Assembly: GCA_041495865.1 (NCBI GenBank)
Contig: JBGQDL010000001.1
Location: forward strand, 4,330-68,329
From: Thermoanaerobaculia bacterium
Lineage (GTDB): Bacteria > Acidobacteriota > Thermoanaerobaculia > UBA5066
Length of the DNA: 64,000 nucleotides
Direction: 5' to 3'
Part shown: in pieces, positions 1 through 64,000 of the stretch
Position numbering within the stretch: position 1 is the stretch's first letter
Layout of the letters: each line of letters starts with the position of its first letter
Notes under the pieces: generated by a model
Told to the model about the DNA's origin: nothing
Database searches by the model: none
The model's input: the letters and a program-made list of their open reading frames with translations, nothing else
Made by a program: the position numbers and the translations under genes

Positions 1-821
1 AAGCGGTTCGGGTCGAAGGTTGGCCACGAGGCGAGGGCGAGAATCGCGCCGGTCGTCGGCTCGAGGACGACGGCCGAGGCCCCCCGCGCGCGCGATTCGG
101 CCACGACCTTCGCGAGCTCGCGCTCGGCCACGTGCTGGATGCCTGTCCGAAGCGTGAGCGTGAGCCGCGCGCCCTCGTTTCCCTCGCGCGGCGCCTCGCC
201 CCCCTCGCGCGCGCGCGTCGCGTAGGAGCGCTGCGCCGCGTCGCGCAGGATCGTCACGCGCGCGGGCTTGCCGCGCACGTCGGCGTCGAAGCGGTACTCG
301 AGGCCCGCCAGCCCCTGGTTGTCGGCGCCCACGTAGCCCAGCACGGCGGCAGCGAGCGTCCCCTCGGGGTAACGGCGCGTCGACTCGGGCATGAGCTGGA
401 TTCCGGGCAACCGCTTCTCGGCGACGAGGACCCGCACCCGCGCGGCGACTCCGTCGTTCACGCGGCGCGAAAGCCAGACCCAGGCGCGATCCGGGCTCCC
501 GAGCTTCTTCGCGAGCTCCCTCGCCGGGTGCCGGAGGAGGGGCGCGAGAAGCGCGGCCTCCCGGTCGACGTCGTCCACGTCCGAGGGGATCGCGAAGACC
601 GATTCGGCGTGCGCGTTCACCGCCAGCAGCGTGCCGTCGGCGTCGCAGATGACGCCGCGCCGGCTGGGGAGGTCGATCGTGCTCTCCTGCTGCCTGGAGG
701 CGCGGCGCGTGAACTCGTCGTGCCTGAGGACCTGCAGATCCACGAGCCGCGCGAAAAGGACGAGAATCCACAGACCGACTCCCGCGAGCAGGAGGAGAGC
801 CCGGCGGTCCGGGCGCGGCAC
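1..821 (-). CDS. ftsI: Peptidoglycan D,D-transpeptidase FtsI/PBP3, N-terminal portion (gene continues beyond window start)
   Basis: Minus-strand frame starting GTG at 821 (GTGA overlap with ftsL stop) translates VPRPDRRALLLLAGVGLWILV...KRLPGIQLMPESTRRYPEG...GLAGLEYRFD... = PBP N-terminal membrane anchor and dimerisation domain; sits directly after mraZ-rsmH-ftsL. Confidence 0.7.
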   Translation of the reverse strand, partial: MPRPDRRALLLLAGVGLWILVLFARLVDLQVLRHDEFTRRASRQQESTIDLPSRRGVICDADGTLLAVNAHAESVFAIPSDVDDVDREAALLAPLLRHPARELAKKLGSPDRAWVWLSRRVNDGVAARVRVLVAEKRLPGIQLMPESTRRYPEGTLAAAVLGYVGADNQGLAGLEYRFDADVRGKPARVTILRDAAQRSYATRAREGGEAPREGNEGARLTLTLRTGIQHVAERELAKVVAESRARGASAVVLEPTTGAILALASWPTFDPNR

Positions 822-826
822 GGCGC

Positions 827-1231
827 TCACGGCGCGGCCTTTTCCGGCTTGGCGTCTTTTTCGGAGACGGGGCTGGGCACGAGTGCGGAGGTGAGAGCCG
901 CGTCCTTCACGAGGATGACCTGGTCCAGCGTGGGCGGCACGAGGCCCAGTCTTCCGCGCGCGATCGGCTCCACGCGCGCGAGCGCCGCCGCCTGGGCCCG
1001 GTCCATCTCGAGCTGGTGCTTTCTCTCGAGCAACGTCTCGCGCACGCGCCCGAGCTTCGCGAGCTGATACCCCAGGCGCACGGTTTCGAGGTTCGCCCAG
1101 ATGGCGAGGAAGAGGACGACCGCCGGCGGCACCGCCGCCAGCGCGAGGGCCACGAGCTCGCGCGTCCGCCGCCGGTCACGTTCCCGCACGAGATAGAGAT
1201 TTTCGACCGGACGGCGGACCGCGTACGCCAT
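827..1231 (-). CDS. ftsL: Cell division protein FtsL
   Basis: 134-aa bitopic protein (TM LALAAVPPAVVLFLAIW plus coiled coil) between rsmH and ftsI, the conserved dcw position. Confidence 0.6.
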   Translation of the reverse strand: MAYAVRRPVENLYLVRERDRRRTRELVALALAAVPPAVVLFLAIWANLETVRLGYQLAKLGRVRETLLERKHQLEMDRAQAAALARVEPIARGRLGLVPPTLDQVILVKDAALTSALVPSPVSEKDAKPEKAAP

Positions 1232-1241
1232 GGGCCCGGCC

Positions 1242-2213
1242 TTACCGCGGAGGCGTACCCGGACCGGCGCCGTTTTCGGCGACGCGCTCGAGGACGCGCA
1301 TGCGCGCCGAGCGCGCGCGGGGATTCTCGCCGAGCTCGGCGAGCGTGGGACGAAGGGACCTGCGCGTGACGAGGGCCATGACGCGGCGCCGTGAGCACAC
1401 GCACACGGGGAACGAGGGCGGGCACGTGCAGCCCGCCGTGTGACGCTGGAACGCGTGCTTGACGATGCGGTCCTCGAGCGAGTGATACGAAAGGACGGAG
1501 AGCCGAGCGCCGAGAGCGAGGCGCTCGACCGCGTCGTCGAGGAAGTGCTCGAGCTCGACGAGCTCGCGGTTCGTCGCGATGCGCAGCGCCTGAAAAACGC
1601 GGGTCGCAGGGTCCTTGTGCATCTCGCGCCGCGGCCCGAGGACCTTCAGCACGAGGCGCCTCATCTCGCCGGTCGTTCCGATAGGAGCCTCCTTTCGGGC
1701 CTCCACCACCGTCCGAGCGATCGGTCCCGCCATGCGCTCCTCCCCCCATTCGCGGAAAATCCGCGTCAGCTCCTCGCGTGAGGCCGTCGCCACGAGGTCG
1801 GCGGCCGAAGGTCCCGAGGCGCCCATGCGCATGTCGAGCGGACCTTCCTTCATGAATGAGAACCCCCGCTCCGCGCTGTCGAGCTGCATCGACGAAACGC
1901 CGAGATCCGCGAGGATGCCGTCCACCTTCGGTAGGCCGAGGCCATCGAGATGGGCCGCGAGATCCTCGTGGCGCCCCTCCACGGTGACGAGGCGCTCGCC
2001 GAACCCCGCGAGGCGCTCTTTCGCGAGGCGCAGCGCCTCCGGATCCCGGTCGATCCCGACGACCCGCACGGCCGGCGAGGCCTCGAGGAGAGCCCGCGCG
2101 TGACCGCCGAGGCCGAGCGTCGCGTCCACGTAGACGCCGCCGCGCTCCGGCCGGAGCGCCGCGACGACCTCCCGGAGGAGGACCGGGACGTGAACCGCGC
2201 CGGCATCCGCCAT
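1242..2213 (-). CDS. rsmH: 16S rRNA (cytosine1402-N4)-methyltransferase RsmH (MraW)
   Basis: HVPVLLREVV...GGVYVDATLGLGGHA...LADLGVSSMQLD...RGFSF motifs; follows mraZ. Confidence 0.9.
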   Translation of the reverse strand: MADAGAVHVPVLLREVVAALRPERGGVYVDATLGLGGHARALLEASPAVRVVGIDRDPEALRLAKERLAGFGERLVTVEGRHEDLAAHLDGLGLPKVDGILADLGVSSMQLDSAERGFSFMKEGPLDMRMGASGPSAADLVATASREELTRIFREWGEERMAGPIARTVVEARKEAPIGTTGEMRRLVLKVLGPRREMHKDPATRVFQALRIATNRELVELEHFLDDAVERLALGARLSVLSYHSLEDRIVKHAFQRHTAGCTCPPSFPVCVCSRRRVMALVTRRSLRPTLAELGENPRARSARMRVLERVAENGAGPGTPPR

Positions 2214-2219
2214 GGCGCG

Positions 2220-2666
2220 TCAGACGAGATGTCGTGCGAGTTCGTCGTAGTCCTCATCCGTGACCGTGGCCGTGCGCAGGCTCTTGAGATGCTTCGTGCG
2301 GTCGACGAGCTTCAGGTGGTCGGTCTGGCCGAGGACCAGCGCGTCGCCCTCGAGCGCCGAAACCTCGCGCAGGAGCGACGGCACGAGGAGCCGGCCCTGG
2401 GCGTCCATCCGCGCCACCTGGCCGTACGTGTTGAAACGCTCCTGGAACTTCGCCTTCGCGCGATGGATCGCGGGCATCGCGGCGAGCTTCTCCTCCAGCG
2501 CGTTCCAGACCGGCATCGGGAAGATCAAAACGTCGACGCCGGAAATGGACGTCAGGAAGAACTCGGGCCCGAACGTCTCCTCGATCGGCGCACGGAAGAC
2601 GGACGGGACCTTGAAGCGGCCCTTCTCGTCCACCGTCGTTTCCGCACTGCCTCGAAGGCGGTCCAT
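2220..2666 (-). CDS. mraZ: Transcriptional regulator MraZ
   Basis: 148 aa with duplicated MraZ half-domains (DEKGRFKVP... / DAQGRLLVP...); first gene of the dcw cluster. Confidence 0.9.
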   Translation of the reverse strand: MDRLRGSAETTVDEKGRFKVPSVFRAPIEETFGPEFFLTSISGVDVLIFPMPVWNALEEKLAAMPAIHRAKAKFQERFNTYGQVARMDAQGRLLVPSLLREVSALEGDALVLGQTDHLKLVDRTKHLKSLRTATVTDEDYDELARHLV

Positions 2667-2850
2667 ACTCGTCCTCTGGAAAAGGAGCTCGTGGCGTCGT
2701 CACGGGGAATTCCCCGAGAACCCACAGGACGCCACCACTGACCACTTATTTCCACCGTGAGTATCCGGCGACGAACCGGGCGCGTCAAGGGAAATCCCTG
2801 CGCCGAAGGACGTTGCGGGCTCGTGCGACCGCCGCGGTGTACGCTCCCCG

Positions 2851-3996
2851 ATGGTGACGACCTCGACCCTTCCCACGGCCGGCGTGCGCCTCGCGTTCGA
2901 CCCGGACTCCTTCGCCGCTTTTCTCGAGGCCTTCGACGCGCGGCCAAGAGCGGATGTCGCGCTCGACACGGAGGCGGACTCGTTTCATCACTACTTCGAG
3001 AAGGCCTGTCTCCTGCAGCTCGCCTGGGACGGCACGGCTCACCTCGTGGACCCTCTCGGGGGCCTCGACCTCGCGGCTCTCCTCGCGCGCCTCGCCCCGC
3101 GCCGGCTCCTCATGCACGGAGCCGACTACGACCTCAGGCTCCTCTTTCGCGGATACGGCTTCCGCGCGACGTCCCTCTTCGACACGATGATCGCGGCGCA
3201 ACTGCTCGGCGAAAAGGAGATCGGCCTCGCCGCGCTCCTCTTCGGCCGGGCCGGGGTGACGCTCGACAAGGTGCACCAGCGCGCCGACTGGAGCGAGCGG
3301 CCGCTCAATCCTGCGATGGTCGCCTACGCCGCGGCGGACGTCCTCCACCTCGCAGCGCTCGTGGAATCGCTGACGCGTGATCTCGAGGCGAAGGGCCGTC
3401 TCGCGTGGCACGCCGAGGAGTGCGCGCGGCTCGCCGCGGCGGGCTTTCCCGCCGGGCGCGAGGCCGACCCCGAAAACGACTGGCGGATCAAAGGCACGAA
3501 CGCCCTCACCGACAAGGAGCGCGCCTTCGCGCGCGCCCTCTGGGAAGCGCGCGAGGCCCGCGCGCGATCCCTCGACCGCCCCCCGTTCCGCGTGCTCACG
3601 AACGAGCGCCTGCTCCTCGCGACGAAGCGGGCCGCCACCGGCGAGACGAACGCCGGAAAGCTCTTTCCGGGCCCGCGCCCGCTTCCGGACGCTCTCACGC
3701 GCGCCGTGAGCGAGGCGCTCCAACGCGCTTCGGCGCTCGCGCCGGCCGAATGGCCGAAGGCCCGCCGCGGTGAGCGCGTGGAGTCGGACCCCGCGCTCGA
3801 CCGCGAGGTGGAGGCCCTCAGGAAATCGCGCGACGCGGTGGCCGCGTCGCTCGGGCTCGACCCCGGCGTCCTCGCCTCGAAAGCGGTCCTCACGGCGGCG
3901 GCGAGGACGCGCCGCGCGAACGGACGCCTGACGGCCGACCTCCTCGTCACCCGGGACGGGTTGTCGCGCTGGCGCGCCGAGCTCCTGGCGAGCTGA
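2851..3996 (+). CDS. rnd: Ribonuclease D (3'-5' exoribonuclease, DEDDy plus HRDC)
   Basis: ALDTEADSFHHYFEKACLLQLA...LLMHGADYDLRLL...YAAADVLHL exonuclease motifs; C-terminal HRDC-like region. Confidence 0.85.
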   Translation: MVTTSTLPTAGVRLAFDPDSFAAFLEAFDARPRADVALDTEADSFHHYFEKACLLQLAWDGTAHLVDPLGGLDLAALLARLAPRRLLMHGADYDLRLLFRGYGFRATSLFDTMIAAQLLGEKEIGLAALLFGRAGVTLDKVHQRADWSERPLNPAMVAYAAADVLHLAALVESLTRDLEAKGRLAWHAEECARLAAAGFPAGREADPENDWRIKGTNALTDKERAFARALWEAREARARSLDRPPFRVLTNERLLLATKRAATGETNAGKLFPGPRPLPDALTRAVSEALQRASALAPAEWPKARRGERVESDPALDREVEALRKSRDAVAASLGLDPGVLASKAVLTAAARTRRANGRLTADLLVTRDGLSRWRAELLAS

Positions 3997-4007
3997 CGCC
4001 CGACCGG

Positions 4008-5060
4008 CTACTTCTTCTTTTTTCCGGCTCCCGCGCGCGTGGGCGTCGGAGTCGGCGCGGGCACGACGACGCCCGCGGGCGGCGTGAAGTAGGACTGCCC
4101 CTCGGACGACACGCGGATGACCGCCTCGTGTTTCAGCTTGTCGAGGTACTCGGCGAGCTTCTTCTGGAACTGGGTGTCCTGCTCGCGCTTCAGGAGGTGG
4201 GCCTTCACGTCGGCGAACGGCTGGTACGAGACCGGGAACTTCTCGATCACCTTCACGAGGTGCCAGCCGAACTTCGTTCCGATCGGGTCCGATACCGAGC
4301 CCACCGGCAGCGAGAACACGGCCTTGTCGATCTCGGCCGTCAGCTCGCCTTTCGCGACGGTTCCGAGGTCGCCACCCCGGCTCTTCGTGGCCCCGTCCGA
4401 GTAGTCCTTCACGACGGCCTCGAACTTCGCGCCGCCCTTGAGGAGATCCGATGCCTCTTTCGCCCGGCGGGCCGCCCGGGCGGGATCGTCTCCATTCGAC
4501 ACGAGGATCTCGGCGAGATGCGCCTTCTCGGGCACGCGCCACGTCTCCTTCTCGCGCTCGTAGATGACGCGGAGGGCGTCGTCCGACAGGTCCACCTTGC
4601 TGTTCACCTCGCGCCCCACGACGCGCTGCAGCGTCACGGTGCGGCGGAGCTGGTCGCGCAGGCGGTCGATCGTGAGCCCCGACTGCGCGAGGGCCTTCGC
4701 GAAGTCCTCGTCCGTCGTGACGTTGTTCTGCTCCTTGAGCCGCTTGATCTGGTCCTCGATCTCGGCGTCGGCCGTCACGAGGTCGAGCTCTTTGGCGCGG
4801 TCCTCGAGGAGCGCCTCGTTCACGAGCTCTTCCATGACGCCCTTTTTCATCTCCTGGCTCTGGGCGGCGTTCGGCGCGGAGCCGGCCTCGCGGACGGTCT
4901 GGTCGACGCGCGCGTCGAACTGGGTCTGCGTGATGATGCGCGAGTTCACGTGCACGAGGATCCGGTTGATGACCTCGCCGGAGAGGAGCGGCGGGGCGGC
5001 AGGCACCGCCGCGGCGAGCGCGGCGAAAAAGAGGACGAAAGAGCGCCGAAATGACGTCAC
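4008..5060 (-). CDS. SurA-like periplasmic chaperone / parvulin-type peptidyl-prolyl isomerase
   Basis: Signal peptide, SurA-N-like chaperone region, parvulin domain (GGDLGTVAKGELTAEIDKAVFSL...GWHLVKV). Confidence 0.75.
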   Translation of the reverse strand: MTSFRRSFVLFFAALAAAVPAAPPLLSGEVINRILVHVNSRIITQTQFDARVDQTVREAGSAPNAAQSQEMKKGVMEELVNEALLEDRAKELDLVTADAEIEDQIKRLKEQNNVTTDEDFAKALAQSGLTIDRLRDQLRRTVTLQRVVGREVNSKVDLSDDALRVIYEREKETWRVPEKAHLAEILVSNGDDPARAARRAKEASDLLKGGAKFEAVVKDYSDGATKSRGGDLGTVAKGELTAEIDKAVFSLPVGSVSDPIGTKFGWHLVKVIEKFPVSYQPFADVKAHLLKREQDTQFQKKLAEYLDKLKHEAVIRVSSEGQSYFTPPAGVVVPAPTPTPTRAGAGKKKK

Positions 5061-5112
5061 GAGGCGCAGTCTAGCGAAATCCGGGCCGCGCGCGGAACCG
5101 AGCCTCAGGTCC

Positions 5113-5967
5113 TCACCGCTGCCCGGTGCCGTGGGGATTCGTTCCGACGTAAGGGAATGGGAGGTGGTCTTCGACCACCGTCACCGGGAAGCGCCGGCGG
5201 GCCCCCTCAATCGCCTCTTCCACGGCTTTCGCGCTGCGGTCCTCGGCCACGGCCATCCGGAGGGCCGGCAACGCCTCCTCGAACGTCACGTCGCGCGCGT
5301 CCAGCCGCTCGTCCACCCGGAACACATGAAAGCCGTGCGGCGTCGCGATCACCGGGCTCGTCTTGCCGGCGGGAAGGCTCCAGACCGCCATCTCGAACTC
5401 GTGCGGCAGGTCCGCGCGCGCGAGCGGGCCCAGGGAGCCGCCGGACGAGGCGTTCGCCGCGACGCTGGACTCTCGCGACACGTCCGCCCAGGGCACGCCC
5501 GCCTCGAGGCGCCTCACCGCGGCGTCGGCGGCCGCCTTCGACCGGAAGAAAAGCTGCGACACGCGCACGAGAGCCGACCTCCTGTAGCGCTCGGGGTGGG
5601 CGTCGTATTCCTTTCGGAGGTCCGCGTCCAGAAGGCCTTCGAGCCCGGCCGCGCGGTTGAGGAACGCGCGGCGTTTCTCCGCGGGCGTCGTTCCCGGGAC
5701 CTTCGGCCCCGCGGCTTCCACGGCGCGCGTGAGCAGCACCTCCTCGAGGTATTGGTCGAGGAGGCTCGAGAGGACGCGCGGCGAGACGTTCTTCGGGTCC
5801 TCGCTCGTCGCCTTCTTCGCCCAGGCCATGAACTCGTCCAGCGTGACGGGCCGGTCGCCCGCCATCGCGATCGTCTCCGGCCGGGTCACGGCCCGCGGAC
5901 CGCTCCTCTTCGCGCAAGCCGGTGAAACGAGTGCCGCGAGGACGAGCAGCGCCGCGGCGCGTTTCAC
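5113..5967 (-). CDS. PpiC/parvulin-type peptidyl-prolyl isomerase, probable lipoprotein
   Basis: GTG start at 5967 overlapping the mfd stop (GTGA); VKRAAALLVLAALVSPACA signal/lipobox; parvulin motifs GGSLGPLARADLPHEFEMAVWSL...HGFHVFRV. It is the 3' part of a spurious 1276-aa ORF in the track. Confidence 0.7.
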   Translation of the reverse strand: MKRAAALLVLAALVSPACAKRSGPRAVTRPETIAMAGDRPVTLDEFMAWAKKATSEDPKNVSPRVLSSLLDQYLEEVLLTRAVEAAGPKVPGTTPAEKRRAFLNRAAGLEGLLDADLRKEYDAHPERYRRSALVRVSQLFFRSKAAADAAVRRLEAGVPWADVSRESSVAANASSGGSLGPLARADLPHEFEMAVWSLPAGKTSPVIATPHGFHVFRVDERLDARDVTFEEALPALRMAVAEDRSAKAVEEAIEGARRRFPVTVVEDHLPFPYVGTNPHGTGQR

Positions 5968-8900
5968 GCGGCCCCCGCGTGGAGCGAGAGAGGAAGCGCC
6001 ACGCGCGCGCCCGCCCGGGCGAGATCGAGAAGCGCCCGCGCCGCGCGATCCGAAACACCCGCGCCGTCGGCCGGGATGCCGGCGAACGCCCTCGGCAGCC
6101 GGAACGCGTCGGGCCCTGACGCGAAGAGGTCGCCCTTCCGCAGCATCGCGACGACGCGATCCGGATCGAGGCCGTGGTCCTTCTCGAGCGACGCCGCCAG
6201 CTCGTCGCCCCGGCGCTGGATCGCCTTCACGCCGAGGGCGCGCGCGAGGAGGCGGAGGCGCGCGAGATCGAGGAGCCGCTCGAAGGCCGGCGGCGGGGAT
6301 CCATAACGGTCGGAAGCATTTGCCGCCTCGAGCTGCAGCGTCTCCTCGTCGGAGGCGGCCGCGATCTTCTTGTACAGCGCCATCCGCAGGCTCTCCTCCG
6401 GAATCCACGCCGGCGGGAGCGCGAGCGGAAGCCCGAGCTGAAGCGTCACGTCGCGCGTCTCGGGCACCGGCTCGCCCTTGATCCCGGCCATCGCCTCCTC
6501 GAGGAGGTTCACGTACGTCTCGAAGCCCACGGACTCGATGTGCCCCGACTGCTCGCCGCCGAGCAGGCTCCCCGCGCCGCGAATCTCGAGGTCCTTCGCC
6601 GCGATGCGGAACCCCGCGCCGAGGTCCGAGAACTCCTGGATCGCGCGCAGGCGCCGGCGCGCGTCGTCCGAGAGCGGCATCCCCGGCGGCATCAGCAGCC
6701 AGCACGAGGCGGCTTTGTCGCTCCGGCCCACGCGCCCGCGCAGCTGATAGAGCTGCGAGAGGCCGTAGAGATCCGCGCGGTCGATGAGCATCGTGTTTGC
6801 GGACGGGATATCGAGGCCGTTCTCGACGATCGTCGTCGCGAGGAGGAGGTCGGCCGCGCGCGTCACGAACGCGCGCATCGCGCGCTCCAGCTCGCCCTCC
6901 GACATCTGCCCGTGCGCCGTCACGACGCGCACGTCGGGCACCAGCTCCGCGAGCTTCTGGCGCCAGAAGCCCAGAGACTCGATCCGGTTGTGGACGACGT
7001 AGACCTGCCCGCCGCGGTCCACCTCGGCGCGGATCGCGTCGCGGATGACGGCATCGTCCACCGGCACGACGTGTGTCGCGATCGCAAGGCGGTCTTTCGG
7101 AGGCGTCTCGATGACGGAGAGGTCGCGGATGCCCCCCAGCGAGAGGTGCAGCGAGCGCGGGATGGGCGTCGCCGACATCGTGAGGACGTCCACAGACGCG
7201 CGCCACTCCTTGATGCGCTCTTTCTGGGCCACGCCGAAGCGCTGCTCCTCGTCCACGACGAGAAGGCCTAGGTCCTTGAACGCGACGTCCCTGCTGAGAA
7301 GGCGGTGCGTCCCCACGACGACGTCGAGCGTCCCTTCCGAAAGGCGCCGCAGGAGATCCTTCCGGTCGTCCTTCCCGCGGAAACGCGACAGGAGGTCGAG
7401 GGAGACGGGGAACGCGGCGAATCGCCTCTTGAGCGTGCGGAGGTGCTGGTCCGCGAGGATGGTCGTGGGCGCGAGGAGCGCGGCCTGCTTGCCGTCGAGC
7501 ACGCACTTGAAGATGGCCCGCATCGCGACTTCGGTCTTTCCATACCCCACGTCGCCGCACAGCAGCCGGTCCATCGGCCTCGCCGACTCCATGTCCCGCT
7601 TCACGTCGTGGATCGCCGCGGCCTGGTCCGGCGTCTCCGTGTGCTCGAATGCCTCCTCGAACTCCCTCTGCCACGGCGAGTCCTTCGAGAACGCGTGCCC
7701 GGGCGCCGCCGCGCGGCGCGCGTAGAGCTTCAGGAGCTGATCGGCGATGTCCTTGACCGCCTTCCTCACCGAGGACTTCCGCCTCTCCCAGCCGAGGCCG
7801 CCCAGCCTGTCGAGAGCGGGCTTCGGTCCGTCGCCTTGGGAGGCGTATTTCTGGATGAGGTCCAGCCGTTCGACGGGCACGAGGAGCTTCGCGTCGCCCG
7901 CGTAGCGAAGGTCCACCATCTCGCGCGTCAGCCCCGCGTCCTCGATGCGCGCGAGTCCCGCGAACATCCCGAGGCCGTAGTCGCGGTGCACGACGACGTC
8001 GCCCACCCGCAGGTCGCGGAGGTCCGACAGAAACGCCTCCGACGCGGACTTCCGCCGCGGCGCCTGCGAGCGCGGTTCGCCGAAGAGGTCCGTCGCCGTG
8101 AGGAGGAGGACGCCCGCCGGGCGGAAGAGAAAGCCAGACCGCGGCCCGCCCGAGACGACGCGGCACGCGCCCGGCGCGAGCGGCGAGACCACGTCCTCGG
8201 CCTTCCCCTGATGTTCGACTTCGTACTCGGCGAGGAGGCGTTCCACGTGCTCGCGCTCGCCCTTCGTTGCGGCCGCGAGCAGCACGGCGAGGCCGTCCTT
8301 CCTTGCGCGCGCGATCTCCTTCGTCGCGTCCGGCAGCCGGTCCTCGAACGACAGGACCGACTCCGCCCCGATCGCGATGGTTTCGCCCGCCGGCACGGCC
8401 GCGGCGAGGGCGACGAGCGCGCGTGCCCCGAGATCTTCCAGGAGGCGATCCGCGTCGCCCGCGAGGCGCATCGGATCCGGCACGACGCGTCCGGCCCTGC
8501 GGGCTTTCTCGTAGTCGAGACGCAGGATATCCGCGGCAGAGGCGAGCTCTGCGGCGATGGCATCGGGGTCGTCCACGGCGAGGATGAAATTCCCGGCGTG
8601 GTCGAGGACATGGGCTTCCTCTCCGGCGAGAAGCGGCAGCAGCTCCTCGAGGCCGTCGTTGCGGCGCGCGAGCGAGAGGTCGCGCGGCACGGGCGGGTCG
8701 TCGTCCGGCGTGCGGCAGTCCGCGAGCACGCGCCGTGCCGCTTCGCGCGTCGCGCGCGTGTCGGGCGCGAGCGCCATGGGCGGGAGCGACACCAGAGAAA
8801 GCGCCCCCGTCGAGCGCTGCGTGTCCGGGTCGAACGAGCGGATCGAGGCGATCGCGTTCAGGTCGAACTCCACCCGGACCGGCTCGGCGAGATGCGGCGG

Positions 8901-9479
8901 GAAGACGTCCAGGAGGCCGCCGCGCACGGCGAGGTCGCCGCATTCGGTCACGACGTCCGCGCGTTGGTAGCCCTCGTCGAGGAGCGCACCGGCGATGTGC
9001 GCGGGCGGCACGTCGTCGCCCGCGGCGAGCGTGCGCGTCCGCTTCCGGAAGTCGGCCGGCGTCGGCAGGCGCCGAAGCAGCGCGCGCGCCGGGACGACGA
9101 GAAGCTCCACCGAGCCTTCCGCGAGGCGCGTCAGCGTCCCGAACTCCTCCCGCCTGACCTTCAGCGACGGCGCGATCTGCTGGTAGGGCGACAGCGCCGG
9201 TGCCGGGAAAAATGCCACGCGTTCCTCGCCGAGGACGCTCGCGGCGTCACGCCCGAAGGCCGCGGCGTCGCGCTCGTGCGCGAACACGACGAGCCACTTC
9301 AGCCCGAGCGGCGCGCCCACCGCCTCGAGGAGGTACGGCAGGAGGCCGGGAGGCGCCCCCGAGAGAGACACGCTTCCCGCCGACGTCCCGAGGACCCCCG
9401 CCTCGATCCGCCCGGCCAGACGCTGCACCGCGGGCGCGGCGGCAAGCGTCTTGAAGAGCGGATCCCTCCGCCGCGTCAC
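5964..9479 (-). CDS. mfd: Transcription-repair coupling factor Mfd
   Basis: 1171 aa; UvrB-homology N-terminus, RNAP-interaction domain, superfamily-2 helicase motifs (GDVGYGKTEVAMRA, DEEQRFGV, QLRGRVGR), TRG and C-terminal D7 region. Confidence 0.95.
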   Translation of the reverse strand: MTRRRDPLFKTLAAAPAVQRLAGRIEAGVLGTSAGSVSLSGAPPGLLPYLLEAVGAPLGLKWLVVFAHERDAAAFGRDAASVLGEERVAFFPAPALSPYQQIAPSLKVRREEFGTLTRLAEGSVELLVVPARALLRRLPTPADFRKRTRTLAAGDDVPPAHIAGALLDEGYQRADVVTECGDLAVRGGLLDVFPPHLAEPVRVEFDLNAIASIRSFDPDTQRSTGALSLVSLPPMALAPDTRATREAARRVLADCRTPDDDPPVPRDLSLARRNDGLEELLPLLAGEEAHVLDHAGNFILAVDDPDAIAAELASAADILRLDYEKARRAGRVVPDPMRLAGDADRLLEDLGARALVALAAAVPAGETIAIGAESVLSFEDRLPDATKEIARARKDGLAVLLAAATKGEREHVERLLAEYEVEHQGKAEDVVSPLAPGACRVVSGGPRSGFLFRPAGVLLLTATDLFGEPRSQAPRRKSASEAFLSDLRDLRVGDVVVHRDYGLGMFAGLARIEDAGLTREMVDLRYAGDAKLLVPVERLDLIQKYASQGDGPKPALDRLGGLGWERRKSSVRKAVKDIADQLLKLYARRAAAPGHAFSKDSPWQREFEEAFEHTETPDQAAAIHDVKRDMESARPMDRLLCGDVGYGKTEVAMRAIFKCVLDGKQAALLAPTTILADQHLRTLKRRFAAFPVSLDLLSRFRGKDDRKDLLRRLSEGTLDVVVGTHRLLSRDVAFKDLGLLVVDEEQRFGVAQKERIKEWRASVDVLTMSATPIPRSLHLSLGGIRDLSVIETPPKDRLAIATHVVPVDDAVIRDAIRAEVDRGGQVYVVHNRIESLGFWRQKLAELVPDVRVVTAHGQMSEGELERAMRAFVTRAADLLLATTIVENGLDIPSANTMLIDRADLYGLSQLYQLRGRVGRSDKAASCWLLMPPGMPLSDDARRRLRAIQEFSDLGAGFRIAAKDLEIRGAGSLLGGEQSGHIESVGFETYVNLLEEAMAGIKGEPVPETRDVTLQLGLPLALPPAWIPEESLRMALYKKIAAASDEETLQLEAANASDRYGSPPPAFERLLDLARLRLLARALGVKAIQRRGDELAASLEKDHGLDPDRVVAMLRKGDLFASGPDAFRLPRAFAGIPADGAGVSDRAARALLDLARAGARVALPLSLHAGAA

Positions 9480-9660
9480 GGCGGGGATTATGGCCGAGTG
9501 CGGCGGTCTCAGGGGCTCGCCAGCCCGTATGTGGATCCCCCGCCCGCTCCTAACTGTCTCTCCTGTCGTCGTTTGTCCGCTCGGTTCTCGACGGCGCTAG
9601 TGCGCCTTGATTATTGCGGCGGAGGTCGATCGCCCTCAGTTTGGCGCCGGAGGCGCATCC

Positions 9661-10716
9661 GTGAAGTCGAGCCGGGGTGTCTGTTTTTTTCTTTTCTTGA
9701 TCCCGCTGATCGCGGCTCCCTCTCTCGGGGCCGAGGCTTCGACGCGCAACGAGGAAGTCGAAACCTGCCTGAGCTGCCATGGCGAGAAGGACGCGTCCGT
9801 GGCGCTTCCGAGCGGCGAAAAGCAGGCGCTCTACGTGCCGCAAGACGTCTTCGAGAAGTCCGTTCACGGCGCGCGGCAGGGCTGCACGGGCTGCCATCCC
9901 GCGCAGTCCGAGGTTCCGCATCCCGAGCTCAAGGCAAAGGACAAGGCCGCCTTCTCCGCGCTCTTCAAGGACCTCTGCAAGACCTGCCACTTCGAGAACT
10001 ACACGAAGGCGCTCGACGGCGTGCACTACCAGATCCTCGCGAAGGGAGGCAGCGCGCCCTTCTGCGTGGACTGTCACGGCGCGCACGACATCGCGAGCCC
10101 CAGGGCTCCGCGCACGAAGGTCTCCGAGACGTGCGGTTCCTGCCACGGCGACATGGCCGAGACTTACGCGAAGAGCGTCCACGGCCTGGCGCTCGCCGCG
10201 GGCAACCCCGACGTGCCCGTATGCACGGACTGCCATCACGCGCACGACATCGCGGACCCGCGCACGAAGGACTGGCGCCTCACCACGATCGACCTCTGCG
10301 CGAAGTGCCACACGAACAAGCCGATGATGGCCAAGTACGGCCTCTCGACGAACGTCTTCGCGTCGTACCTCTCCGACTTCCACGGCATGAGCGCGAGGCT
10401 CGCCACCTCCGGTGAGAAGCCGAAGGTCGTCACGGCGCTCTGCATCGACTGCCACGGCACGCACGACATCACGAAGGCGAAGGAAGGCGACTCGCAGGTG
10501 CTGAAGGCGAACCTCCAGAAGACCTGCGCAAAGTGCCATGCGGGCGCCTCGAAGAACTTCCCCTCCGCCTGGCTCTCGCACTACGAGCCGAGCCTGAAGC
10601 GGGCGCCCCTCGTGTGGGCCGTCGGCGTCTTCTACAAGATCTTCATCCCCTTCATCATCGGAGGGCTCTGCCTGCAGATCCTCCTCCACCTCTGGCGCGT
10701 GCTGGTGAACCGATGA
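9661..10716 (+). CDS. Membrane-anchored multiheme (9x CXXCH) cytochrome c
   Basis: Nine CXXCH motifs (CLSCH, CTGCH, CKTCH, CVDCH, CGSCH, CTDCH, CAKCH, CIDCH, CAKCH) with a recurring CxDCHxxHDI unit. N-terminal signal peptide if GTG 9661 (GGAGG RBS) is the start, alternative upstream start 9607. C-terminal TM helix. Stop overlaps the next start (ATGA). Confidence 0.85.
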
Positions 10717-11432
10717 CCGAATACGCCGTCCGCTTCTCGAAGAGGCAGCGCTTCGAGCACGTGATCGTCATGACGACGTTCGTCCTCCTCGCGGTGACGG
10801 GCTTCCCGCAGAAGTTCTTCGAGACGGGGTGGGCCCGCGGGATCGTGCGCGTTCTCGGAGGCCTCGACCACGTGCGCATCATTCACCGCGCCTCGGGCAT
10901 CGTGTTCTCGCTGTTCACGATGTGGCATCTCGGCGTGGCCGTGATCCTCGCGGCCGAACGGAAGATGAAGCTCACGCTCCTGCCGAACCGCCAGGACTTC
11001 AAGGATGCCGTCCAGCAGCTCCGCTACGACCTCGGCCTCGTGGAGTCGCAGCCCGCGTTCGACCGGTTCGACTACCGGCAGAAGTTCGAGTACTGGGGGC
11101 TCGTCCTGGGCGGCCTCGTCATGATCTCGACGGGCCTCGTCCTGTACTTTCCCATGCTCGTGACGAAATTCCTGCCCGGCGAGCTCATCCCCGTCTCGAA
11201 GGTGGCGCACAGCAACGAGGGCCTCATGGCCTTCCTCGTCGTCATCACGTGGCACATCTACAACGCCCACCTCGCGCCGGGCATCTTCCCGTACGACTCG
11301 AGCATTTTCACCGGCAAGATCAGCAAGGAACGGCTCAGGCACGAGCACCCGCTCGAGTACGCGCGGCTCTACGGCGAGCCGGTCCACGGCGAGCCCGCGC
11401 ATCCCGTTCCGGAAACACCGCCGAAGCCGTGA
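10713..11432 (+). CDS. b-type cytochrome membrane subunit (prokaryotic cytochrome b561 / hydrogenase-formate dehydrogenase cytochrome b family)
   Basis: 4 predicted TM helices with conserved His ([48 protein letters not shown]); translationally coupled to the multiheme cytochrome. Confidence 0.75.
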
Positions 11433-13246
11433 ACCCCGAGACGCGTCCGCGCCTAGGGGTTCGGAATGCCCTGCAGGCGCGGGCGCTCCTGCTCGTCGCT
11501 CTCGGGCTTTTCGCACCTCTCGTCATCCTCGGCATCCTGAGCGCGAGCGCCCTCGACGATCTCTCCGCCCGCGTCGTCCACGATCAGCAGCTTCTCGCCC
11601 GCACCACCGTCGACCACGTCGAGGAGATCCTCCGCGACGACCTCGAAGGTCTCTACGGCGGCGGCGTCGAGCCCGACAGTCCCGCCCGCCGCGCCGCGCT
11701 CCTCGCCACCTATCGCCGCTCGCGCCTTTTTTCCAGCGTGTATCTCCTGAGCCCGCGCGGCGAGATCCTGTGGGAAGAGCCGGCGGGCGGGCATCGTGAC
11801 GACCGCCTCATCGCGATGCCGGCCGCGCAGGAGGCGATCGCGACCGGCCGGCGGGCCGCCTCGGCGCTGACGACGCTCGCGGGCGGCGCGCGCCGCCTTC
11901 TCCTCTTCGTCCCGCTCGTGGATCTCGACGGGAAGACCACGGGCATCGCGGGCGCGAGTCTCGATCCCTCGCGGCCGGCCTTCGCGAGCCTCCTGCCGGC
12001 GGTGCCGGTCGGCGAGGCGCACGCCCTCGATCTCGTCGACGCCGCGGGCGAGATCGTCGCCACGACGGACACGGGGCCCGCGCGGGCCGACCCCGTCGAC
12101 GCCGCCTTCCTCAGGCCGCTCCTCCTCGAGCGCCGGCCGTTCGCGGGCCGCGCCGGGAGCGACGTGGTCGCGTTCGCGCCGCTAAAGCTCTTTCCCTGGG
12201 GAGTCGTCGTGCGCGAACGGGCGGTCCACGCGTTCGCGCCCGCCTTCGCGTTCCGGCGGCGGATGCTCGCCCTGACGCCCGTCTTCCTCGCGCTCGCCGC
12301 GTTCTTCACGTGGGGTGCGGCGCGCAGCGTGCTGCGGCCCCTCCTCGTCCTCACGCGCGCCGCCGAACGCATCACGGGAGGCGACCTCGCGCGGCCCATT
12401 CCGCCGCTCCGTGACGACGAGGTCGGCCGGCTCGGTCGCTCGCTCGAGACGATGCGCGTGCGCCTCGGCGCGTCGCTCGACGAGATCCGAAGCGCGAACG
12501 AGCAGCTCGAGGCGCGCGTCGCCGCGCGCACGCAGGAGCTTCAACGTCTCTATGCCGAGCTGCGCGACCGCGACGAGAGGCGCGCCGAGCTGCTCAAGCG
12601 AATCCTGAGCGCGCAGGAGCGCGAGCGCATGCGCATCGCGCGCGAGCTCCACGACGAGACGTGCCAGACCATCGCGGCTCTGTCGTTTCGTCTCGAGAGC
12701 GCGCTCTCCGAGCTGCCCGAGAGCGGGACGCGCGCGCGCCTCGAAGAGGTGAAGGGCCTCGCGTGACGCGCCCTCGACGATCTGCACCGCGTCATCTTCG
12801 ACCTGCGTCCGTCGATCCTCGACGACCTCGGCCTTCTCGCGGCCGTGCGGTGGTACGCCGCGCGCCACATCGAGCCGTTCGGCATCGCCGTGAAGTGCGA
12901 GTTCGAGGACGTGGAGAACCGTGTCCCGCACGACGAGGCGACCGCCGTCTTTCGCATCGTGCAGGAAGCGCTCCTCAACGTGGCCCGCCACGCGGGGGCC
13001 GAGCACGTGCTCCTGCAGATCGCGGCCGACGAGAAGCGCCTCCTCATCGAGGTCGAGGACGACGGGCGGGGCTTCGACCCGAAAAGCGTGGAGCTGCCGT
13101 CCGAGACGGGGCGCGGTCTCGGCCTCCTCGGCATGCGCGAGCGCGTGGAGATCCTCGGGGGGAAGATGCACCTCGACGCCGCGCCCGGCGAAGGCGCGCA
13201 CCTCACGTTCGAAATCCCGATTCCGGAGGAGGCCGCTCATGGCTAG
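11429..13246 (+). pseudogene. NarX/LiaS-like sensor histidine kinase (2 TM, periplasmic sensor domain, HAMP, HisKA_3, HATPase_c) interrupted by an in-frame TGA at 12764-12766
   Basis: Frame from GTG 11429 (GTGA overlap with the cytochrome b stop) gives TM helix, periplasmic domain, TM2, HAMP ([26 protein letters not shown]) and H-box [18 protein letters not shown] at 12764 is followed in the same frame by RALDDLHRVIFDLRPSILDDLGL (canonical HisKA_3 continuation) and HATPase_c (GRGLGLLGMRERVEILGG). Either a nonsense mutation or a sequencing error. Confidence 0.6.
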
Positions 13247-13892
13247 GACGCGCATCGTCATCGCCGACGACCACGCCCTCATGCGCGAAGGCGTGCGGGC
13301 TCTCCTCCAGAAGGCCGAGGACATCGAGGTCGTCGGCGAGGCCGAGGACGGCCGCCAGGCCATCGACCGCTGCAAGGAGCTGGAGCCCGACGTCATCCTC
13401 CTCGACATCGCGATGCCGAATCTCGGCGGCCTCGAAGCCGCGCTCGAGATCCGCAAGGTCTGCCCACGCACGAAGATCATCGTGCTCACGCAATACGAGG
13501 ACCGCGAGTACGTCTCGCGCTTCCTCAAGATCGGCGTCTCCGGGTACATCCTGAAGAAGGCGGCGGGAGCGGAGCTGGCCTCCGCCATCCGCGGCGTCGT
13601 CCGCGGCGGCCTCGTGCTCGCTCCCGAGGTCGCGCGCGTCGCCCTCGAGGAGCGCGAAGCCGCGGCCGACGGCGCCGAGTCCGTCGATTCCTACGAGACG
13701 CTCACCGACCGCGAGAAGCAGGTCCTGAAGCTCGTCGCCGAGGGACACAGCAACAAGGAGATCGCCGAGCTGCTCGCGATCGGCGTGAAGACGGCGATGT
13801 CCCACCGGGAGCACGTCATGGGCAAGCTCGGCGTCCACGGGCGCACCGAGCTCATCCGATTTGCTCTCCGCCGCGGGATCATCCAGGCATGA
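13241..13892 (+). CDS. NarL/FixJ-family response regulator (REC plus LuxR-type HTH)
   Basis: RIVIADDHALMREG...DVILLDIAMPNLGG receiver domain; C-terminal LTDREKQVLKLVAEGHSNKEIAELLAIGVKT HTH; overlaps the kinase stop. Confidence 0.9.
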
Positions 13893-13919
13893 AAAAAGGG
13901 AGGCGCGCCGCGCCTCCCT
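13893..13919 (-). terminator. Rho-independent terminator for the minus-strand small-protein gene (convergent with the response regulator)
   Basis: GGGAGGCGCG-C-CGCGCCTCCC perfect 10-bp inverted repeat; on the minus strand it is followed by UUUUUU (plus-strand aaaaaa at 13893-13898). Confidence 0.55.
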
Positions 13920-13947
13920 GTCCGTCCTCGAGGATTCGGTCCGGACG

Positions 13948-14238
13948 TCAGCGTGTCTCGGGAGCCGGCTCCGGCCTCGCGGCCGTGAAGGGCTTGAGGG
14001 CCTTGTTCGCCACCGCGTGGAGGAAGAGCGCGATGCCGACGAAGGGGAGGAACATGACGAGGGTCGCGCCGAAGACGGGCGCCCCGAGGAGCATCAGGAG
14101 CACCGGCAGCTTCAGGTAACGGTCGGCGGCCGCGCCGGGCAGGACGCCGGACTTCCCGCTCACCGTCACGAGATCCCAGCTCTTCTGGTTGAAGTAGAAA
14201 CCGCCCTTGACCTTGCTGCCGCCTTCGAACCTTTTCAT
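13948..14238 (-). CDS. Small single-TM membrane protein, paralogue 1 (family not recognised)
   Basis: Strong RBS AAAAGGAGAACGTC then ATG at 14238; MKRFEGGSKVKGGFYFNQKSWDLVTVSGKSGVLPG... then TM LLMLLGAPVFGATLVMFLPFVGIALFL. The track ORF extends 13 codons further upstream without RBS support. Confidence 0.6.
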   Translation of the reverse strand: MKRFEGGSKVKGGFYFNQKSWDLVTVSGKSGVLPGAAADRYLKLPVLLMLLGAPVFGATLVMFLPFVGIALFLHAVANKALKPFTAARPEPAPETR

Positions 14239-14284
14239 GACGTTCTCCTTTTCATTCTCTTTCGTTGGATGCCGCAAGGGGCGC

Positions 14285-14587
14285 TCAGCGCGTCTCGCGC
14301 ACCGGCTCGGCAGGCTTGCGGGCCTTGCCGAGATTCGCCAGCTTGCGGAGGCCGGCCGCGGCGAAGAGCGCGATGCCGACGAACGGCATGATGACGACGA
14401 ACGACGCGCCGAGCAGGGGAGCGGCCACCACCATCGCGAGCGTCGGGACCTTCAGATAGAGGTCGTTCGCTTCGCCGGGGAGGACGCCCTTCTTCCCGTT
14501 CACGGTCACGAGGCCGAACGTCTTCCGGTTCACGTAAAACCCTCCGGCGACCTTGTTTCCGCCCCTGGTCTCGCTTTTCATGATGTC
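14285..14587 (-). CDS. Small single-TM membrane protein, paralogue 2 (tandem duplicate of 13948-14238)
   Basis: RBS AAGGAGGACATC then ATG at 14587; MKSETRGGNKVAGGFYVNRKTFGLVTVNGKKGVLPG... then TM; high identity to paralogue 1 across the whole length. The upstream part of the track ORF (to 15265) is spurious. Confidence 0.6.
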   Translation of the reverse strand, partial: DIMKSETRGGNKVAGGFYVNRKTFGLVTVNGKKGVLPGEANDLYLKVPTLAMVVAAPLLGASFVVIMPFVGIALFAAAGLRKLANLGKARKPAEPVRETR

Positions 14588-14739
14588 CTCCTTGCTGCTG
14601 ACACCCACAATGTGCGGCCAAGGCGGGCTTTCCTCAATAGGGACGGCACCCGGGTCGCGCGGGATAAAGTACCGAGACGCCCGGGGCGGATGCCGGAGGA
14701 GGGCCGGAAAGAGTACGGAGGCCGGAAAACCCGGAGTTT

Positions 14740-15378
14740 TCAGATCAGGCCGACGGCGCGCGAGGCGAGAACCGCGACCACGAGAAGTGAGATCAGCGAC
14801 TGGAGCATCGTCAGGACCTTCGCCCAGCGCGACAGGACGGGCGTGTCCGTCGGCGAAAAGGCCGTGCTGTTGTTGAAGGCGATGAAGAGGTAGTCCACGA
14901 AGCGGGGCGTCCAGTCCGCGGGTCCGGGCGAACCGTCCATCATCTGGGGGAAGAAGAAATCTCCTTCGGTGTGCGCGCCGCGCTCGTCCCGCTCGTGCGG
15001 CCCGCCCGCGTCCAGCCTCCAGTACCAGAGCGCGAACACGAGCACGTTCGCGATCCACAGGCACGTCGCGGACTTCGCGAGCTCGGCGGGCGTCTCGCTC
15101 TTCTTCGGCAGGCCGGCGATGAGGAGCACGAGGGATCCGACGAGCGCGATCGTCACGACTCCGCTCACGACATAGCCGAGCTTGCGGCTGAGCGACGTCC
15201 TCCCCGCGCGATGGGCGATCACCGTCGGCACGACCAGCACGGCCACGACGGCGAGGAGAACCCACCGGGGGCCGACGGTGAGCGTCGGCGGAAGCGCGAG
15301 GTTGAGCGCGCCTAGCGCGAGCAGCGTGAGGAGGATGGGCCAGCGGGGCTCGGCCTGCGGGTTCTTCGAAGACGCCAT
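14740..15378 (-). CDS. Hypothetical polytopic membrane protein (possibly DUF1345-like)
   Basis: 212 aa, 4-5 predicted TM helices, FIAFNNSTAFSPTDTPVLSRWAKVLTMLQSLISLLVVAVL; family assignment uncertain. Confidence 0.45.
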   Translation of the reverse strand: MASSKNPQAEPRWPILLTLLALGALNLALPPTLTVGPRWVLLAVVAVLVVPTVIAHRAGRTSLSRKLGYVVSGVVTIALVGSLVLLIAGLPKKSETPAELAKSATCLWIANVLVFALWYWRLDAGGPHERDERGAHTEGDFFFPQMMDGSPGPADWTPRFVDYLFIAFNNSTAFSPTDTPVLSRWAKVLTMLQSLISLLVVAVLASRAVGLI

Positions 15379-15433
15379 CGGCGCCAGTCTAACGGGCGGC
15401 GGCCGCGCGGAGGTCGGCGTCGCCCGAGGTCAT

Positions 15434-17806
15434 CTACTCGGCCACCCCCGCGTCTTTCAGGATCCGCCACACCTTCTCGGGCGTGATCGGAATGTCGATG
15501 TGGCGGACGCCCAGGTGCGCGAGGGCATCCACCACCGCGTTGACGATCGCGGGCGGCGCTCCGACGGTGGCCGACTCGCCGACGCCCTTGGCCCCGAGCG
15601 GATGGTGCGGGGAGGGAGTCACCGTGAACCCGCTCTCCCATTTCGGCGTCTCGACGGCGGTGGGGACGAGGTAGTCCATGAAGCTTCCGCCCTGGATGTT
15701 GCCGCTCTCGTCGTAGCTGATCTCTTCGAGGAGCGCCGGCGCCATCCCCATGGTCAGACCGCCGTGGATCTGCCCCTCCACGATCATCGGATTGATGATG
15801 TTGCCGCAGTCGTCGATGGACACGAAGCGCCGGATCCTGACCTCGCCGGTCCCGCGGTCGATGTCCACGACGCAGATGTAGCTCCCGAACGGAAACGTCA
15901 GGTTCGGGGGATCGTAGTAAGCGGTGCCTTCCAGCCCCGCCTCCATTCCTTGAGGATGGTTCGTGTATGCCGCGAACGCGATCTCCTGGATGGTCTTGGC
16001 CTTCTGCGGCGCCCCCTTCACGGAGAATTTCCCCGGCTCCCAGACGAGGTCGTCCTCGTTGACCTCCAAAAGGTGTGCCGCGATTTTTCTGGCCTTGTCT
16101 CTGATCTTGCGGGCCGCCATCGCCCCGGCCGCGCCGGCCACCGGCGTCGAGCGGCTGGCGTATGTCCCGAGGCCGTACGGAGCCGTGTCCGTGTCGCCTT
16201 CCTCGACCTGGACGTGTGCGGCGGGAATGCCCAGCTCTTCCGCGACGATCTGCGCATACGTCGTCTCGTGTCCCTGCCCCTGCGACTTGGTCCCGAAGCG
16301 CGCGATCGCCTTTCCCGTGGGATGGACGCGGATCTCGCACGAGTCGAACATCTTGATGCCCAGAATGTCGAAGTCCTTCGAGGGGCCCGCCCCCACGATC
16401 TCGGTGAAGCTCGAGATCCCGATCCCCATCAGCTCGCCGCGCTTGCGCTTCTCCGCCTGTTCCCGCCGGAGGTCGGCGTAGCCGATCGTGTCCATGGCTT
16501 TCTTGAGAGCCCCGGCATAGTTGCCGCTGTCGTACTCCCAGCCGAGAATCGACTTGTAGGGGAATTTCTCCGGCGGGATGAAGTTCTTGAGGCGCAGCTC
16601 GGCTGGGTCCATCTTCAGCTCCTGCGCAAGGACGTCGGTCATCCTCTCGATGGCGTGGACGGCCTCGGTGACGCGGAACGAGCAGCGGTAGGCAATTCCC
16701 CCCGGCGGCTTGTTCGTATAGACGCCGTCCACCTCGGCAAAGGCGTGCGGAAGGTCGTACGAGCCGGTGCAGATGGAGAACATCCCCGCCGGGAACTTGG
16801 AAGGGTTCGCCGCGGCGTCGGTGTAGCCGTGGTCGGCCACCGTCTTGATGCGGAGGGCCTTCATCGTCCCGTCCTTGTCCGCCGCAAGCTCCGCGTCGAT
16901 GTGGTAGTCGCGGGCGAAGGAATCGGCCTGGAGGTTTTCCATGCGGTTCTCGATCCACTTGACGGGTTTTCCCAGGACGACCGAGGCCGCGACGGCGATG
17001 ACGTAGCCCGGGTACACGGGGACCTTGCCTCCGAACCCGCCGCCGATGTCCGGCGAGATGATGCGGATCTTCTCTTCCGAGAGCCCGACGTGGCCCGCGA
17101 CAAGGGCGAAGACGGTCCGGATCGCGTGAGGCGCCTGCGTCGTCATCCAGACCGTGAGCTTGCCCTGGGCCTTGTCGAAGGAGGCGACGCAGCCGCAGGT
17201 CTCGATGGAGGCCACGTGGATCCGGGGGATGTACATGCGCTGCCGGACCGAAACGCCGGCATCCTTGATAGCCCTGTCGGTCGCCGCCCGGTCGCCCGCC
17301 TCCCAATGGAAGATGTGGTTGTCCTTCTTGCCCGGCTTGTCGGTCCTGAGCACCAGCGCGCCAGGCTCCAGCGCCTTGAAGGGATCCACGAGGACTTCGA
17401 GCGGTTCGTAGTCGACGTCGACGGCCGCGACACCGTCCGCTGCGGCATAGCGGTCGGTGGCGATGACAGCCGCCACCTCCTGAGCCTGGTACATGACCTT
17501 CTCGACGGGAAGCACCATTTGCGTATCCGACATCAACGTCGGCATCCAGTGCAGCTTGTACTGCGCCAGCGTCTCCCCCGTGATGACGGCGAGGACGCCG
17601 GGCACCTTCAGGGCGCGCGCGGTGTCGATCTTCTTCAGCTTCGCGTGGGCAAAGGGGCTGCGGACGATGGCCATGTGGACCATGCCCGGCAGCGTGACGT
17701 CGTCGACGTAGTTGCCCTGGCCGCGGATGAAGCGCGGGTCCTCCTTGCGCTTCATCGAATGGCCCATGCCGCAGATTTCGGGGCTGGTGCGGGGTGTTGC
17801 GGACAT
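15434..17806 (-). CDS. coxL: Aerobic carbon monoxide dehydrogenase large (molybdopterin) subunit CoxL, form I
   Basis: 790 aa xanthine-dehydrogenase-family Mo subunit with the form I active-site loop GIAYRCSFR (AYRCSFR), GGGFGGK and C-terminal GQIHGG motifs; follows coxM-coxS. Confidence 0.9.
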   Translation of the reverse strand: MSATPRTSPEICGMGHSMKRKEDPRFIRGQGNYVDDVTLPGMVHMAIVRSPFAHAKLKKIDTARALKVPGVLAVITGETLAQYKLHWMPTLMSDTQMVLPVEKVMYQAQEVAAVIATDRYAAADGVAAVDVDYEPLEVLVDPFKALEPGALVLRTDKPGKKDNHIFHWEAGDRAATDRAIKDAGVSVRQRMYIPRIHVASIETCGCVASFDKAQGKLTVWMTTQAPHAIRTVFALVAGHVGLSEEKIRIISPDIGGGFGGKVPVYPGYVIAVAASVVLGKPVKWIENRMENLQADSFARDYHIDAELAADKDGTMKALRIKTVADHGYTDAAANPSKFPAGMFSICTGSYDLPHAFAEVDGVYTNKPPGGIAYRCSFRVTEAVHAIERMTDVLAQELKMDPAELRLKNFIPPEKFPYKSILGWEYDSGNYAGALKKAMDTIGYADLRREQAEKRKRGELMGIGISSFTEIVGAGPSKDFDILGIKMFDSCEIRVHPTGKAIARFGTKSQGQGHETTYAQIVAEELGIPAAHVQVEEGDTDTAPYGLGTYASRSTPVAGAAGAMAARKIRDKARKIAAHLLEVNEDDLVWEPGKFSVKGAPQKAKTIQEIAFAAYTNHPQGMEAGLEGTAYYDPPNLTFPFGSYICVVDIDRGTGEVRIRRFVSIDDCGNIINPMIVEGQIHGGLTMGMAPALLEEISYDESGNIQGGSFMDYLVPTAVETPKWESGFTVTPSPHHPLGAKGVGESATVGAPPAIVNAVVDALAHLGVRHIDIPITPEKVWRILKDAGVAE

Positions 17807-17815
17807 GTCGCCTCC

Positions 17816-18286
17816 TTACTGCAGCTTGCCGGCCGCGTGCTGCACGGCCTTGACGATGTTCACGTAGCCGGTGCACCGGCAGAGGTTGCCGGAGATTGCC
17901 CGGCGGATCTCGTCTTCCTCCGGGTTCTTGTTGCCCGCGAGGAACGCGTGGGCCGTCATCATCATCCCGGGGGTGCAGAAGCCGCACTGCAGCCCGTGCT
18001 CCTGCATGAACCCGTCCTGGATGGGATCGAGGTTTCCGTCCTTCTCGAGCCCCTCGACGGTCATCACCGAGCGCCCGTCCGCCTGCACGGCCAGGACCGT
18101 GCAGGACTTCACCGGGACGCCGTCGAGGAGAACCGTGCAGGCCCCGCAATGCGTCGTGTCGCAGCCGATGTGGGTGCCCGTGAGGCGGAACTCCTCGCGC
18201 AGGAGGTGGACGAGGAGGAGACGCGATTCCACCTCCGCCCCTCGCGCGGCGCCGTTGACCGTGACCTGGATCGCGTGCTTCGCCAT
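17816..18286 (-). CDS. coxS: CO dehydrogenase small [2Fe-2S] subunit CoxS
   Basis: 156 aa; [11 protein letters not shown] and CGFCTPG...GNLCRCTGY, the two Fe-S cluster binding motifs. Confidence 0.9.
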
Positions 18287-18288
18287 GG

Positions 18289-19158
<870 letters not shown>

Positions 19159-19186
19159 CTCTCGCTCTCCTTTCCGCGTTGCGACA

Positions 19187-19819
19187 CTATCTCAACAAAA
19201 GCAAGTAGATCACCAGAATCACGACAGCCACGAGAACCCAGAGGACCGGCCGGCGAAGGGCGCGCGCGGCGGCCCGGTCGGCGATCCGGCTTCCGAAGGA
19301 GACCACCTCGATCGGGGGAGCCGGGGCCGGCGCCGCCGGCGGCGGCCCGGTCCCGGCCGCAGCCGGCTTCTCCAGCTCGGCTCGCATGGCCTCCGTGAAC
19401 TTCTCGAGCATCTGGTTCGACACGTCCTGCATCAGCCCGCGGCCGAACTGCGCGAGGATTCCCGTGACGCTCAGCTCCGAGACCACGCTCACCTCGGTTT
19501 CGCCGGGGGCCCGCTCCGCGACGCGGCTGGTCATCCGCATGTCGGCTCCGCCGCGCCCGCTCACGTCGAAGCCCCTGGCGCTGATCTCCGCGATCCGGGC
19601 GGCCGCGTCCAGCTTCTCGAAGCGCACCGTGCCGCGGTAACGCGCGGAGACCGGTCCGACCTTCACCGTAATCGTGCCGTTGTAAGTCGCCTCGTCCACC
19701 TTTCCTGTGATCGCGGCGCCGGGCAGGGCGGGCGCGATGCGGATGGGGTCGGTGAGGTATGCCCAGACCTTGTCCGGCGTGGCCTTGACGACGAACGAAT
19801 GCTCGAAACGCAGGCTCAT
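19187..19819 (-). CDS. coxG: CoxG (SRPBCC-fold CO dehydrogenase accessory protein) with C-terminal membrane anchor
   Basis: N-terminal SRPBCC domain (FVVKATPDKVWAYLTDP...), Pro/Ala linker and terminal TM helix, the typical CoxG architecture; cox cluster position. Confidence 0.8.
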   Translation of the reverse strand: MSLRFEHSFVVKATPDKVWAYLTDPIRIAPALPGAAITGKVDEATYNGTITVKVGPVSARYRGTVRFEKLDAAARIAEISARGFDVSGRGGADMRMTSRVAERAPGETEVSVVSELSVTGILAQFGRGLMQDVSNQMLEKFTEAMRAELEKPAAAGTGPPPAAPAPAPPIEVVSFGSRIADRAAARALRRPVLWVLVAVVILVIYLLLLR

Positions 19820-19820
19820 C

Positions 19821-20951
19821 TCAGCCTGTCAGCTCGGGTAAGAGCCGCTCGAGCGACTCGAGGTCGTGGGCGGAAGCGAAGTGGTCGACGTAAGGGAGCG
19901 CCACCCGCATCCCGAGGGCCGCCGGCTCGTAACGCGGGTCGCCGAGGAGCGGGTTCAGCCAGATCACTTTTCGGACTCGGCGCTTGATGAGGCGCAGCGC
20001 CTCCGCGAGCCGGGCCGGGTCGCCGCGATCGAGCCCGTCGCTCAGGATGACCACGATGCTCTTGTGGTCCGCGAGGCGCTGGAGATGGCCCTCCGCGAAC
20101 GCCGCGAGGCTCTCGCCGATGCGCGTGCCCCCGGACCAGTCGGGCACCGACGTGAGGAGGCGCTCGAGGGAGAGCCGGACTTTTCCCGGCGCAAGCGACG
20201 CGGTGATGTGGACCAGCTCGGTGTTGAAGGCGAAGACCTCAGCGCGGGGCGCGGCGCGCCGGATGGAGAGCGCGAAGCTCATCAGGAAACGGCCATGGGC
20301 GTCCATCGACCCGCTCGTATCCAGAAGGAAGACGAGCCGCGACTCTGTGACCGCGCGGGTGCGGCGCGCCAGGACCAAGAGCTCCCCCGCCGAACCCAGC
20401 GCCCGTCGGTAGCTCGACCGCAGGTCCGGCCTGCCCCGGCCGCGCGTCGGAACGAGCCGCCGGCTCCGGTGTGTGGCGACGCGGCGCGCCAGGCGAGCGA
20501 GGAGCCGTTCCATCGCCGCGAGATCCGCGCCGGACCATCCGGTCTCGTCGAAGGGCTTGCGGCGAAGCAAGGCCACGGAGCTGTAGCCGGGTTCGTCGCC
20601 ATCCGACGAAGGCGTCCCCGGAGCGTCGCCCATGCGGCCGGCGTCGGGATCCCAGTGAAGAGGACGTCCCCGCGGCAGGGCGGGCGCTTCCGGCTGGCGC
20701 GGGGGCGGCGGGGCCGGCGCGATGTTCGGCTCGCCGTCCCAAAAGACGCCGAAGAGCTCGTCGTAAGTCTCGAAGCCGTGACGAGGGATTTTGAGAGCGA
20801 TCCGGACGCCTCGCCGGACCTCCTCTTTGTCCTCGAGATCGACGAACGTCAGGGCCTCCGCGGCATCCAGCTCGTCCCGAAGGGTCGTCGCGATGCCACG
20901 GGCCCTAAGGGCTCCGCCGATTCGGGCGAGGCCGAGAGCGAAATCTCTCAC
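19821..20951 (-). CDS. coxE: CoxE-like VWA-domain protein
   Basis: C-terminal von Willebrand factor A domain with MIDAS motif (LVFLLDTSGSMD...); overlaps coxD by 4 nt. Confidence 0.8.
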   Translation of the reverse strand: MRDFALGLARIGGALRARGIATTLRDELDAAEALTFVDLEDKEEVRRGVRIALKIPRHGFETYDELFGVFWDGEPNIAPAPPPPRQPEAPALPRGRPLHWDPDAGRMGDAPGTPSSDGDEPGYSSVALLRRKPFDETGWSGADLAAMERLLARLARRVATHRSRRLVPTRGRGRPDLRSSYRRALGSAGELLVLARRTRAVTESRLVFLLDTSGSMDAHGRFLMSFALSIRRAAPRAEVFAFNTELVHITASLAPGKVRLSLERLLTSVPDWSGGTRIGESLAAFAEGHLQRLADHKSIVVILSDGLDRGDPARLAEALRLIKRRVRKVIWLNPLLGDPRYEPAALGMRVALPYVDHFASAHDLESLERLLPELTG

Positions 20952-21841
20952 GGTTGCGCCGGCTCCCGCGCGCGCTCGACGAGAGAAGCGACCTCCGAGG
21001 CGTTCACCGTCTGGAGGTCATGCCGGTCCTTGAGAAGACAGCCGAGGGTCTGGAAAACGTCCTCCGGCTCCAGCGCTTCGCTTCGGAGAATCAGGAGCGC
21101 CCGCGTGAAGTCAAGCGTCTCGGCGACGCCCGGAGGCTTGACGAGCTGGCGCTGCCTGAGGGCCTGGAGAAACTGCCCGACCTCGCGCGCCAGGCGTTCC
21201 TGGACGATCGGGTAGCGCGTGCGGATGATCCGCACCTCCTTCTCGAGGCTGGGGTGCTCGATGTAGAGGTAGAGGCAGCGGCGGCGGAGCGCATCGCCCA
21301 GCTCCCGCGTACGGTTGGACGTGAGCACCACATGTGGCGAGTGGTCGGCGCGGATCGTCCCCAGCTCGGGGATCGTCACCTGAAAGTCCGAGAGCACCTC
21401 GAGCAGGAACGCTTCGAAGCCGTCGTCGGCCCTGTCCACCTCATCGATGAGCAGGACCGGCGGACCCGCGGTGCGCGTGATGGCCTTGAGGAGCGGCCGC
21501 TCGAGGAGGCAGTCGCGGCTGAACATCCGGGCCTCGAGATCCCCCGGGGCGTCGCCACGAGCTTCCGAGATCCGCAGCCTCAGGAGCTGCTTCGGATAGT
21601 CCCATTCGTAGAGCGCCGTCTGGACGTCCAGCCCCTCGTAGCACTGGAGGCGGATCAGCTCGGTGTCCAGCAAGCGGGCGAGGACCCTTGCCAGCTCGGT
21701 CTTTCCGACTCCGGCATCGCCCTCGATCAGGAGCGGCTTCTGCATCTCGCGGGCCAGGAACACCGCCGTCGCGATCGTCGGATCGGCGACGTAGCCCTGC
21801 CCCTCGAGGGCGACGAGCAGCTCCCCGATCTCGGGCCTCAC
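20948..21841 (-). CDS. coxD: CoxD, MoxR-like AAA+ ATPase
   Basis: Walker A GDAGVGKTELAR, Walker B VLLIDEVDRAD, sensor LTSNRTRELGDALRRRC; GTG start at 21841 overlapping the upstream stop (the track ORF is over-extended to 22267). Confidence 0.8.
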   Translation of the reverse strand: MRPEIGELLVALEGQGYVADPTIATAVFLAREMQKPLLIEGDAGVGKTELARVLARLLDTELIRLQCYEGLDVQTALYEWDYPKQLLRLRISEARGDAPGDLEARMFSRDCLLERPLLKAITRTAGPPVLLIDEVDRADDGFEAFLLEVLSDFQVTIPELGTIRADHSPHVVLTSNRTRELGDALRRRCLYLYIEHPSLEKEVRIIRTRYPIVQERLAREVGQFLQALRQRQLVKPPGVAETLDFTRALLILRSEALEPEDVFQTLGCLLKDRHDLQTVNASEVASLVERAREPAQP

Positions 21842-22782
21842 GGCTTCACGGCCCCGGCGAGGTAGCGCTCCGGCGCTGCCTGGAAGCGCTCGCGGCAGCC
21901 CGCGCAACAGAAGACATACTCTCGTTCCCCGTGTCGCGCGCGGTGCGCGGCCCCTTGGACGCGCACGGTCATTCCGCAGACCGGATCGAGCGCCTCCTCG
22001 GGAGGCGCCGACTCGGCGATTCGCGGGAGCGAGAGCGAGATCGCGCGCCGCTCCTTCACGATCTCGGCCAGGATGCTGACGGCGATCTCCTCGGGGAGGC
22101 GGGCGCCGAGATCGAGGCCGGCCGGGTTCTTGATCCGCGCGAGACTCGCCTCGGGCGCCTTGCGCGAAAGGACGGAGCGCATCTCGGCGAATCGCTTCGG
22201 GCTCGCCACGACGCCGAGGTAATCCGGCTTTTCTTCGAGGGCCGCCGCGGCCGCTTCCTCGTCCCACTCGCCCTGCGTCGCGACCACCGCGAAGACGGGG
22301 CCCCGCTGCGCGCTGGCATTCCCCGTGGACGGGCTCTCGGACACCGCCCCGCCGGTCATCTCCTCGATGGCGTGGACCGTGTACCCCATCGCCCGGCCCA
22401 GCGCCCAGAGGGCGCGGGCGATTGGGGAAGACCCGTAGACTATGAGGCGGGGCGCCGGCAGGACCGGCTGAATGAGGATCTCCACGCTTCCTCCGCTGTG
22501 GCAGGTCATCGGGAAGAACGAGACGCCCGGACGCCGCGGCGCATTGGGATCGGGATCGAGGGCCACGAGGCGGGGCTTGCCGTCTTCGAGAGCCTTGAGG
22601 GCCTCGGCGATCACGGTCGGGCGCGTGCAGCTCCCGCCGACCCAGCCGTGGAACGCGCCCTCGCCCGTCACGAGCGCCATGTCCCCGACCTGGGCCGAGA
22701 GCGGAGCCTTGCGGGCCACGACCGTTGCGACCGCGAATCGTTCTCCGCGTTTGCCGAACTCGGCAGCCAGCTCGAGAAGCTC
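21838..22782 (-). CDS. XdhC/CoxI-family molybdoenzyme maturation protein with C-terminal YHS (TRASH-like) metal-binding domain
   Basis: ATG at 22782 preceded by GGGAG; XdhC N-domain (MRLELLELAAEFGKRGERFAVATVV) and Rossmann-like C-domain; last 50 aa DPVCGMTVRVQGAAHRARHGEREYVFCCAGCRERFQAAPERYL = YHS domain consensus. Confidence 0.7.
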   Translation of the reverse strand, partial: ELLELAAEFGKRGERFAVATVVARKAPLSAQVGDMALVTGEGAFHGWVGGSCTRPTVIAEALKALEDGKPRLVALDPDPNAPRRPGVSFFPMTCHSGGSVEILIQPVLPAPRLIVYGSSPIARALWALGRAMGYTVHAIEEMTGGAVSESPSTGNASAQRGPVFAVVATQGEWDEEAAAAALEEKPDYLGVVASPKRFAEMRSVLSRKAPEASLARIKNPAGLDLGARLPEEIAVSILAEIVKERRAISLSLPRIAESAPPEEALDPVCGMTVRVQGAAHRARHGEREYVFCCAGCRERFQAAPERYLAGAVKP

Positions 22783-22795
22783 CAGGCGCATCTCT

Positions 22796-23410
22796 TCAGG
22801 CTCCCGCGAGGTCCGCGCGCGCGCGTTCGTAGTCTTCGGCGACGTCGATGTCCCGAAGGGCGCCGACACTCGAGGCGACGACGGCGGCCTCGTGCGCGTG
22901 ACGGCGTACCACCTCCCTGCCACAGCGCCCTTCCGCGAGGGCGAGCAGCTCCGGGAAGAGAGAGCGGTCGTAGAGGGTGGGAGGGGCGTCGACTTCTCCG
23001 TATCGCGACAGGACGAGAGGTGCGCGGCTCTCCCGATAGCTCTCGACCACCGTTCGGATGGACGACGCCGTGACGAAGGGCATGTCGGCCAGGAGAACGA
23101 CGGCGGCGCCGACGCGCGTGCCAGCGGCCTCCGCGACTCCGGCCTTGAGGGAGGTGCCGACGCCCAAGGCGTGGTCCGGGTTCACGATGGCGAGGCAAGG
23201 CAGCCCGCGCAGCTCGACCCTCACCCTTTCGGCCTCGTGGCCCAAGACCACGACGACCGGCTCGAGGTCCGCCTCGAGCGCCTCGCGCACGGCCCGGCGA
23301 ACGACCGTCTCGCGGCCAATCGGGAGAAGGAGCTTGTTTCGCCCCATGCGGGTCGACGAGCCCGCGGCGAGCACCACGCCCGCCACCTTCGTGTTCTCAG
23401 CGGGCGGCAT
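22796..23410 (-). CDS. mocA: MobA-like NTP transferase, probable molybdenum cofactor cytidylyltransferase MocA
   Basis: VAGVVLAAGSSTRMGRNKLLLP...LLADMP nucleotidyltransferase motifs; embedded in the cox cluster. Confidence 0.7.
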   Translation of the reverse strand: MPPAENTKVAGVVLAAGSSTRMGRNKLLLPIGRETVVRRAVREALEADLEPVVVVLGHEAERVRVELRGLPCLAIVNPDHALGVGTSLKAGVAEAAGTRVGAAVVLLADMPFVTASSIRTVVESYRESRAPLVLSRYGEVDAPPTLYDRSLFPELLALAEGRCGREVVRRHAHEAAVVASSVGALRDIDVAEDYERARADLAGA

Positions 23411-24485
23411 GAACCGCGCTCTCCCGCAGACGCAGATGGTGAGGCTCGCGCCGCGCCCGCACCGCGAGCAGCTCCGCCACGATGCTGAGGGCCACCTGCT
23501 CGGGGCCGTCGGCCCCGAGATCCAGGCCGACCGGTCCGAAGATCCGCTCGTCGCCCTCGATCCCGAGGTCCGCCAGGATCTTCATCGTTCTCTTCCTAGG
23601 ACCCAGGATGCCGATGTAGAAGACGTCGGTCCCGGCGAGCCTCCGCACCCACTCGGTGTCCTGCTTCAAGGAATGCGTCTTGACGACGGCACACGCATCG
23701 CGGTCGAGAAGGACCTCCTGCGACAGCTCCTCCGGCCGAAGCGGAAGCAGCTCCCACGCCTCGGGAAAGCGCCGAGCGGCCAGGTGGGCGGCCCGATGAT
23801 CCGCCACGAAGACGCGGAGACCCGCGGCCGCGGCGAAGGACACGAGGGGGCGGGCGTCGTCCCCCGCTCCGCAGACGAGCAGCCTGGGCGGAGGCAGCAG
23901 CACTTCCGTGAAGACGAGCCGCGAGCCGAAGGGTTCGAGCCTCGTCGCGCGATCGCGCAGGGCCGCCGAGGCCGCTGCCTCCACCGCCGAGTCCGCCGCT
24001 TTTTCGTCGAGGCCGCCCGCGGCGCGGCCCGACGGTCCGACCGCGACCACTTCGCCGCGCCCATCCTCCTCGACGATCAGTGAGATCGCGAAGGGGGAAT
24101 CCCCCTGGAGCAAATGGCGGACTCGTGCCCAGGGTCCCGATGCGGCTTCTTTCGAGATCGGCAGGACGAGAACCTCCACGCGGCCATCGCAGCCGAGCCC
24201 GAGCCCCCAGACCCTCGCCTCGTCGTCGCTCGTGTCGTAGCGGAGCACGCGCGAACGTCCGGTGCGGATGACCTCCAGCCCCACCTGGCGGACGTCCTCC
24301 TCGAGGCAGCCGCCGCTGATGCCGCCCAGCGTGGAGCCCTCGGCCTCGATCAGCAGCTTGGCTCCCGTACGGCGGTACGCGGAGCCTTCGACGCGCGTCA
24401 CGACGGCCAGCGCGGCTGAACGGCCCTGCCGGCCGACGCGGCGGATGCGATCCACGATGTGGCTGGTTTCCTGCCAGTGCTTCAC
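23397..24485 (-). CDS. XdhC/CoxF-family accessory protein (two-domain XdhC)
   Basis: 362 aa; XdhC_CoxI N-domain (ALAVVTRVEGSAYRRTGAKLLI) and C-terminal NAD-fold domain (LLVCGAGDDARPLVSFAAAAGLRVFV); first gene of the cox operon. Confidence 0.75.
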   Translation of the reverse strand: MKHWQETSHIVDRIRRVGRQGRSAALAVVTRVEGSAYRRTGAKLLIEAEGSTLGGISGGCLEEDVRQVGLEVIRTGRSRVLRYDTSDDEARVWGLGLGCDGRVEVLVLPISKEAASGPWARVRHLLQGDSPFAISLIVEEDGRGEVVAVGPSGRAAGGLDEKAADSAVEAAASAALRDRATRLEPFGSRLVFTEVLLPPPRLLVCGAGDDARPLVSFAAAAGLRVFVADHRAAHLAARRFPEAWELLPLRPEELSQEVLLDRDACAVVKTHSLKQDTEWVRRLAGTDVFYIGILGPRKRTMKILADLGIEGDERIFGPVGLDLGADGPEQVALSIVAELLAVRARREPHHLRLRESAVHAAR

Positions 24486-24571
24486 GGCCGCGGAAGTCTA
24501 TACGGTGAGCGCCTCCCACACCCGGAGACTCCTCGCCGAATGCCGGCTCGCACGCCTCCGGCCAGGTCGCG

Positions 24572-24612
24572 GAAAAGAAAAATCGGCGCCGGAGTGATCT
24601 CGCTCCGGCGCC
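24572..24612 (-). terminator. Rho-independent terminator downstream of the RRM protein gene
   Basis: GGCGCCGGAG-tgatctcg-CTCCGGCGCC perfect 10-bp stem; on the minus strand followed by GAUUUUUCUUUUCC. Confidence 0.55.
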
Positions 24613-24641
24613 GGCGAAAGAAAAGAAGAGAGAGAGTCGGG

Positions 24642-24929
24642 CTAGTAGCGGCGTCCGCCGCCACCGCCGTACCCGCCACCGCCGCGGTTCTCCTGGGGCT
24701 TGGCCTCGTTCACCTTGAGGGCGCGGCCGTCGTTGTCCTTGCCGTTCAAGGCGCCCATGGCCTTCTGGCCGTCGGCGTCGGCCATTTCGACGAAGCCGAA
24801 GCCCTTCGAGCTGCCGGTGTCGCGGTCGGAGATGACGCGCGCGGACTCGATGTTGCCGAAGGGCTCGAAGAGGGCGCGGAGGGTGGAGTCGTTGACGGAA
24901 TAGGACAGGTTTCCAACGTAGAGCTTCAT
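24642..24929 (-). CDS. RRM-type RNA-binding protein with glycine-rich tail
   Basis: MKLYVGNLSYSVND (RNP2) ... KGFGFVEM (RNP1) ... C-terminal RGGGGYGGGGGRRY. Confidence 0.85.
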   Translation of the reverse strand: MKLYVGNLSYSVNDSTLRALFEPFGNIESARVISDRDTGSSKGFGFVEMADADGQKAMGALNGKDNDGRALKVNEAKPQENRGGGGYGGGGGRRY

Positions 24930-25114
24930 AAGGTTCCTTTGATAAACACCCGTCCGAAGGACGAGTGCGACTGAGCGATGGTGAGGAAAGTACGGGTAGG
25001 GTCGACGGGGACCTTTCGGTTCTCGGTCCGCTCCGTCAGGAGGAGAAAGGGCGAACAGAGGGAGTATAGCTCATTTCCGGCCGCTCCCAATAATCCGCGC
25101 TTCGTCGGGGGGCG

Positions 25115-25595
25115 GATGGCGGCTCTGGTCCTTCTCGTGAACGGGACGAAGCGGTCCGCGGAGGCGGACGCCGGCGAGTCCCTGCTCTCCGTGTTGCGCG
25201 ACCGCCTGGAGCTCACCGGCACGAAGTACGGCTGTGGCGAGGGACAGTGCGGGGCGTGCACCGTCCTCCTCGACGGCCGCCCCGCGCGCTCGTGCCTCAC
25301 CTCGGCCGCCGACGCCCCGGGAAAGAAGATCACGACCATCGAGGGGCTGGAGGCAAACGGCCGGCTTCACGCGGTACAGGAGGCATTCCTCAAGGAGGAG
25401 GCTTTCCAGTGCGGCTCCTGCACGTCGGGAATGATCCTCGCCGCTGTGGCCCTCCTCGACCGCCGCTCCGATCCCGCCGATGCCGAAATTGTCTCCGCGC
25501 TCACGCGAAGGACGGGAGAATCGTGGGCACGCCGGTCTCCAAGGTCGACGGGCGCGACTTCGTCACCGGCAGGCATCTCTACACCTCCGACCTAG
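25115..25595 (+). pseudogene. Truncated [2Fe-2S] small subunit of a xanthine-dehydrogenase-family (IorA-like) enzyme
   Basis: First cluster motif CGEGQCGACTV...RSC and first half of the second (FQCGSCTSG) are present, but the sequence after DAEIVSALT runs into junk with no GNLCRC-GY motif. The 3' end of the gene appears deleted and its frame overlaps the next gene. Confidence 0.5.
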
Positions 25596-26847
25596 CGCGC
25601 CCCGGCATGCTCCACGGCAAGGTCCTGCGGCCAGCCGCCTTCAAGGCGATGCTCGTCTCCGTCGATCTCGAGCCGGCGAGAAGGCTGCCCGGCGTCGTCG
25701 CGGTCCGCGACGGAGACTTCGTGGGGGTGGCCGCGCCCGACGTCGGCACCGCCGAGCGCGCGCTCGCCGCGATAGCCGCGCAATGGAAAGCCTTGCCGCA
25801 GCCGTCCGACAAGGAGCTGTGGGACGAGCTGAAGAAGCCTCCAGAAGCGGGCGAGCGCTCCGAGCCGCAGACGACCGGCAGCGTCGCGACGGCGCTCGCG
25901 GCGGCGGACATCAAACTCGAGTCGCGCTACACGGTCGCCTTCATCGCGCATGCTCCGCTCGAAACCCGCGCCGCCCTCGCCGCGTGGAAGAACGGCGCGC
26001 TCACGGTCTCCACCGGCACGCAGAGGCCCTTCGCCGTGCGCGACGAGCTGGCCGACGCCTTTCATCTCCCCACCGAGAAGGTGCGCGTCCTCGTGCCCGA
26101 CACGGGCTCGGCCTACGGCGGCAAGCACACGGGCGACGCCGCCCTCGAGGCCGCGCGCCTCGCGAAGGCCGCCGGCAAGCCCGTGAGGGTCGTCTGGACG
26201 CGCGAGGAAGAGTTCACCTGGGCGTACTTCCGCCCGGCGGGCGTCATCGAGGTGAAGAGCGGCGCCGGGCGGGACGGGAAGCTCGCGGCGTGGGAGTTCC
26301 ACAACTACAACTCCGGGCCGGCCGCGATCGCCGACCCGCGCCTGGCTGCGGTGTTCGAGGCGGCGGCGGCGAGGTTCGGTTGGGGGAAGCAGGAAGCCGG
26401 GCCGGGCCGCGGCTTCGGACTCGGCGGCGGGAAGGACAAGGGCGGCTACGTGGCGACGTGCGCCGAGATCGCGGTGGACGAAGCCCGCCGCGTGCGCATC
26501 GTGCGCGCCACCGTCGCGTTCGAATGCGGCGCCGTCGTGAACCCGAACGGCCTCAGGAACCAGATCGAGGGGGCCGTCGTGCAGGGTATCGGCGGCGCGC
26601 TTTTCGAGGCCGTGCGTTTTCGGACGGACACATCACCAATCCGCGTTTCTCCGCGTACCGCGTCCCGAGGTTCACCGACATGCCCGGGATCGACGTCGTC
26701 GTTCTCGACCGCAGGGATCTGCCTTCCGCCGGCGCGGGCGAGACGCCGATCGTCGGCCTCGCGCCCGCCGTCGGCAACGCGATCTTCGCCGCGACGGGAA
26801 CCCGGCTGCGCGCCCTGCCCCTCGCCCCGGAGGGAATTTCCGGCTGA
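25539..26847 (+). pseudogene. Remnant of an IorB-like molybdopterin-binding large subunit (about 436 codons instead of more than 700, plus a 1-nt frameshift)
   Basis: GTG 25539 with GGGAG RBS; a/b-hammerhead domain (VGTPVSKVDGRDFVTGRHLYTSDLARPGMLHGKVLRP) and first MoCo domain (PDTGSAYGGK), then a jump to the C-terminal RFGWG...GRGFGLGGG...NPNGLRNQIEGAVVQGIGGALFEAVRF. The frame then shifts by 1 nt in the TTTT run at 26617-26620 to DGHITNPRFSAYRVPRFTDMPGIDVVVL...PIVGLAPAVGNAIFAATGTRLRALPL. Confidence 0.5.
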
Positions 26848-26949
26848 CGTCCGGCCGCGCCAGTTGCCGCGGCTCATCGGGCGTCATAACCTCCGGCCGG
26901 TCTGGCGAAAAATGAAAAACGACCGCTCGGATTCGCCCGGGAGTGCACG

Positions 26950-28005
26950 ATGACCGCTCGAGTAGCCGCCTGGGCTGCGCCCTCGTCGAAGGCGCCGCTC
27001 CTTCCCCACGCGATCACGCGCCGCGAGCCGGGGCCGCGCGACGTCCAGATCGAGATCCTCTACTGCGGTGTCTGTCACTCCGACATTCACCAGGTCCGCG
27101 ACGAATGGGGCGGCTCGATCTTCCCGATGGTGCCGGGCCACGAGATCGTGGGCCGGGTGACGAAGGTCGGCGCGGGCGTCTCGAAGTTCGCCGCGGGAGA
27201 TCTGGCCGGCGTCGGGTGCTTCGTCGACTCGTGCCGCTCGTGCGACCCGTGCAAGCGCAACCTGGAGCAGTTCTGCCAGAAGGGGGCGGCCTTCACGTAC
27301 AACGGCACCGAGATGGACCGCAAGACGCCGACTTACGGCGGTTACTCGGTCGAGGTCGTCGTCGAAGAGAGGTACACGCTGAAGGTCCCGTCCGGCTTCG
27401 AGCTCGCGGCGGCGGCCCCGCTCCTCTGCGCCGGGATCACGACCTATTCGCCCCTAAGGCGGTGGAAATGCGCGCCAGGAAACCGCGTCGGGGTCGTCGG
27501 GCTCGGAGGCCTGGGCCACATGGCGGTGAAGCTGGCCGCCTCGATGGGGGCCGAGGTGACGATGCTCAGCACGTCTCGGGCCAAGGAGGCGGACGCGCGG
27601 AGGCTCGGTGCCCATGCCTTCGAGCTGACGAACGAGCCCAGGGCGCTCGAGAAGCTGGCCGGACGGTTCGACATCCTGATCGACACCGTCTCGGTCGATC
27701 ACGACCTCAACGCGCACCTCGCACTTCTCCGGCCGGAGGGGGCGATGGTCGTCCTCGGCGTCCCGCCGCATCCGGCGTCCGTCGCCGGCATGTCGCTGAT
27801 TTACGGCAGCAAGACGCTGGCCGGATCCATGATCGGCGGCATCGCCGAGACCCAGGAGATGCTGGACTACTGCGCGTCGAAGAAGATCGCCGCGGACGTC
27901 GAGGTGATCCCGATCCAGAAGATCAACGAGGCCTACGAGCGGATGCTCAGGAGCGACGTCCGCTACCGCTTCGTGATCGACATCGCGAGTTTGAAGGGGA
28001 GCTGA
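26950..28005 (+). CDS. Zinc-dependent NADP alcohol dehydrogenase (cinnamyl alcohol dehydrogenase / YahK family)
   Basis: GVCHSDIH catalytic Zn motif, structural Zn CxxCxxC (CRSCDPC), GLGGLGHMAV Rossmann motif. Confidence 0.85.
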   Translation: MTARVAAWAAPSSKAPLLPHAITRREPGPRDVQIEILYCGVCHSDIHQVRDEWGGSIFPMVPGHEIVGRVTKVGAGVSKFAAGDLAGVGCFVDSCRSCDPCKRNLEQFCQKGAAFTYNGTEMDRKTPTYGGYSVEVVVEERYTLKVPSGFELAAAAPLLCAGITTYSPLRRWKCAPGNRVGVVGLGGLGHMAVKLAASMGAEVTMLSTSRAKEADARRLGAHAFELTNEPRALEKLAGRFDILIDTVSVDHDLNAHLALLRPEGAMVVLGVPPHPASVAGMSLIYGSKTLAGSMIGGIAETQEMLDYCASKKIAADVEVIPIQKINEAYERMLRSDVRYRFVIDIASLKGS

Positions 28006-28009
28006 GCGC

Positions 28010-30367
28010 TCAGCCGGCGCCGTCGAGCACCTCACGCACCTTTCGGGCGAGGGTGAGCGGCGAGAACGGCTTCTGAAGAAACGCGACGCCCGATTCGACG
28101 ATGCCGTGGCGCACGACCGCGTCGTCCATGTAGCCGCTCATGTAGAGGATCCTCAAGCCGGGGTTGTCCTCCGTCGTGATCCGCTCCGCGAACTCGCGTC
28201 CGCTCATCTCGGGCATCACGACGTCCGTTACGACGATGTGGATCTCGCCGGCGTGCGTGCGGGCCGCCTCGAGCGCCTCGGTCCCGTTCCGGGCCTCGAT
28301 CACCCGATAGCCCGTCGACTCGAGCGCGATCTTCACGATGCGTCGGACCGCATCCTCGTCCTCGACGACGAGCACGGTCTCCGTCCCACGCGGGAGTGCC
28401 CCGTGCGTGCTGCTCGCGCCGCGCGTCCGCCGCGGCGACTCCTGCGACGGGAGGACGACCGTGAAGGTCGCGCCCCTCCCCGGCTCGCTCTCCACAGCGA
28501 TGTCGCCGCCGCTCTGCTTTACGATGCCGTAGACCGTCGCGAGGCCGAGGCCCGTACCCTTGCCGGCCACCTTCGTCGTGAAGAAAGGCTCGAAGAGGTG
28601 GGCCTTCACCTCAGGCGGGATGCCGCTTCCGGTGTCCGAGATCGAAATCACAACCCGCGGGCGCCGTGCTCGCTTCCCGGTCTCCTCGAGGTCGACGGAG
28701 GCCGCCGGGTCGACGCTCCGCGTGCGGATCGTGATGCGGCCTCCGCGCGGCATCGCATCGCGCGCGTTCACGACGAGGTTCATGACGACCTGCTCGAGCT
28801 GACCCGGGTCGACCTTCACCCAGCTGGGGTCGGCGGCCAGGTCGGTCTGCAGGTCCACGTCCTCGCCGATGAGTCGGCGGAGCATCTTTTCGATCCCGGT
28901 GACGACCTCGTGCACGTCGACGAGCCTCGGCTCGAGGATCTGCTTGCGGCTGAACGCAAGGAGCTGCCGCGTGAGCGAGGCGGCCCGCTCGCTCGCGGAC
29001 CGGATGTCCGCCAGGGAGCCGCGCCGCGGGTCGTCCGCGGGGGTGTCGGAAAGGAGCAGCTCGCAGTTCCCGGAGATGACCGTCAGGAGGTTGTTGAAGT
29101 CGTGGGCGACGCCGCCCGCCAGCTGCCCGACGGCCTCCATCTTCTGCGCCTGGCGGAGCTGCTCCTCGAGGCGCACGCGGGCCGTGGCGTCCCGGCCCGC
29201 GGTGTGCATCAACCGCTTGCCGCCGACGACGACTAGGCTGTTGTTGAACTCGACCGCCACTTTTCCGCCGTCCCTCCTCCGGATCGGCGCTTCCGACAGG
29301 ATCTGCTCGCCCTCCAGGATGCGGCGATGAAAGGCTCGGTACGCCGCGAGATCGGGATCGTCGTGGAGGTCGGGAATCGTCATCGCCAGCAGCTCTTCCC
29401 GGGAGAAGCCCGTCAGCTCCGTCGCCGCGCGGTTGACGGCGACGAAGCGTCCCTGCTCGTCGCTCAGGAACACGGCGTCCCGCGAGCCTTCGAAGATCTG
29501 GCGCTGCCATTGAAGCGCGTCTTCAAGCTCGGTGTTGAGTCTGACGACGTTCGCCTCCGTCTTCTTGCGCCCCGTGATGTCCTCGATCATCGCGACCGTC
29601 CGCGTCGGTTGCCCGGCCGCGTCGCGGAGGACGACCATGTTCACGTTCACCCAGGCGATCGAGCCGTCCTTGCGGATGTACCGCTTCTCGATCCGGTACT
29701 CCGGGGCTTCGCCTCTCACGACCTTCCGGAACAGCTCCCAGTCCCGGTCGCGGTCCTCCGGATGCGTGATCTCGGGGACCCGCATCGTGAGCAGCTCGTC
29801 TTCCGAGTAGCCCGTGATGACGCACATTCTCGGGTTCACGGCCACCCACCGCCCCGTCGCGGGGTCCGCCTGCGCGACTCCCACGGGCGCAACGTCGAAC
29901 ATGGCGTGGAACCGCTTCTCGCTGACGCGCAGGGCTTCTTCGGTGCGCTTGCGCTCGGTGACGTCGAAGAGGACGCCGAACCAGAGCGTGCTGCCGTCCG
30001 CCTCGCGGCGTCCGGCGCTGCGGCCCTCGACCCAGACCTCGCCGTGGGGGCTCCTCACGCGGAACTCACCATGCCAGGGCTCAAGCGTCCGGTGAGCCGC
30101 CAGAACTTCGTCGAGAAGAGACTTCCGGTCGTCCAGGTGCACGCGGGAAAACGCGGCGCCTCCGCGTTCGGCGACCTCGCCGAGCTGGACTCCGAAAAGG
30201 TCCTGGAAGCCGGAGGAGACGATGGGAAACTGGTACGTGCCGTCGGGCCGGACCCGGAATTGGTAGATCACGAAGGGTGCGTTCGGGGCGATTTCGGCGA
30301 AGGCCCTTCCGAGCGCGGCGTCGGCCGACGAAAACCCAACGTCGCGCGACCCCGCTACGCGGTCCAT
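28010..30367 (-). CDS. Hybrid sensor histidine kinase (three PAS domains, HisKA, HATPase_c, C-terminal REC)
   Basis: H-box AHDFNNLLTVISG, N/G boxes (NLVVNARDAM, DTGSGIP, GTGLGLATVYG), C-terminal receiver VLVVEDEDAVRR...DVVMPEMSG. Confidence 0.85.
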   Translation of the reverse strand: MDRVAGSRDVGFSSADAALGRAFAEIAPNAPFVIYQFRVRPDGTYQFPIVSSGFQDLFGVQLGEVAERGGAAFSRVHLDDRKSLLDEVLAAHRTLEPWHGEFRVRSPHGEVWVEGRSAGRREADGSTLWFGVLFDVTERKRTEEALRVSEKRFHAMFDVAPVGVAQADPATGRWVAVNPRMCVITGYSEDELLTMRVPEITHPEDRDRDWELFRKVVRGEAPEYRIEKRYIRKDGSIAWVNVNMVVLRDAAGQPTRTVAMIEDITGRKKTEANVVRLNTELEDALQWQRQIFEGSRDAVFLSDEQGRFVAVNRAATELTGFSREELLAMTIPDLHDDPDLAAYRAFHRRILEGEQILSEAPIRRRDGGKVAVEFNNSLVVVGGKRLMHTAGRDATARVRLEEQLRQAQKMEAVGQLAGGVAHDFNNLLTVISGNCELLLSDTPADDPRRGSLADIRSASERAASLTRQLLAFSRKQILEPRLVDVHEVVTGIEKMLRRLIGEDVDLQTDLAADPSWVKVDPGQLEQVVMNLVVNARDAMPRGGRITIRTRSVDPAASVDLEETGKRARRPRVVISISDTGSGIPPEVKAHLFEPFFTTKVAGKGTGLGLATVYGIVKQSGGDIAVESEPGRGATFTVVLPSQESPRRTRGASSTHGALPRGTETVLVVEDEDAVRRIVKIALESTGYRVIEARNGTEALEAARTHAGEIHIVVTDVVMPEMSGREFAERITTEDNPGLRILYMSGYMDDAVVRHGIVESGVAFLQKPFSPLTLARKVREVLDGAG

Positions 30368-30437
30368 CTGGACTCCCTAGTCCATTTATTAGACCCTCTG
30401 CGAGGGTAGCCGGACATGATGCAGCCGCCTCAGCAGA

Positions 30438-30653
30438 GTGCACTTCGACTCGACCTTCGGCTCGTCGCCCTGCTCTTCGGGCGAAACGTGGGGCCGGCGG
30501 GGCGTGGAGGATCACTGCCGCTCGGTCGAGAAAGCCGGGGAGCACTTCCACCCGTGGGGGATGGCCGAGGAGAACCGCGCGATCTACCTGTGCCGCGGCC
30601 TCCGCCACACGCTGGCGGAGGACTGGACCCCCGACTTCAAGCACTGGAACTGA
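30438..30653 (+). CDS. Possible small ORF (71 aa, or 30 aa from an internal ATG), no recognisable family
   Basis: Non-repetitive C-terminus FHPWGMAEENRAIYLCRGLRHTLAEDWTPDFKHWN in the 290-bp gap upstream of the kinase; no clear RBS; could equally be non-coding promoter DNA. Confidence 0.2.
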   Translation: MHFDSTFGSSPCSSGETWGRRGVEDHCRSVEKAGEHFHPWGMAEENRAIYLCRGLRHTLAEDWTPDFKHWN

Positions 30654-30656
30654 GGA

Positions 30657-31103
30657 CTACCTGACCTCTTCCAACCGCCTCCAGGACGCCCATGTGATCT
30701 TCCAGCTTCCCTTCTCGAGCTCGAGCCGCAGCTCGAAACGCCAGCGCGATGTACGGGGCAATAGGCCCTCGAGGCCGGAGACGGCGCGGGGCTTGCCCGA
30801 CATCCCGACCCTGAACGTCGCGCGCGCGGCCTCTAGGCCCCTTTCGATGGCCACGTCCGTGAGGGTCAGCGAGATGCTCTCGTAGGCCGCCAGAGTGCGA
30901 CGGAGCAGATCGGCGGCGTCCGCCTTGCCGCCCCCATCCGCGTCGCGGAAGCCTGCGGAAAGACACCCGGCGACCGCTCCGGCATCGCGCGACTCGGCTG
31001 CCGCGGCCACGCGGTTGACGGTCTCGCGCACCGGATCGCGTGCCTCGCGGCCGCAGGAGGTCAGCAGTGTCACGGCCGCGGCCACGATGAGGCGCTTGAA
31101 CAC
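30657..31103 (-). CDS. Hypothetical lipoprotein (SnoaL/NTF2-like fold suspected)
   Basis: Signal peptide MFKRLIVAAAVTLLTSC with lipobox LTSC; 148 aa. Confidence 0.5.
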   Translation of the reverse strand: MFKRLIVAAAVTLLTSCGREARDPVRETVNRVAAAAESRDAGAVAGCLSAGFRDADGGGKADAADLLRRTLAAYESISLTLTDVAIERGLEAARATFRVGMSGKPRAVSGLEGLLPRTSRWRFELRLELEKGSWKITWASWRRLEEVR

Positions 31104-31118
31104 GGCGCCCTCGACGTC

Positions 31119-31946
31119 CTACTTCGGCGGAGCTCGGCGGGCCACGACGCTGTTGCCGTCGTTCGAGGTGTTGTTGACGTTGACGGCGTAGCAGTAAGCG
31201 ATCAGCGACGCGTCGTTCGCCGTCTGGCCGAAGAGCACGATGATGTCGTCTCCCGTGATCGGAACCGGCAGCTGCTGCCACGAAACGGGAAGCAGGTTCA
31301 GCGTGGTCGAGCTCCTGGTGAGATCGCCCCCGTTGAACGCGAAGAAGTCGACCTTCACCGACGACGCGATGGGGGCGAGGCTCAGGCAGCCGAAGTTGGC
31401 GCGGTTGCCGGCGTTGTTCTGGATGCCCGCCGCCACGAAGATCGCGCCCGGGGCGTCCGCGGGCGAGACGATGGCGTCGTCGGTGAGAATCCCCGTGACG
31501 GGCGTGGAGAATCGCCCGTTCGGGCCGTCGACGTAGACCTCCACGATTGCGATGAAGGGTTTGGACGTGTCTTCGGTGAGGACGAGCCCTCCGCCGCCGG
31601 TGTAGTCGAAGACGTCCTGCAGGAAGTTGTCCCAGCGCCGGAAGGAGCCCGCGGCGAGCGGCGGGAGGTTCAGGACGCGCGGGGAGACGACCGTCGTCAG
31701 GAGCTGCGCGTGGATCGTGATGTCGAACGCGTTGGGGTTGTAAAGCGTGACCTTCGTCTTGAAGAACGCGTCGAACAGCCCCAGCGTGTTCGCGACGGAC
31801 GGGAAGACGTAGCCGCCGCCGACCAGGGCGCTCGGCTCGCGGCCGGATTCGGCGCGCGCCGGAAGGGAGAGTGCCCCCGCCGCAATCAAGGCGAGCACGC
31901 CGGCGGCCGCGGGCGAAAGGCGACGGAGCGAATACTTCATCGTCAT
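31119..31946 (-). CDS. Secreted protein carrying one copy of an unrecognised ~190-aa domain (same domain as in 44285-50471)
   Basis: Signal peptide; YVFPSVANTLGLFDAFFKTKVTLYNPN... start motif and ...AYCYAVNVNNTSNDGNSV end motif, matching the repeated domain of the two large BNR proteins. Confidence 0.6.
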   Translation of the reverse strand: MTMKYSLRRLSPAAAGVLALIAAGALSLPARAESGREPSALVGGGYVFPSVANTLGLFDAFFKTKVTLYNPNAFDITIHAQLLTTVVSPRVLNLPPLAAGSFRRWDNFLQDVFDYTGGGGLVLTEDTSKPFIAIVEVYVDGPNGRFSTPVTGILTDDAIVSPADAPGAIFVAAGIQNNAGNRANFGCLSLAPIASSVKVDFFAFNGGDLTRSSTTLNLLPVSWQQLPVPITGDDIIVLFGQTANDASLIAYCYAVNVNNTSNDGNSVVARRAPPK

Positions 31947-32050
31947 ACTCCTGAAGACCCGGGAACCTTGCGCGGTCTGGGTGCATGATTATGCGCCGGG
32001 CGCGCGCTTCGCAAGGGAGCGCGCGTCTCTCGGCCGAGCGAGGAGGAACC

Positions 32051-32632
32051 ATGCCCGAGGGCCCGGAAGTCGAGACCGAGAAGCTGCACGAGGCCATCCA
32101 GGAAGAGCTGGAGCATGACGGCGGCTCGTTCCTGAAGCGGATCGCGCTCACGACGGCGCTTCTCGCGGCGTGCGCGGCGATCGCCGCGCTGCGCGCGGGT
32201 GCGACCGTGAACGAGGCGCTCGTCCTGAAGACCGAGGCGACGCGGTTACAGGCCGAGGCGTCCGACCAGTGGGCCTATTACCAGGCGAAGGGTCTGAAGG
32301 CCGCGGTGCAGGAGGCCTCGGCCACGGCGTGGCTCGCGATGGGCAAGGAGCCGCCCGCGAAGTACCTCGACGAGCGAAAGCGCTACCACGACGAGCAGGC
32401 CGAGATCAAGAAGAAGGCCGAGGAGAAGGAGCACGAGCGGGACGAGAAGTCGAAGGAGGCCGACCACCTGCTGCACGCGCACCACGGCTTCGCGAACACG
32501 GTCGCGCTCTTCCAGGTGTCCATCGCGCTCGGTGCCGTGGCCGCGCTCACGCGCAACAGGCTCGTGTGGTTCGGGTCGATGGGAGTGGGGCTGATCGGCC
32601 TCGCCTTCTTCGCGAAGGCCTTGCTGGGCTGA
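32051..32632 (+). CDS. DUF4337-family membrane protein
   Basis: AGGAGGAACC then ATG at 32051; N-terminal acidic region, TM helix, WAYYQAKGLKAAV..., Lys/Glu-rich stretch, C-terminal TM pair, the DUF4337 layout. The track ORF starts 22 codons upstream without an RBS. Confidence 0.6.
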   Translation: MPEGPEVETEKLHEAIQEELEHDGGSFLKRIALTTALLAACAAIAALRAGATVNEALVLKTEATRLQAEASDQWAYYQAKGLKAAVQEASATAWLAMGKEPPAKYLDERKRYHDEQAEIKKKAEEKEHERDEKSKEADHLLHAHHGFANTVALFQVSIALGAVAALTRNRLVWFGSMGVGLIGLAFFAKALLG

Positions 32633-32666
32633 GAATCGCCTCAGACTGTCCCGCAAGGAGAATGAA

Positions 32667-33804
32667 CATGAATCGGTCGGAGCGGTTTTTCCTTTCCGCG
32701 CTACTCGGGCTCGCCCTCGCGGCCCGCTCGGCCGGCACCGCGGTCGACTCGATCGCGGTGGACGCGAAGAGCCCCGCGTCGCCCGCCGCCCTCAACGGCC
32801 GTTCGGTCGCGGATCCGTGGGACGAGACGAACTCGGTCGAGGTGGTCTTCCACTACGACCTCGATTCCACGGTCACGGGCTTCGTCAGTGTCTCCACGGG
32901 AGTGCCGCCCAATCCCTCCCACACGGGCGTCGAGACCGTCTTTTCGATCTCGAAGGACGGCAAGGGCAAGGGAACGAAGCGATTCTCGATCCTGTGCGAA
33001 GGGAAGACCGCCGATTACGAGATCAAGCGGGTGAGGGTCGCGCTGATGACGACCGGCCCCGTGGGACCCGTGACGCTCGCTTCGAAGTTCCTGGACGTGG
33101 ACTACACGTTTCAGTGTCCGGCGAAGCCGCTCCCCCGTGCGGACAGCCTCCCCGCTGTCCCCACGGGCGGGCAGGCGCCCGCCAGCCCGCCCGTCGCCGG
33201 ACCAGCCGCCGCCAAAGCGGTTGCCGCGGCTCCCGCCGCCGTTCCTCCCGCCGCCAAACCAGCGGCCGTTCCTCCCGCCGCCATCGCTCCTCCCGCCGCC
33301 AAACCAGCGGCCGTTCCTCCCGCCGTCGCTCCGGCCGCCGCCAAACCGGCGGCCGACAAGCGGCCGAACATCGCGCCCGCGGCGCTCTTGCTCAACATCT
33401 GGGGTAGCGACCCGGCAAAGCTCCACAAGGTGGACTCGAACGCCACCGTGAAGCTCACGGCGGCCGAATCGATCACTCCGAACGGGGGCGACGGGCCGTG
33501 CGCCTTCAACGTGGAGTATTACGAGAAGGAGACGAACGGCGTGGCGACCTTACCCTTCAAGAACAGGATCACCTCCGACGATGACGTGCGCGCCACGACC
33601 GGGCCCGACGCGCTAGGCGCCTCGGAGGCGAGGGCCGTCAGGACGCAGCCGCTCCTCGACACCGGCGCCCATGGCCTGAAGCTCGTGCTCGACGCCGACG
33701 GAAACGTCTCCGAAACGAACGAGGGCGACAACTCCCTCTCGATCCGCTACGTGCTCGCGGGCAGGTGTGGGCCGGCGGCGACCCCTGCTCCCGCGGCCAA
33801 TTGA
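32667..33804 (+). CDS. Secreted protein with Pro/Ala-rich 15-aa repeat linker and CARDB-like C-terminal domain
   Basis: RBS AAGGAGA; signal peptide MNRSERFFLSALLGLALAARSAG; (AAKPAAVPPAxxAPP)x3 linker; C-terminal LKLVLDADGNVSETNEGDNSL. Confidence 0.6.
33206..33357 (+). repeat. Tandem 45-bp direct repeat (about 3.4 copies) inside the CDS, encoding AAKPAAVPPAxxAPP
   Basis: ccgccaaaccagcggccgttcctcccgccg found identically at 33251 and 33296, degenerate copies at 33206 and 33341. Confidence 0.8.
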
Positions 33805-33822
33805 CCGCGATCCGCCTCCTCC

Positions 33823-35151
33823 TCAGAACGCCACGCGAAGCGTGAGAAGCCCCTCGTCCGGGTGGAGAACCCCTCTCCTCGTCGTGGCCTCGTTGCGCGA
33901 GTACTCGACCGTGAGGTCGAGGCCGCGCACGATGCCGAGCCGGAAGCCGAGGTCGAATTTGCGCCAGTCCCACCCGACGGACGGCTCCACGGAGCCGGGC
34001 GACGGATCGAAGAGGTTGTCGATGTACGAGGCGCGCAGCGCGGGCTCGATCCAGTTCACGACGGACTGGTCGCCCGACGCGAAGAGCCCCGGCAGCGGGA
34101 TGCGTACCGAGAGCTCGGCCTCGTAGCCCTCGCGCCCGAGGCCCGCGATGGACTGCTTCACGCCCTGCCCGAAGAAGTGCACGGGGCCGAAGCGTGCCTC
34201 GAGGTTGACGCCGTACTCGCGCTTTTCGGTGCCGGAGACGGGCAGGGAAAGACCCTGCAGCAGGCGAAGGTCTCCCGAGATGAACGTACCGCGGAGCGAC
34301 ACGCGGTCGGCGAGGCCACGCCGGAAGTACCAGCCGAGGATCTCGACGCCTTCGCGGCGGTTCTCGCCCCAGTTGAAGCGCAGACCCATGCCGCCCCCGA
34401 CCTGGAACCGGCCCGAGAGGCCCGCGTCGGTCGCCATCGTGTCGTACAGGATCGGGAACCCGGAACCGTAGACGGCCGGCGCCGTGGAGCCCGCGGCGTG
34501 CTCAGGCGTGCCGTTGTCGCCCGCGAGGGCGTTGACGTCACGGTAAAAGAGCGGCGTGCCGCCCGTGGCGCTCGCGCGCCAGTAGACGTGCGGTCCGAAC
34601 GAGCCGCCCGCCTCGGCGCCCGTCTCCTCGAAGCGGTTCACGGCCGTGCCCCACAGGCCGTAGCTCTCGAGACGCCGCGCGATCTGCTTCGAGAAGCGCG
34701 GCGCCTTGCCGAGCTCGAGATACGCGGTAGTGCCGGGCATCTCCTTCAACGCTTCCCACTTCTTCCCGAACCGCACGAAGGCCTCGCGGAGCTGAATGCG
34801 GTCGGCGCTGGAGGTGGGGTTGCGGTTGTAGAGATCGAGGAAGTGGACGACGACGCGCGCAAGAAGATCGGACGTGAGGTCGCCCTCGGCCGTCAGCGCG
34901 ATGTTCGAGATCTCGGCCGAGGTGTGCGGCGAGACGGTCTGCAGGACGACCGGGATCGGCGCGCCCGTGTTCGCCACGGGGAAGTCGAGGGAGGTCGACG
35001 TGCGCGCGTTGACCTTCATCTCCACCTTTAGCCGGAACGCGCCGGAGTCGGTGGCGAGGGCGCCCGCGCCGAGCAACGAATCCTGCGCGCGCGCGGCAGG
35101 CGCGCGCAGGAGGACGAACGTGAGAACGATCGCTCGAGGAACGCGCCGCAC
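33823..35151 (-). CDS. Outer-membrane beta-barrel protein (porin-like)
   Basis: Signal peptide; alternating amphipathic beta-strands; C-terminal ...LTLRVAF with terminal Phe typical of OMPs. Confidence 0.55.
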   Translation of the reverse strand: MRRVPRAIVLTFVLLRAPAARAQDSLLGAGALATDSGAFRLKVEMKVNARTSTSLDFPVANTGAPIPVVLQTVSPHTSAEISNIALTAEGDLTSDLLARVVVHFLDLYNRNPTSSADRIQLREAFVRFGKKWEALKEMPGTTAYLELGKAPRFSKQIARRLESYGLWGTAVNRFEETGAEAGGSFGPHVYWRASATGGTPLFYRDVNALAGDNGTPEHAAGSTAPAVYGSGFPILYDTMATDAGLSGRFQVGGGMGLRFNWGENRREGVEILGWYFRRGLADRVSLRGTFISGDLRLLQGLSLPVSGTEKREYGVNLEARFGPVHFFGQGVKQSIAGLGREGYEAELSVRIPLPGLFASGDQSVVNWIEPALRASYIDNLFDPSPGSVEPSVGWDWRKFDLGFRLGIVRGLDLTVEYSRNEATTRRGVLHPDEGLLTLRVAF

Positions 35152-35178
35152 TGGAACCTCCCGACTCTCCGGGAGATT

Positions 35179-36522
35179 CTACGGGGGTGTCTCGAACTGC
35201 TTCCTGAGCGCGGTGATCTGGCGCTCGGAAACCTGCTCTTTCGGAAGGGCCTCGGCCCAGGCCAGGGCGTCCTCGCGCGTCTTCCTCGCCGCCCGAGCGT
35301 CCCCCTTTTTCGCGTAGATGTCGGCGCGCGCCTGCAGGAGGACGAGCTTCCGCGGGCCGTACGCGAGCGCGAGCGCGCGGTCGGACGCCGCGAGGGCCTC
35401 GTCGAACTTCTTCAGGGCGCGGTACGCGAGGGTGAGGCGCGCGGGCGGGTTGTAGTCGCCGGGAAAGTCGCGCTCGGCCGCCTCGAGCATCGGGATCGCG
35501 CGCTCGGGCCGGCCCAGCTCGAGATACGCCGTCAGGCGGTGCGCGTCGAACGCGGCACGGGCTTCGGGGGTCTTTCCCTTCGCGGCCTCGGCCTCGAGAT
35601 ACGCCGCCCATACCTCTACGATCTTCTTCTTGCCGGCCGCGTCGTTCACCGAATCCCGCTCTTCCGCGAGCGTCTGGTAGAGGCCCGAGACGTCATCGAC
35701 GGCGAGGCCGGCGCGCTCTCCGCCGAGAACCTCCCGCGCATCCGCGGCGAGAGCCTGGAGGAGAGCGGCCTTCCGGGGCGCGTCCTTCGGAAGCGAGACT
35801 GCGCAGTCGAGGCCCGATCCGGCCACGTTCGCGGCCGAAGGCGAAAAGCGGAGGTTCGGGAAGGCGTCTTTCGCGGCCGACGCGCACGGCTCCGGCTGGC
35901 GGCTCGCCGAGAGCGCGAAGAGGAGCGACTCGACCGCGCGAGGGTAAGACGGCGAGGACGTCGACATGCCCTTCAGCGCGGTTTGGTACGCCTCGGCTGC
36001 TTCCTTGTTCTGCCCGGCCGAATAGAAAGCGTCTGCCTTCGCGAGCCATTCGTCCGGCTTTCGGCCCTCGCGGTCACCCCCCGCCGCCAGGGCCCCGTCG
36101 TCGAGGATGCGCTGGAGCTGCGGCACGGTTGCGCCGCCGACGTAGCGCAGGACGACCTTCTCGGACGCGGGGTCGATCACGTAGAACGAGGGCCAGGCCT
36201 GGACCGGATACTTCGCGAGGAGGGCCGCGTTCTCCCGCTTCTCGGTGTTGATGGAGAGCCAGACGAACCGTCCGGCCTGCCGCCCGAGCGCCTTGTCGGT
36301 GAAGACGAAGGCCCTCACGGAGCGGCACGTGTGTCACCAGGGCGCCCAGGCCTCGAGGAGGATTGGCTTGCTCTCTGCGCGAGCCGTGGCGAGGGCCCGC
36401 GGAAAGTCGTCGGCGATGAAGGGAAGGATTTCTTTGTCGGCTTGTCTGACTGAGGAGGCGGCGCCGGGCGATGGGACGGCAAGAGACGTGACGACGATCG
36501 CCGCCGAGAGGGTCATTCGCAT
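35179..36522 (-). CDS. Secreted thioredoxin-fold (TlpA/Trx-like) plus TPR protein with in-frame UGA in the CxxC motif (W-A-P-W-U-H-T-C), a selenoprotein candidate
   Basis: Track ORFs 36522-36334 (signal peptide...KPILLEAWAPW) and 36318-35179 (..., FVWLSINTEKREN, WPSFYVIDP, TPR repeats) share one frame, separated only by TGA at 36336-36334 then HTCRS. Thioredoxin-fold beta1-CxxC-alpha1 layout with the first Cys position occupied by UGA. Confidence 0.55.
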
Positions 36523-36558
36523 GCCGGAACTATACGGCGGGGCCGGGTCGGGGTTGCG

Positions 36559-38547
36559 TCAGCGAATGGCCGCGAGCGCCTTTTCCGTCTCGGCGAGGAG
36601 CGCCTCGGGCCCGACGGGCGCGCCCGTGGCCTGCGTCATCCAGAGGTCGGGCGCGATGTTGCCCAGCCTGGCCATGCGCTCGAACTCGGGTCCGATCGCT
36701 CCGGTTTTCTCCATCTGCCGCTCGATCTGGAACGCGATCATGTGGCCGATCGGATAGTCCGGCAGGTAGAGGAACGAGTCGATCATGTGCGAGTAGACCG
36801 CCAGGAGCGTGACGTCCTTCTCGCCGAGGACGCTCGCGAAGAAACGGTTCCACACGTCGCGCGCGATCGCGAGCGTCGCCTTCTTCAGCTCGGCGGGCGT
36901 GGCCTCGGGGTGGTCGTACATGTAGTGCCACACGCCCATGTCGACGAGGGCGACGCCCGCGATCTCGTACGTGCCCCAGAACGCGTCGAGCGTCTGCTGC
37001 GCGCGCGCCTCGGCCGAGGGCTTCGCGAGGCCGAGCAGCTCGAGGTCGTGGCCCTGGAAGACGAACGCCAGCGCTTCGGTGAACGCCGTGTTCGGTACGC
37101 CCTGAAGGAGCGGAAAGTCGATGTCGTAAAGGGAGAACGTCTGCTCGACGTTATGCCCCATCTCGTGAACGGCGATGTTGTAGCCCTTGTAGTTCATGCC
37201 GTCCTTCTCGACGCGCGTCCTGAGGTACGCCTTGTAGCCCCTGAGGCCGGCGCCCGACGCGTGACCCGAGCCGCGCGCGGGATGAACCTCGATGCGGGAC
37301 GCGAGGGTCTCGGCCTTCTCCTTCGCAAAGCCGAGCTTCACGAGGATGTTCGGGATGTCCTTCGCATACGCCTCGGGCGTCGGGTACTTCGCGCGCACGA
37401 GGGCGTCCAGGTCGGCGGCGGACCGCGCAGCCTGCGGCCGGAAGCCGGGGTACCAGACGTCGACGGGCGAAAGCTCTCGCCCGAGCCGCCTCCCGACGAG
37501 GGCCGCCACCTTCGGGACGAGCGGCGACGAGAGCACGTCCTCGAGCATCTTCCTGACCCGCGCTTCGGGGATCTGGCGGTCCTCGTCGAACTTGCGAGCG
37601 AGGAACGTAGGCGCCGTCGGCGAGTAGGGATCTGCCTGCTTCACGGCGCGGAAGCACGCGAGAAGCGTCGCGTAGCGGATGTCGGGCTCGGGGCCCGGAG
37701 CGGCGTCCGCCGCCGGAACGTCGGCGTCCTCGACGGAGGCGCGGCGCGTTTCGTTCGTGAAAGGGTTCCAGTCGACGTTCGGGTTGTCGACGACGGCGCG
37801 CGGAATCGTCTGGTCGACGATGCGCTCCATGACCTTGCGGATGGCGCGCTGCTTCGCGGGCCCTCTCTCGCGGTCGGCGTAGTCGGACTTGATCTCGTCG
37901 CGGAGGTTCCAGTGCGAGAGGAGCCGCATCTTCGCCGGAAAAAGGCGCGTGCCCTTCTCGTCCACGAGGTGGTGCATCCAGATGTTGTACGCGGCGATGT
38001 ACTGGGCCGAGTCGGATTGGGCCTTCGCGATCGCGAGATTCACGCTCGCGGGGATGCGCGTCGCGAACCGGTCGGCGAGGCGCGCCTCGGCCCACTGGCG
38101 GCGCGTCCACGTGCCGCCGAGGCGGAGTTTCTCGTCGAGCGTGTACACGGGGAAGTTGAGGAGCGCCGTGAAGGCGAGCTTGTCGTCGAAGAGGTCGTCC
38201 GTGACGTGCGCGCCCGGGTCGTAGCCCGCGAGCACCTCGTCGAACGGGAGGATCGGCCCGCGGTCGAGGTCCACGTGCATGCGGAGGTCGCGGCCGGCCT
38301 CGCGCATGTGACCGTCGAGCGAGGTGAGCGCGGCCGCGAGCCGCGTGAAGAGCGCGTCGCGCGCCGCCGCGTCGGCCGCCGTGTTCGCCTTCGCGAACGC
38401 CTCGAAGGCCGCCGCGTCGCCGTCGGCCGGACGCCACAGCGCGGCGGCCTGCTTTTTCCCGCGAGCCTGCTCGGGCGTTTCGGCGAGTGCGGCAGACATG
38501 GCGAGTCCCAGGAGGACGAAGAAGAAGAGATTCTTGCTCCCTCTCAT
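36559..38547 (-). CDS. Secreted gluzincin-type zinc metallopeptidase
   Basis: Signal peptide MRGSKNLFFFVLLGLAMSAALA; HEMGH at IAVHEMGHNV with a downstream Glu (FTEALAF) 26 aa after the motif. Confidence 0.7.
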   Translation of the reverse strand: MRGSKNLFFFVLLGLAMSAALAETPEQARGKKQAAALWRPADGDAAAFEAFAKANTAADAAARDALFTRLAAALTSLDGHMREAGRDLRMHVDLDRGPILPFDEVLAGYDPGAHVTDDLFDDKLAFTALLNFPVYTLDEKLRLGGTWTRRQWAEARLADRFATRIPASVNLAIAKAQSDSAQYIAAYNIWMHHLVDEKGTRLFPAKMRLLSHWNLRDEIKSDYADRERGPAKQRAIRKVMERIVDQTIPRAVVDNPNVDWNPFTNETRRASVEDADVPAADAAPGPEPDIRYATLLACFRAVKQADPYSPTAPTFLARKFDEDRQIPEARVRKMLEDVLSSPLVPKVAALVGRRLGRELSPVDVWYPGFRPQAARSAADLDALVRAKYPTPEAYAKDIPNILVKLGFAKEKAETLASRIEVHPARGSGHASGAGLRGYKAYLRTRVEKDGMNYKGYNIAVHEMGHNVEQTFSLYDIDFPLLQGVPNTAFTEALAFVFQGHDLELLGLAKPSAEARAQQTLDAFWGTYEIAGVALVDMGVWHYMYDHPEATPAELKKATLAIARDVWNRFFASVLGEKDVTLLAVYSHMIDSFLYLPDYPIGHMIAFQIERQMEKTGAIGPEFERMARLGNIAPDLWMTQATGAPVGPEALLAETEKALAAIR

Positions 38548-38600
38548 CTGGCTGGCCGGTATCTTAGCGGCTTGCCTCGAAGCAGCGGGAGTCGGCGCTT

Positions 38601-38637
38601 TTCTTAGAAGGGGAATTAGGGTCCCCCTTTCTAAGAA
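38601..38637. promoter_or_regulatory. Imperfect 13-17 bp palindrome, TTCTTAGAAGGGG-aattagg-GTCCCCCTTTCTAAGAA, in the AT-rich gap upstream of the metallopeptidase gene
   Basis: Inverted repeat read directly; lies between the stop of the giant gene (38651) and the start of the peptidase (38547). Candidate operator, or a terminator of weak U-tract quality. Confidence 0.35.
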
Positions 38638-38650
38638 TCTTCAATCTTTT

Positions 38651-41600
38651 CTATGGCAGCGGGACGGAGGTGATTGCGCCCTCCGCGATGTTGAACGTCG
38701 TGCCGCCGCCGCTGTCCAGCGTGAGGACGTAGCTGCCCGGCGCGAGGTTCGCGAGGCGCCTGAAGCCGGTCTGGCCGCTGGCGTCGGCCGTGATCGCGAT
38801 GCGTCCGTCCGCGCTGAAGAGTGTGTACGGGTAGGGAACGCCCGCCGCGGTCTTCAGCGTCCCGCGCACGATGCCCTTCACGAAGGACTTCGGCCCGACG
38901 GCGATGTCGGCCGAGCCGCCCGGTGTGAGGGTGACAGGCACGGGCTGCTGCGAAGGTGCCGACACGCTCGCGAGGTAAACGGTCGCGTAGCCGCTCGCGT
39001 TCACGAAGATGGCGTACCCGCCCGGCTTGAGCGACGGGATCTCGCCCGCCCCGTTCGTGTCGAGCGCGATCGAGCCCGTGAAGACGGCGGACTGGTTCAC
39101 ATCGAGGACGCGTGCCATGACGCTGCGCAGCGGCACACCGTAGATTCCGTCCCTCACCTGGATGCCGATTCCCTGCCCGCGCGCGAGCTCGACGGAGACA
39201 TTCTCGCTGCTGCCGTCGTCGGCCGCCGTGAGGCTGCGCTTCTCGAACTGGTAGTCGGTCTTCTGGGAATTGAGCGTGTAGGCCTGCGGCACGATGTCCG
39301 CGAACTGGAAGTGCCCGTTGCTGTCGGTCGTCGTCATGCGCTGCATCGCGACGCTGCCCGTTCCTCCCGCCGAGGCGAGGGAGACGGTGGCGTCGGCCAG
39401 CGGCTGCTTCGTGTCGGCGTCCGTGACGACCCCGGCCACCTTCGCCATCGGGAATGTCAGGTCGAGGCTCTGGTCGTTCGTGAGCGAGACGGTCTGCCTG
39501 ACCTGTGAGCCGCCGCCGGCGAGCGGATCGCCCATGGCGGTGACGGTGTACGAGCCTTCCTGGAGGCCCTGCAGCGCGTAGCCACCGCCCTCGTCCGCGC
39601 GCGTCGTCGCCTGGCGGCCGCCGCCGCCCTGCAGGTTCGCGACGACCATGGCGTTCGCGACAGGCTGGCCCGCGCGCGTGACGTGACCGCTCAGCGCGAA
39701 TCCGACGTCGAAGACGATCTCCGTCTGGAGGACGGGCACGTCGTCGCTCGCCGTGACCTGCTTCGTCGCGCTGCGCGACGTGCCGAGGCCGTCGCCCGCC
39801 TGCGCCCGAAGCGTCACCGGGCCCGCCGGCACGCCCGAGACCGCGAAGGTGCCGTCGGCGCCGACCTTCGTGCTCGCGAAGAAGGCCTGGGCGCCCGTCA
39901 CCATGACCGTCATCCCGCTCCGCATCGTGTCGGGCAGGCCGGATACGGTCCCCTGGATCGTCGAGCCCGCAGAAAGCGAGAGCACGAGGTCGCTCTTCGA
40001 ATCGCCCGCCTGGAGGACGAACTCCGAGAGGCTGCTCGACTTGCCGTTCATTCCAGCCGACACCGAGTAGCGGCCCGCGCCAAGGTGATCGAAGTGGAAG
40101 CGCCCCGCCGCGTCGGACGTCGTCGTCTGGCTGCCCCCCAGGATGCGGCCGAACCCCGTGTCCCCGGCGGCCGAGAGCGCGACCTCCGCGCTCGGGAGGG
40201 GCTGGCTCCCGGCCACGACGACGCCGCTCGCGGAGCCGCCGGTCGTGAGCTTGATCTCGACGGTGCCGCCCGTCTCCTTGACGTCGGCCACTTCGCTGCC
40301 GTCGGTGTAATCGGGGTTCTTCGCGGTGACCTTCAGGCGCCCGACTCCGATGCCGTCGATCTCGAAGTTCCCCTCCGCATCCGTGGTGACGTCGCCTTCG
40401 CCCCCCAGCGCGGCGAGGGGACCGCCACGACCGCCGAATCCGCCCGGGCCTCCGCTGCCCGCCACTTCGTGCGTGATGCTCGCGTTGGCCACGGGACGCC
40501 CGGTGCGGGCATCCGTGACGCGGCCCTTGAGGACGACGCCCGGCGTCGCGCGCACCTCGACATGGTCCTTGACGCCGTTCTCCTCGACGACGAGGTTCGC
40601 GACGCGCGCCTGCTGATACCCCTTGGACTCGACGACGACGGTCCACGTCCCCGACGGCACGTCTTCGAGCGCGAATGTGCCGTCCTCCGTGTTGACGTCG
40701 CGCTTCTGGCCGATCCCCGTCTGCGCGCCCGCGCCGCGCGCGACGAGCCGGATGATGGCACCGCCGCCGCGGTCCGGCTCGTACGAGACCGAGAAGTTCC
40801 TGAGCGGCTGACCGCTCCGCGCGTCCAGCGCGGTCCCCGCGATGCGGCCGGTGCCGGCCACCACGAGGTCGACGTTCGCGGCCGGCGCCACGACGCCGTG
40901 CTTCTGCGGTCCGAGGCCAACGCCGCCGAACACGGACAGGTCGTAGACCTGGCCCGGCTTCAGCCCTTCGATGACGAAGAGGCCGTCTGGACCCGTCGCG
41001 AGGTCGGTGCCCGTGCCCGCGAAGGGCCCCCCGGCACCGGCCGCGCCGCGGCCGCCGGTCCCCACGCGCACCAGGTATCCCTCCGCGCCCTCACCGCTCT
41101 TCTTGCGCACGATGCCAGCAATGCTGGCCCCGGGGCCGAGCGTCACGGCCACTCTCTCCGCGCCCGTGTCGGTCACCTTGACGGGATCGACCCGCTCGTT
41201 CGCGAAACCGGACTTTCGGACATGCAGCGCGTACTCGCCCACGGACATGCCCGTGATGTGGAAAGTGCCGTCGGCCGCCGTCTTCGTCTTCGGCCGCTGG
41301 CTCGGGCCGCCGAGGCGCGCGAAGTTCGCGACCATGCCTCCGGCGCCCGCGCGGAAGTTCACGGACGGATCGACCTGCACTTCGACGTCCGCGATCGGCT
41401 GGTCGTTCGCGTCCTTCACGACGCCCGAGATCGTCGCGCCGCGGCGCATCACGATCGCCACGTCGCTCTTCGTCCCGCCCGAAGGCAGGGAAAGTCCGGC
41501 GAGGGTCGCGCGCTCGAAGTCGGCGTGGCTCACGGTGAGGCGCTGGTTGTCCCCCGGGAAAAGGCGCGTCGCCTTGAACGTGCCGTCCTGGCGCGTGCGA

Positions 41601-42941
41601 AACGCCGTCGTCTCGCCGCCGACGCGCAGCATCCTTCGAATCCCCGCGATCGCGTTCTCGCCGCGGCGATTGAGCGTCCCCCGGGCCGCGGGGACAGGAG
41701 CGCCGTTTTCGTCGACGACCTTGCCGATCAGAGTGGCTGAAAGCGAGACCGCGACGTCGAGTCGCCTCGCCTCACCGGGCGCGAGCGCGAGCTCCGGCTT
41801 CACCCACGGCACGTAGCGCGCCTCGTCGACCGAGAGCCGGTACGTCTGGGGTGGAACGCCCTTCAGGTGGTAGAGGCCATCCGGTCCCGTGCGCGCGAGG
41901 CGGGCAAAGCCGTTCGCCTTGACGAAGACTTTCGCGCGCGGGACGACGCGCCCCGTCTTGTCGTCTACGACCTTGCCGTCGAGCGACGCGGGCAGCGCAA
42001 GCGTGATCGTGAGCGACTTGCCCTCGCCGAGCGGCAGCTTCACGTCCGGCCGGCTTCCCCAGCCGGCTTCTCCCGCATCGACGACGATCGTGCCGCGCCC
42101 GTCGGGCGCGTGCGGGATCGTGAAACGCCCCTCGGCGTCGGTCTCGACCCATCGCGTCGTCGCCCGGGTGCTCTCGAAACGCACGAGCGCGCCTGCAGTG
42201 GGCTTCTTGTTCGCACCGAGGACGGCGCCCGTCACCGGATCCCCCGCGAGCGCCGCGATCGGGCGCGGAACCGCGCCCGCCCGGAGGCCGGTCTCCCGCG
42301 CCGGCGCGAGCCCGGCCTTCTCGATCGTGATGCGGTTCCCCGTGGCGCTCGCCTCTTCGAACTGGAACCTGCCGTCCTCGCCCGTGACGGCGGTGCGGGT
42401 CACGACGCGATACGCGAGGTCGTCGCCGCTTGCGACGCCGGGCTCGAGCGAGACCGCGGCTCCTCCGAGCGGCTTGCCGGAGGCGTCGACCGCGATCCCC
42501 GAGAGCTTTTCGCCGTGCGGCAGGATGTGCTCGCCCAGGTCCTCGGTCTCGGCAGCATCGTAGACGCCTTCAAAGAGCACCGGCACGATGCCCGCTCCCT
42601 CGGCCCTCACCGAAAAGAGCCTCTCCTTGCCCGGCTCGGCCGGCGGGACCGTGAGCACGAAGGACCCGTCCGGCCCGCTCGTCGCCGAGGCGAAGGGCTT
42701 CGGCGCCTCGCCTCCCTTCATCTCACGCCGGGCCATTTCTCCGGGCGTTTCCCAGGGAACCGCGGAGATCGTGACGCCCGGCGCAGGCTTGTCCGCGCGG
42801 TCTGCGACGAGGATGCGGCCACGGATCTCGCCCGCGCCCGCCGGAGCCGTCAGGACGAGGGAAGCCACGAGCGGGACGATTCGACTCACGAAAGCCGCTG
42901 GGAACTTGACCACGGGGAGATCCTCCACGCCGAATTGACCC
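38651..42941 (-). CDS. Giant secreted protein of about 15 tandem carboxypeptidase-regulatory-like (CarboxypepD_reg / Cna-B-type) beta-sandwich domains
   Basis: GGAGGA RBS then GTG 42941; signal peptide; recurrent ~85-aa unit GxVxDxxGxPxxxAxVxxxx...TxxDGxFxxxxLxxGxYxLxxxxxGF repeated along 1430 aa. Confidence 0.75.
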
Positions 42942-43124
42942 TCAGGGGGGTCGATTGGGAAGCAGCGAGCAACTCCAGGGCCATGCGGCTCCGCCGCCAC
43001 GGGGTCATTCAGAGCAAGACGCCCGCGACGAAGAAAGGTTGCGTCCCGCCGTGGGTCGAGCGCGGGCCCGGGGGAAACATGTGGAACACTATCAGCGGCT
43101 CACGAAGGGAGGATTCGTGCCTTC

Positions 43125-43847
43125 TTGGTCACAGGATCGCGGACACGCGAGGAGACCCGCGTGAGCGCCGAGGAACCCCTGGGCACGCGCCCCGCCTACC
43201 GGCTCTGGGCGGCGACGTACGACGTCGAGAACCCGCTCACGACGATGGACTCGCTTGCCGTGCACTTCTTCTCGCACGACATCGAGGGAAAGGCCCTGCT
43301 CGACGCGGCCTGCGGCACCGCGCGCCGGCTCGTTTTTCCGAAAGGGCACGGGCCGAAGAGCGCCTGCGGTGTGGACCTCGTCTTCGAGATGCTGGCCGCC
43401 GGCCGCCGCGACCCCGCGCGGCCGCGCACGACCGCCGGCGGCGACCTCAAGGCACTGCCCTTCGGCGCGGAGCGCTTCGACGTCGTGTGGTGCCGGCTCG
43501 CGGCCGGCCATCTGCTCCGGATCGCGCCGCTCTACCGGGAGCTCGCGCGGGTTCTTCGCAGGGGCGGGTACACCGTCGTGACGGATTTCCACCCGGACGC
43601 CATCCGGCGGGGCCACGCGCGCGCGTTTCGCGACGCCTCGGGAGCCGCGCACGTCGTCGAACACGTCGTGCACGATGTCGCCGCCCACGAAGCCGCCGCG
43701 CGCGAGGCGGGTCTCACCTTCGACGCCTCGGGCTCGCTCGGCGTCGGCGCGGAGGTCTGGCCCTTCTACGAGCGCGCCAAGAAACTCGACCGCTATGCGA
43801 AGGACGCGGGCCTGCCGCTCCTTCTCGCGCTGCGCTTCTCGAAATGA
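43125..43847 (+). CDS. Class I SAM-dependent methyltransferase
   Basis: LLDAACGTARRL (motif I GxGxG-like), DVVWCRLAAGHL, RVLRRGGYTVVTDFHPD; start may be GTG 43158. Confidence 0.65.
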   Translation: MVTGSRTREETRVSAEEPLGTRPAYRLWAATYDVENPLTTMDSLAVHFFSHDIEGKALLDAACGTARRLVFPKGHGPKSACGVDLVFEMLAAGRRDPARPRTTAGGDLKALPFGAERFDVVWCRLAAGHLLRIAPLYRELARVLRRGGYTVVTDFHPDAIRRGHARAFRDASGAAHVVEHVVHDVAAHEAAAREAGLTFDASGSLGVGAEVWPFYERAKKLDRYAKDAGLPLLLALRFSK

Positions 43848-43860
43848 GGATGCCGGAAGA

Positions 43861-44184
43861 TCACTTCCAATGGCCCTCGACCCAGTACCAGCCGTCGCGG
43901 TGATGCCTCCACTTTCCACTCACCCACACGGCGCGGGGGTGGGGAGCGCGGTCCCAATGGCCCGGCACCCACGCGTAGACGCCGTCACGCCACGCGTGAT
44001 AACCCGCGATCCAGACGTGGTCGGGTCCCGGAGCGCTGCTCCGGACCTCGACGAGGGTCGCCGGCGGGGGCGTGCGGATGTAAACGACACCCCGCGGAGG
44101 CGCGACGACACAGGCGCCGAGCAGAAACGTCGCGAAAGCCGCAGCCGCCGGTAAACACATTCGGAATGAGGGTCTTCGAATCAT
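43861..44184 (-). CDS. Small lipoprotein with W-rich WxxGxW-type repeats (BcpO-related-like)
   Basis: GAGGAGAAGATC then ATG 44184; signal/lipobox FLLGAC; repeats GYHAWRDGVYAWVPGHW / SGKWRHHRDGWYWVEGHW. Confidence 0.5.
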   Translation of the reverse strand: MIRRPSFRMCLPAAAAFATFLLGACVVAPPRGVVYIRTPPPATLVEVRSSAPGPDHVWIAGYHAWRDGVYAWVPGHWDRAPHPRAVWVSGKWRHHRDGWYWVEGHWK

Positions 44185-44284
44185 GATCTTCTCCTCGCGG
44201 AATTCCGCCCTTCGGCATGGGGCTCGCACATGTCGTGCCATGTACACTCATAAAGACGCCCGTTTGGCGTCTCGGCACACCCAC

Positions 44285-47200
44285 ATGAGACGACGTATCG
44301 AGGTCCGCGGTTGGCGCGCCCGCGTCATTCCCGTGGCGCTGCTCACGACTTTTCTGACGGCTGCGCCCGGGCGCGCGGGCCTCGTCTTCTCCCCCGTGGA
44401 AACGCTCCCAGGCGCGGACGCGACCGCGCTCGCCGGAGGCGGCGCGACGCTCTGGGCAGCGACGCCGCGCGGCGTGTGGCGCCTCGAAGGAGGCGCGTGG
44501 ACTCTCGACGGGCTCTCGGCGCGGACGGTCTCGTCGATCGTCGTCGCCGATACCGTTTACGCGGCCGACGGCGAGCAGGTGTGGCGGCGCGGGGTCGACG
44601 GGACCTGGACCCCGGAAACTCTCCCCGGCGCAGTCTCCCGTCCCTCCCGTCTCGCGACGGATGGAGCGGCGGTGTGGGCAGCGGGCCTCGGCGTCGCGAA
44701 GCGCTCCTCCGGAACCTGGGCGGCGCTCGCGAATCCGGGCGCACTCGTGACCGCGGCGGCCGTCGTGTCCGGCGATCTCGCCGTCGGCATGCGCGGCGGC
44801 GCGGCGCAGTACGCCGGCGCGTCGGTCACGCCGATCTCGACCGGGCTTCCGGTCGCGTCCACGGTTCAGGCGCTCGCGAGCATAAGCGGCGCGCTCTACG
44901 CCGGCACCGACCGGACGCTCTATACGTTCGCGGGCTCATGGACCCCGGTCCCCGGCTTCGGAACGCACGACGTGCGCGCCATCACGGACGCGGGCGGCAC
45001 GGTGCGCGTGGCGACCGCCGACGCGGGGGTTCTCTCCCGCGCGGGAACCTGGCTGGCCACGAACACGGGACTCCTCGTCGCGTCGGCGAAGAGCTTCGCG
45101 ACGCTGGGAAGCGATCTCTACGTCGGCACGGCCGGCGCGCCCATTTACCGGCTTTCCGGGAGCTCGTGGAGCGCGGCCGGAACCGGGCTCTACGCGGCGT
45201 CCATCGCCGAGGTGAAGACCGTCATCGGCGAGACGTTCGTCGGCGCGCACGGGGCCGGCATCACCGTGGTCCCCGGGGGGAATTTCGCCCCGGAGGGCTG
45301 CGGAGACGTGCGCGCGATGGCGGCCAACTCCGTGAACCTTTTTGCCACCACGAATTGTCATCTTTACGTCTGGCCTCTCGGGCCGAGCGTGTTCAACCCG
45401 CCTTCGGTCGTGGAGGACGGTTTGCCCCCGGGCGTCGCCATCAGCTCGCTCGCGGCGGTTTCGGACCTCAGCATCGCCGGCGGCACGCTGAACGCGGGAA
45501 TGTGGCGGTTCGTGCAAAGCACGTGGTCGTCCGACAACGCGGGCCTACCCGCGAGCGGAAGCGTGCTGACGGCTCGGGAGGTGGGCGGGAAGCTCTACGC
45601 CTCGGTGGGATCGAGCCTCTTCGTCCGCCAGGAGAGCGCCTGGCAGGCGTCCACCGGCGCTCCCGCGTTCGTGCAGGCGCTCGGCGGCGACGCGAGCGTC
45701 GTTTTCGCGGGGCCGGCGTCCGGCGGAATCTCGTCCTCGTCGGGCGCGTGGCGCAAAGACGCCTTCGGCGCGAACACGGCGTTCGTCTCGTCGTTCGACG
45801 CGGACGGCCGTTTCGCCGTGGCGGGCGCGGGCACCGCGGGAGTCCTGCGAAGGACAGGCGGCGGCTGGCAGCCGGAGAACTCGGGACTTCCCGCGGGCGC
45901 GGACGTGCGCGTGGTGCGCCGGAGCGGCGACGCCGGTAACCTGTACGCGGGCACGGCGGGTCACGGGCTCTTCCTCGCGTCGACGACCTCGTCCGCGAAG
46001 TACATCCCCGTGGTCCTCGACGTGACGGGCGCCACCGGCGCGCGCTTCCGATCCGACCTCACGCTCGGAAACCGCTCGACCGAGCCCGTGACGGTCACGG
46101 TGGGCTTCGTCGGCGCACCCGACTTCGCCCTGCCCGCGGACCACGGCTCCTTTGCGGTCTCGCTGGCGCCCTCCTCGGAGCTGCGCGCGCCGGACGCGCT
46201 CCAGTTTCTCCGCGACCGCGGCCTCGCGATCACGCCCGGCGCCTCGGGCACCGCGGGCTCGATCTTCGTCGCGGGCGACCCGCAGGCGCTTCCCTCGGAC
46301 GCGACCGACGCCGTGTACGCCTTCTCGCGCACGTACACGGCCGGCGCCGCCGGGAGCTTCGGCACGTTTCTCGACGCCCCGTCCGACCTCGACGCCGCCG
46401 AGGACGAAGGCTCGATCTACGGGCTCCGGAGCATTTCCGGCACATCGCGCTCGAATCTCGCCGTCGGTCACGTCCCGGGCCGTGGCGGCGAGTCCGTGTC
46501 GCTTTCCATCCAGGTGTACGACCAGAGCGGCGCGGCCGCGGGCGCGCCGATCCTCACGACACTGAACCCGGGCGAATGGAGGCAGTTCAACGGAATCCTC
46601 GGCCTCGCGGGGTTGCCCGATGGCGCGTATGGCTACGCGAAGATCGCGCGCACGCACGGAACCGGAGCGTGGACCGCCTATGGGGTCGTGAACGACGCAA
46701 AGACGTCCGACGGCTCGATCCTGCCGCTCTACCGGCCCGGCGGCCTCGCCGCCGCGCGGAGGCTCGTGGTGCCCGTCGTTCTCGACCTGTTCGGCGCCGC
46801 TCTGTCGCACTACACCACGGAGGTGACGCTGGCGAACGACGGCGATTTCCCGACGCCCGTGGACCTCGTCTACCGGCCGGCGCCGAACTTCGGGTCCTCG
46901 ACAGGCGTGCCGGTCGTCACGCTGGCGCTCGCCGCGCACGAACAGACGACGGTCCCGGACGTCCTCGCGTATCTGAGGGCCCACGGCGTCAACATTCCCG
47001 ACCCTTCGACGGGGCCGCAGGCCGGATCGCTCTCGATCGACTTCCGCAACCTCGGGGGCCTCGACGGGCCGAAGACGGTTGCGCTCGCGCGCACGACGAC
47101 GCCGAACACGGACGCGGAGACGGGTGGCGCGTTCGGCGTCGCCTACCCCGGAGTCGCGAAAGGCGGCGGCGCGCGCGCGTCGGCGCTCGTGCCGGGCCTC

Positions 47201-47527
47201 ACGCGCGACGCCTCCGTGCGCTCGAACCTCGCCGTGGTCCACCTCGGAGGCGGTTCGGAGATCCCGCTCTCGCTGTCGGTCCGCCTCTTCGACGCGGCCA
47301 CCGGGCAGGCCGTGGGTAGTCCGATCACCGTCACGCTGCAGCCGGGCGACTGGACGCAGTGGTCGGGCGTCTTCGATACCGCGGGCGTGCCCGCGGGCAC
47401 GACGACAGCCTATGCGGTGGTCACCCGGGTCGCCGGCGACGACACCTGGCTCGCGTACGGCGTGCTCAACGACGCGGAGACGTCCGACGGCAGCATTCTC
47501 CGGATGCTCTCGGCCAGCGAATACTGA
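44285..47527 (+). CDS. Large secreted protein: N-terminal beta-propeller-like W-repeat region plus two copies of an unrecognised ~190-aa C-terminal domain
   Basis: Signal peptide MRRRIEVRGWRARVIPVALLTTFLTAAPGRAG; about 600 aa of GxWxxxxxGL-type blades; domain copies start YIPVVLDVTGATGARFRSDLTLGNRS and LVVPVVLDLFGAALSHYTTEVTLAND, each ending YGVxNDAxTSDGSIL. Confidence 0.7.
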   Translation: MRRRIEVRGWRARVIPVALLTTFLTAAPGRAGLVFSPVETLPGADATALAGGGATLWAATPRGVWRLEGGAWTLDGLSARTVSSIVVADTVYAADGEQVWRRGVDGTWTPETLPGAVSRPSRLATDGAAVWAAGLGVAKRSSGTWAALANPGALVTAAAVVSGDLAVGMRGGAAQYAGASVTPISTGLPVASTVQALASISGALYAGTDRTLYTFAGSWTPVPGFGTHDVRAITDAGGTVRVATADAGVLSRAGTWLATNTGLLVASAKSFATLGSDLYVGTAGAPIYRLSGSSWSAAGTGLYAASIAEVKTVIGETFVGAHGAGITVVPGGNFAPEGCGDVRAMAANSVNLFATTNCHLYVWPLGPSVFNPPSVVEDGLPPGVAISSLAAVSDLSIAGGTLNAGMWRFVQSTWSSDNAGLPASGSVLTAREVGGKLYASVGSSLFVRQESAWQASTGAPAFVQALGGDASVVFAGPASGGISSSSGAWRKDAFGANTAFVSSFDADGRFAVAGAGTAGVLRRTGGGWQPENSGLPAGADVRVVRRSGDAGNLYAGTAGHGLFLASTTSSAKYIPVVLDVTGATGARFRSDLTLGNRSTEPVTVTVGFVGAPDFALPADHGSFAVSLAPSSELRAPDALQFLRDRGLAITPGASGTAGSIFVAGDPQALPSDATDAVYAFSRTYTAGAAGSFGTFLDAPSDLDAAEDEGSIYGLRSISGTSRSNLAVGHVPGRGGESVSLSIQVYDQSGAAAGAPILTTLNPGEWRQFNGILGLAGLPDGAYGYAKIARTHGTGAWTAYGVVNDAKTSDGSILPLYRPGGLAAARRLVVPVVLDLFGAALSHYTTEVTLANDGDFPTPVDLVYRPAPNFGSSTGVPVVTLALAAHEQTTVPDVLAYLRAHGVNIPDPSTGPQAGSLSIDFRNLGGLDGPKTVALARTTTPNTDAETGGAFGVAYPGVAKGGGARASALVPGLTRDASVRSNLAVVHLGGGSEIPLSLSVRLFDAATGQAVGSPITVTLQPGDWTQWSGVFDTAGVPAGTTTAYAVVTRVAGDDTWLAYGVLNDAETSDGSILRMLSASEY

Positions 47528-47611
47528 CCGGGCCGAGAAAGGTCGTCCCGCCGGCCTACACTTACAGAGGAACCGCACCCTTTTCGGCGGAGCGGCTTCG
47601 AAGGAGCCTTC

Positions 47612-50471
47612 GATGACCCACTTCCGGCCAGGCCGCGTCGCGGCCCTCGCGTCGTTCGTCCTCCTTGCGCTCTCCGGCCCGGCGTCCGGCCGCGTCATCT
47701 CCTATGCCCCGCTCACCGGGCGGCCCGCCACGCCGGCCGTCCAGAAGAGGACGAACCGACACGCGCTGCTCATCGAACAGACCGGCGGCGTCTTCCTCGC
47801 CGGCGGCCCCGCGTGCTGCTACGGGTCGGCATTGGGGCGCCTCGTCCTTCACGACAGCTCGGGGCTGGAAGAGCCGCGGGATGTGACGCCCGGCGGCCTC
47901 GACGCCGGTATCGACTTCGCAGCCGCACGTGAGGACCCCGGCCATCCACCTGTTCTCCTGGCGCACACGGCCGCGAGCCTTTCGGCAGGAGAGAATCCCA
48001 ACGGCCAATTCCGCTTCCTTTTCAGCTCCGACGGGGGCGCGACGTGGTCGGTACTCGCGCTCCCCGCCGCGGGCGCATACGTGCCGTTGTCCGTGGACAT
48101 CGGCGGCCCGTTCGTGAGGGCGCGCGGCTCGGCCATCCGCGTCGGCACCGCTGAGGCACCTTTCCTCCTCGCGCTTTACGAGCAGAATACCCAGCAGATC
48201 GGCCTCCCGAACGCCATCGGCCTCTGGGATGTCTCGGCGAACGGCGGCGTGAGGCGCAGGACTTTCTTTTCGGCCGACAGCACCATCATCGGGATGGACG
48301 CCGAGGGGCGGCGCGCACTCGTCACCGGGACCCCGGTTTCCCCGCCAGGACCGAACGGAGGGCCCCCTGCGACACCCGGACTCTACGCCGTGAACGCCGA
48401 CGGCACCGCGCAGGCGCTCTCGGAACTTCCCGCCAACACATCGTTTTCGGAAGGGTGGATCACTCCGAACGGCCGGGCATACGTGGAGGTCGATACATAT
48501 GGCGCGTCCGGGGCGCGGCACGCGGTACTCCTCGCCGGAAACGGCGGCCGGCTCGAGATCGCGTCGGCCCTGAATCCGAATCCGACCGACCTCTTCGCCG
48601 TCCCGACGGCCGACTTCTCGGGCGCGTGGATCCTCCAGCGCGGCACGGGGCCGACGGTGCTCGCGCTCCACACGCCGGCCGCGGGCCTCGTCGAGGCCTG
48701 GCGCGACGTGGCGCGCCCCGAGGTCGAAGCGCTCTACGCGGGCGCCTCGGGGAAGCGCCTTCTCGTGCAGGTCCACCGCCCGCGCCCGCAGGTCGACCAG
48801 CGTGTGTTCAGGGACCCCGCGCTCGCCGTGTGGGAGGTCGGAAAGCCCGCGCCGGCCTCGTACGACGAGCTCTTCCTGAACGAGCAGACCATGAAGGCCT
48901 TCGTTCACGTGGATCCGGACACGGTCGGGCAGGGCGAGCCTTTCCTGTTCGACTCCGGAAGCCCGTCGCTCGGGATTCTCGTTCCGGCGGGCGGACCGTC
49001 GGGCGCCAGCGGCGGCGCGGACGTGATCCAGGAGTGGGGCGTCGTGCGCGGCTCGCTCGTGCAGCGCCTCGTGATCCCGGCGAACGCGCGCGTGGATGGC
49101 GCGAACGGAAGCCGGTGGCGGACCGACCTCGTGCTCCGGAATCCGGACGCTCTCCCCGTCGCCGTCACCGTGCGCTTCCTGCCGAACCCCGGCACGGCTT
49201 CCGCCGTTCCCGACGCGAGCGTGTCGCTCCCCGGTAACGCGGTCGTGACGGAGAGCGATGTCCTCGCGTCCCTCTTCCAGGTCGAATCAGGCTCCGGAGC
49301 CCTTCTCCTGACTCCCGAGATCGGCCGGTCGATCGAAGCGACGAGCCGCACCTTCACGAGCACGCCGGCCGGCTCGTACGGGATGTCGGTGGGCGCCGTC
49401 GACGTCTTCGCCGGGATCGGGGCCGGCTTCCCCGTTTCCTTCGCGGCGGGCCTCCTCGGGCCCGGGTTCCGCACGAACGTGCTCGCGACCGACGTGAGCG
49501 GGCGCGGCGCGCAGGCGGCGCTCACGCTTTCGGCGGACACGGCCGACCCGACTGCCGGTGCCGGGCTCCTCGCGGCGCCGGCCTGGGGACAGGTACAGGT
49601 CAACGATCTCGCCGCGGCGCTCGGCGCGCCGTTCTGGAGAACGGGCTCCCTCCTCGTGAGTCCGCAGTCGGGCGAGACTGTCGTCGGCGCCATCGCGATC
49701 GACGGCACGACGAACGACCCGACGTACTTCCCGCCGGACATTCCCGCCACCGTCGTGCGCACGATTCCGGCGATCGTGCACGCGGACGGGGCGCACGGAG
49801 CCGCCTTCAGGAGCGATCTCTTTCTCTTCAACCCGGCTGACGGCGTCCGCACCGTGCGCCTTCTCGTCAAGAGCTGGAGCGCGAACGAGCCCGAACAGAC
49901 CCTTCTCCTCACCCTTCTTCCCCACGAATCGAAGACGATCCGCGACGCGCTCCTCACCGCGTTCGGGAGGACCGGCGTCGCGCGGCTGCGCTTCCAGACG
50001 GACACCTTCGCCGACGTCTCGGGCGGCGTGCGCGTGACGTCCCGGACCTATACGGCGGGGCCTTCGGGCGGCACGTACGGACTCCTCCTTCCGGCGCTCA
50101 ACTCGTTCCAGTCAGCGGGCGGCGGAGAAGCGCTCGAGATCCTCCTGCCGGCGGGCGGAAGCGGATTCCGCACGAACCTCGCGCTCGTCGAGCTCACGAC
50201 CTCGTTCGTTTCCGGCCCGCCGGTCGCCGTGCGCGTCGAGGTCTTCGATGAGCACGGCCTCCTGCGCGACCGATTCGAGACGCCGCTGCCGCTCGCGGGC
50301 GGCGTCCAGACCGACGACCTTTTCCACGGCCGCGGCCTCGGAGACGGACCGCCGTCGGGCCACATCCGGATCTCGCCCGCGGGCGGCCTCGTGGCGGCCT
50401 ACGCGAGCGTCATCGACAACGGGACGAACGACCCGATGTACGCCGCCGCGCAGCTCGCCGCGAAGGACTGA
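47612..50471 (+). CDS. Large secreted BNR/Asp-box propeller protein plus two copies of the same unrecognised C-terminal domain
   Basis: AAGGAG RBS; signal peptide; Asp-box FSSDGGATWSV; domain copies start LVIPANARVDGANGSRWRTDLVLRNPD and TIPAIVHADGAHGAAFRSDLFLFNPAD, ending AIAIDGTTNDPTYF / ASVIDNGTNDPMY. Confidence 0.7.
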
Positions 50472-50479
50472 AGGGCTCT

Positions 50480-53400
50480 TCAGGGCTCCGGGTCGCTCCG
50501 TGCGAGCACGAAGCGCTGCAGGAGCACCGCGACGGCCGCGAGGCACGCCGCGAGGCCCACGAACGAAGCGACGCGGTAGAGCCCTCCCAAGAGCGCGAGG
50601 TCGTGGAGGAAGCACTTGAGGATCGTGACGACGAGGAGGACGAGCGCCGCGACGCGCGCCCGGCGGCTCTTCACGAGGAGGCCGGTGACGAGGAGCGCGA
50701 TCGCGAAGAGCGCCCACGAGAGCGTGTAGGCAAGCCCCTCGGCCAGCGACGACGAGAGGACGTGGAAGGAGGGCGCCTGCCCTTCGGCGAAGTAGTCGGC
50801 GATCTCCAGGTTCAGGAGGACGAAGAGAAGCGACGTTCCGAAGGCGGGCAGCAGGCGGACGGCCTCCTCGTACGGACCTCTCTCCGTTCGGCGAAAGAGC
50901 CGGAAGCCCGCGAAGAATGACGCCGCCGCGACGGTGTAGACCGCCAGGTACCAGTTCCAGATCGGCGCCGGCGCCCGCGGGTGATAGCTCAGGACGGCCG
51001 GGTTGAGCGCGAGACGCACGAACGCGGCTCCAAAGAGCGCAAGCGACCACACGACGAGGCCGCGGTGCGGAATGCGCCCCCACAGCCACGCGAGCGCCGC
51101 GCCGAGGAGCGCCCAGCCCAGCGTCAGCCACTCGCGCTCGAACTGGAGGGGAATCGCGACGGTCAGGAACGCGAGCGCCACGCCGGCGACGAGAGCGAGC
51201 CGGCCGCGGTCCTCCTCCGGCGGCACGCCGAGCGTCAGGAGGCGCGCGAGGAGCGCCGCCAACCCGAGCGCGAGAGCGAGCGGAAGGAGGCCGATGACGC
51301 GGTGGAAACCGCCGTCCTCGAGCGCGACGCGGAAGAGCGGGAAAAGCGCCACGCTCACCAGAACCGCCGAGAGAGTGGGCTCCGACGGGCGCGCGGCGCG
51401 CCTGCCGAGGACGATGGGATGGGCCAGAAAGAGAACCCAGATGCCCGTGCCGAAGACGAGCGCCTGACCCCAGGAGTCGTGGCGCGGCGGCCCGAGTCGC
51501 CACACGTACGCCGCGAGGACCGCGAGCGCGCCCGAGACGAGCGACACGGCCGGCAGCTCCGACACGGCCGCCACCCCGAAGACGACGACGAGGAAGAGCG
51601 CCTGTGCCGCGAGATGGGCCTCGACCGGCGGCGCGCCGGGGGCGAGGGACGTCACGATCCCGGCGGCCTGGCCGAGCGCGAGGCCGACGGCCGCCGCGCG
51701 CGCGAACTTGCGCCGGCCGTCCAGGATCCAGGCCGCCGTGCCCCAGAGGGAAATCGCGGTGGCGGCGGCAAGAGCCGCGGCGGGCCAGGGCACGTGCCTG
51801 GCGACGAGGGCGAAGACGAGGACGGCGCTCTGTGCGAGCGCGATGGCGCCTGTCTGTACCTGCACCGCCCTCGGGCGCCGAGCCGCGAACGCCGCGGCCA
51901 CGGTGAGGAGCGCGAGGGCGAAGCCCTCACTCGGGTCGGGCGGCACCGACAGGCCCTCCTGCGTCGCGACGAAGAGCAGAAGGACGTGCCCCAGAAGGCC
52001 GAGCGCCGCGAGGCGCGCGTCGAGCGGGGCCGGCTCCCGGATTCGCCCGGCCAATTCGGGCGCGAAGAAGTAGAAGAGCGAAAAACCCATGGCCGCCGTC
52101 AGCCCGGGTGCGAGGAGGTCCGGCGTCAGCGACTTCACGAACCACGCTCCGAGGACGGCGAACGTCGCGAGGCCGCCGACTGCGTGCAGGAGAGCCGGCC
52201 CGCGGAAGACGGCCAGCGCGAAGAGCCCGGCGTCGAGGACCGCGAGGAAGCCGAAGAGGAGCCCCCAGTGCTCCCCGTAAGCGCCGACGCCCGCGACGTA
52301 GAGCGCGAAGAGCGCGGGCAGAGCCGCCGCGACGGCCGCCGTCCTCCCGAAGACGTCTTCCCCCGCGCCCGGCTCTCGGCTCGCGAGCGCCGGGCCCGCG
52401 GCGAAGACGAGCGGGAACACGAGGAAGATCCCGGCCGCGAGGCCCAGGTTCTCTCCCGCGAGGAAGCGTAAGGCCCAGCCCCACTGGTAGAACGTCGTGA
52501 GAACCAGGCTCGCGACGGACAGGAGCACCCAGCGCTTCCGAAACGCAACCCACGCGAGACCGGCGTTGAGGAGCAGCAGGTACGAGAAGAGCACGACGGG
52601 GCGGTCCTCTCCCGTCGACAGGAGCGCGGGCGTCGCGAACCCGCCGAGGAGCCCGAGCGCGGCGATGAAGAGGGAATCGCGCCGCAGGGCGAGGACGACG
52701 GCGAGCGCTGCGACGACCGCCATCAGGAGAAAAGCGGGAACGACGCCGACGAGGTTCCACCGGGCGTGCCCGGCGAAGACCGTCGCAAAGAGGATCGCGA
52801 GCCCCGCCGCGTCGAGGGCGTTCGCGGTGACCGCGTAACGGCGGGCGGCCTTCAACTCGCAGACGACGAGGAGCCCGGTTCCCGCGAGGAGGCCGATCGC
52901 CATCTGGACGGGCGGCGAGAGCCATCCGCGGTCGATCGAGTAGCGCAGAAAAAGGACGGCGCCGATCGTCAGGAAGACGCCGGCGATCCACGAGAAGAGC
53001 TTCACGCCGACGAAGCTCTCCCAGTCGACCGCCGTGCGCGCCGCCGCAGGCGGCGCAAGCGGAGGATTTTCTGCTCCCTCGCGGGCCGGTGCGGCGGAGT
53101 CATTCGGCAGCGCCGCGGCGGCGGCATCGGTGATTTGCTTAGAAGGGGGAATGAGGAGAGGAGCGAAGGCCACCGGCGGCGCGGGAATGGCGGCCGGCGC
53201 AGCGGCAGAAACGTCCGAGACGCTCGCCAATGGCACCGCGGCGGTTCCCTCCTCCCCTTTCGAAGAAATGCCGGACGCCGCCCCTCGCGATGCGTCAGCA
53301 GGGAACGAGGCCGCCGCCGCGGCCTGCTCGGCGCCCATATTCACCTTCGAAGAAAAATCCACCGCCGCCCGCGGCGCATCGACGGCAGGCGACGACGTGG

Positions 53401-53566
53401 GCGCCGCGGGATGAGAGGGAGCAGAGATTCTTCGGACTTCCTCCCGAAGCGCCTTGACTTCCCATTCCAGCAGCTTCACCAGCTCCGCGTCGCGCGCGAC
53501 GCGTGCATACAGCCACGCGCCGAAGCCGAGGGCCGCGAGTCCCGCCAGGAGCGCAAGCAGGATCAC
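50480..53566 (-). CDS. DUF2339-family giant polytopic membrane protein (N-terminal coiled-coil and Ala/Pro-rich region, then more than 25 TM helices)
   Basis: 1028 aa; N-terminal TM and ELVKLLEWEVKALREEVRR coiled coil, low-complexity linker, then continuous hydrophobic helices to the C-terminus. Confidence 0.65.
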   Translation of the reverse strand: MILLALLAGLAALGFGAWLYARVARDAELVKLLEWEVKALREEVRRISAPSHPAAPTSSPAVDAPRAAVDFSSKVNMGAEQAAAAASFPADASRGAASGISSKGEEGTAAVPLASVSDVSAAAPAAIPAPPVAFAPLLIPPSKQITDAAAAALPNDSAAPAREGAENPPLAPPAAARTAVDWESFVGVKLFSWIAGVFLTIGAVLFLRYSIDRGWLSPPVQMAIGLLAGTGLLVVCELKAARRYAVTANALDAAGLAILFATVFAGHARWNLVGVVPAFLLMAVVAALAVVLALRRDSLFIAALGLLGGFATPALLSTGEDRPVVLFSYLLLLNAGLAWVAFRKRWVLLSVASLVLTTFYQWGWALRFLAGENLGLAAGIFLVFPLVFAAGPALASREPGAGEDVFGRTAAVAAALPALFALYVAGVGAYGEHWGLLFGFLAVLDAGLFALAVFRGPALLHAVGGLATFAVLGAWFVKSLTPDLLAPGLTAAMGFSLFYFFAPELAGRIREPAPLDARLAALGLLGHVLLLFVATQEGLSVPPDPSEGFALALLTVAAAFAARRPRAVQVQTGAIALAQSAVLVFALVARHVPWPAAALAAATAISLWGTAAWILDGRRKFARAAAVGLALGQAAGIVTSLAPGAPPVEAHLAAQALFLVVVFGVAAVSELPAVSLVSGALAVLAAYVWRLGPPRHDSWGQALVFGTGIWVLFLAHPIVLGRRAARPSEPTLSAVLVSVALFPLFRVALEDGGFHRVIGLLPLALALGLAALLARLLTLGVPPEEDRGRLALVAGVALAFLTVAIPLQFEREWLTLGWALLGAALAWLWGRIPHRGLVVWSLALFGAAFVRLALNPAVLSYHPRAPAPIWNWYLAVYTVAAASFFAGFRLFRRTERGPYEEAVRLLPAFGTSLLFVLLNLEIADYFAEGQAPSFHVLSSSLAEGLAYTLSWALFAIALLVTGLLVKSRRARVAALVLLVVTILKCFLHDLALLGGLYRVASFVGLAACLAAVAVLLQRFVLARSDPEP

Positions 53567-53581
53567 GGCGTCCTCTCCGCG

Positions 53582-54889
53582 TCAGGCGGTCGCCCTTTTG
53601 GGCGCGCAGATCCGGTCGTAGAGGAGCATGAGGATCGTCGCGCCGAAGCCGATCGCCGAGAGCAGGATCCACATGCCCGCGGGGTTTCCCCCCTTGATGT
53701 AGTGCTCGATGAGATAGCCCGAGAGCCGTCCCGCCACGAAGGCGCCGATCGCGACGGGCAGGAACGCGAAGCCCATGAACGTTCCGGTCTGCTCCTTCGG
53801 CGCGAGGTCCGCGACGTATTCGTAGAAGCGCGGCGCCTGCATGGCCTCGCCCAGCGCGAAGAGAAGCATCGCCACGACGACGCCCTGCCAGCTCTGGCTG
53901 AACGCGATGACGAGCCACGAAGCGCTCGCGATCGCGAAACCGCCGGCCATCGCGCGGATCGGGCGGAACTTCTTCATGAGCGCCGTCACCGGGACCGTGA
54001 AAAAGATGATTCCGAGAGCGTCGACCGTCTCGAGCAGCTCGAACCGGCCGATCTTCAGGACGTCCGTCACGTAGAACGGGAGCGCATAGAAGATCTGCCA
54101 GAACATGATCCAGAAGCCCGAGAAAATGACGAGGAACGCGATGAATCGACCGTTCCGAAAGACGAAAACGGCGTCCGAGAAGACCCGAGAGAACGTGCGG
54201 CCCTCGCGCTCTCCCGCGGGCTCGCGGTAGAACAGGGCCGTCCCGAGGACGAGGAGCCCGGCCACGGTCGCCGACATGACGAGGACCTCGGCGATCCCGA
54301 GGCGCGTCCTCACCTCGCCGGCCAGGATCGGTCCGAAGAATCCGCCGATGTTCACGAGCGTGTAGTAGATCGAATAGCCGAGGCCCTTCGTCTCTTCGCT
54401 CGTCGTGCGCGCGACCGTGCCGACGATGCATGGCTTGATGAGCGACCCGCCGATCGCGGTCACGACCAGCGCGAGCACGACGAACGCCTTCTTCCCGAGG
54501 GCGTCGACGAAGGGCTGCCCCGCGGGCAGCCCCGCGAGGCCGATGAGCGTGTATCCGACGCAGAAGATCGTGAAGCACGCGAGAAGGCTCCTCTTGAATC
54601 CGAAGCGGTCCACGACGACGCCCGCCAGGATCGGAAGCCCGAACACGAGGAGCCCGTAGACGCCGACGAGGTCGTTCCCGGTCGTCCCGAGCCCAACGGC
54701 CCGGTTCAGATAGACGGCGAGGACGGCCTTCGAGCCATAGAACGCGAACCGCTCGAACAGCTCGAGGGTGTTCGCCACCCAGAAATTGCGCGTGAATCCC
54801 GTCCGGAGGACGCGGAGGCGCTCGGAAAGGCCCGCGGTTTTCGTGTCTCTCAAAGACCGCATCTTCACGGGGCGGGCGGGGGACGTCAA
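53582..54889 (-). CDS. POT/PTR2-family MFS transporter (di-/tripeptide permease-like)
   Basis: LELFERFAFYGSKAVL = POT signature ExxERFxYYG; 12 TM MFS topology. Confidence 0.8.
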   Translation of the reverse strand: MTSPARPVKMRSLRDTKTAGLSERLRVLRTGFTRNFWVANTLELFERFAFYGSKAVLAVYLNRAVGLGTTGNDLVGVYGLLVFGLPILAGVVVDRFGFKRSLLACFTIFCVGYTLIGLAGLPAGQPFVDALGKKAFVVLALVVTAIGGSLIKPCIVGTVARTTSEETKGLGYSIYYTLVNIGGFFGPILAGEVRTRLGIAEVLVMSATVAGLLVLGTALFYREPAGEREGRTFSRVFSDAVFVFRNGRFIAFLVIFSGFWIMFWQIFYALPFYVTDVLKIGRFELLETVDALGIIFFTVPVTALMKKFRPIRAMAGGFAIASASWLVIAFSQSWQGVVVAMLLFALGEAMQAPRFYEYVADLAPKEQTGTFMGFAFLPVAIGAFVAGRLSGYLIEHYIKGGNPAGMWILLSAIGFGATILMLLYDRICAPKRATA

Positions 54890-54948
54890 CCGCGTTTCCC
54901 CGCGCCGCGCGGTCGAGTAGACTTTCTCCCCGGGAGGAGACCCGCCGC

Positions 54949-55209
54949 GTGGGCATGTACATCATCGCCGAGCCCTGCATCGGGACGAAGGACACCGCCT
55001 GCGTCGAGGTCTGTCCCGTGGATTGCATCCACCCGAAGAAGGACGAGGACGGGTTCCAGGAAGCGACGATGCTCTACATCGATCCGAACACGTGCATCCA
55101 GTGCGGAAACTGCGAGCCCGTGTGCCCGGTGAAAGCCATCTTCACGGAAGAGACCATCCCGGAAAAGTGGGCGCACTACCTGCAGATCAATGCCGACCAC
55201 TTCGCGTGA
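54949..55209 (+). CDS. 7Fe-type ferredoxin ([3Fe-4S][4Fe-4S], FdxA-like)
   Basis: CIGTKDTACVEVCPVDC and CIQCGNCEPVCP cysteine motifs. Confidence 0.8.
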   Translation: MGMYIIAEPCIGTKDTACVEVCPVDCIHPKKDEDGFQEATMLYIDPNTCIQCGNCEPVCPVKAIFTEETIPEKWAHYLQINADHFA

Positions 55210-55233
55210 GCCGGGCGCCCGGCAGGCGCCGCC

Positions 55234-55509
55234 TCAGTCGTCGTCGCGCGAAAGCAGATAGCCGACGGCGATGCCGATCCCGAGGGCGGCGATCGCCATG
55301 ACGAAGGCGTTGTCCCGGCCGGCCCGGTCGACGACCTTCCACCGGCGCGCGAGCTCCTTGCGGATGCGCTTTCCCTGAGCGCCGGCGTCGTCCAGGACGT
55401 CCTCGACGCGGGCCGCAACGTCCCGCGCGAGATCCTGTCCCCTCTCGCCGGCATCCGAAAGGCCTTCACGCATCGATCCGAGGATGTCGTCAACCCGTGA
55501 GCGTGCCAT
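55234..55509 (-). CDS. DUF883/ElaB/YqjD-like C-tail-anchored stress protein
   Basis: GGGAGACTCAAC then ATG 55509; 91 aa ending in TM anchor AIAALGIGIAVGYLLSR. The rest of the 714-aa track ORF is antisense to the glycerate kinase gene and is rejected. Confidence 0.5.
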   Translation of the reverse strand: MARSRVDDILGSMREGLSDAGERGQDLARDVAARVEDVLDDAGAQGKRIRKELARRWKVVDRAGRDNAFVMAIAALGIGIAVGYLLSRDDD

Positions 55510-55587
55510 GTTGAGTCTCCCTGCGCCGCGAACGCGGCCCGGCGCCATCTTACTCTGGCGAGCGGCCTCCGTTACACTGCGCCACTC

Positions 55588-57012
55588 GTGGACTCGCGCG
55601 AGCTCCTCACACGGCTCTATCGCGCAGCGATCGCTGCAGTCGACCCGTCGGTTCTCGTTTCCGAGGCCCTCGGGCGCCGCGGCGCCGGGGTCTTCGTCCG
55701 CTCCGTGTCGTCCCGCACCCGGCGCGAGAAGTACTCGGCATTCGCCGCCGCATCGGCCCTGCTGAGCAAATGGGACGAGTTCGTTTTCGCGCCCCGGCGC
55801 GTGGCCGTACTGGCGGTGGGGAAGGCAGCGGTGCCGATGGCCGCCGCGGCGCACGCGAACCTGGGCACGCGCATCGACGAGATGCTCGTCGTCGCGCCGG
55901 AGGGCGCTCCTTTTCGCACGCTGCCCCCCGTCACGCGGACGATCGGGGCTCGCCATCCGTTCCCCGGCGAGAGCAGCCTCGTCGCGGGCGAGGCTGCCCT
56001 TTCGCTCGCGTCCTCGCTCGGAAAGGGTGATCTCTTCGTCGTCCTCCTCTCGGGAGGCGGCTCGAGCCTCCTGTGCGCGCCCGCGCCGGGGATCTCGCTC
56101 TGGGACAAGTCGCGGACCTCGGAGCTCCTCTTCGCCGCAGGGGCGCCGATCGCCGACGTGAACGCCGTGCGCGCCGTGCTGTCGCGCGTCAAGGGAGGGC
56201 GTCTGGCCGCGGCCGCGGGCGCCGCCGACGTGGTGACGCTCGTCCTCTCGGATCTCGGCGACGACGGCTGGCATCTCGTCGCCTCGGGCCCCACGCTGGG
56301 CTCGCCGCCGCGCCCGTCCGAGGCGCGCGCCCTCCTCGAACGGTACCAGGTCGCCCCCCTCGTGCCTCCGTCCGTGCGGGCGCACCTCGCGTACGGCCAC
56401 GAACCGATTCCGTCGCGGTCGGGCGGGCCGCGCTGGAGCGTGCTGCTCGCGGACGTGCGTACGGCGCTCGAGGGGGCGCGCGTCGAAGCGCTGCGCCTCG
56501 GCATCGAGCCGCGCGTCGTGCCCGAGCTTCTCTCGGGCGAGGCGCGCGCCGCGGGCCGGCGCCTCGCGTTCGTGGGCGCAACCGCCGGAGATCTCCGGCA
56601 CGGGCTCTCCACGCTCGCGCGCAAGCGCCACGTGTCGATTTTCGGAGGCGAGACCACGGTCACGGTGAAGGGCCGCGGTCGCGGCGGCCGCAACCGGGAG
56701 GTCGCGCTCTCGGCCGCCCGGGAGATCGCGGAGGTTTCTGGCGTGACGATGCTCTGTGCGGGGACGGACGGCGTCGACCACGAACCCGACGCAGCAGGCG
56801 CCTTCGTCGACGGCGAGACGCTCGCGCGCGCCGAGGCGCTTGGACTCGATCCGGCACGCGCGCTTCTCGACAACGACACGGCTCCGTTCTTTCAGGCTCT
56901 CGGCGACGCGTTCTCCCCCGGACCGACCGGCACGAACGTCGGAGACGTCGCGTTCGTGCTCGGCCCGCCCGTCGCCGAGGGCGATTCGGCCGACATCCTC
57001 CAGCCGGCATAA
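55588..57012 (+). CDS. Glycerate 2-kinase (MOFRL family, GckA/TtuD-like)
   Basis: GTG start; DUF4147 N-domain (VAVLAVGKAAVPMAAAA) and MOFRL C-domain (GGETTVTVKGRGRGGRNREVALSAA...MLCAGTDGVDHEPDAAGAFVDG). Confidence 0.75.
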   Translation: MDSRELLTRLYRAAIAAVDPSVLVSEALGRRGAGVFVRSVSSRTRREKYSAFAAASALLSKWDEFVFAPRRVAVLAVGKAAVPMAAAAHANLGTRIDEMLVVAPEGAPFRTLPPVTRTIGARHPFPGESSLVAGEAALSLASSLGKGDLFVVLLSGGGSSLLCAPAPGISLWDKSRTSELLFAAGAPIADVNAVRAVLSRVKGGRLAAAAGAADVVTLVLSDLGDDGWHLVASGPTLGSPPRPSEARALLERYQVAPLVPPSVRAHLAYGHEPIPSRSGGPRWSVLLADVRTALEGARVEALRLGIEPRVVPELLSGEARAAGRRLAFVGATAGDLRHGLSTLARKRHVSIFGGETTVTVKGRGRGGRNREVALSAAREIAEVSGVTMLCAGTDGVDHEPDAAGAFVDGETLARAEALGLDPARALLDNDTAPFFQALGDAFSPGPTGTNVGDVAFVLGPPVAEGDSADILQPA

Positions 57013-57036
57013 GATTCGCGAAGGAGAAGCGGAAGC

Positions 57037-57522
57037 ATGCCGGCTGTCCTGACCGTCCGCGAGGAGGGCGAGGCGCGGCGTCACGTCATCGAGCAGCAGG
57101 CCGTCATCGGGCGCGACCTCGACTGCGACATTCCCCTCGCGAGCCGTTCGGTCTCGCGCCGCCACGCCCTCGTGGAGAGGACGCCGGTCGGCTGGGTCGT
57201 GCGCGACCTCGGCAGCGCGAACGGGACGTGCGTGGACGGGGCGCGCATCACCGAGGCCCCGCTCGTCTCCGGCGCGGCCGTGCGCTTCGGCGACGTCGAG
57301 GCGCTCTTCAAGATCGGGTCCCGCGAGTCGACGAGCGCCGAGCGCCTCATCTCTTCGCTCTCCATCCCGCCCGTGCACAAGGCGCGCCCGGTCGCCCTGT
57401 TCGTCGCGACGATCGCGGGCGTGATCCTGCTGGCTGCCGCCGCGATCTGGGCGCGCTACTGCGACCGCGCGCCGGCCGGGGCAAGCTCCGCGGCGGGAGC
57501 CCCGGCCCTCGTCGGGAGCTGA
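57037..57522 (+). CDS. FHA-domain protein with C-terminal transmembrane anchor
   Basis: RBS GAAGGAGAAG; FHA core VIGRDLDCDIPLASRSVSRRHALVER...WVVRDLGSANGTCVDG; terminal TM ALFVATIAGVILLAAAAIW. Confidence 0.75.
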   Translation: MPAVLTVREEGEARRHVIEQQAVIGRDLDCDIPLASRSVSRRHALVERTPVGWVVRDLGSANGTCVDGARITEAPLVSGAAVRFGDVEALFKIGSRESTSAERLISSLSIPPVHKARPVALFVATIAGVILLAAAAIWARYCDRAPAGASSAAGAPALVGS

Positions 57523-57534
57523 CGAGAGGGCGCG

Positions 57535-58653
57535 TCACGAGGCGAGAAACGAGAGCAGCGCCCGGTAAGCGGACTCGCTGCAGAGGTTCATCGGGATCGT
57601 CTTCCAGGCATACAGGACGGAGAGAGGGGCGAGGACGGCGAGCACCGCCGCGGCGAGCCGCGGCCGGCTCCAGACGTCGCGCCACGCCACGACCACGGCG
57701 AAGGGAGCGACGGTCAGGTAGTAGCGGGAAAGGTCGCGCTCCCTGAGCAGTGAGAAGAGTGCGACGTGCGCCGCGATGAGGCCCGCCTCGATCCGGTTCC
57801 CCTTCGCCCAGAGCCGCGCGGCCGAGAGCACGAAAAAGAGGTGCAGGGCGAGGAGCATTTCCGCCGTCTCCCAGTCGTTTCGGGCGGCCATCTCGCCGAT
57901 GAACGCGAACGGGGGACACAGGCGGCCCGCTCCCCCGGCGCTCTCGGCGTGGACGTGCAGGAGCGCGAAGAAGTCGCCGAAGAGAAAGCGGTACCACGAG
58001 AAGAGCAGGAGCAGCGGAATGGCCGCGAGCGCTCCTCCAAGAAGCGCGGCCTTCACGCGGCCCGAAAAGAGGAGCGCCAGGCAGAGGACGAGAACGACGA
58101 GGACGCCGTTCGTGCGCGTGACGGTCGCGAGAGCCGCCGCGAAAAGGGCCCAGTCCACCCGGCCCCGGCGCCAGGCCAGGACCGCCAGGACGACGAGGAG
58201 CGACATGAGCGCTTCGCTCGCCCCCAGCGCGCGATAGAGGAACATCCGCGCGGGCAGAAAGAGGAACGCGAGAGCCGCAAAGACGGCGGGGATCTCCGGA
58301 ACGGCCTCCTTCGCGTACACGACGAACGCCGAGGCCGAGGCCGCGGCGAGAAGCCCGGTTGCGAGGAAAAGACCGGACTTCCAACCTCCGAAAAGCGAGC
58401 ACGCTCGAAGGACGAGCGGGTAGAGGGGCGTGTGCATGGCGAAGTAGGACGGCGAAAGCGCATATCCCGGGAGGGGGTTCTCCACCGAGGGGACGTAGAA
58501 CGCTTTGGCGACGACGAGGTAGTTCGGGCCGTCGAAGTGGCGCACGACGACGTCCATGCGCGAAAGGAACGGCCCCCAGGCGACCACGAGCGCGATCACC
58601 GCGAGGAGAGCCGCGAGGACAGGCGCACGCCGGGACACGCATAAGCCTAACAT
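57535..58653 (-). CDS. Hypothetical polytopic membrane protein (glycosyltransferase-39/PMT_2-like fold suspected)
   Basis: 372 aa from ATG 58653; about 10 TM helices; the upstream part of the track ORF (R/G-rich) is rejected. Confidence 0.45.
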   Translation of the reverse strand: MLGLCVSRRAPVLAALLAVIALVVAWGPFLSRMDVVVRHFDGPNYLVVAKAFYVPSVENPLPGYALSPSYFAMHTPLYPLVLRACSLFGGWKSGLFLATGLLAAASASAFVVYAKEAVPEIPAVFAALAFLFLPARMFLYRALGASEALMSLLVVLAVLAWRRGRVDWALFAAALATVTRTNGVLVVLVLCLALLFSGRVKAALLGGALAAIPLLLLFSWYRFLFGDFFALLHVHAESAGGAGRLCPPFAFIGEMAARNDWETAEMLLALHLFFVLSAARLWAKGNRIEAGLIAAHVALFSLLRERDLSRYYLTVAPFAVVVAWRDVWSRPRLAAAVLAVLAPLSVLYAWKTIPMNLCSESAYRALLSFLAS

Positions 58654-58721
58654 CGCCCCTGCGGCCGTTTCCCGCGCCCGGCGTCGCGCGCGCGACGTCC
58701 CCGGCTCGCCCGGGAGAAGCG

Positions 58722-60143
58722 TCAGGGCTCGACGGGCGAGATCCGGCGCTCGACGCGGAAGCGGCCCTCGCCCGACGGCTGAAGGACGAGGAAGTCCCCG
58801 ACGTAGCCCGGCGCGAGGGATGGCCCGCCCCCGAGCCACGTCTTCGCCTCCGACGAAAGGTCGCTCTCCGACAGCGTGAGAAGGCCCTCTGCCGTGACGC
58901 GTCCGCGCGCCGCGAGGCCGGCGAGCGTCTTTTTCCAGCCCTCCTCGCCTCCCGGCGGAGCGACGACGAGAAGGCGGCCGGTCAGGTCGATCTCCGTCTT
59001 TCCGAGAAACTCCGTCAGGTCGCCCACCTCGAGGACGCCTCCCTGCGCCCCGTGTGGAGACGGACCCGTGAAGCGAGGCCGCGTGGGCGCGACGTTCAGG
59101 CCCACGTCCGCGAAATAGGGTGGAAGGCCGCCGCCGACGACGATGCGCGCGTTGCGCACGAGAACGTCGAAAAGACGGTCGGGCGTGTTGAGCGGGATCG
59201 CGTCGTACGCCTTCGCGTCCACCTTCGCGAGCGAGCCGTCGGCGAGCGCGTGAAGCGTGCCGAGGAGCGCGACGAAATTCAGCCGCACGAGCGTGTGCGC
59301 CTCGTCCGGCCCGAAAAAACCCCCCGACTCGATCAGGAGCGTGGGCGTGCCCCACCGCGTCATCGCGTCCCCGAAGGCGCGCGCCGTGTAGCCCATGTCG
59401 TAGCGGGCCACCCGGTCCTTCGCCCACGGCTCGAGAAGCCGCTGGACGAGGACGGCCATCCGCATGGTCGTCCGGCGCCCCACGTTCACGGTGAACGCGT
59501 CGTCGAACGGAACGGAGAGAAGCGAAATCGCGACTTGCCGGCCGTGCTTCCCCGCCGTGACGTTCGGGCTGTGGTTGTGGAGGTTGTACCCGACGGAGGG
59601 TTTCAACCGGTCGCGCACGGACTTGAGGAAGCGTCCTTCGGGGGTCTGAAGGCGCACCGCGTCGCGGTTGATGTCGATGCCCTGCGCGTTCGTGCGGCGC
59701 GTTCGCTCGGCTCCGTCCGGGTTGAGCATCGGGATGATCGCCAGCGTGAGACGCGAGAGGAGGCGCTCCGTGTCAGGTGTCTTCCGCGTCCTCCCGAGGT
59801 GCTCGAGGACATCGAGGAGCGCGCTCGTCGCGGTCGGTTCGTCGCCGTGCATCTGCGACCAGAGGAGGACCGTCGTCGGTCCGCCGCCGACGAGGACCAG
59901 GGGGATGTTTCGTCCCTCGGCCGAAACGCCTTCCTCGGCGATCGAGAGAAGCCCGGGATATCGGGCGGCGATCGCGGCGAGCCGCTCGCGCAGCCCCCCG
60001 TGCTTGAGGGCGAACGGCGAGAGCTCGACCGTGTGCGGCCACGCCTCCCAAAGCGCGGACGCGTTCGCGCCGGCACCGCGAGCCGGCCGTGCGCCGAGGC
60101 CGCCCGCGAGGACCAGACCCGCGAGGGCGCGGCGCCGCGTCAT
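58722..60143 (-). CDS. Secreted M14-family zinc carboxypeptidase
   Basis: Signal peptide MTRRRALAGLVLAGGLGA; HGDE (HxxE), NPDGAER, GIDINRD, the M14 zinc and substrate motifs. ATG 60143 overlaps the upstream stop (ATGA). Confidence 0.8.
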   Translation of the reverse strand: MTRRRALAGLVLAGGLGARPARGAGANASALWEAWPHTVELSPFALKHGGLRERLAAIAARYPGLLSIAEEGVSAEGRNIPLVLVGGGPTTVLLWSQMHGDEPTATSALLDVLEHLGRTRKTPDTERLLSRLTLAIIPMLNPDGAERTRRTNAQGIDINRDAVRLQTPEGRFLKSVRDRLKPSVGYNLHNHSPNVTAGKHGRQVAISLLSVPFDDAFTVNVGRRTTMRMAVLVQRLLEPWAKDRVARYDMGYTARAFGDAMTRWGTPTLLIESGGFFGPDEAHTLVRLNFVALLGTLHALADGSLAKVDAKAYDAIPLNTPDRLFDVLVRNARIVVGGGLPPYFADVGLNVAPTRPRFTGPSPHGAQGGVLEVGDLTEFLGKTEIDLTGRLLVVAPPGGEEGWKKTLAGLAARGRVTAEGLLTLSESDLSSEAKTWLGGGPSLAPGYVGDFLVLQPSGEGRFRVERRISPVEP

Positions 60144-61810
60144 GGCGCGATCTCCGCTCGCGCGCGCGCCACGCGATGGCGACCCGCCGATTTCGCCGCG
60201 TAGAGCGCATCGTCGGCCGCCTGGCGCCAGGCATCCACGGTCATGCCTTTGACGAAGCCGGCCACGCCGGCGCTGAAGGTCACGTGAAAGGCGGACGGGC
60301 CGGCGCCGCTGTGCGGCATGACGGAGAACTCCTCGAGCAGGCGGTTCATGAGCCGTTCGGCCTCCCCCGCGGTCAGGTCCTCGAGGATGACCGCGAACTC
60401 CTCTCCGCCGAGCCGCCCGACGAGGTCCGAGCCGCGCAGCCTCCTCCTGAGGAGCGCGCCCAGCGCGGCGAGCACGCGGTCCCCGACGGGGTGGCCGTGC
60501 CGGTCGTTGACCGCCTTGAAGTGATCGAGGTCGATGAGGATGAAGGACGCTCCCTTTCCGGGAGCGCGCGCCTGCCGGAGGAGCGCCCCGCGCGCGCCCT
60601 CGAGGAAGGCGGTGTGATTCAGGAGCCCCGTGAGCCCGTCCCGGCCGAGGAGGCTCTTCAGGAATTGCGCGCGCTCGATCCGGGCCGCGACCGTGGAGAG
60701 CAGAAGCGCCGGGGCGACCGGCTTGGCGAGATGGTCGTCGCCGCCGGCACGGATCATCTCGATCCGCGACTTCTCGCGACTCTCGGCCGTCAGGAAAACG
60801 ACGGGCACGGCCGCGTACTTCTCGTTCTGCCGGAGAAACCGCACGAGATCGTAGCCCGAGAAGCCCGGCAGGTTGATGTCCATGAGGACGAGATCGGGCG
60901 TGAAGCCGATGGCCTCCGCCTCGAAACGCGCCGGGTCGGAGCAGATCCTGACCGCGTATCCCGCCGACTCGAGGACCGCCTTGACGAAGGCGGCGTGATC
61001 CGGGTCGTCCTCGACGGAGAGGATGCGCGGCGCCTCCGCCTTGTTTCGCTCGAGAAGCTGCCGGAGCCGCCGCGTGAAGAGCTCCCAGTCGACGGGCTGC
61101 TCGAAATACGCGTCCGCCCCGCAGCGGATCGCCTCGACCTTGTCCACGAAACCCGCCGGCGCGCCCACGACGAACGCCGCCGGACCCTCGCCCCCCGGCA
61201 TTCCGCGCAGCCTCTCGACGAGCGAACCGCCTTCCCCGCCGCCGAAGCGCATGTCGACGACGAGCACGTCCGGAACGCGCTGAAAGAGGATCGCCCTGGC
61301 GTCCGCGAGGTCCGACGCGACCGTGACCATCATTCCCTCCCGATCGAGCTGCGAGGCAAGCGCCGCCCGGAGCTCCGCGTCCTCGTGCGCCACGAGAATC
61401 TCGATCACCCGCGCGCGAGCCGGAGAGGACTCCGCCCCGGCCGCCGCCGCCGCGGTGCCCGGCTCCCTCTCGGAAAGCGCGGCCTCCGCGCGGAACGCCT
61501 CGCGGATCTCCCCGACCAGGTCGCGCCACGTCCGGACCTCCTCCGGCGTCGGCGGGCGCGAGGCCTCCGCGACCGCGTCGCACGCAAGCTCGCCCTGCAT
61601 GCCGAGGACGCTGACGCGTGGGAAGCCGAACGTCGCTCCCGTTCCGGAAAGCCCGTGGAAGCGGAGACGAACGTCGGCGAGACTCCCGGCGTCCTCCGGC
61701 TTCGCGAGGAGCTTGTCGAGGGCGCCATCGATCGCCGCGAGCCGCTCTCCCGCGCCCTCCGCGAACTGCCCGCGCAGCTCGCGAAAGGTCCGGCGCCAGG
61801 ACGAGTCCAC
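60140..61810 (-). CDS. Hpt-REC-REC-GGDEF diguanylate cyclase response regulator
   Basis: N-terminal Hpt-like helix bundle (FHGLSGTGATFG), two receiver domains (VLVVDMRFGGGEG..., ILSVEDDPDHAAF...DLVLMDINLPGFSG), GGDEF domain with RLGGEEFAVIL. Confidence 0.85.
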   Translation of the reverse strand: MDSSWRRTFRELRGQFAEGAGERLAAIDGALDKLLAKPEDAGSLADVRLRFHGLSGTGATFGFPRVSVLGMQGELACDAVAEASRPPTPEEVRTWRDLVGEIREAFRAEAALSEREPGTAAAAAGAESSPARARVIEILVAHEDAELRAALASQLDREGMMVTVASDLADARAILFQRVPDVLVVDMRFGGGEGGSLVERLRGMPGGEGPAAFVVGAPAGFVDKVEAIRCGADAYFEQPVDWELFTRRLRQLLERNKAEAPRILSVEDDPDHAAFVKAVLESAGYAVRICSDPARFEAEAIGFTPDLVLMDINLPGFSGYDLVRFLRQNEKYAAVPVVFLTAESREKSRIEMIRAGGDDHLAKPVAPALLLSTVAARIERAQFLKSLLGRDGLTGLLNHTAFLEGARGALLRQARAPGKGASFILIDLDHFKAVNDRHGHPVGDRVLAALGALLRRRLRGSDLVGRLGGEEFAVILEDLTAGEAERLMNRLLEEFSVMPHSGAGPSAFHVTFSAGVAGFVKGMTVDAWRQAADDALYAAKSAGRHRVARARAEIAP

Positions 61811-61812
61811 GC

Positions 61813-62211
61813 TCAGCCCGCCCCGAGGATCGCCCGCACGTTCGCGGCGAGAGACATCGGGTCGAACGGCTTCGCCAGGACGCCTTTCGCGCCGAGAGCC
61901 CGGAGGCGGTCGACTTCCGAGGCCGTCGCCTTGGCGGTCAGGAAGATCACGGGAATGCGCGCCGTGCGCGGATCGGCCTTCAGGAGGCCGAGCGTCTCGG
62001 GGCCGTCCTTCTCCGGCATCATGACGTCGAGGAGGATCGCATCGGGAGCGTCCGCGACGGCTCGGGCGATCCCTTCGATTCCGCCCCCGGCCACCGCGAC
62101 CTCCATGCCGCCGAGGCGCCCGAGCGCGAGCTGCGCGATCCGGCGGATGTCAGCCTCGTCGTCGATGATGAGGATCTTCAACGAGGTCGTCCCTTCCTCC
62201 GCCGCCGACAC
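61813..62211 (-). CDS. Single-domain response regulator (CheY-like receiver)
   Basis: ILIIDDEADIRR...AILLDVMMPEKDG...FLTAK. Confidence 0.8.
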   Translation of the reverse strand: MSAAEEGTTSLKILIIDDEADIRRIAQLALGRLGGMEVAVAGGGIEGIARAVADAPDAILLDVMMPEKDGPETLGLLKADPRTARIPVIFLTAKATASEVDRLRALGAKGVLAKPFDPMSLAANVRAILGAG

Positions 62212-64000
62212 TCAACCAAGCTCGGCCTCCAGCGCGGACCGGGCGACCGCATATTCCTGGACGAGCCGCGCGATGAGCGGCGCTGTCTCGGCCACGCGCC
62301 CCGCCTCGGCGAGCGTCTCCACCTCCTGGCACAGCGCCGCCATGCGCCTCGCGCCCAGCGCTCCGCAGCTCCCGCGAAGGCTATGTGCGTGGCTCTCGAG
62401 CGCCTTCGCCTCGCCGCTCTCCTCGGCCTGCCTGATCGAGGTGAGCCGACCCGGCGTCGAAGCCAGAAACGTGCGGATCGCCTCGCCCAGGAATCCGGTC
62501 TCGCCCGCCGATTCGAGAGCGCGCAGACCCGCCAGGGCCTGCGGATCGATCGGACCGTCGATTGCCGTCGGCGCCGGCCGCGCGGGGGCCTCGGCAATCG
62601 ACCTCGGAATCGCGGGACCCGCGGGGAGGCTTTCGAGGACCTCGAAGAGCTCCGCCGCCCGGATCGGCTTCGCGAGATAGCCGTCCATTCCGGCCTTCAC
62701 GCAGCGCTCGCGGTCCCCGCGCATGGCGTGCGCCGTCAGGGCGATGATGGGAAGATGCCGCCCGGTCATCTCTTCCCTTTTTCGGATCCTGGCGGTGGCT
62801 TCGAAGCCGTCCATTTCCGGCATCTGGACGTCCATCAGGACGGCGTCGAATTCCTCCGCTTCGAGCGCCGTGAGCGCCTCCTTTCCATTCGCGGCGACCG
62901 CGACCGAATGGCCGCGTTTCGCCAGCATCCTCACGACGAGCAGCTGGTTGACGGCGCTGTCCTCCGCCAGGAGGACCCGCAGCGGGCGCTGGCCTTCGCG
63001 GAGGGAATGGCGCGTCACGAGGGCCGGCGCCGGAACAGGCCTGGCGAGCCCGGCCTGGACCGTGAGGATCGCATCGAGGAGAACCGACTGGCGAACCGGC
63101 TTCGTGAGATAGGCGGCAACACCCAGCTCCTTGCACCGCTGGGCGTCCCCGCGCTGCCCGACCGAGGAGAGCATCATGATCGTCGTCGCCGCCAGCTCCG
63201 CGTGGCGCTTGATCTCGGCGGCGACCTCGAACCCGTCCATCCCCGGCATCTGGTAATCGAGCAGCACGAGCCGAATCGAGTCGCCGCTCTGCCGGGCGCG
63301 CTCCAGCGTCTCGAGGGCCGCCTGCCCTCCATCGACGACCGTGGGACGCATGCCCCAGTTCGTCAGAATCTCCTCCAGGATCCGGCGGTTCGTCGCGTTG
63401 TCGTCGACGACGAGCGCCCTCATCCCATGAAGATCCTTCACCTCGCGCGGAGCCGCCTTGGCGGGAGGCTCGGGGCGCCTCTCGAACGGCAGCACGACGC
63501 GAAAGCTGCTTCCTTTGCCGGGCTCGCTTTCCACCCAGATGCGTCCTCCCATCAACCCGACGAGCTGGGATGAAATCGTGAGCCCGAGTCCCGTCCCCCC
63601 GTAGCGGCGCGTCGTCGAGGCGTCGGCCTGCGTGAACGCCTCGAAGATCGTCGCCTGTTTCTCTTTCGAAATGCCGATTCCGGTGTCCCGGACCGTCAAG
63701 CGCAGGAGCACGTGCTCCGCGTCGCCGCCTTCCAGCTCCGCCCTGAGGACGATCTCCCCCTTCTCCGTGAATTTCACGGCGTTCGAGACGAGGTTCGTGA
63801 TGATCTGACGCAGCCGGGCCGGATCGCCTCCCAGCGCGGTCGGAACGTCGGGAGCCACGGAGTACGCCAGCTCGAGGCCTTTCTGATGCGCGCGCGGAGC
63901 GAGAGCGCGCATCGTGTCCTCCAGGGTGTAGCCCAGATCGAAGTCGATCACATCGAGCTCCAGTTTACGGGCCTCGATCTTCGAGAAGTCCAGGATGTCG
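62212..64000 (-). CDS. Hybrid sensor histidine kinase (HATPase_c, REC, REC, Hpt), C-terminal part; the N-terminus lies beyond the window end
   Basis: N/G boxes ([28 protein letters not shown]), two receiver domains, C-terminal Hpt ([14 protein letters not shown]); the ORF is open at 64000. Confidence 0.85.

Follow-up and report, generated by a model that had tools for sequence, protein, structure and literature searches.

Much of the CO that microbes remove from the atmosphere and the oceans is oxidised by aerobic CO dehydrogenase (CODH). The apo-enzyme is assembled with its molybdenum cofactor (Moco), present as molybdopterin cytosine dinucleotide (MCD), already inside, and sulfuration of the molybdenum requires CoxD in Oligotropha carboxidovorans. 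Chaperones of the XdhC (R. capsulatus), PaoD and CoxI type bind sulfurated Moco and insert it into copper-free enzymes. Heterologous production of active Mo-Cu CODH has so far been limited by maturation; a heterologous cox system exists for Ralstonia eutropha (PMC6011924). The sole existing model for insertion of the copper is based on mutants of O. carboxidovorans and on weak motifs in a CoxF protein devoid of any recognisable metal domain. CODH from the coxE and coxF mutants contains molybdenum and sulfane sulfur, with copper being absent; CoxF is needed for the copper step, is dispensable for Moco insertion and was suggested to supply the copper, with M107CPSHGTM as its proposed copper site (PMC4240915). 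Within the XdhC family, CoxF groups with the homologues encoded in CODH operons (PMC2997495).

Metal binding by the YHS domains of P1B-type ATPases is itself without direct demonstration (PMC4626032). In the class III adenylyl cyclase of Mycobacterium phlei, the only biochemically studied protein with a C-terminal YHS fusion, the domain follows the enzymatic domain after a short linker and confers Cu-specific activation, with one aspartate and three cysteines as proposed ligands (PMC4626032). Among other YHS/TRASH folds, that of ribosomal L24e contains structural Zn/Cd and that of toluene-4-monooxygenase is free of metal (PMC4626032).

The present analysis concerns a stretch of 64,000 nucleotides (hereafter the window) from an Acidobacteriota-like genome, in which a predicted CoxF orthologue carries a C-terminal YHS domain within a form I cox cluster. 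No description of an XdhC-YHS fusion was found in the literature, nor any mention of a metal-binding domain in CoxF papers published since 2015, most subscription journals lying outside the coverage of both searches. The protein represents a widespread, apparently undescribed variant of a known maturation factor.

Form I cox gene cluster

The cox genes of the window are encoded on the minus strand in the order coxI-mocA-coxF-D-E-G-M-S-L, in contrast to coxMSLDEFG in O. carboxidovorans. The large subunit of CODH (coxL, 15434-17806) possesses the active-site loop AYRCSFR at residue 372 and scores 1260.9 bits against NCBIfam model TIGR02416 (cut-off 991), which identifies it as a form I Mo-Cu CODH. 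The neighbouring genes code for the [2Fe-2S] subunit (coxS, 17816-18286; Pfam Fer2_2), the FAD subunit (coxM, 18289-19158; FAD_binding_5 and CO_deh_flav_C), an SRPBCC/COXG protein (coxG, 19187-19819; COXG, 71 bits), a VWA protein (coxE, 19821-20951; VWA_CoxE, 173 bits) and a MoxR-type AAA+ ATPase (coxD, 20948-21841; AAA_5/AAA), the latter with a public gene call of 297 aa and 56 % identity to CoxD of plasmid pHCG3. The cluster was hence correctly recognised as one for form I Mo-Cu CODH in the initial annotation. On the other side of coxF reside a gene for a MocA-like nucleotidyltransferase (22796-23410; NTP_transf_3, 122.7 bits), which we take to make the MCD form of Moco, and the first of the two XdhC paralogues (23397-24485), a CoxI-type protein matching only XdhC_CoxI and XdhC_C and lacking a YHS domain.

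The coxF-type gene extends from 22791 to 21838 on the minus strand and encodes a protein of 317 aa, as supported by ORF analysis, Pfam matches and public gene calls. The gene had been placed at 21838-22782, where translation reproduces the reported C-terminus DPVCGMTVRVQGAAHRARHGEREYVFCCAGCRERFQAAPERYL; its stop end stands, and the start is shifted by three codons to the ATG at 22791 (MRLELL...). This ATG follows the stop of the MocA-like gene after 4 bp, and the TGA (21840-21838) is overlapped by the GTG start of coxD. The same 317-aa product is called on three identical contigs. Spurious ORFs abound in this GC-rich genome; those overlapping coxF, be it on the opposite strand or in a different frame, yielded zero Pfam matches, and the plus-strand ORFs were rejected as real genes on these grounds.

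An artefactual fusion with the YHS domain, produced by a random motif, by a frameshift or by misassembly of xdhC with a small YHS gene, has a negligible probability and is ruled out by the recurring ORF, the HMM score and the lack of Pfam matches in overlapping ORFs. The identical continuous ORF is present in three independent assemblies, and the fusion recurs in complete genomes, e.g., of Thermomicrobium roseum, and in 80 genomes representing GTDB species; the YHS domain scores above its cut-off (see below), and domain and cysteines are found again in more than 200 orthologues.

Assignment of the XdhC paralogues

In BLASTP comparisons with O. carboxidovorans, the score of the window protein was 115 bits for CoxF and 59 for CoxI, whereas the other XdhC paralogue displayed the reverse pattern (78.6 bits against CoxI, 57 against CoxF). 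This reciprocal relationship, the translational coupling to coxD and the published grouping of CoxF (PMC2997495) together indicate that the window protein is a CoxF orthologue, i.e., a member of the XdhC-family branch that is specific to CODH, as judged from its sequence. The window likewise offers the genomic setting that marks the CoxF subfamily, a form I cox cluster that includes coxD and coxE. The gene was thus rightly seen as the second XdhC paralogue of the operon; its designation as a MoCo-insertion chaperone, however, has to be abandoned, since CoxF of O. carboxidovorans serves the copper step (PMC4240915). No CoxF-specific NCBIfam model was found, and matches to the XdhC equivalog models were all sub-threshold and far below the cut-offs.

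CoxF of O. carboxidovorans OM5 (Oligotropha/Afipia; pHCG3) is 34 % identical to the window protein along the entire XdhC core (115 bits), has the motifs GGxC and M-x-C-x-S in common with it and is likewise located in a form I cluster with coxD and coxE. It differs in comprising only 280 aa and ending about 14 residues past the Rossmann domain, without a YHS domain, an HMA domain or a cysteine tail, and is a tail-less variant.

Domain architecture and predicted metal ligands

The XdhC core consists of an N-terminal XdhC_CoxI domain (PF02625; residues 14-77, 22561-22752; 58.2 bits, cut-off 24.3) and a Rossmann-like XdhC_C domain (PF13478; residues 116-244, 22060-22446; 91 bits, cut-off 29.7). 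The former harbours the motif GGSC55, the cysteine of which is retained in 205 of 206 aligned orthologues. Ahead of the XdhC_C domain lies the motif PMTC97HS (at about 22512-22495), with C97 retained in all 206. In the BLASTP alignment, this motif corresponds to M107CPSHGTM of O. carboxidovorans CoxF, and the copper site proposed there is a general motif of the XdhC core. The fold of both parts of the protein is predicted with confidence (AF2 model, pLDDT 88.9 overall). A Foldseek search with the whole model retrieved the XdhC fold only, with 2we8/2we7 (Rv0376c homologue) and 3on5 as top PDB matches (probability 1.00); 2we7 is also the best PDB match by sequence (46 bits), and no solved structure of the CoxF type was found in the PDB. 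Fold and both Pfam domains are shared with the chaperones of the XdhC/PaoD/CoxI type, which differ in that the CoxI-type paralogues of the window and of 24 related loci are all without YHS.

A flexible linker (residues 250-268, 21988-22044; pLDDT 75-82) connects the core to the YHS domain. Its sequence is poorly conserved, and its length varies between 12 and 85 residues among 203 orthologues, with a median of 20. The YHS/TRASH domain proper (residues 269-312, 21856-21987; pLDDT 89-96) was confirmed by the HMM searches that had been suggested for it, with 36.3 bits against YHS (PF04945; E 5.7e-9, cut-off 30.3) and 31.8 bits against TRASH_HVO_1752_C (cut-off 27). Its cysteines are spaced in the TRASH pattern (C272-X22-C295-X3-C299), and together with D269 they conform to the one Asp plus three Cys pattern D-x2-C-X19-22-C-X3-C. 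All four putative ligands are highly conserved among the 206 orthologues (D269 in 201, C272 [21978-21976] in 203, C295 [21909-21907] in 203 and C299 [21897-21895] in 204), as had been anticipated for the cysteines, and C-X22-C-X3-C is intact in 198; the CoxF-YHS of Deinococcus sp. AJ005 represents a copy without the first cysteine. The second cysteine of the 'CC' doublet is present in only 130 of the 206 and was rejected as a family-specific fourth cysteine ligand.

The nearest YHS domains outside CoxF belong to heavy-metal/Ag+ P-type ATPases, with up to 57 % identity over 49 residues (E 1e-10), 42 % to SilP, and a common DPVCGM...FC..C..F...P signature; there, however, the domain resides on a membrane pump rather than on a cofactor chaperone. 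The only PDB match to the YHS segment by sequence is weak (E 0.4) and concerns phenol hydroxylase. The module probably coordinates a single soft metal ion via D269, C272, C295 and C299, most likely Cu(I). No HMA domain was detected by Pfam in the window protein, which is accordingly not a member of the HMA copper chaperones (CopZ/Atx1 type) and may nevertheless act similarly.

Distribution of the fusion and alternative C-termini

The sample from GTDB was limited to the 80 loci with the highest similarity to the query, each from a genome representing a GTDB species and all of them fused; the fused fraction among form I clusters was consequently taken from a census of PLSDB instead. Altogether, the 84 sampled fused loci come from some ten phyla, with Archaea represented. 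In 64 of these loci, CoxL is of form I and has the loop (A/T/S)YRCSFR, 19 end at a contig edge with CoxL fragments or other cox genes still visible, and the remaining one is uninformative, with just 105 bp of upstream sequence. Not one of the 84 lies in a non-CODH context, and in PLSDB all six XdhC-YHS genes reside within the 19 records having a form I CoxL, in favour of the co-occurrence with form I coxL that the initial annotation had put up for survey. In all 84 loci the YHS domain is located inside CoxF; the 24 CoxI-type paralogues encoded alongside are devoid of it, and no second YHS domain occurs elsewhere in any of the 84. Many of the sampled clusters consist of coxMSL and coxF-YHS alone, and MocA-CoxF-YHS triple fusions occur in other genomes.

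The fusion is therefore no oddity of the window genome. Within the family sampled, the YHS-bearing form is the commonest CoxF, and outside Alphaproteobacteria it is the usual one. The PLSDB census counted 6 fused versus 13 unfused CoxF among its 19 records with form I CoxL. CoxF proteins without any tail are found in Nonomuraea and in 12 records from Alphaproteobacteria, O. carboxidovorans among them. A separate, hidden YHS gene in such clusters was considered for O. carboxidovorans and Nonomuraea and rejected, as no match was obtained within about 9-10 kb on each flank. The existence of functional tail-less CoxF proteins implies that the YHS domain is dispensable in some lineages.

The scan of 150 representatives used local HMMs derived from an alignment of the orthologues. 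A C-terminal HMA domain replaces YHS in Rhodothermus marinus and in another 38 related clusters of sequences, and its loop M[ST]CxxC is intact in all 39 CoxF-HMA sequences; HMA on CoxF was seen only in these Rhodothermus-type relatives. The protein of R. marinus (P0172, AP019797.1) has a CoxF core 47 % identical to that of the window protein, bears its appendage likewise after a linker and occupies an equivalent place in a form I cluster (coxMSL-G-D-E-F-mocA, CoxL with AYRCSFR). Here, YHS gives way to a ferredoxin-like HMA domain (GMSCAHC), an analogous, non-homologous replacement. Yet other CoxF proteins adjoining form I CoxL end in Cys-Cys tails.

Possible role in copper insertion

Delivery of copper to CoxL by the YHS tail, as proposed in the initial annotation, gains support from the ATPase-like nature of the domain, the Cu-specific effect of YHS in the adenylyl cyclase of M. 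phlei (PMC4626032), the exchange of the domain for HMA or Cys-Cys tails and its confinement to CODH loci in the sample. Taken together with the phenotype of coxF mutants and the conserved ligands, these observations make it probable that the CoxF orthologue with its tethered YHS domain supplies Cu(I) to the Mo-Cu site of form I CODH. The CoxF core would dock onto CoxL, the presumed copper recipient, or onto the sulfurated cofactor. Cu(I) would be taken up by the YHS domain on its tether and passed to the Mo-SH/Cys388 site, whereby the [CuSMoO2] cluster would be completed. The variable length of the linker (12-85 aa) fits such a tethered carrier.

The domain could alternatively be a structural, zinc-ribbon-like module for protein contacts, either docking on CoxL, CoxD or CoxE or mediating dimerisation, and deliver no copper. 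The TRASH domain of L24e indeed binds Cd/Zn structurally and the YHS domain of toluene-4-monooxygenase is metal-free (PMC4626032), the only sequence in the PDB with some likeness is the C-terminal part of the alpha subunit of phenol hydroxylase, and tail-less CoxF proteins work in Alphaproteobacteria. However, the equivalent position is occupied in other CoxF proteins by Cys-Cys tails or by an HMA domain, the latter retaining the canonical loop for Cu(I), M[ST]CxxC, in 39 out of 39 sequences, neither of which is a docking fold related to YHS, and the closest YHS relatives are held by Cu+/Ag+ ATPases, rendering a purely structural role unlikely. A similarly low probability is assigned to YHS as a copper sensor which switches on the CoxF core, with the copper of CoxL arriving by another route. 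The precedent is the cyclase of M. phlei, where C-terminal YHS on a short linker is a Cu-specific activation module (PMC4626032) that switches catalysis and is not proposed to donate metal to a partner enzyme; the window protein has a similar architecture. Against this speak the lack of a separate copper donor in most fused clusters, with no further YHS match in any of the 84 loci and many clusters comprising just coxMSL and coxF-YHS, as well as HMA and Cys-Cys tails being typical of carriers. Sensing and delivery would nonetheless be inseparable by sequence alone.

That the Cys-rich tail involves no metal and instead relays persulfide for the Mo-S ligand or shields the sulfurated cofactor appears very improbable. 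The domain is Cys-based, and XdhC proteins have been connected with both the sulfuration of Moco and the protection of its sulfurated form (PMC4240915; PMC2997495), but CODH of the O. carboxidovorans coxF mutant retains stoichiometric sulfane sulfur and misses only copper, YHS and HMA are metal-binding folds, and D269 is conserved as a fourth ligand. A further reading, to which a rather low probability is attached, regards CoxF with its metal module as a scaffold pre-assembling the whole Mo-S-Cu MCD cofactor. The XdhC core would hold sulfurated Moco, the tethered YHS domain would insert Cu(I), and the finished cofactor would be loaded or exchanged into CoxL; such a scaffold would explain the lineages with only coxMSL and coxF-YHS as well as the MocA-CoxF-YHS triple fusions.

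With respect to the favoured delivery of Cu(I) by the tethered domain, the metal modules on CoxF in most lineages other than that of O. carboxidovorans, be it YHS or its HMA and Cys-Cys substitutes, provide independent support of the 'Rosetta stone' type for copper handling by CoxF. The fusion offers D269, C272, C295 and C299 as candidate residues, and its recognition may aid the heterologous production of active Mo-Cu CODH. Cultured organisms of relevance in this regard are T. roseum with the orthologue WP_143714800.1, Paraburkholderia aromaticivorans with WP_035477365.1, R. marinus and Natronorubrum bangense.

Genetic organization and domain architecture

The gene for the XdhC-YHS protein is a complete ORF on the minus strand, reaching from an ATG at 22791 to a TGA at 21840–21838 and translating to 317 aa; translation of 21838–22782 (minus strand) reproduced the C-terminus quoted in the initial annotation. 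The identical gene call with the same neighbours is present in three independent public assemblies. Pfam searches assigned XdhC_CoxI to residues 14–77 (58.2 bits), XdhC_C to residues 116–244 (91 bits) and YHS to residues 269–312 (E 5.7e-9; 36.3 bits, cut-off 30.3). TRASH_HVO_1752_C likewise scored above its cut-off (31.8 bits versus 27), and the YHS/TRASH domain recognized earlier from its consensus is thus confirmed. No Pfam match was obtained for ORFs overlapping the gene on the opposite strand or in other frames. An AlphaFold2 model built on an 84-sequence alignment is confident (mean pLDDT 88.9; YHS segment 89–96), with a core resembling the XdhC-like structures 2we8 and 3on5.

The surrounding minus-strand genes comprise, in transcription order, those for an RRM protein (24929–24642), XdhC paralogue 1 (24485–23397), a MocA-like nucleotidyltransferase (23410–22796), XdhC-YHS (22791–21838), CoxD (AAA+; 21841–20948), CoxE (VWA_CoxE; 20951–19821), CoxG (19819–19187), CoxM (19158–18289), CoxS (18286–17816) and CoxL (17806–15434). 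XdhC-YHS is tightly coupled to both neighbours, since its ATG follows the stop of the MocA-like gene by 4 bp and its stop codon shares the sequence GTGA with the GTG start of the following gene. CoxL carries the form I loop AYRCSFR and passes the NCBIfam equivalog for the aerobic CO dehydrogenase (CODH) large subunit (1260.9 bits, cut-off 991), so that the Mo-Cu CODH context had been described correctly. NCBIfam holds no dedicated CoxD or CoxE model; the best, sub-threshold matches are 'MadB family AAA-type ATPase' for CoxD (258.9 bits, cut-off 475) and a 'MadC family VWA' model for CoxE.

Relationship to CoxF

Of the two XdhC homologues specified by plasmid pHCG3 of Oligotropha carboxidovorans, CoxF (280 aa) and CoxI (335 aa), XdhC-YHS matched the former across the entire XdhC core (115 bits, 34 % identity) and the latter with 59 bits, while XdhC paralogue 1 scored 78.6 bits against CoxI and 57 bits against CoxF. 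Judged by these comparisons, XdhC-YHS is an orthologue of CoxF and not of CoxI, a pattern consistent with the published grouping, in which CoxF clusters with XdhC homologues of CODH operons and CoxI resembles PaoD (PMC2997495). The distinction is important because coxE and coxF mutants of O. carboxidovorans form fully assembled CODH containing Mo and sulfane sulfur and no copper, from which CoxF was proposed to supply copper (PMC4240915). Two short motifs, namely a 'phytase' signature and M107CPSHGTM, underlay the proposal (PMC4240915). The latter aligns with PMTC97HS of the window protein; its cysteine also occurs in CoxI-type paralogues and is therefore a feature of the XdhC family, not an indicator of copper binding. 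In contrast to the window protein, CoxF of O. carboxidovorans lacks any YHS domain.

Conservation of the putative metal site

The cysteines of the proposed metal-binding module proved to be conserved across an alignment of 206 orthologues (C272, 203/206; C295, 203/206; C299, 204/206), as is D269 (201/206), and the C-X22-C-X3-C spacing is kept in 198 sequences. These residues correspond to the one Asp and three Cys suggested to ligate the metal in YHS/TRASH domains (PMC4626032). H283 is retained in 154, H287 in 148 and C296, the second Cys of the 'CC' doublet, in 130 of the 206 sequences. The linker between XdhC core and YHS domain is poorly conserved and ranges in length between 12 and 85 residues (median 20), as would be expected of a tether. 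A degenerate YHS domain is found in the CoxF of Deinococcus sp. AJ005 (plasmid p380k, L003:10001-11062), which has lost the first Cys (SPVDGEE) and has YFTCANC as its second motif; loss or alteration of the metal site is possible in this lineage.

Distribution and genomic context of the fusion

The best 120 matches from a search of 5.8 billion sequence clusters are all XdhC-family proteins with 55–100 % identity to the window protein, and their names are no more specific than 'XdhC family protein' or 'xanthine dehydrogenase accessory factor'. XdhC_CoxI, XdhC_C and YHS are complete in 118 of them, P0005 and P0070 being partial sequences. A scan of GTDB species representatives yielded at least 80 loci, every listed one fused; it covers the loci most similar to the query, and unrelated XdhC-YHS fusions elsewhere may be missed. 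Sources are Acidobacteriota, Gemmatimonadota, Myxococcota, Methylomirabilota/Rokubacteria, Chloroflexota, Deinococcota, Actinomycetes, Pseudomonadota, one Cytophagia-labelled MAG and two Thaumarchaeota-labelled MAGs, the contigs of which may be binning errors. Form I cox genes with CoxF-YHS were seen on contigs of a Thaumarchaeota-labelled (L063) and a Nitrosotalea-labelled (L073) MAG, both attributed to ammonia-oxidising archaea; the L073 CoxL shares 83 % identity with the acidobacterial-like CoxL of the window, which suggests a binning error or recent transfer. On complete replicons the fusion occurs in Thermomicrobium roseum, Deinococcus sp. AJ005, the haloarchaeon Natronorubrum bangense and Paraburkholderia aromaticivorans, and all four annotated examples adjoin an 'aerobic carbon-monoxide dehydrogenase large subunit'.

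Across the sampled loci, the fusion is exclusively associated with form I CODH. Among 84 fused loci scored locally for CODH context, 64 encode a CoxL at least 58 % identical to that of the window with (A/T/S)YRCSFR, nine a form-I-like CoxL fragment broken off by the contig end, and ten carry other cox genes on contigs ending at the expected coxL position; one has only 105 bp of upstream sequence. No counter-example (0/84) was found to the co-occurrence with form I coxL, for which the initial annotation had suggested a survey. Every YHS match in these loci lies within the CoxF ORF, and none was found in their 24 CoxI-type paralogues. In PLSDB, form I CoxL (at least 57.9 % identity; next best 43 %) is present in 19 records, of which six have a YHS-fused CoxF and 13, from twelve Alphaproteobacteria and Nonomuraea, an unfused one; in 107 other records with XdhC-family matches, none extends into the YHS region.

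Of the 64 loci with complete CoxL, 31 have neither coxD nor coxE in the fetched flanks, and a distance of under 300 bp separates coxL from the start of a following coxF-YHS in 31 of the 64. No other accessory gene is thus as closely tied to coxMSL as coxF-YHS. Examples among L006–L085 are L036, L047, L051, L055, L059, L073, L075 and L076; L002 (T. roseum) is another. In three myxococcotal loci (L017, L018, L023) a form II (AYRGAGR) CoxSLM-type cluster adjoins the form I cluster divergently and, in L017 and L023, includes a CoxD/CoxE pair of its own; the CoxF with YHS is part of the form I cluster (mocA-coxF(YHS)-coxG-coxM...).

Alternative tails and proposed role

A search of 1.84 billion cluster representatives retrieved 442 family representatives (E ≤ 1e-30). 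YHS is present in about 126 of the best 150, tail-type fractions among form I clusters resting on these 150 and the 19 PLSDB records, with sampling biased towards orthologues of the query. Among the exceptions, Rhodothermus marinus CoxF (P0172; L090:8001-9038, AP019797.1) combines XdhC_CoxI and XdhC_C with a C-terminal HMA domain (40.9 bits, motif GMSCAHC) where the window protein has YHS, in a cluster coxM-S-L(AYRCSFR)-G-D-E-F-mocA. HMA-type homologues (P0172, P0271–P0304 and others) keep M[ST]CxxC in 39/39 cases, and their cores are most closely related to YHS-bearing CoxFs. Several other CoxFs, whose genes immediately follow that of form I CoxL or lie close to it, lack both YHS and HMA and end in short Cys-Cys tails, namely …SSCCQGE (P0178, L095:8001-8870), …GHCCHD (P0196, L092:1133-2029), …KKSCCAS (P0211, L093:563-1390) and …HSCCQGS (P0255, L094:342-1289); further such homologues are P0231, P0267 and P0248. 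These may represent a third type of metal-binding tail. MocA, the MCD-forming nucleotidyltransferase, is fused to CoxF in MocA-CoxF-YHS (P0181, P0183, P0234, P0208) and CoxF-MocA (P0167) proteins, whereas the window has separate genes 4 bp apart.

We propose that the YHS domain would bind Cu(I) via D269, C272, C295 and C299, that the XdhC core may recognise CoxL or its sulfurated MCD cofactor, and that the flexible tail would hand Cu(I) to the Mo-SH/Cys388 site, possibly assisted by CoxD and CoxE. Three thiolate-rich soft-metal modules swapped at the same CoxF position fit a Cu(I) carrier; a docking role would not readily account for them. Among plasmid sequences other than CoxF, the YHS segment comes closest to domains of this type in heavy-metal P-type ATPases (up to 57 % identity, E 1e-10); the one in the Ag+ pump SilP is about 42 % identical, and silver can substitute for the CODH copper in vitro (PMC4240915). 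A YHS domain also acts as a Cu-specific switch in an adenylyl cyclase (PMC4626032). A form I cluster of Parageobacillus encodes, by the annotation of the respective paper, the cytochrome-oxidase copper chaperone CtaG, which may be taken as a hint. The tail could instead be a structural Zn module, a persulfide relay or a copper sensor, the last of which sequence alone does not separate from copper delivery.

CoxF, XdhC and YHS are each already known, and the architecture is visible in precomputed Pfam annotations, one protein being named 'YHS domain-containing protein' by NCBI. CoxF-YHS is rated here as a new, predominant variant of a known maturation factor, not as a new kind of system, because no publication describing the fusion, or drawing on it to explain CoxF, was found, NCBIfam contains no CoxF model and the PDB no solved CoxF-type structure. 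The fusion makes the motif-based copper-insertion hypothesis directly testable in cultured organisms.

Genes flanking the cox operon

Divergent from the cox operon, the plus strand encodes a second [2Fe-2S] small-subunit-like protein (24978–25595; Fer2 and Fer2_2) and a 453-aa ORF (25592–26953) with partial MoCoBD_1/MoCoBD_2 matches only. The latter is far shorter than a normal molybdenum-hydroxylase large subunit, for which truncation of the gene, a pseudogene and an unusual split form are all conceivable explanations; it is followed by a zinc-type alcohol dehydrogenase (26950–28005). Signalling genes flanking the region (28010–30367, minus; 10829–12766 and 12921–13892, plus) encode a hybrid PAS histidine kinase with receiver domain, a Cache/HAMP histidine kinase and a LuxR-type response regulator, which are possible regulators of the cox cluster.

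Follow-up and report, generated by a model that had tools for sequence, protein, structure and literature searches.

Gene structure and protein architecture

The minus strand of the 64-kb stretch of Thermoanaerobaculia DNA analysed here (the window) carries a reading frame that extends from an ATG at 36522 to a TAG at 35181-35179 and is interrupted only once, by a TGA at 36336-36334. Gene callers cut the coding sequence at this point into two ORFs, 36522-36334 and 36318-35179. An earlier note on this DNA had described them as same-frame minus-strand ORFs split by one in-frame TGA. Re-translation bore out this description, as well as the residues given around the codon, with ...KPILLEAWAPW before the TGA and HTCRSVRAFVFTDKALG... 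after it, that is, W-A-P-W-[TGA]-H-T-C. TGA is the normal terminator of 16 of the 24 Pfam-supported genes in the window, and reassignment of the genetic code is therefore ruled out. Read as a single gene, the locus has the following features:

35179..36522, minus strand: proposed complete selenoprotein CDS of 447 codons including Sec; Cys homologues of 442-452 aa align with it end to end
36454..36522, minus strand: probable Sec-type signal peptide, aa 1 to ~23 (MRMTLSAAIVVTSLAVPSPGAAS), read by eye, boundary approximate
36103..36411, minus strand: thioredoxin-fold domain, aa 38-140 (PF13899 and PF00085 above cut-off, PDB matches, AF2 model)
36334..36336, minus strand: UGA codon 63, proposed to be read as Sec; position 1 of the U-H-T-C redox motif, aligned with the Cys of WAPW-C-HTC
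35182..36075, minus strand: all-alpha TPR solenoid, aa ~150-447 (Pfam TPR families, AF2, Foldseek)

The basic N-terminus, hydrophobic core and small-residue end of the putative signal peptide can be read likewise in the sequences of homologues, and residues 1-24 are disordered in the AlphaFold model. When the TGA was translated as Cys, the Pfam search returned Thioredoxin_7 (PF13899) at 34.8 bits against a cut-off of 27 and Thioredoxin (PF00085) at 30.7 bits against 23.5, with PF13098 scoring under its cut-off, and TPR families covered aa ~157-440, so that the thioredoxin and TPR matches together span the TGA. The AF2 model, with an overall pLDDT of 91, has helices at 133-440 with pLDDT >90; in the model of P0079, strand 54-59 leads into a helix (64-73) that begins at CxxC. 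UxxC thus opens helix 1 of the thioredoxin-fold domain. The W-P-S/T-F cis-Pro loop of this domain is conserved, P111 being invariant in the homologue alignment, and the same alignment has two invariant Cys columns in the TPR solenoid, C213 and C240. Foldseek matched the model to TPR superhelices and to YbbN, and a PDB sequence search matched the thioredoxin domain to 2kuc_A (E=3.6e-12) and several DsbD-gamma chains (~1e-5). Among NCBIfam selenoprotein models none came near its cut-off: TsoB (NF045694) scored 28.2 bits against 805 and VPGUxxT (NF041383) type 2 scored 19.3 against 275, with no further selenoprotein model at E<=0.001.

The UGA occupies the position of a catalytic cysteine

In seven full-length homologues, Cys falls precisely in the TGA column (WAPW-C-HTC), which upholds the earlier proposal that the UGA replaces the first Cys of a CxxC motif. 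The comparison was extended to 160 related loci, 80 from species-representative genomes and 80 from metagenome contigs. The codon is TGA in 146 of them (68/80 of the genomes and 78/80 of the contigs) and TGC or TGT in the other 14, and it is TAA or TAG in none. The gene thus occurs in no fewer than 146 independent assemblies, most of them from Thermoanaerobaculia or other Acidobacteriota of soils and sediments. Cys forms arose independently at least ~5-6 times.

On both sides of the TGA, at codons -20 to -1 and +1 to +5, amino acids are conserved while synonymous sites vary; the Arg+4 codon, for instance, may be CGC, CGT, CGG or CGA. Both flanks must therefore be translated in frame.

These data bear on the two simplest explanations of the interrupted frame. 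Only one base separates TGA from TGC or TGT, and the TGA could have arisen through an error in sequencing or assembly, or through a nonsense mutation that recently turned a Cys-type gene into a pseudogene. The window has a further in-frame TGA, unaccounted for, in the histidine kinase gene at 10829-13243, which suggests that this assembly may contain lesions or errors. However, the same TGA recurs among assemblies whose proteins are ~50-100% identical, purifying selection persists on its two flanks, and the downstream RNA element described below co-varies with the Sec state. With TGA in 146 independent assemblies and TAA or TAG in none of them, we exclude both alternatives kept in the earlier note, sequencing error and a nonsense mutation private to this genome, and the probability left for any explanation of this kind is practically nil.

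It is also highly unlikely that the UGA is a true stop separating a 62-residue exported peptide from a TPR protein of ~380 residues whose translation would re-initiate six codons downstream (AUG/GUG), in which case the hairpins would serve termination-reinitiation coupling. Such a reading matches the current calls of annotation pipelines; nearly all database entries are 376-382 aa long and start with M-R-A-F-V-F-T-D, and AUG stands in frame at codon +6, with GUG in its place in the window. Yet it would sever the thioredoxin fold at its active site and leave the larger product without a signal peptide. Codons +1..+5 (H-T/S-C-R-S), which would lie between the two products, retain their amino acids despite synonymous changes and are hence translated. 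Moreover, the stop is always UGA and always stands in place of the catalytic Cys, and the Cys forms are contiguous proteins across the column.

An RNA element downstream of the UGA

Positions in this section are counted from the U of the UGA. Three features were delimited:

36258..36350, minus strand: zone of suppressed synonymous variation, nt -14..+79, in Sec forms only
36277..36328, minus strand: hairpin 1, nt +9..+60 (fold energy, pair probabilities, Sec/Cys contrast)
36258..36276, minus strand: hairpin 2, nt +61..+79, GCCGGAC-GGUUC-GUCUGGC, 7-bp stem and loop RGUUY, the invariant core of the element

Third-position entropy across nt -14..+79 is ~0-0.4 bits in Sec forms versus 0.8-1.4 bits in Cys forms, and it returns to 1-1.5 bits beyond +80. 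The earlier note had made a stable stem-loop after the UGA a test of its reading, and the stable structured element found here is specific to Sec forms. Across both hairpins, ensemble pair probabilities reach 0.5-0.98 in Sec forms but are zero in Cys forms, and the Cys forms have lost the hairpins with two exceptions, the latest converts L007 and L141.

Hairpin 1 consists of an outer (9-15/54-60), an inner (21-27/45-51) and an apical stem (31-33/40-42), which are 83-90% paired. Its folding energy is -30.6 kcal/mol (z=-4.1), a stability reached by 0/200 shuffles, and its mean dG is -28.7 kcal/mol in Sec forms versus -16.2 in Cys forms (p~1e-6). Mean pair probabilities are 0.5-0.9 in Sec forms, with none in Cys forms. 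An alternative local hairpin (20-26/31-37), 96.7% paired in Sec forms, competes with the inner stem, so that nt 20-51 have two mutually exclusive folds. The hairpin proposed earlier is thus partly recovered: its outer CCGCUC/GGGCGG pairing is present in the minimum-free-energy fold, but the nested GUGAG/UUCAC stem is absent from that fold and belongs instead to the alternative hairpin of 7-8 bp (nt 19-38).

Hairpin 2 had escaped the earlier note and is conserved much better than the hairpin proposed there. It folds with -11.8 kcal/mol (z=-3.9), with a mean dG of -11.0 kcal/mol in Sec forms versus -5.5 in Cys forms (p~1e-6). All seven pairs are present in 146/147 Sec forms versus 2/14 Cys forms, the latter being both recent converts. 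It is maintained by rare or non-preferred codon choice: Sec forms use GCC in 145/147 cases, GGA or GGG in 146/147 and GTC in 147/147, and GGA alone accounts for 120/147 at a position where Gly is encoded, compared with 13.5% of Gly codons elsewhere.

Covariation gave no significant signal for either fold or for the stems of hairpin 1, since the stems show too little variation. The structures are therefore based on thermodynamics, the contrast between Sec and Cys forms, and codon bias. Rfam searches returned no SECIS or other relevant family, either for the whole window at gathering threshold or for the local region at E<=10.

Fit to the consensus bacterial SECIS

The consensus bSECIS model calls for a loop of 3-9 nt, a stem of 4-16 bp, a G in the first two loop positions, a spacing of 16-37 nt from the UGA and an MFE <= -7.5 kcal/mol. 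No single hairpin in the downstream region combines all five properties. Hairpin 2 has the loop, stem, G and energy and departs in spacing alone, at 64 nt from the UGA, while the hairpins 19-32 nt from the UGA fail on loop G or energy. The simple SECIS hairpin with an apical G that had been anticipated was thus not found within 16-37 nt of the UGA. Compared with the consensus element of the E. coli fdhF type, the loop of hairpin 2 starts 64 nt after the UGA rather than 16-37, and a separate, very stable 52-nt hairpin fills the interval. According to BSepDB, 12.6% of bacterial selenoprotein genes have no canonical SECIS, and the spacing misfit is therefore unusual but not unprecedented.

Given its properties, hairpin 2 appears to be the best candidate for the SelB-binding stem-loop. 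Our tentative proposal, which we hold at somewhat less than even chance, is a non-canonical bipartite SECIS in which SelB would bind hairpin 2, 57-64 nt downstream, and the 52-nt hairpin 1 would act as a folded spacer bringing it to the mRNA entrance of the ribosome. Hairpin 1 abuts hairpin 2 with no unpaired base between them, and coaxial stacking would be possible. If this arrangement is true, linear distance from UGA to loop is not the real constraint, finders set to 16-37 nt systematically miss such genes, and part of the ~12.6% of genes without a canonical SECIS could be explained. The spacing rule in bacterial SECIS predictors would likewise have to be relaxed if SelB binds this distant, invariant hairpin.

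The SelB site might also lie in hairpin 1, in its apical part or in the alternative 20-37 hairpin, with hairpin 2 as an accessory, for example as a ribosome pause or fold stabiliser. This arrangement, which is also compatible with Sec decoding, we consider conceivable but short of probable. The site would then lie 23-31 nt from the UGA, a canonical distance that agrees with the 16-37 nt rule. The 20-26/31-37 stem is the one so frequently paired across Sec forms, and a Sec-specific preference for AGG maps here (95/147 versus 7% elsewhere). On the other hand, the integrity of the stem ranges from 2 to 7 of 7 pairs among Sec forms, whereas hairpin 2 is invariant.

Sec machinery and genomic context

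A tRNA-Sec gene lies ~10 kb from a TGA-form gene on the same contig, L071 (ARAGORN; Rfam RF01852, 69.5 bits versus 47). Within the 64-kb window, Pfam scans of ~40 ORFs detected no SelA, SelB or SelD, and ARAGORN found no tRNA-Sec and indeed no tRNA of any kind. A regex scan with SelD and SelA motifs gave no match in 1.63 Mb of related loci, and is uninformative because this samples <1% of each genome. A search for a second selenoprotein gene (in-frame TGA, coding signal on both sides, contexts clustered) returned only antisense-frame artefacts and gene junctions. Across the related loci there was no conserved neighbourhood pointing to a redox partner or substrate; synteny was confined to the closest clade (L001-L014), which shares a CarboxypepD_reg giant protein and two unknown proteins.

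Stable 3' structures stimulate readthrough of stop codons. The UGA could accordingly be read through as a residue other than Sec, by near-cognate insertion of Trp, Cys or Arg or by a suppressor tRNA, with the hairpins promoting it, at least where Sec machinery is lacking. The lack of sel genes and tRNA-Sec in the window and the misfit of the downstream element to the canonical bSECIS model are in line with this explanation. We regard it as quite unlikely, since a tRNA-Sec shares a contig with the TGA-form gene in L071, and a UGA replacing the nucleophilic Cys of CxxC is the usual hallmark of a selenoprotein. Hairpin 2, moreover, is of the size and stability that a SelB ligand should have, and its loop likewise contains the expected G.

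Discussion

We are highly confident that the locus is one gene encoding an exported thioredoxin-TPR selenoprotein, whose UGA 63 is decoded via SelB and Sec-tRNA(Sec), probably in dependence on an mRNA element at +9..+79. The selenoprotein reading of the earlier note is supported by the alignment with Cys homologues, the recurrence of TGA in 146 assemblies, the Sec-specific RNA element and the tRNA-Sec on L071. In the mechanism that we propose, SelB with Sec-tRNA(Sec), and not a release factor, would decode codon 63 under the control of two adjacent stable hairpins within the CDS. The invariant 3' hairpin, with its 7 bp and RGUUY loop, would be the SelB-binding stem-loop, and hairpin 1 would move it near the mRNA entrance. 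The signal peptide would direct export of the product. A Thioredoxin_7 or DsbD-gamma-type domain would carry the Sec-His-Thr-Cys redox centre, and the ~300-residue TPR solenoid would probably hold a substrate or partner protein. The protein may thus be a periplasmic thiol-disulfide (selenylsulfide) oxidoreductase acting on clients in the TPR groove, possibly a secreted counterpart to the Trx-TPR arrangement of a "chaperedoxin".

Searchable curated models and papers held no description of a thioredoxin-TPR selenoprotein family. Thioredoxin-fold UxxC proteins are the most familiar class of bacterial selenoproteins, and new families appear regularly; this one is a fresh addition to a well-known class, a solid finding that is unsurprising in kind. 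Current annotation almost always gives a "tetratricopeptide repeat protein", truncated and without signal peptide and active site, and recognising Sec would restore a full-length exported redox enzyme to these proteomes. It would also show selenium use in an abundant, poorly studied soil lineage. Several independent replacements of Sec by Cys, with decay of the RNA element after each, provide a clean natural experiment for defining the SECIS in this phylum.

Thioredoxin-fold UxxC proteins are the commonest class in the table of bacterial selenoproteins compiled in PMC13188914, which lists Sec-containing thioredoxin, "thiol:disulfide interchange protein" (PF13098), thiol-disulfide isomerase-like and DsbA/DsbG-like families. 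Like them, the protein described here has a thioredoxin fold with Sec in place of the N-terminal nucleophilic Cys of CxxC, coexists with Cys orthologues, and has its candidate SECIS within the CDS just after the UGA. Unlike them, its best Pfam match is Thioredoxin_7 (PF13899) and not PF13098, and its thioredoxin domain stands between a signal peptide and a ~300-aa TPR solenoid to which it is fused. The table contains neither a TPR-containing family nor an Acidobacteriota family (PMC13188914).

By sequence, the closest thioredoxin domains are the C-terminal (gamma) domain of DsbD and the Bacteroides "putative disulphide-isomerase" 2kuc, both of them periplasmic W-C-x-x-C reductase-type domains. 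The protein is not a member of the DsbD family, however: the C-terminal thioredoxin domain alone aligns to the NCBIfam DsbD model (34.7 bits versus 330), there is no membrane domain, and the motif has H-T as its dipeptide and Sec in place of Cys.

The sole solved structure with the same layout, an N-terminal thioredoxin followed by TPR, is the E. coli "chaperedoxin" YbbN/CnoX (PDB 3qou). Foldseek placed it at rank 4 (E=2e-5) with a TM of 0.20-0.30, 15% identity and an rmsd of 23 Å; the low TM and identity, together with the signal-peptide-like segment, set our protein outside the CnoX/YbbN chaperedoxins, so that the likeness is one of architecture only. CnoX, a cytoplasmic protein of ~284 aa, has a TPR part that is short, and the E. 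coli protein carries SxxC instead of CxxC. The protein described here differs in its putative signal peptide, its far longer solenoid and its Sec. By analogy, the shared layout points to a redox domain attached to a scaffold that binds clients.

A thioredoxin-TPR gene interrupted by a single TGA

36522-35179, minus strand: reading frame from ATG (36522) to TAG (35181-35179)
36336-36334, minus strand: TGA at codon 63, the only interruption of this frame

Around the TGA, the minus strand encodes MRMTLSAAIVVTSLAVPSPGAAS...KPILLEAWAPW*HTCRSVRAFVFTDKALGRQAGRFVWLSINTEKRE.... When the stop is translated as Cys, the Pfam matches are Thioredoxin_7 (34.8 bits against a cut-off of 27) and Thioredoxin (30.7 bits against 23.5), both over residues 38-140, a range that includes the stop; several TPR families follow over residues ~157-440. 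Reading frame, translation and Pfam all agree with the description of ORF, TGA and domains in the earlier note. Reassignment of the genetic code was ruled out because TGA is the usual terminator in 16 of the 24 Pfam-supported genes of the window.

The UGA codon among relatives

About 100 clusters in a large protein collection matched at 62-100% identity; all are 376-382 aa long, cover only 85% of the query and begin M-R-A-F-V-F-T-D directly past the redox motif. The whole query was covered by a few proteins of 442-452 aa. These full-length homologues read EAWAPW-C-HTCRSM, which places the TGA exactly on the first Cys of CxxC and confirms the proposed alignment. Among 80 species-representative genomes, mostly MAGs labelled Thermoanaerobaculia or Acidobacteriota, this codon was TGA in 68, TGC in 11 and TGT in one; among 80 metagenome contigs, gathered with the most divergent branch as seed, TGA stood in 78 and TGC in two. 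TAA and TAG were found in neither sample. Loci with TGA are called Sec forms here, and those with TGC or TGT Cys forms.

The PIF-x-EAWAPW peptide 5' of the stop is conserved across related loci, and amino acids are kept despite synonymous variation in the codons either side of the TGA. The same is true of codons +1 to +5, which follow the TGA but precede the start that gene callers pick (Arg+4, for instance, is CGC, CGT, CGG or CGA). This pattern on both sides argues that translation runs through the UGA. Sequencing error and a nonsense-mutated Cys homologue, which the earlier note had kept as alternatives, were not borne out: a conserved TGA flanked by coding constraint in related loci makes both an error and a private nonsense mutation untenable. 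A two-gene arrangement is equally untenable, since codons +1 to +5 precede the called start and are under coding constraint.

An RNA element associated with the Sec forms

RNA positions are counted from the U of UGA as +1. Third-codon-position entropy in Sec forms drops to 0-0.4 bits between about nt -14 and +79 and climbs back to 1-1.5 bits beyond +80, whereas Cys forms stay at 0.8-1.4 bits throughout that interval. Thermodynamic folding of this region gave two hairpins that abut with no unpaired nucleotide between them.

Table. Hairpins downstream of the UGA
Hairpin 1: +9 to +60; outer stem 9-15/54-60, inner stem 21-27/45-51, apical stem 31-33/40-42; mean dG -28.7 (Sec forms) and -16.2 kcal/mol (Cys forms); mean pair probability 0.5-0.9 (Sec forms)
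Hairpin 2: +61 to +79; GCCGGAC-RGUUY-GUCUGGC; mean dG -11.0 (Sec forms) and -5.5 kcal/mol (Cys forms); mean pair probability ~0.98 (Sec forms); all 7/7 pairs in 146/147 Sec and 2/14 Cys forms

In the window, folding energies are -30.6 (hairpin 1), -11.8 (hairpin 2) and -44.3 kcal/mol (both together), with z about -4 and none of 200 shuffles equally stable. Sec and Cys forms differ in dG with a Mann-Whitney p of about 1e-6 per hairpin, a value not corrected for phylogeny. No local pair reaches a mean probability of 0.3 in Cys forms. The Sec-form probabilities persist when the first 14 nt are masked to imitate the footprint of a ribosome. The inner stem of hairpin 1 cannot form together with an alternative local hairpin (20-26/31-37), which is 96.7% paired. 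No stem showed significant covariation, as there is so little sequence variation, and the element had no Rfam match. In the few places where the hairpin 2 stem varies (A66G/U74, G64A/U76, C63U/G77), pairing is always kept, and codon choice shows that this hairpin is selected at the RNA level.

Table. Codon choice in 147 Sec forms and elsewhere in the same genes
Arg-7: AGG 95/147; 7% elsewhere
Ala-20: GCC 145/147; 38% elsewhere
Gly-21: GGA 120, GGG 26, never GGC; GGA 13.5% elsewhere
Val-24: GTC 147/147; 60% elsewhere

On a neighbour-joining tree of the sampled clade, whose midpoint root is in the Sec state, Fitch parsimony required at least 6 Sec/Cys changes; hairpin loss in Cys forms is thus replicated several times. 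Two Cys forms with TGC, L007 and L141, keep hairpin 2 intact and, being closely related to Sec forms, appear to be very recent switches from Sec to Cys that retain a relic SECIS. Hairpin 1 is also mostly intact in both (L007, 10100-10183).

Fit to the SECIS consensus

The consensus bacterial SECIS has an apical loop of 3-9 nt with G within its first two positions, an upper stem of 4-16 bp, a UGA-to-loop distance of 16-37 nt and an MFE <= -7.5 kcal/mol (PMC13188914). All simple hairpins in the window were enumerated against this model. Hairpin 2 satisfies everything but spacing: it lies 64 nt from the UGA. Between 19 and 32 nt there is a stable hairpin (8 bp, CUUC loop, -8.9 kcal/mol) with no G in its loop, and a G-containing one that is too weak (-5.4 kcal/mol). 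The SECIS hairpin suggested as possible in the earlier note therefore held in part: a stable, Sec-specific structure does lie downstream, but no simple hairpin fits the full consensus, spacing included.

Since hairpin 2 fails on spacing alone and the nearer hairpins lack G or energy, we tentatively favour a bipartite SECIS in which hairpin 2 might be the SelB ligand and hairpin 1 a folded spacer, a reading we hold at well below even confidence. SelB may instead bind within hairpin 1, which lies nearer the UGA, a rival likewise held at well below even confidence. In E. coli the minimal SECIS, a stem-loop of 17-19 nt, has to lie next to the mRNA entrance of the ribosome, and it functions even when grafted onto 16S rRNA helix 16 (PMC10945757, PMC11431864). 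A canonical SECIS is also absent from 12.6% of bacterial selenoprotein entries (BSepDB). Given both, action of hairpin 2 from a greater linear distance would be plausible.

Sec machinery and gene neighbourhood

No tRNA gene was found in the 64-kb window, nor did a scan of about 40 of its ORFs reveal a SelA, SelB or SelD domain. A tRNA-Sec with anticodon UCA (Rfam RF01852, 69.5 bits, gathering score 47) lies on the related contig L071 (QHVS01000113.1, 19410-19507, minus strand), about 10 kb from a TGA-form Trx-TPR gene and adjoining TolQ/TolR-like genes, not selA or selB.

33823-35151, minus strand: flanking gene, 442 aa, no Pfam match
36559-38547, minus strand: flanking gene, 662 aa, no Pfam match
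38651-43000, minus strand: 1449-aa protein with ten CarboxypepD_reg repeats
10829-13243, plus strand: sensor histidine kinase gene (dCache, HAMP, HisKA_3)
15434-24485, minus strand, and 25247-26953, plus strand: CO-dehydrogenase/xanthine-dehydrogenase-family cluster

The two flanks are separated from the gene by 27-37 nt, and the 1449-aa protein is encoded upstream of the 662-aa one. This arrangement, which may represent an envelope operon specific to the lineage, is not kept outside the closest clade (L001-L014). Elsewhere in the window, the kinase gene has an in-frame TGA (12764-12766) in mid-HisKA_3 (profile position 47 of 68), after which the same frame encodes HATPase_c. The context, ...EVKGLA*RALDDLHRVIFDLRP, does not resemble a redox motif, and the RNA that follows shows no unusual degree of structure (z=-0.82); the probable cause is a nonsense mutation, pseudogene or assembly error. 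The dehydrogenase cluster comprises a molybdopterin large subunit, FAD subunit, CoxG, CoxE-like VWA protein, AAA ATPase and a pair of XdhC-like genes, one of them ending in a YHS/TRASH metal-binding tail. A further plus-strand ORF gave only partial, overlapping molybdopterin-binding domain matches and may be frameshifted or mis-called.

Protein architecture and proposed function

The window protein and its homologues share an N-terminus with a basic start, hydrophobic core and small-residue end. The AlphaFold model for P0079, a Cys homologue (pLDDT 91.1, pTM 0.86), leaves residues 1-24 disordered, and both features fit a putative cleaved signal peptide. Its thioredoxin fold spans residues ~36-130, with CxxC opening helix 64-73, and is followed by an unbroken all-alpha solenoid up to the C-terminus. 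By sequence, the nearest thioredoxin domains of known structure are 2kuc_A ("putative disulphide-isomerase", E=3.6e-12), PDI domains and DsbD-gamma. In the TPR part (35179-36075, minus strand), C213 and C240 do not vary among Sec or Cys forms; a structural disulfide between them would fit export, or the pair could be a second redox site. As no gene neighbourhood is conserved beyond the closest clade, it is from architecture that we infer a periplasmic selenol/thiol oxidoreductase whose clients would be bound in the TPR groove.

Annotation and comparison with known systems

Public gene calls (clusters P0001-P0120) almost always start six codons past the UGA, at a Met that is Val in the window. 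The resulting 376-382-aa "tetratricopeptide repeat protein" entries, devoid of signal peptide and redox motif, are a systematic annotation error. Members are annotated at source as "tetratricopeptide repeat protein", "thiol reductase thioredoxin" or "hypothetical protein". No NCBIfam model, curated selenoprotein "exception" models included, reaches its cut-off (DsbD 34.7 vs 330, TsoB 28.2 vs 805, VPGUxxT 19.3 vs 275).

The conserved TGA/Cys column, the two-sided coding constraint and the Sec-specific RNA element support the selenoprotein interpretation put forward in the earlier note, and we consider this very probably a genuine selenoprotein gene. A 2026 review table of prokaryotic selenoprotein families holds many Trx-like UxxC families, none with TPR and none from Acidobacteriota (PMC13188914). 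Full-text literature searches found no Trx-TPR selenoprotein family; earlier detection under a generic "thioredoxin-like" label in the BSepDB tables is conceivable. The family is probably undescribed, and its mechanism is the standard one, save possibly for an unusual SECIS geometry. Fold matches were generic TPR superhelices and E. coli YbbN/CnoX (3qou), the sole solved protein sharing the Trx-plus-TPR layout.

Follow-up and report, generated by a model that had tools for sequence, protein, structure and literature searches.

The analysed stretch of Thermoanaerobaculia DNA (64 kb, referred to below as the window) encodes five copies of an apparently non-catalytic, extracellular domain of ~240 aa that is in none of the family libraries searched here. 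It belongs to a very large family, found here in Acidobacteriota only, in which two copies (D1 and D2) form a fixed pair at protein termini, a point absent from an earlier note made on this DNA from the sequence alone. We consider that this D1-D2 pair (the cassette) may act as a generic localisation module that holds proteins non-covalently to the cell envelope or to the extracellular matrix, a reading to which we assign a probability of about 0.4.

Five domain copies in three secreted proteins

Gene A (44285..47527, plus strand) encodes a secreted protein of 1080 aa in which a signal peptide is followed by a modelled double beta-propeller and then by the new domain in two copies. Gene B (47613..50471; 952 aa, likewise secreted) lies 85 bp downstream on the same strand, and gene C (31119..31946, minus strand) encodes a secreted protein of 275 aa with a signal peptide and one copy. 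The boundaries given for A and C in the earlier note stood, and the start of B moved from 47612 to 47613. In all three cases the signal-peptide-like N-terminal sequences were read off the translations, and the proteins have the look of cell-surface proteins, as suggested previously. Identical proteins are already deposited for A (an NCBI record without a name) and for B (labelled "hypothetical protein" in both NCBI and JGI). The adjacency of A and B in the window may be compared with the paralogue arrays of three to five genes seen elsewhere in the family.

The copies in gene A are located at 45998..46744 (A1, residues 572-820) and 46757..47524 (A2, residues 825-1080) and those in gene B at 49062..49739 (B1, residues 484-709) and 49755..50468 (B2, residues 715-952), all on the plus strand, each protein ending with the domain; the copy in gene C spans 31122-31817 on the minus strand (residues 44-275). 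A six-frame scan of the window yielded exactly these five and none besides. Their length (226-256 aa) exceeds the ~190 aa first estimated. The tandem arrangement at the ends of A and B, with a fifth copy in C, had been correctly recognized: BLAST comparison gave E-values of 1e-40 for A1 against A2, 5e-17 for B1 against B2 and 2e-12 for A1 against B1, with a weak pairwise match of C to B1 (2e-4). All five copies also match an independent profile, built from family members with unrelated architectures (1e-54 for A1, 4e-64 for A2, 2e-8 for B1, 2e-14 for B2 and 7e-10, over the full length, for C), which places them in the D1-D2 cassette family. In A and B the two C-terminal copies are separated by 4-5 aa, as in the 150 best family members, and gene C belongs to a subfamily of its own, formed by single-domain secreted proteins of 264-273 aa.

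Searches of Pfam-A (2025) and NCBIfam (2026) with the products of genes A, B and C returned no match at E<=1, and two domain profiles run against PDB sequences gave nothing significant, in agreement with the initial impression of an unrecognised domain. A known CBM or Ig family, which the earlier note had named as the finding that would speak against it, was not encountered: no CBM, Ig or FnIII model from Pfam covers the domain in any of the 45 + 16 members scanned. Nor was a description of the domain found in the literature on the taxon, on PF17517 or on sorting domains. Among curated families, a sequence signal came from PF17517 (IgGFc_binding) alone, a family that comprises the N-terminal domain of FCGBP and its bacterial homologues and is without an established function of its own. 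Its positions 23-97, or only ~75 of the 297 in the profile, match the second sandwich half in some A-like relatives (P0006 with 35.4 bits and P0009 with 27.1, the gathering threshold being 25.6); three further relatives scored below threshold, and no match at E<=1 was obtained in genes A, B and C, nor was any found in typical cassette-only proteins. As to the name of this family, IgG was bound in the assays of PMC8267560 neither by full-length mouse Fcgbp nor by a human construct that included the N-terminal domain.

Fold of the domain and of the attached N-terminal regions

Each copy consists of two beta-sandwiches related by internal duplication. The two halves align with each other (hhalign E 4e-6, probability 87%), which upholds the two related halves noticed earlier, and the AF2 model of copy A1 (pLDDT 90.9, pTM 0.86) contains 16 strands and two short helices arranged in two halves. 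Structural matches of the domain in the PDB are two-sandwich proteins, and one half alone matches the single sandwich of TM1070. The best Foldseek match of a single copy is RbmA (E 7e-6), and pilins (Spy0128) also appear, all of them loose; whole-domain fold matches are generic (TM <= 0.34) and without functional information, and some of the weak ones are CBMs. With RbmA, a secreted tandem FnIII scaffold of the Vibrio cholerae biofilm matrix, the domain has only the generic layout of two tandem beta-sandwiches in common (TM-score 0.24, rmsd about 19 A, identity 11%). The residues invariant in both D1 and D2 are R, R-x-N, W-x-Q, Y and D-G, and the opening and closing motifs quoted in the earlier note are present and fall in conserved columns. 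The family alignment contains no invariant catalytic-type His, Cys or Ser, and the cassette is acidic and usually Cys-free.

Both large proteins had been taken to carry BNR/Asp-box propellers, an assignment that the analysis did not support: neither A nor B combines a repeated S-x-D-x-G-x-x-W motif with a match to PF02012 or PF13088. The N-terminal region of gene A (44387..45982, plus strand, residues 35-566) is modelled by AF2 entirely as beta strands, within a full-length model of high confidence (pLDDT 90.1, pTM 0.87). By motif count it shows G-x-W in most blades and no Asp-box, and gene A has no BNR match in Pfam-A. Its best PDB matches by Foldseek are the Bacteroides hybrid two-component sensors BT4663, BT3049 and BT4673 (E about 1e-17), with PorZ (5m11) also among the matches (range E 1e-17 to 1e-15). 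The match to BT4663 has a probability of 1.0 and a TM of 0.2-0.3, the latter being low because the relative positions of the domains differ. Matches to PF07494 (Reg_prop) in gene A orthologues remain below threshold. Overall, the model presents the N-terminal part of A as a double propeller, probably of the two-component-regulator (Reg_prop/HTCS-like) type and not of the BNR type. In this model gene A resembles the BT4663 sensor (Reg_prop plus Y_Y_Y) and PorZ in placing beta-sandwich domains after a double propeller; it differs from them in its low identity (9-13%), in having neither a transmembrane nor a kinase part, and in that its C-terminal sandwiches are the new cassette instead of Y_Y_Y or a T9SS C-terminal domain.

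The N-terminal region of gene B (47691..49061, plus strand, residues 27-483) is lineage-specific and contains a single canonical Asp-box (SSDGGATW at residue 138, by motif count). This region gave no Pfam match, either in gene B itself or across 43 homologues, and its profile finds sialidases alone, weakly, among PDB sequences (best E 0.003); it may be a sialidase-like propeller. A weak BLAST match notwithstanding, the N-termini of A and B were judged not to be homologous (hhalign E 0.36).

As for the surroundings, the DUF2339 gene does adjoin gene B as described, and the ORF directly upstream of gene A is methyltransferase-like, not the lipoprotein previously proposed. The suggestion of a conserved block including DUF2339 fails at the level of the family, and DUF2339 was rejected as a functional partner, since only relatives from the same orthologue group retain this neighbour. 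Across 79 loci no gene emerged as a general partner or as a recurrent piece of machinery, the best-represented neighbour family being TPR-CHAT (9/79); Ser/Thr kinases are present in 8/79, mostly from one orthologue group.

A paired cassette at protein termini

An exhaustive profile search placed 11,337 protein clusters (at 50% identity) in the family. Architectures were counted in the best 150 of these clusters, a sample that leans towards high-scoring two-copy proteins; exactly two copies, in the order D1-D2 and with a median spacing of 4 aa, are present in every one of them. The pair ends within 15 aa of the C-terminus in 128 of the 150 (85%), starts within 60 aa of the N-terminus in 22 and has long flanks on both sides in seven. 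N-terminal pairs (~15% of the best members) come straight after the signal peptide and are followed by other domains. Outside its own protein, D1 is matched best by another D1 in 149 of the 150 and D2 by another D2, again in 149; matching their own kind across proteins, the two domains therefore form an old unit that is shuffled as a whole. Judged from these sequence comparisons, D1 and D2 represent two distinct ancient lineages and the pair moves as one cassette.

All named relatives come from Acidobacteriota MAGs, with several paralogues per MAG and the gene arrays mentioned above, and the main groups are Thermoanaerobaculia and Holophagales, a range biased by the narrow D2 alignment used in the taxonomic scan towards that subtype. 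In proteins with a C-terminal pair, the DG motif is followed by a short, polar tail that stops after 9-11 residues, and these proteins share the terminal motif D-G-S-Y-V-P-M plus 2-5 residues. Inspection of the tails revealed no other sorting signal after the pair, and no recognisable sorting tail was seen at the ends of the handful of extension sequences read. A lipobox-like motif occurs in only 5 of 136; from these checks, the idea that the true anchor is an OMP beta-signal, a transmembrane tail or a lipobox was discarded.

The cassette is joined to a varied set of surface-type partners: PKD, Sortilin/BNR, TIG, NHL, Big_9, cadherin-like, subtilase and FGE-sulfatase domains, choice-of-anchor Z and Q, a ScyF-like NHL, and an M36 peptidase for which sortase- or T9SS-dependent models gave the best match. 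The "choice-of-anchor" domains are those of surface proteins that use alternative anchors (bioRxiv 10.1101/2023.03.06.531300).

Possible roles of the cassette

The localisation role is suggested by the fixed terminal pair, the surface-type partners, the lack of any other sorting signal, the paralogue arrays and the lack of an invariant catalytic-type residue. According to this proposal, D1-D2, with its four sandwiches in ~480 aa, sits at either the N- or the C-terminal end of Acidobacteriota proteins exported by Sec and would hold a variable business end at the envelope or matrix by way of a lineage-specific polymer, its presumed ligand. This business end would be a glycan-sensor-like double propeller in A and possibly a sialidase-like propeller in B, with C as a free-standing single copy, and the cassette would take the slot occupied in other phyla by PEP-CTERM, T9SS C-terminal domains and MYXO-CTERM. 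A working analogy is provided by the CWB2 triplet (Clostridioides difficile) and by SLH, which occur in a fixed number of tandem copies, N- or C-terminally, in many paralogous secreted proteins whose functional domains differ and whose genes often form arrays, and which anchor these proteins non-covalently to a surface polymer. The analogy concerns copy number, terminal position and paralogues, the anchoring being what is seen in CWB2 and SLH; in sequence the cassette matches neither of them, it belongs to another fold class and its host is a diderm acidobacterium. Against the localisation role, the 79 loci contain no conserved partner gene pointing to a ligand pathway or machinery, and the C-terminal bias and conserved extreme C-terminus would suit a sorting tag equally well. 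The more specific proposal, that the cassette constitutes a new localisation system of the Thermoanaerobaculia/Holophagales lineage, equivalent to T9SS C-terminal domains or PEP-CTERM, in which a dedicated receptor polymer or machinery attaches dozens of secreted proteins per genome to the cell surface, we put forward as tentative.

A sorting tag proper, addressed to an outer-membrane translocation or attachment machinery and perhaps then removed or modified, would account for the 128 pairs at the extreme C-terminus with their terminal motif, for cargo families that elsewhere depend on C-terminal sorting signals, and for the many paralogues per genome in a family that is lineage-restricted in the searches run. 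The cassette indeed shares with the T9SS C-terminal domain, PEP-CTERM, MYXO-CTERM and GlyGly-CTERM the C-terminal slot, part of the cargo (choice-of-anchor, M36 peptidase), the lineage restriction and the abundance of paralogues, and with the T9SS C-terminal domain also the beta-sandwich; the layout of gene A, moreover, recalls PorZ, a T9SS component. Nevertheless, we regard such a tag as unlikely: true C-terminal sorting signals do not adopt the N-terminal position seen in ~15% of the best members, the length of ~480 aa is several times that of known tails (30-100 aa), there is no transmembrane tail, machinery genes do not recur among the 79 loci, and the cassette matches no T9SS, PEP-CTERM or other sorting-domain model in NCBIfam or Pfam. 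Comparably low odds are given to a lectin- or CBM-like module that binds an environmental polymer (plant, fungal or microbial glycan) and brings the attached domain to its substrate instead of to the surface of the producing cell. The modularity of the cassette, with a minority of N-terminal or internal positions, the free-standing secreted forms such as gene C, the polar or aromatic nature of the invariant R, N, Q, W, Y and D (typical of sugar-binding sites), the resemblance of the A and B partners to glycan-binding or glycan-processing domains and the CBMs among the weak fold matches are all compatible with it. On the other hand, most of the partners are neither glycoside hydrolases nor lyases but propellers, PKD, NHL, proteases and FGE-sulfatase-like domains, no CBM family is matched, and the strictness of both copy number (two) and terminal position among the best 150 would be unusual for CBMs.

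A purely structural role, as a rigid stalk, an oligomerisation unit or a lattice unit (S-layer/pilus-like) that presents the functional domain without a specific ligand, appears more improbable still. The closest fold matches lie among tandem-sandwich scaffolds (RbmA) and pilins (Spy0128), the full-length model of gene A is confidently packed, and the same invariant pattern in D1 and D2 is compatible with a pseudo-dimer; single-copy proteins might form a mimic of the cassette by pairing. However, spacers usually vary in copy number and drift, whereas here the copy number is fixed at two and the same polar residues recur without change in more than 150 architectures.

Soils, sediments and wastewater commonly contain Thermoanaerobaculia and Holophagales, of which few members have been cultured. 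More than 11,000 protein clusters share this one domain, which is missing from Pfam-A, from NCBIfam and from PDB sequences, and what seems to be the main surface or extracellular protein set of these bacteria is marked by it; a cassette profile would let annotators flag such secreted proteins in metagenomes. Were the cassette merely a beta-sandwich spacer, the gain would be a useful new domain-family entry and no more. If it is an anchor or a sorting module, it would represent an undescribed route of protein display in diderm bacteria, and could be put to use in surface display or in the search for the envelope polymer that matches it.

The repeated domain and its predicted fold

The repeat is carried by the products of gene A (44285-47527, plus strand, 1080 aa), gene B (47613-50471, plus strand, 952 aa; the start at 47612 given in the earlier note is one base out of frame) and gene C (31119-31946, minus strand, 275 aa), in a window of ~70% G+C. 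The translation of each begins with a signal-peptide-like sequence. Pairwise BLAST of the five stretches (two in A, two in B, one in C) gave E-values of 1e-40 for A1/A2, 5e-17 for B1/B2, 2e-12 for A1/B1, 6e-10 for A1/B2 and 2e-4 for B1/C. Independent profiles, built from the first (D1) or second (D2) domains of 140 other proteins of unrelated architectures with A and B orthologues left out, detected all copies at full length (1e-54 for A1, 4e-64 for A2, 2e-8 for B1, 2e-14 for B2 and 7e-10 for C, calculated for a nominal database of one million). Judged from these alignments, the repeat in A, B and C is real. When the whole window was scanned in six frames, exactly these five copies appeared, the number originally reported, and no others. 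They measure 226-256 aa instead of the ~190 aa first estimated, and the opening (P-h-V ... G ... F-R-[ST]-D-L-x-L-x-N) and closing (A-Y-G-V-x-N-D-x-x-T-[SN]-D-G) motifs picked out by eye do sit among the best-conserved columns. Invariant in the domain are the R of A-R-T, R-x-N, W-x-Q, Y and D-G.

The AlphaFold2 model of copy A1 (25-sequence alignment; pLDDT 90.9, pTM 0.86) is divided into two halves and comprises 16 strands plus two short helices. Profile alignment of the first half with the second (E 4e-6, probability 87%) matches F-R-T-D-L-x-L-x-N with R-S-N-L-A-x-x-N. On this evidence, each copy is a beta-sandwich that was duplicated long ago, in line with the two related halves suspected at the outset.

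The description of the domain as unrecognised also holds: Pfam-A and NCBIfam gave no match to A, B or C at E<=1, nor any to cassette-only relatives, the domain was covered by no family in 45 diverse members scanned, and PDB sequences contained no match to it. Family proteins were named "hypothetical protein" at source in every case seen. Only PF17517 (IgGFc_binding) departs from this: its 297-position model is matched in part (positions 23-97) by the domain's second half, above threshold in two A-like relatives and sub-threshold in three more. The match suggests remote kinship through a single sandwich and carries no functional information; in published assays, IgG was bound neither by full-length mouse Fcgbp nor by a human construct with the N-terminal domain (PMC8267560).

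A fixed pair on many proteins

Searched exhaustively with HMMER, 1.84 billion cluster representatives yielded 11,337 members at E<=1e-3 (3,053 at E<=1e-30). Among the 150 best of these, all have exactly two copies, at a median spacing of 4 aa. The pair ends within 15 aa of the C-terminus in 128 and starts within 60 aa of the N-terminus in 22, long flanks on both sides being confined to 7 of the 150. Compared across proteins, D1 finds its closest counterpart in another D1 in 149 of 150 cases, D2 does so in another D2 equally often, and the partner within the same protein is closer than any foreign domain for just 4 of the 300 domains. Because like thus matches like, the D1-D2 pair is, by sequence comparison, an ancient cassette transferred as a unit to many different proteins. 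Cassettes are acidic, with a median pI of 5.1, and usually lack Cys.

Pfam partners in the 45 members include PKD (14), Sortilin-Vps10 (7), TIG, NHL, Big_9, SGL, BNR, Vgb_lyase, FGE-sulfatase, subtilase and cadherin-like domains, among others; the regions following N-terminal pairs are equally varied (Kelch-like, FGE-sulfatase, NHL, metallophosphoesterase-like). NCBIfam adds choice-of-anchor Z (three members, plus the family protein P0135), choice-of-anchor Q, ScyF-like NHL and M36 peptidase, the best models for the last being myxosortase-, T9SS- and rhombosortase-dependent forms. The term "choice-of-anchor" is applied to domains in surface proteins whose anchor is one of several alternatives (bioRxiv 10.1101/2023.03.06.531300).

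The earlier note spotted the domain correctly but misjudged its size and, in part, its partners, having labelled both A and B as BNR propellers. In the full-length model of A (pLDDT 90.1, pTM 0.87), residues 35-566 form a predicted double propeller. A lacks Asp-boxes, and most blades carry G-x-W. Among PDB structures the propeller is matched best by the glycan-sensing periplasmic domains of three Bacteroides hybrid two-component systems (BT4663, BT3049 and BT4673) and by PorZ. The N-terminal 483 aa of B are lineage-specific, with one Asp-box and no Pfam match in any of 43 homologues; all 14 PDB matches of their profile are sialidases, albeit weak ones (best E 0.003), and the region may be a sialidase-like propeller. 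A relationship between the two N-termini was rejected at profile level.

Genomic surroundings and taxonomic range

Genes A and B share a strand, with 85 bp between them; convergent with B is the gene for a DUF2339 membrane protein, beyond which comes an MFS transporter. One relative, 73% identical, preserves the order A-B-DUF2339-MFS...DUF4147/MOFRL (locus L080), and a 43%-identical one preserves it in part (L081); no gene is a general neighbour in the 79 family loci compared. The proposed conserved system with DUF2339 is therefore rejected in favour of local synteny. Large TPR+CHAT proteins adjoin three orthologue groups of cassette genes (L001, L025, L072; L039, L043, L052; L057, L059), with the CHAT gene directly upstream on the same strand in L039 and L043; the juxtaposition may mark a sub-system or be coincidental where genomes are rich in CHAT proteins.

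Immediately before A on the plus strand comes a SAM-methyltransferase-like ORF (~43170-43847), overlapped by a minus-strand ORF that looks spurious. The second gene upstream of A, which runs on the opposite strand (38651-43000), encodes 1449 aa with 12 CarboxypepD_reg repeats. The minus strand also encodes a secreted protein of 662 aa whose HEMGH motif is of zinc-metalloprotease type (36559-38547; no Pfam match at E<=1e-3) and a 442-aa product (33823-35151; no Pfam match) that resembles an outer-membrane beta-barrel, with a signal peptide at its start and ...LTLRVAF at its C-terminus. On either side of gene C are a DUF4337 protein (31985-32632, plus strand) and a weakly SnoaL-like 148-aa ORF (30657-31103, minus strand), adjoined by a PAS histidine-kinase/receiver hybrid (28010-30367).

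Named relatives belong to Thermoanaerobaculia, Holophagales or unclassified Acidobacteriota MAGs, plus a few Terriglobia. Two loci (L038, L075) come from one MAG labelled Acidimicrobiia (MFD05454.bin.1.192), which could be mis-binning, mislabelling or horizontal transfer; all others are from Acidobacteriota. A single MAG may hold up to eight loci, and L005, L050 and L078 are arrays of 3-5 cassette genes. The range given is a minimum, because the peptide patterns used to scan genomes came from a single D2 subtype.

A candidate localisation module

From its architecture, the D1-D2 cassette is best explained as a putative localisation module, because a fixed, terminal, non-catalytic unit is attached to dozens of unrelated surface-type domains, with many paralogues per genome and no other anchor signal, and because its partners elsewhere need C-terminal anchors. 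The C-terminal tails are polar and end 9-11 residues past the D-G motif; no transmembrane tail or OMP signal was found in them, and lipobox-like motifs are rare (5 of 136 cassette proteins). In the version we prefer, to which we assign a probability of about 0.4, the cassette would retain the protein non-covalently on an envelope or matrix polymer. Such retention would accommodate a cassette at either terminus, as is the case for CWB2 or SLH modules.

The main rival, a true sorting tag, would account for the C-terminal bias of the pair and its conserved terminus, but is unlikely given the pairs placed N-terminally, the cassette's size and the failure to find any machinery. We consider a lectin- or CBM-like module directing proteins to their substrates equally improbable, and a purely structural or oligomerising role more doubtful still. 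Overall, the cassette defines a very large and real domain family whose fixed-pair architecture is striking. None of the family libraries searched contains it, by sequence it has so far turned up only in Acidobacteriota, and an anchor or sorting role is plausible from its architecture.
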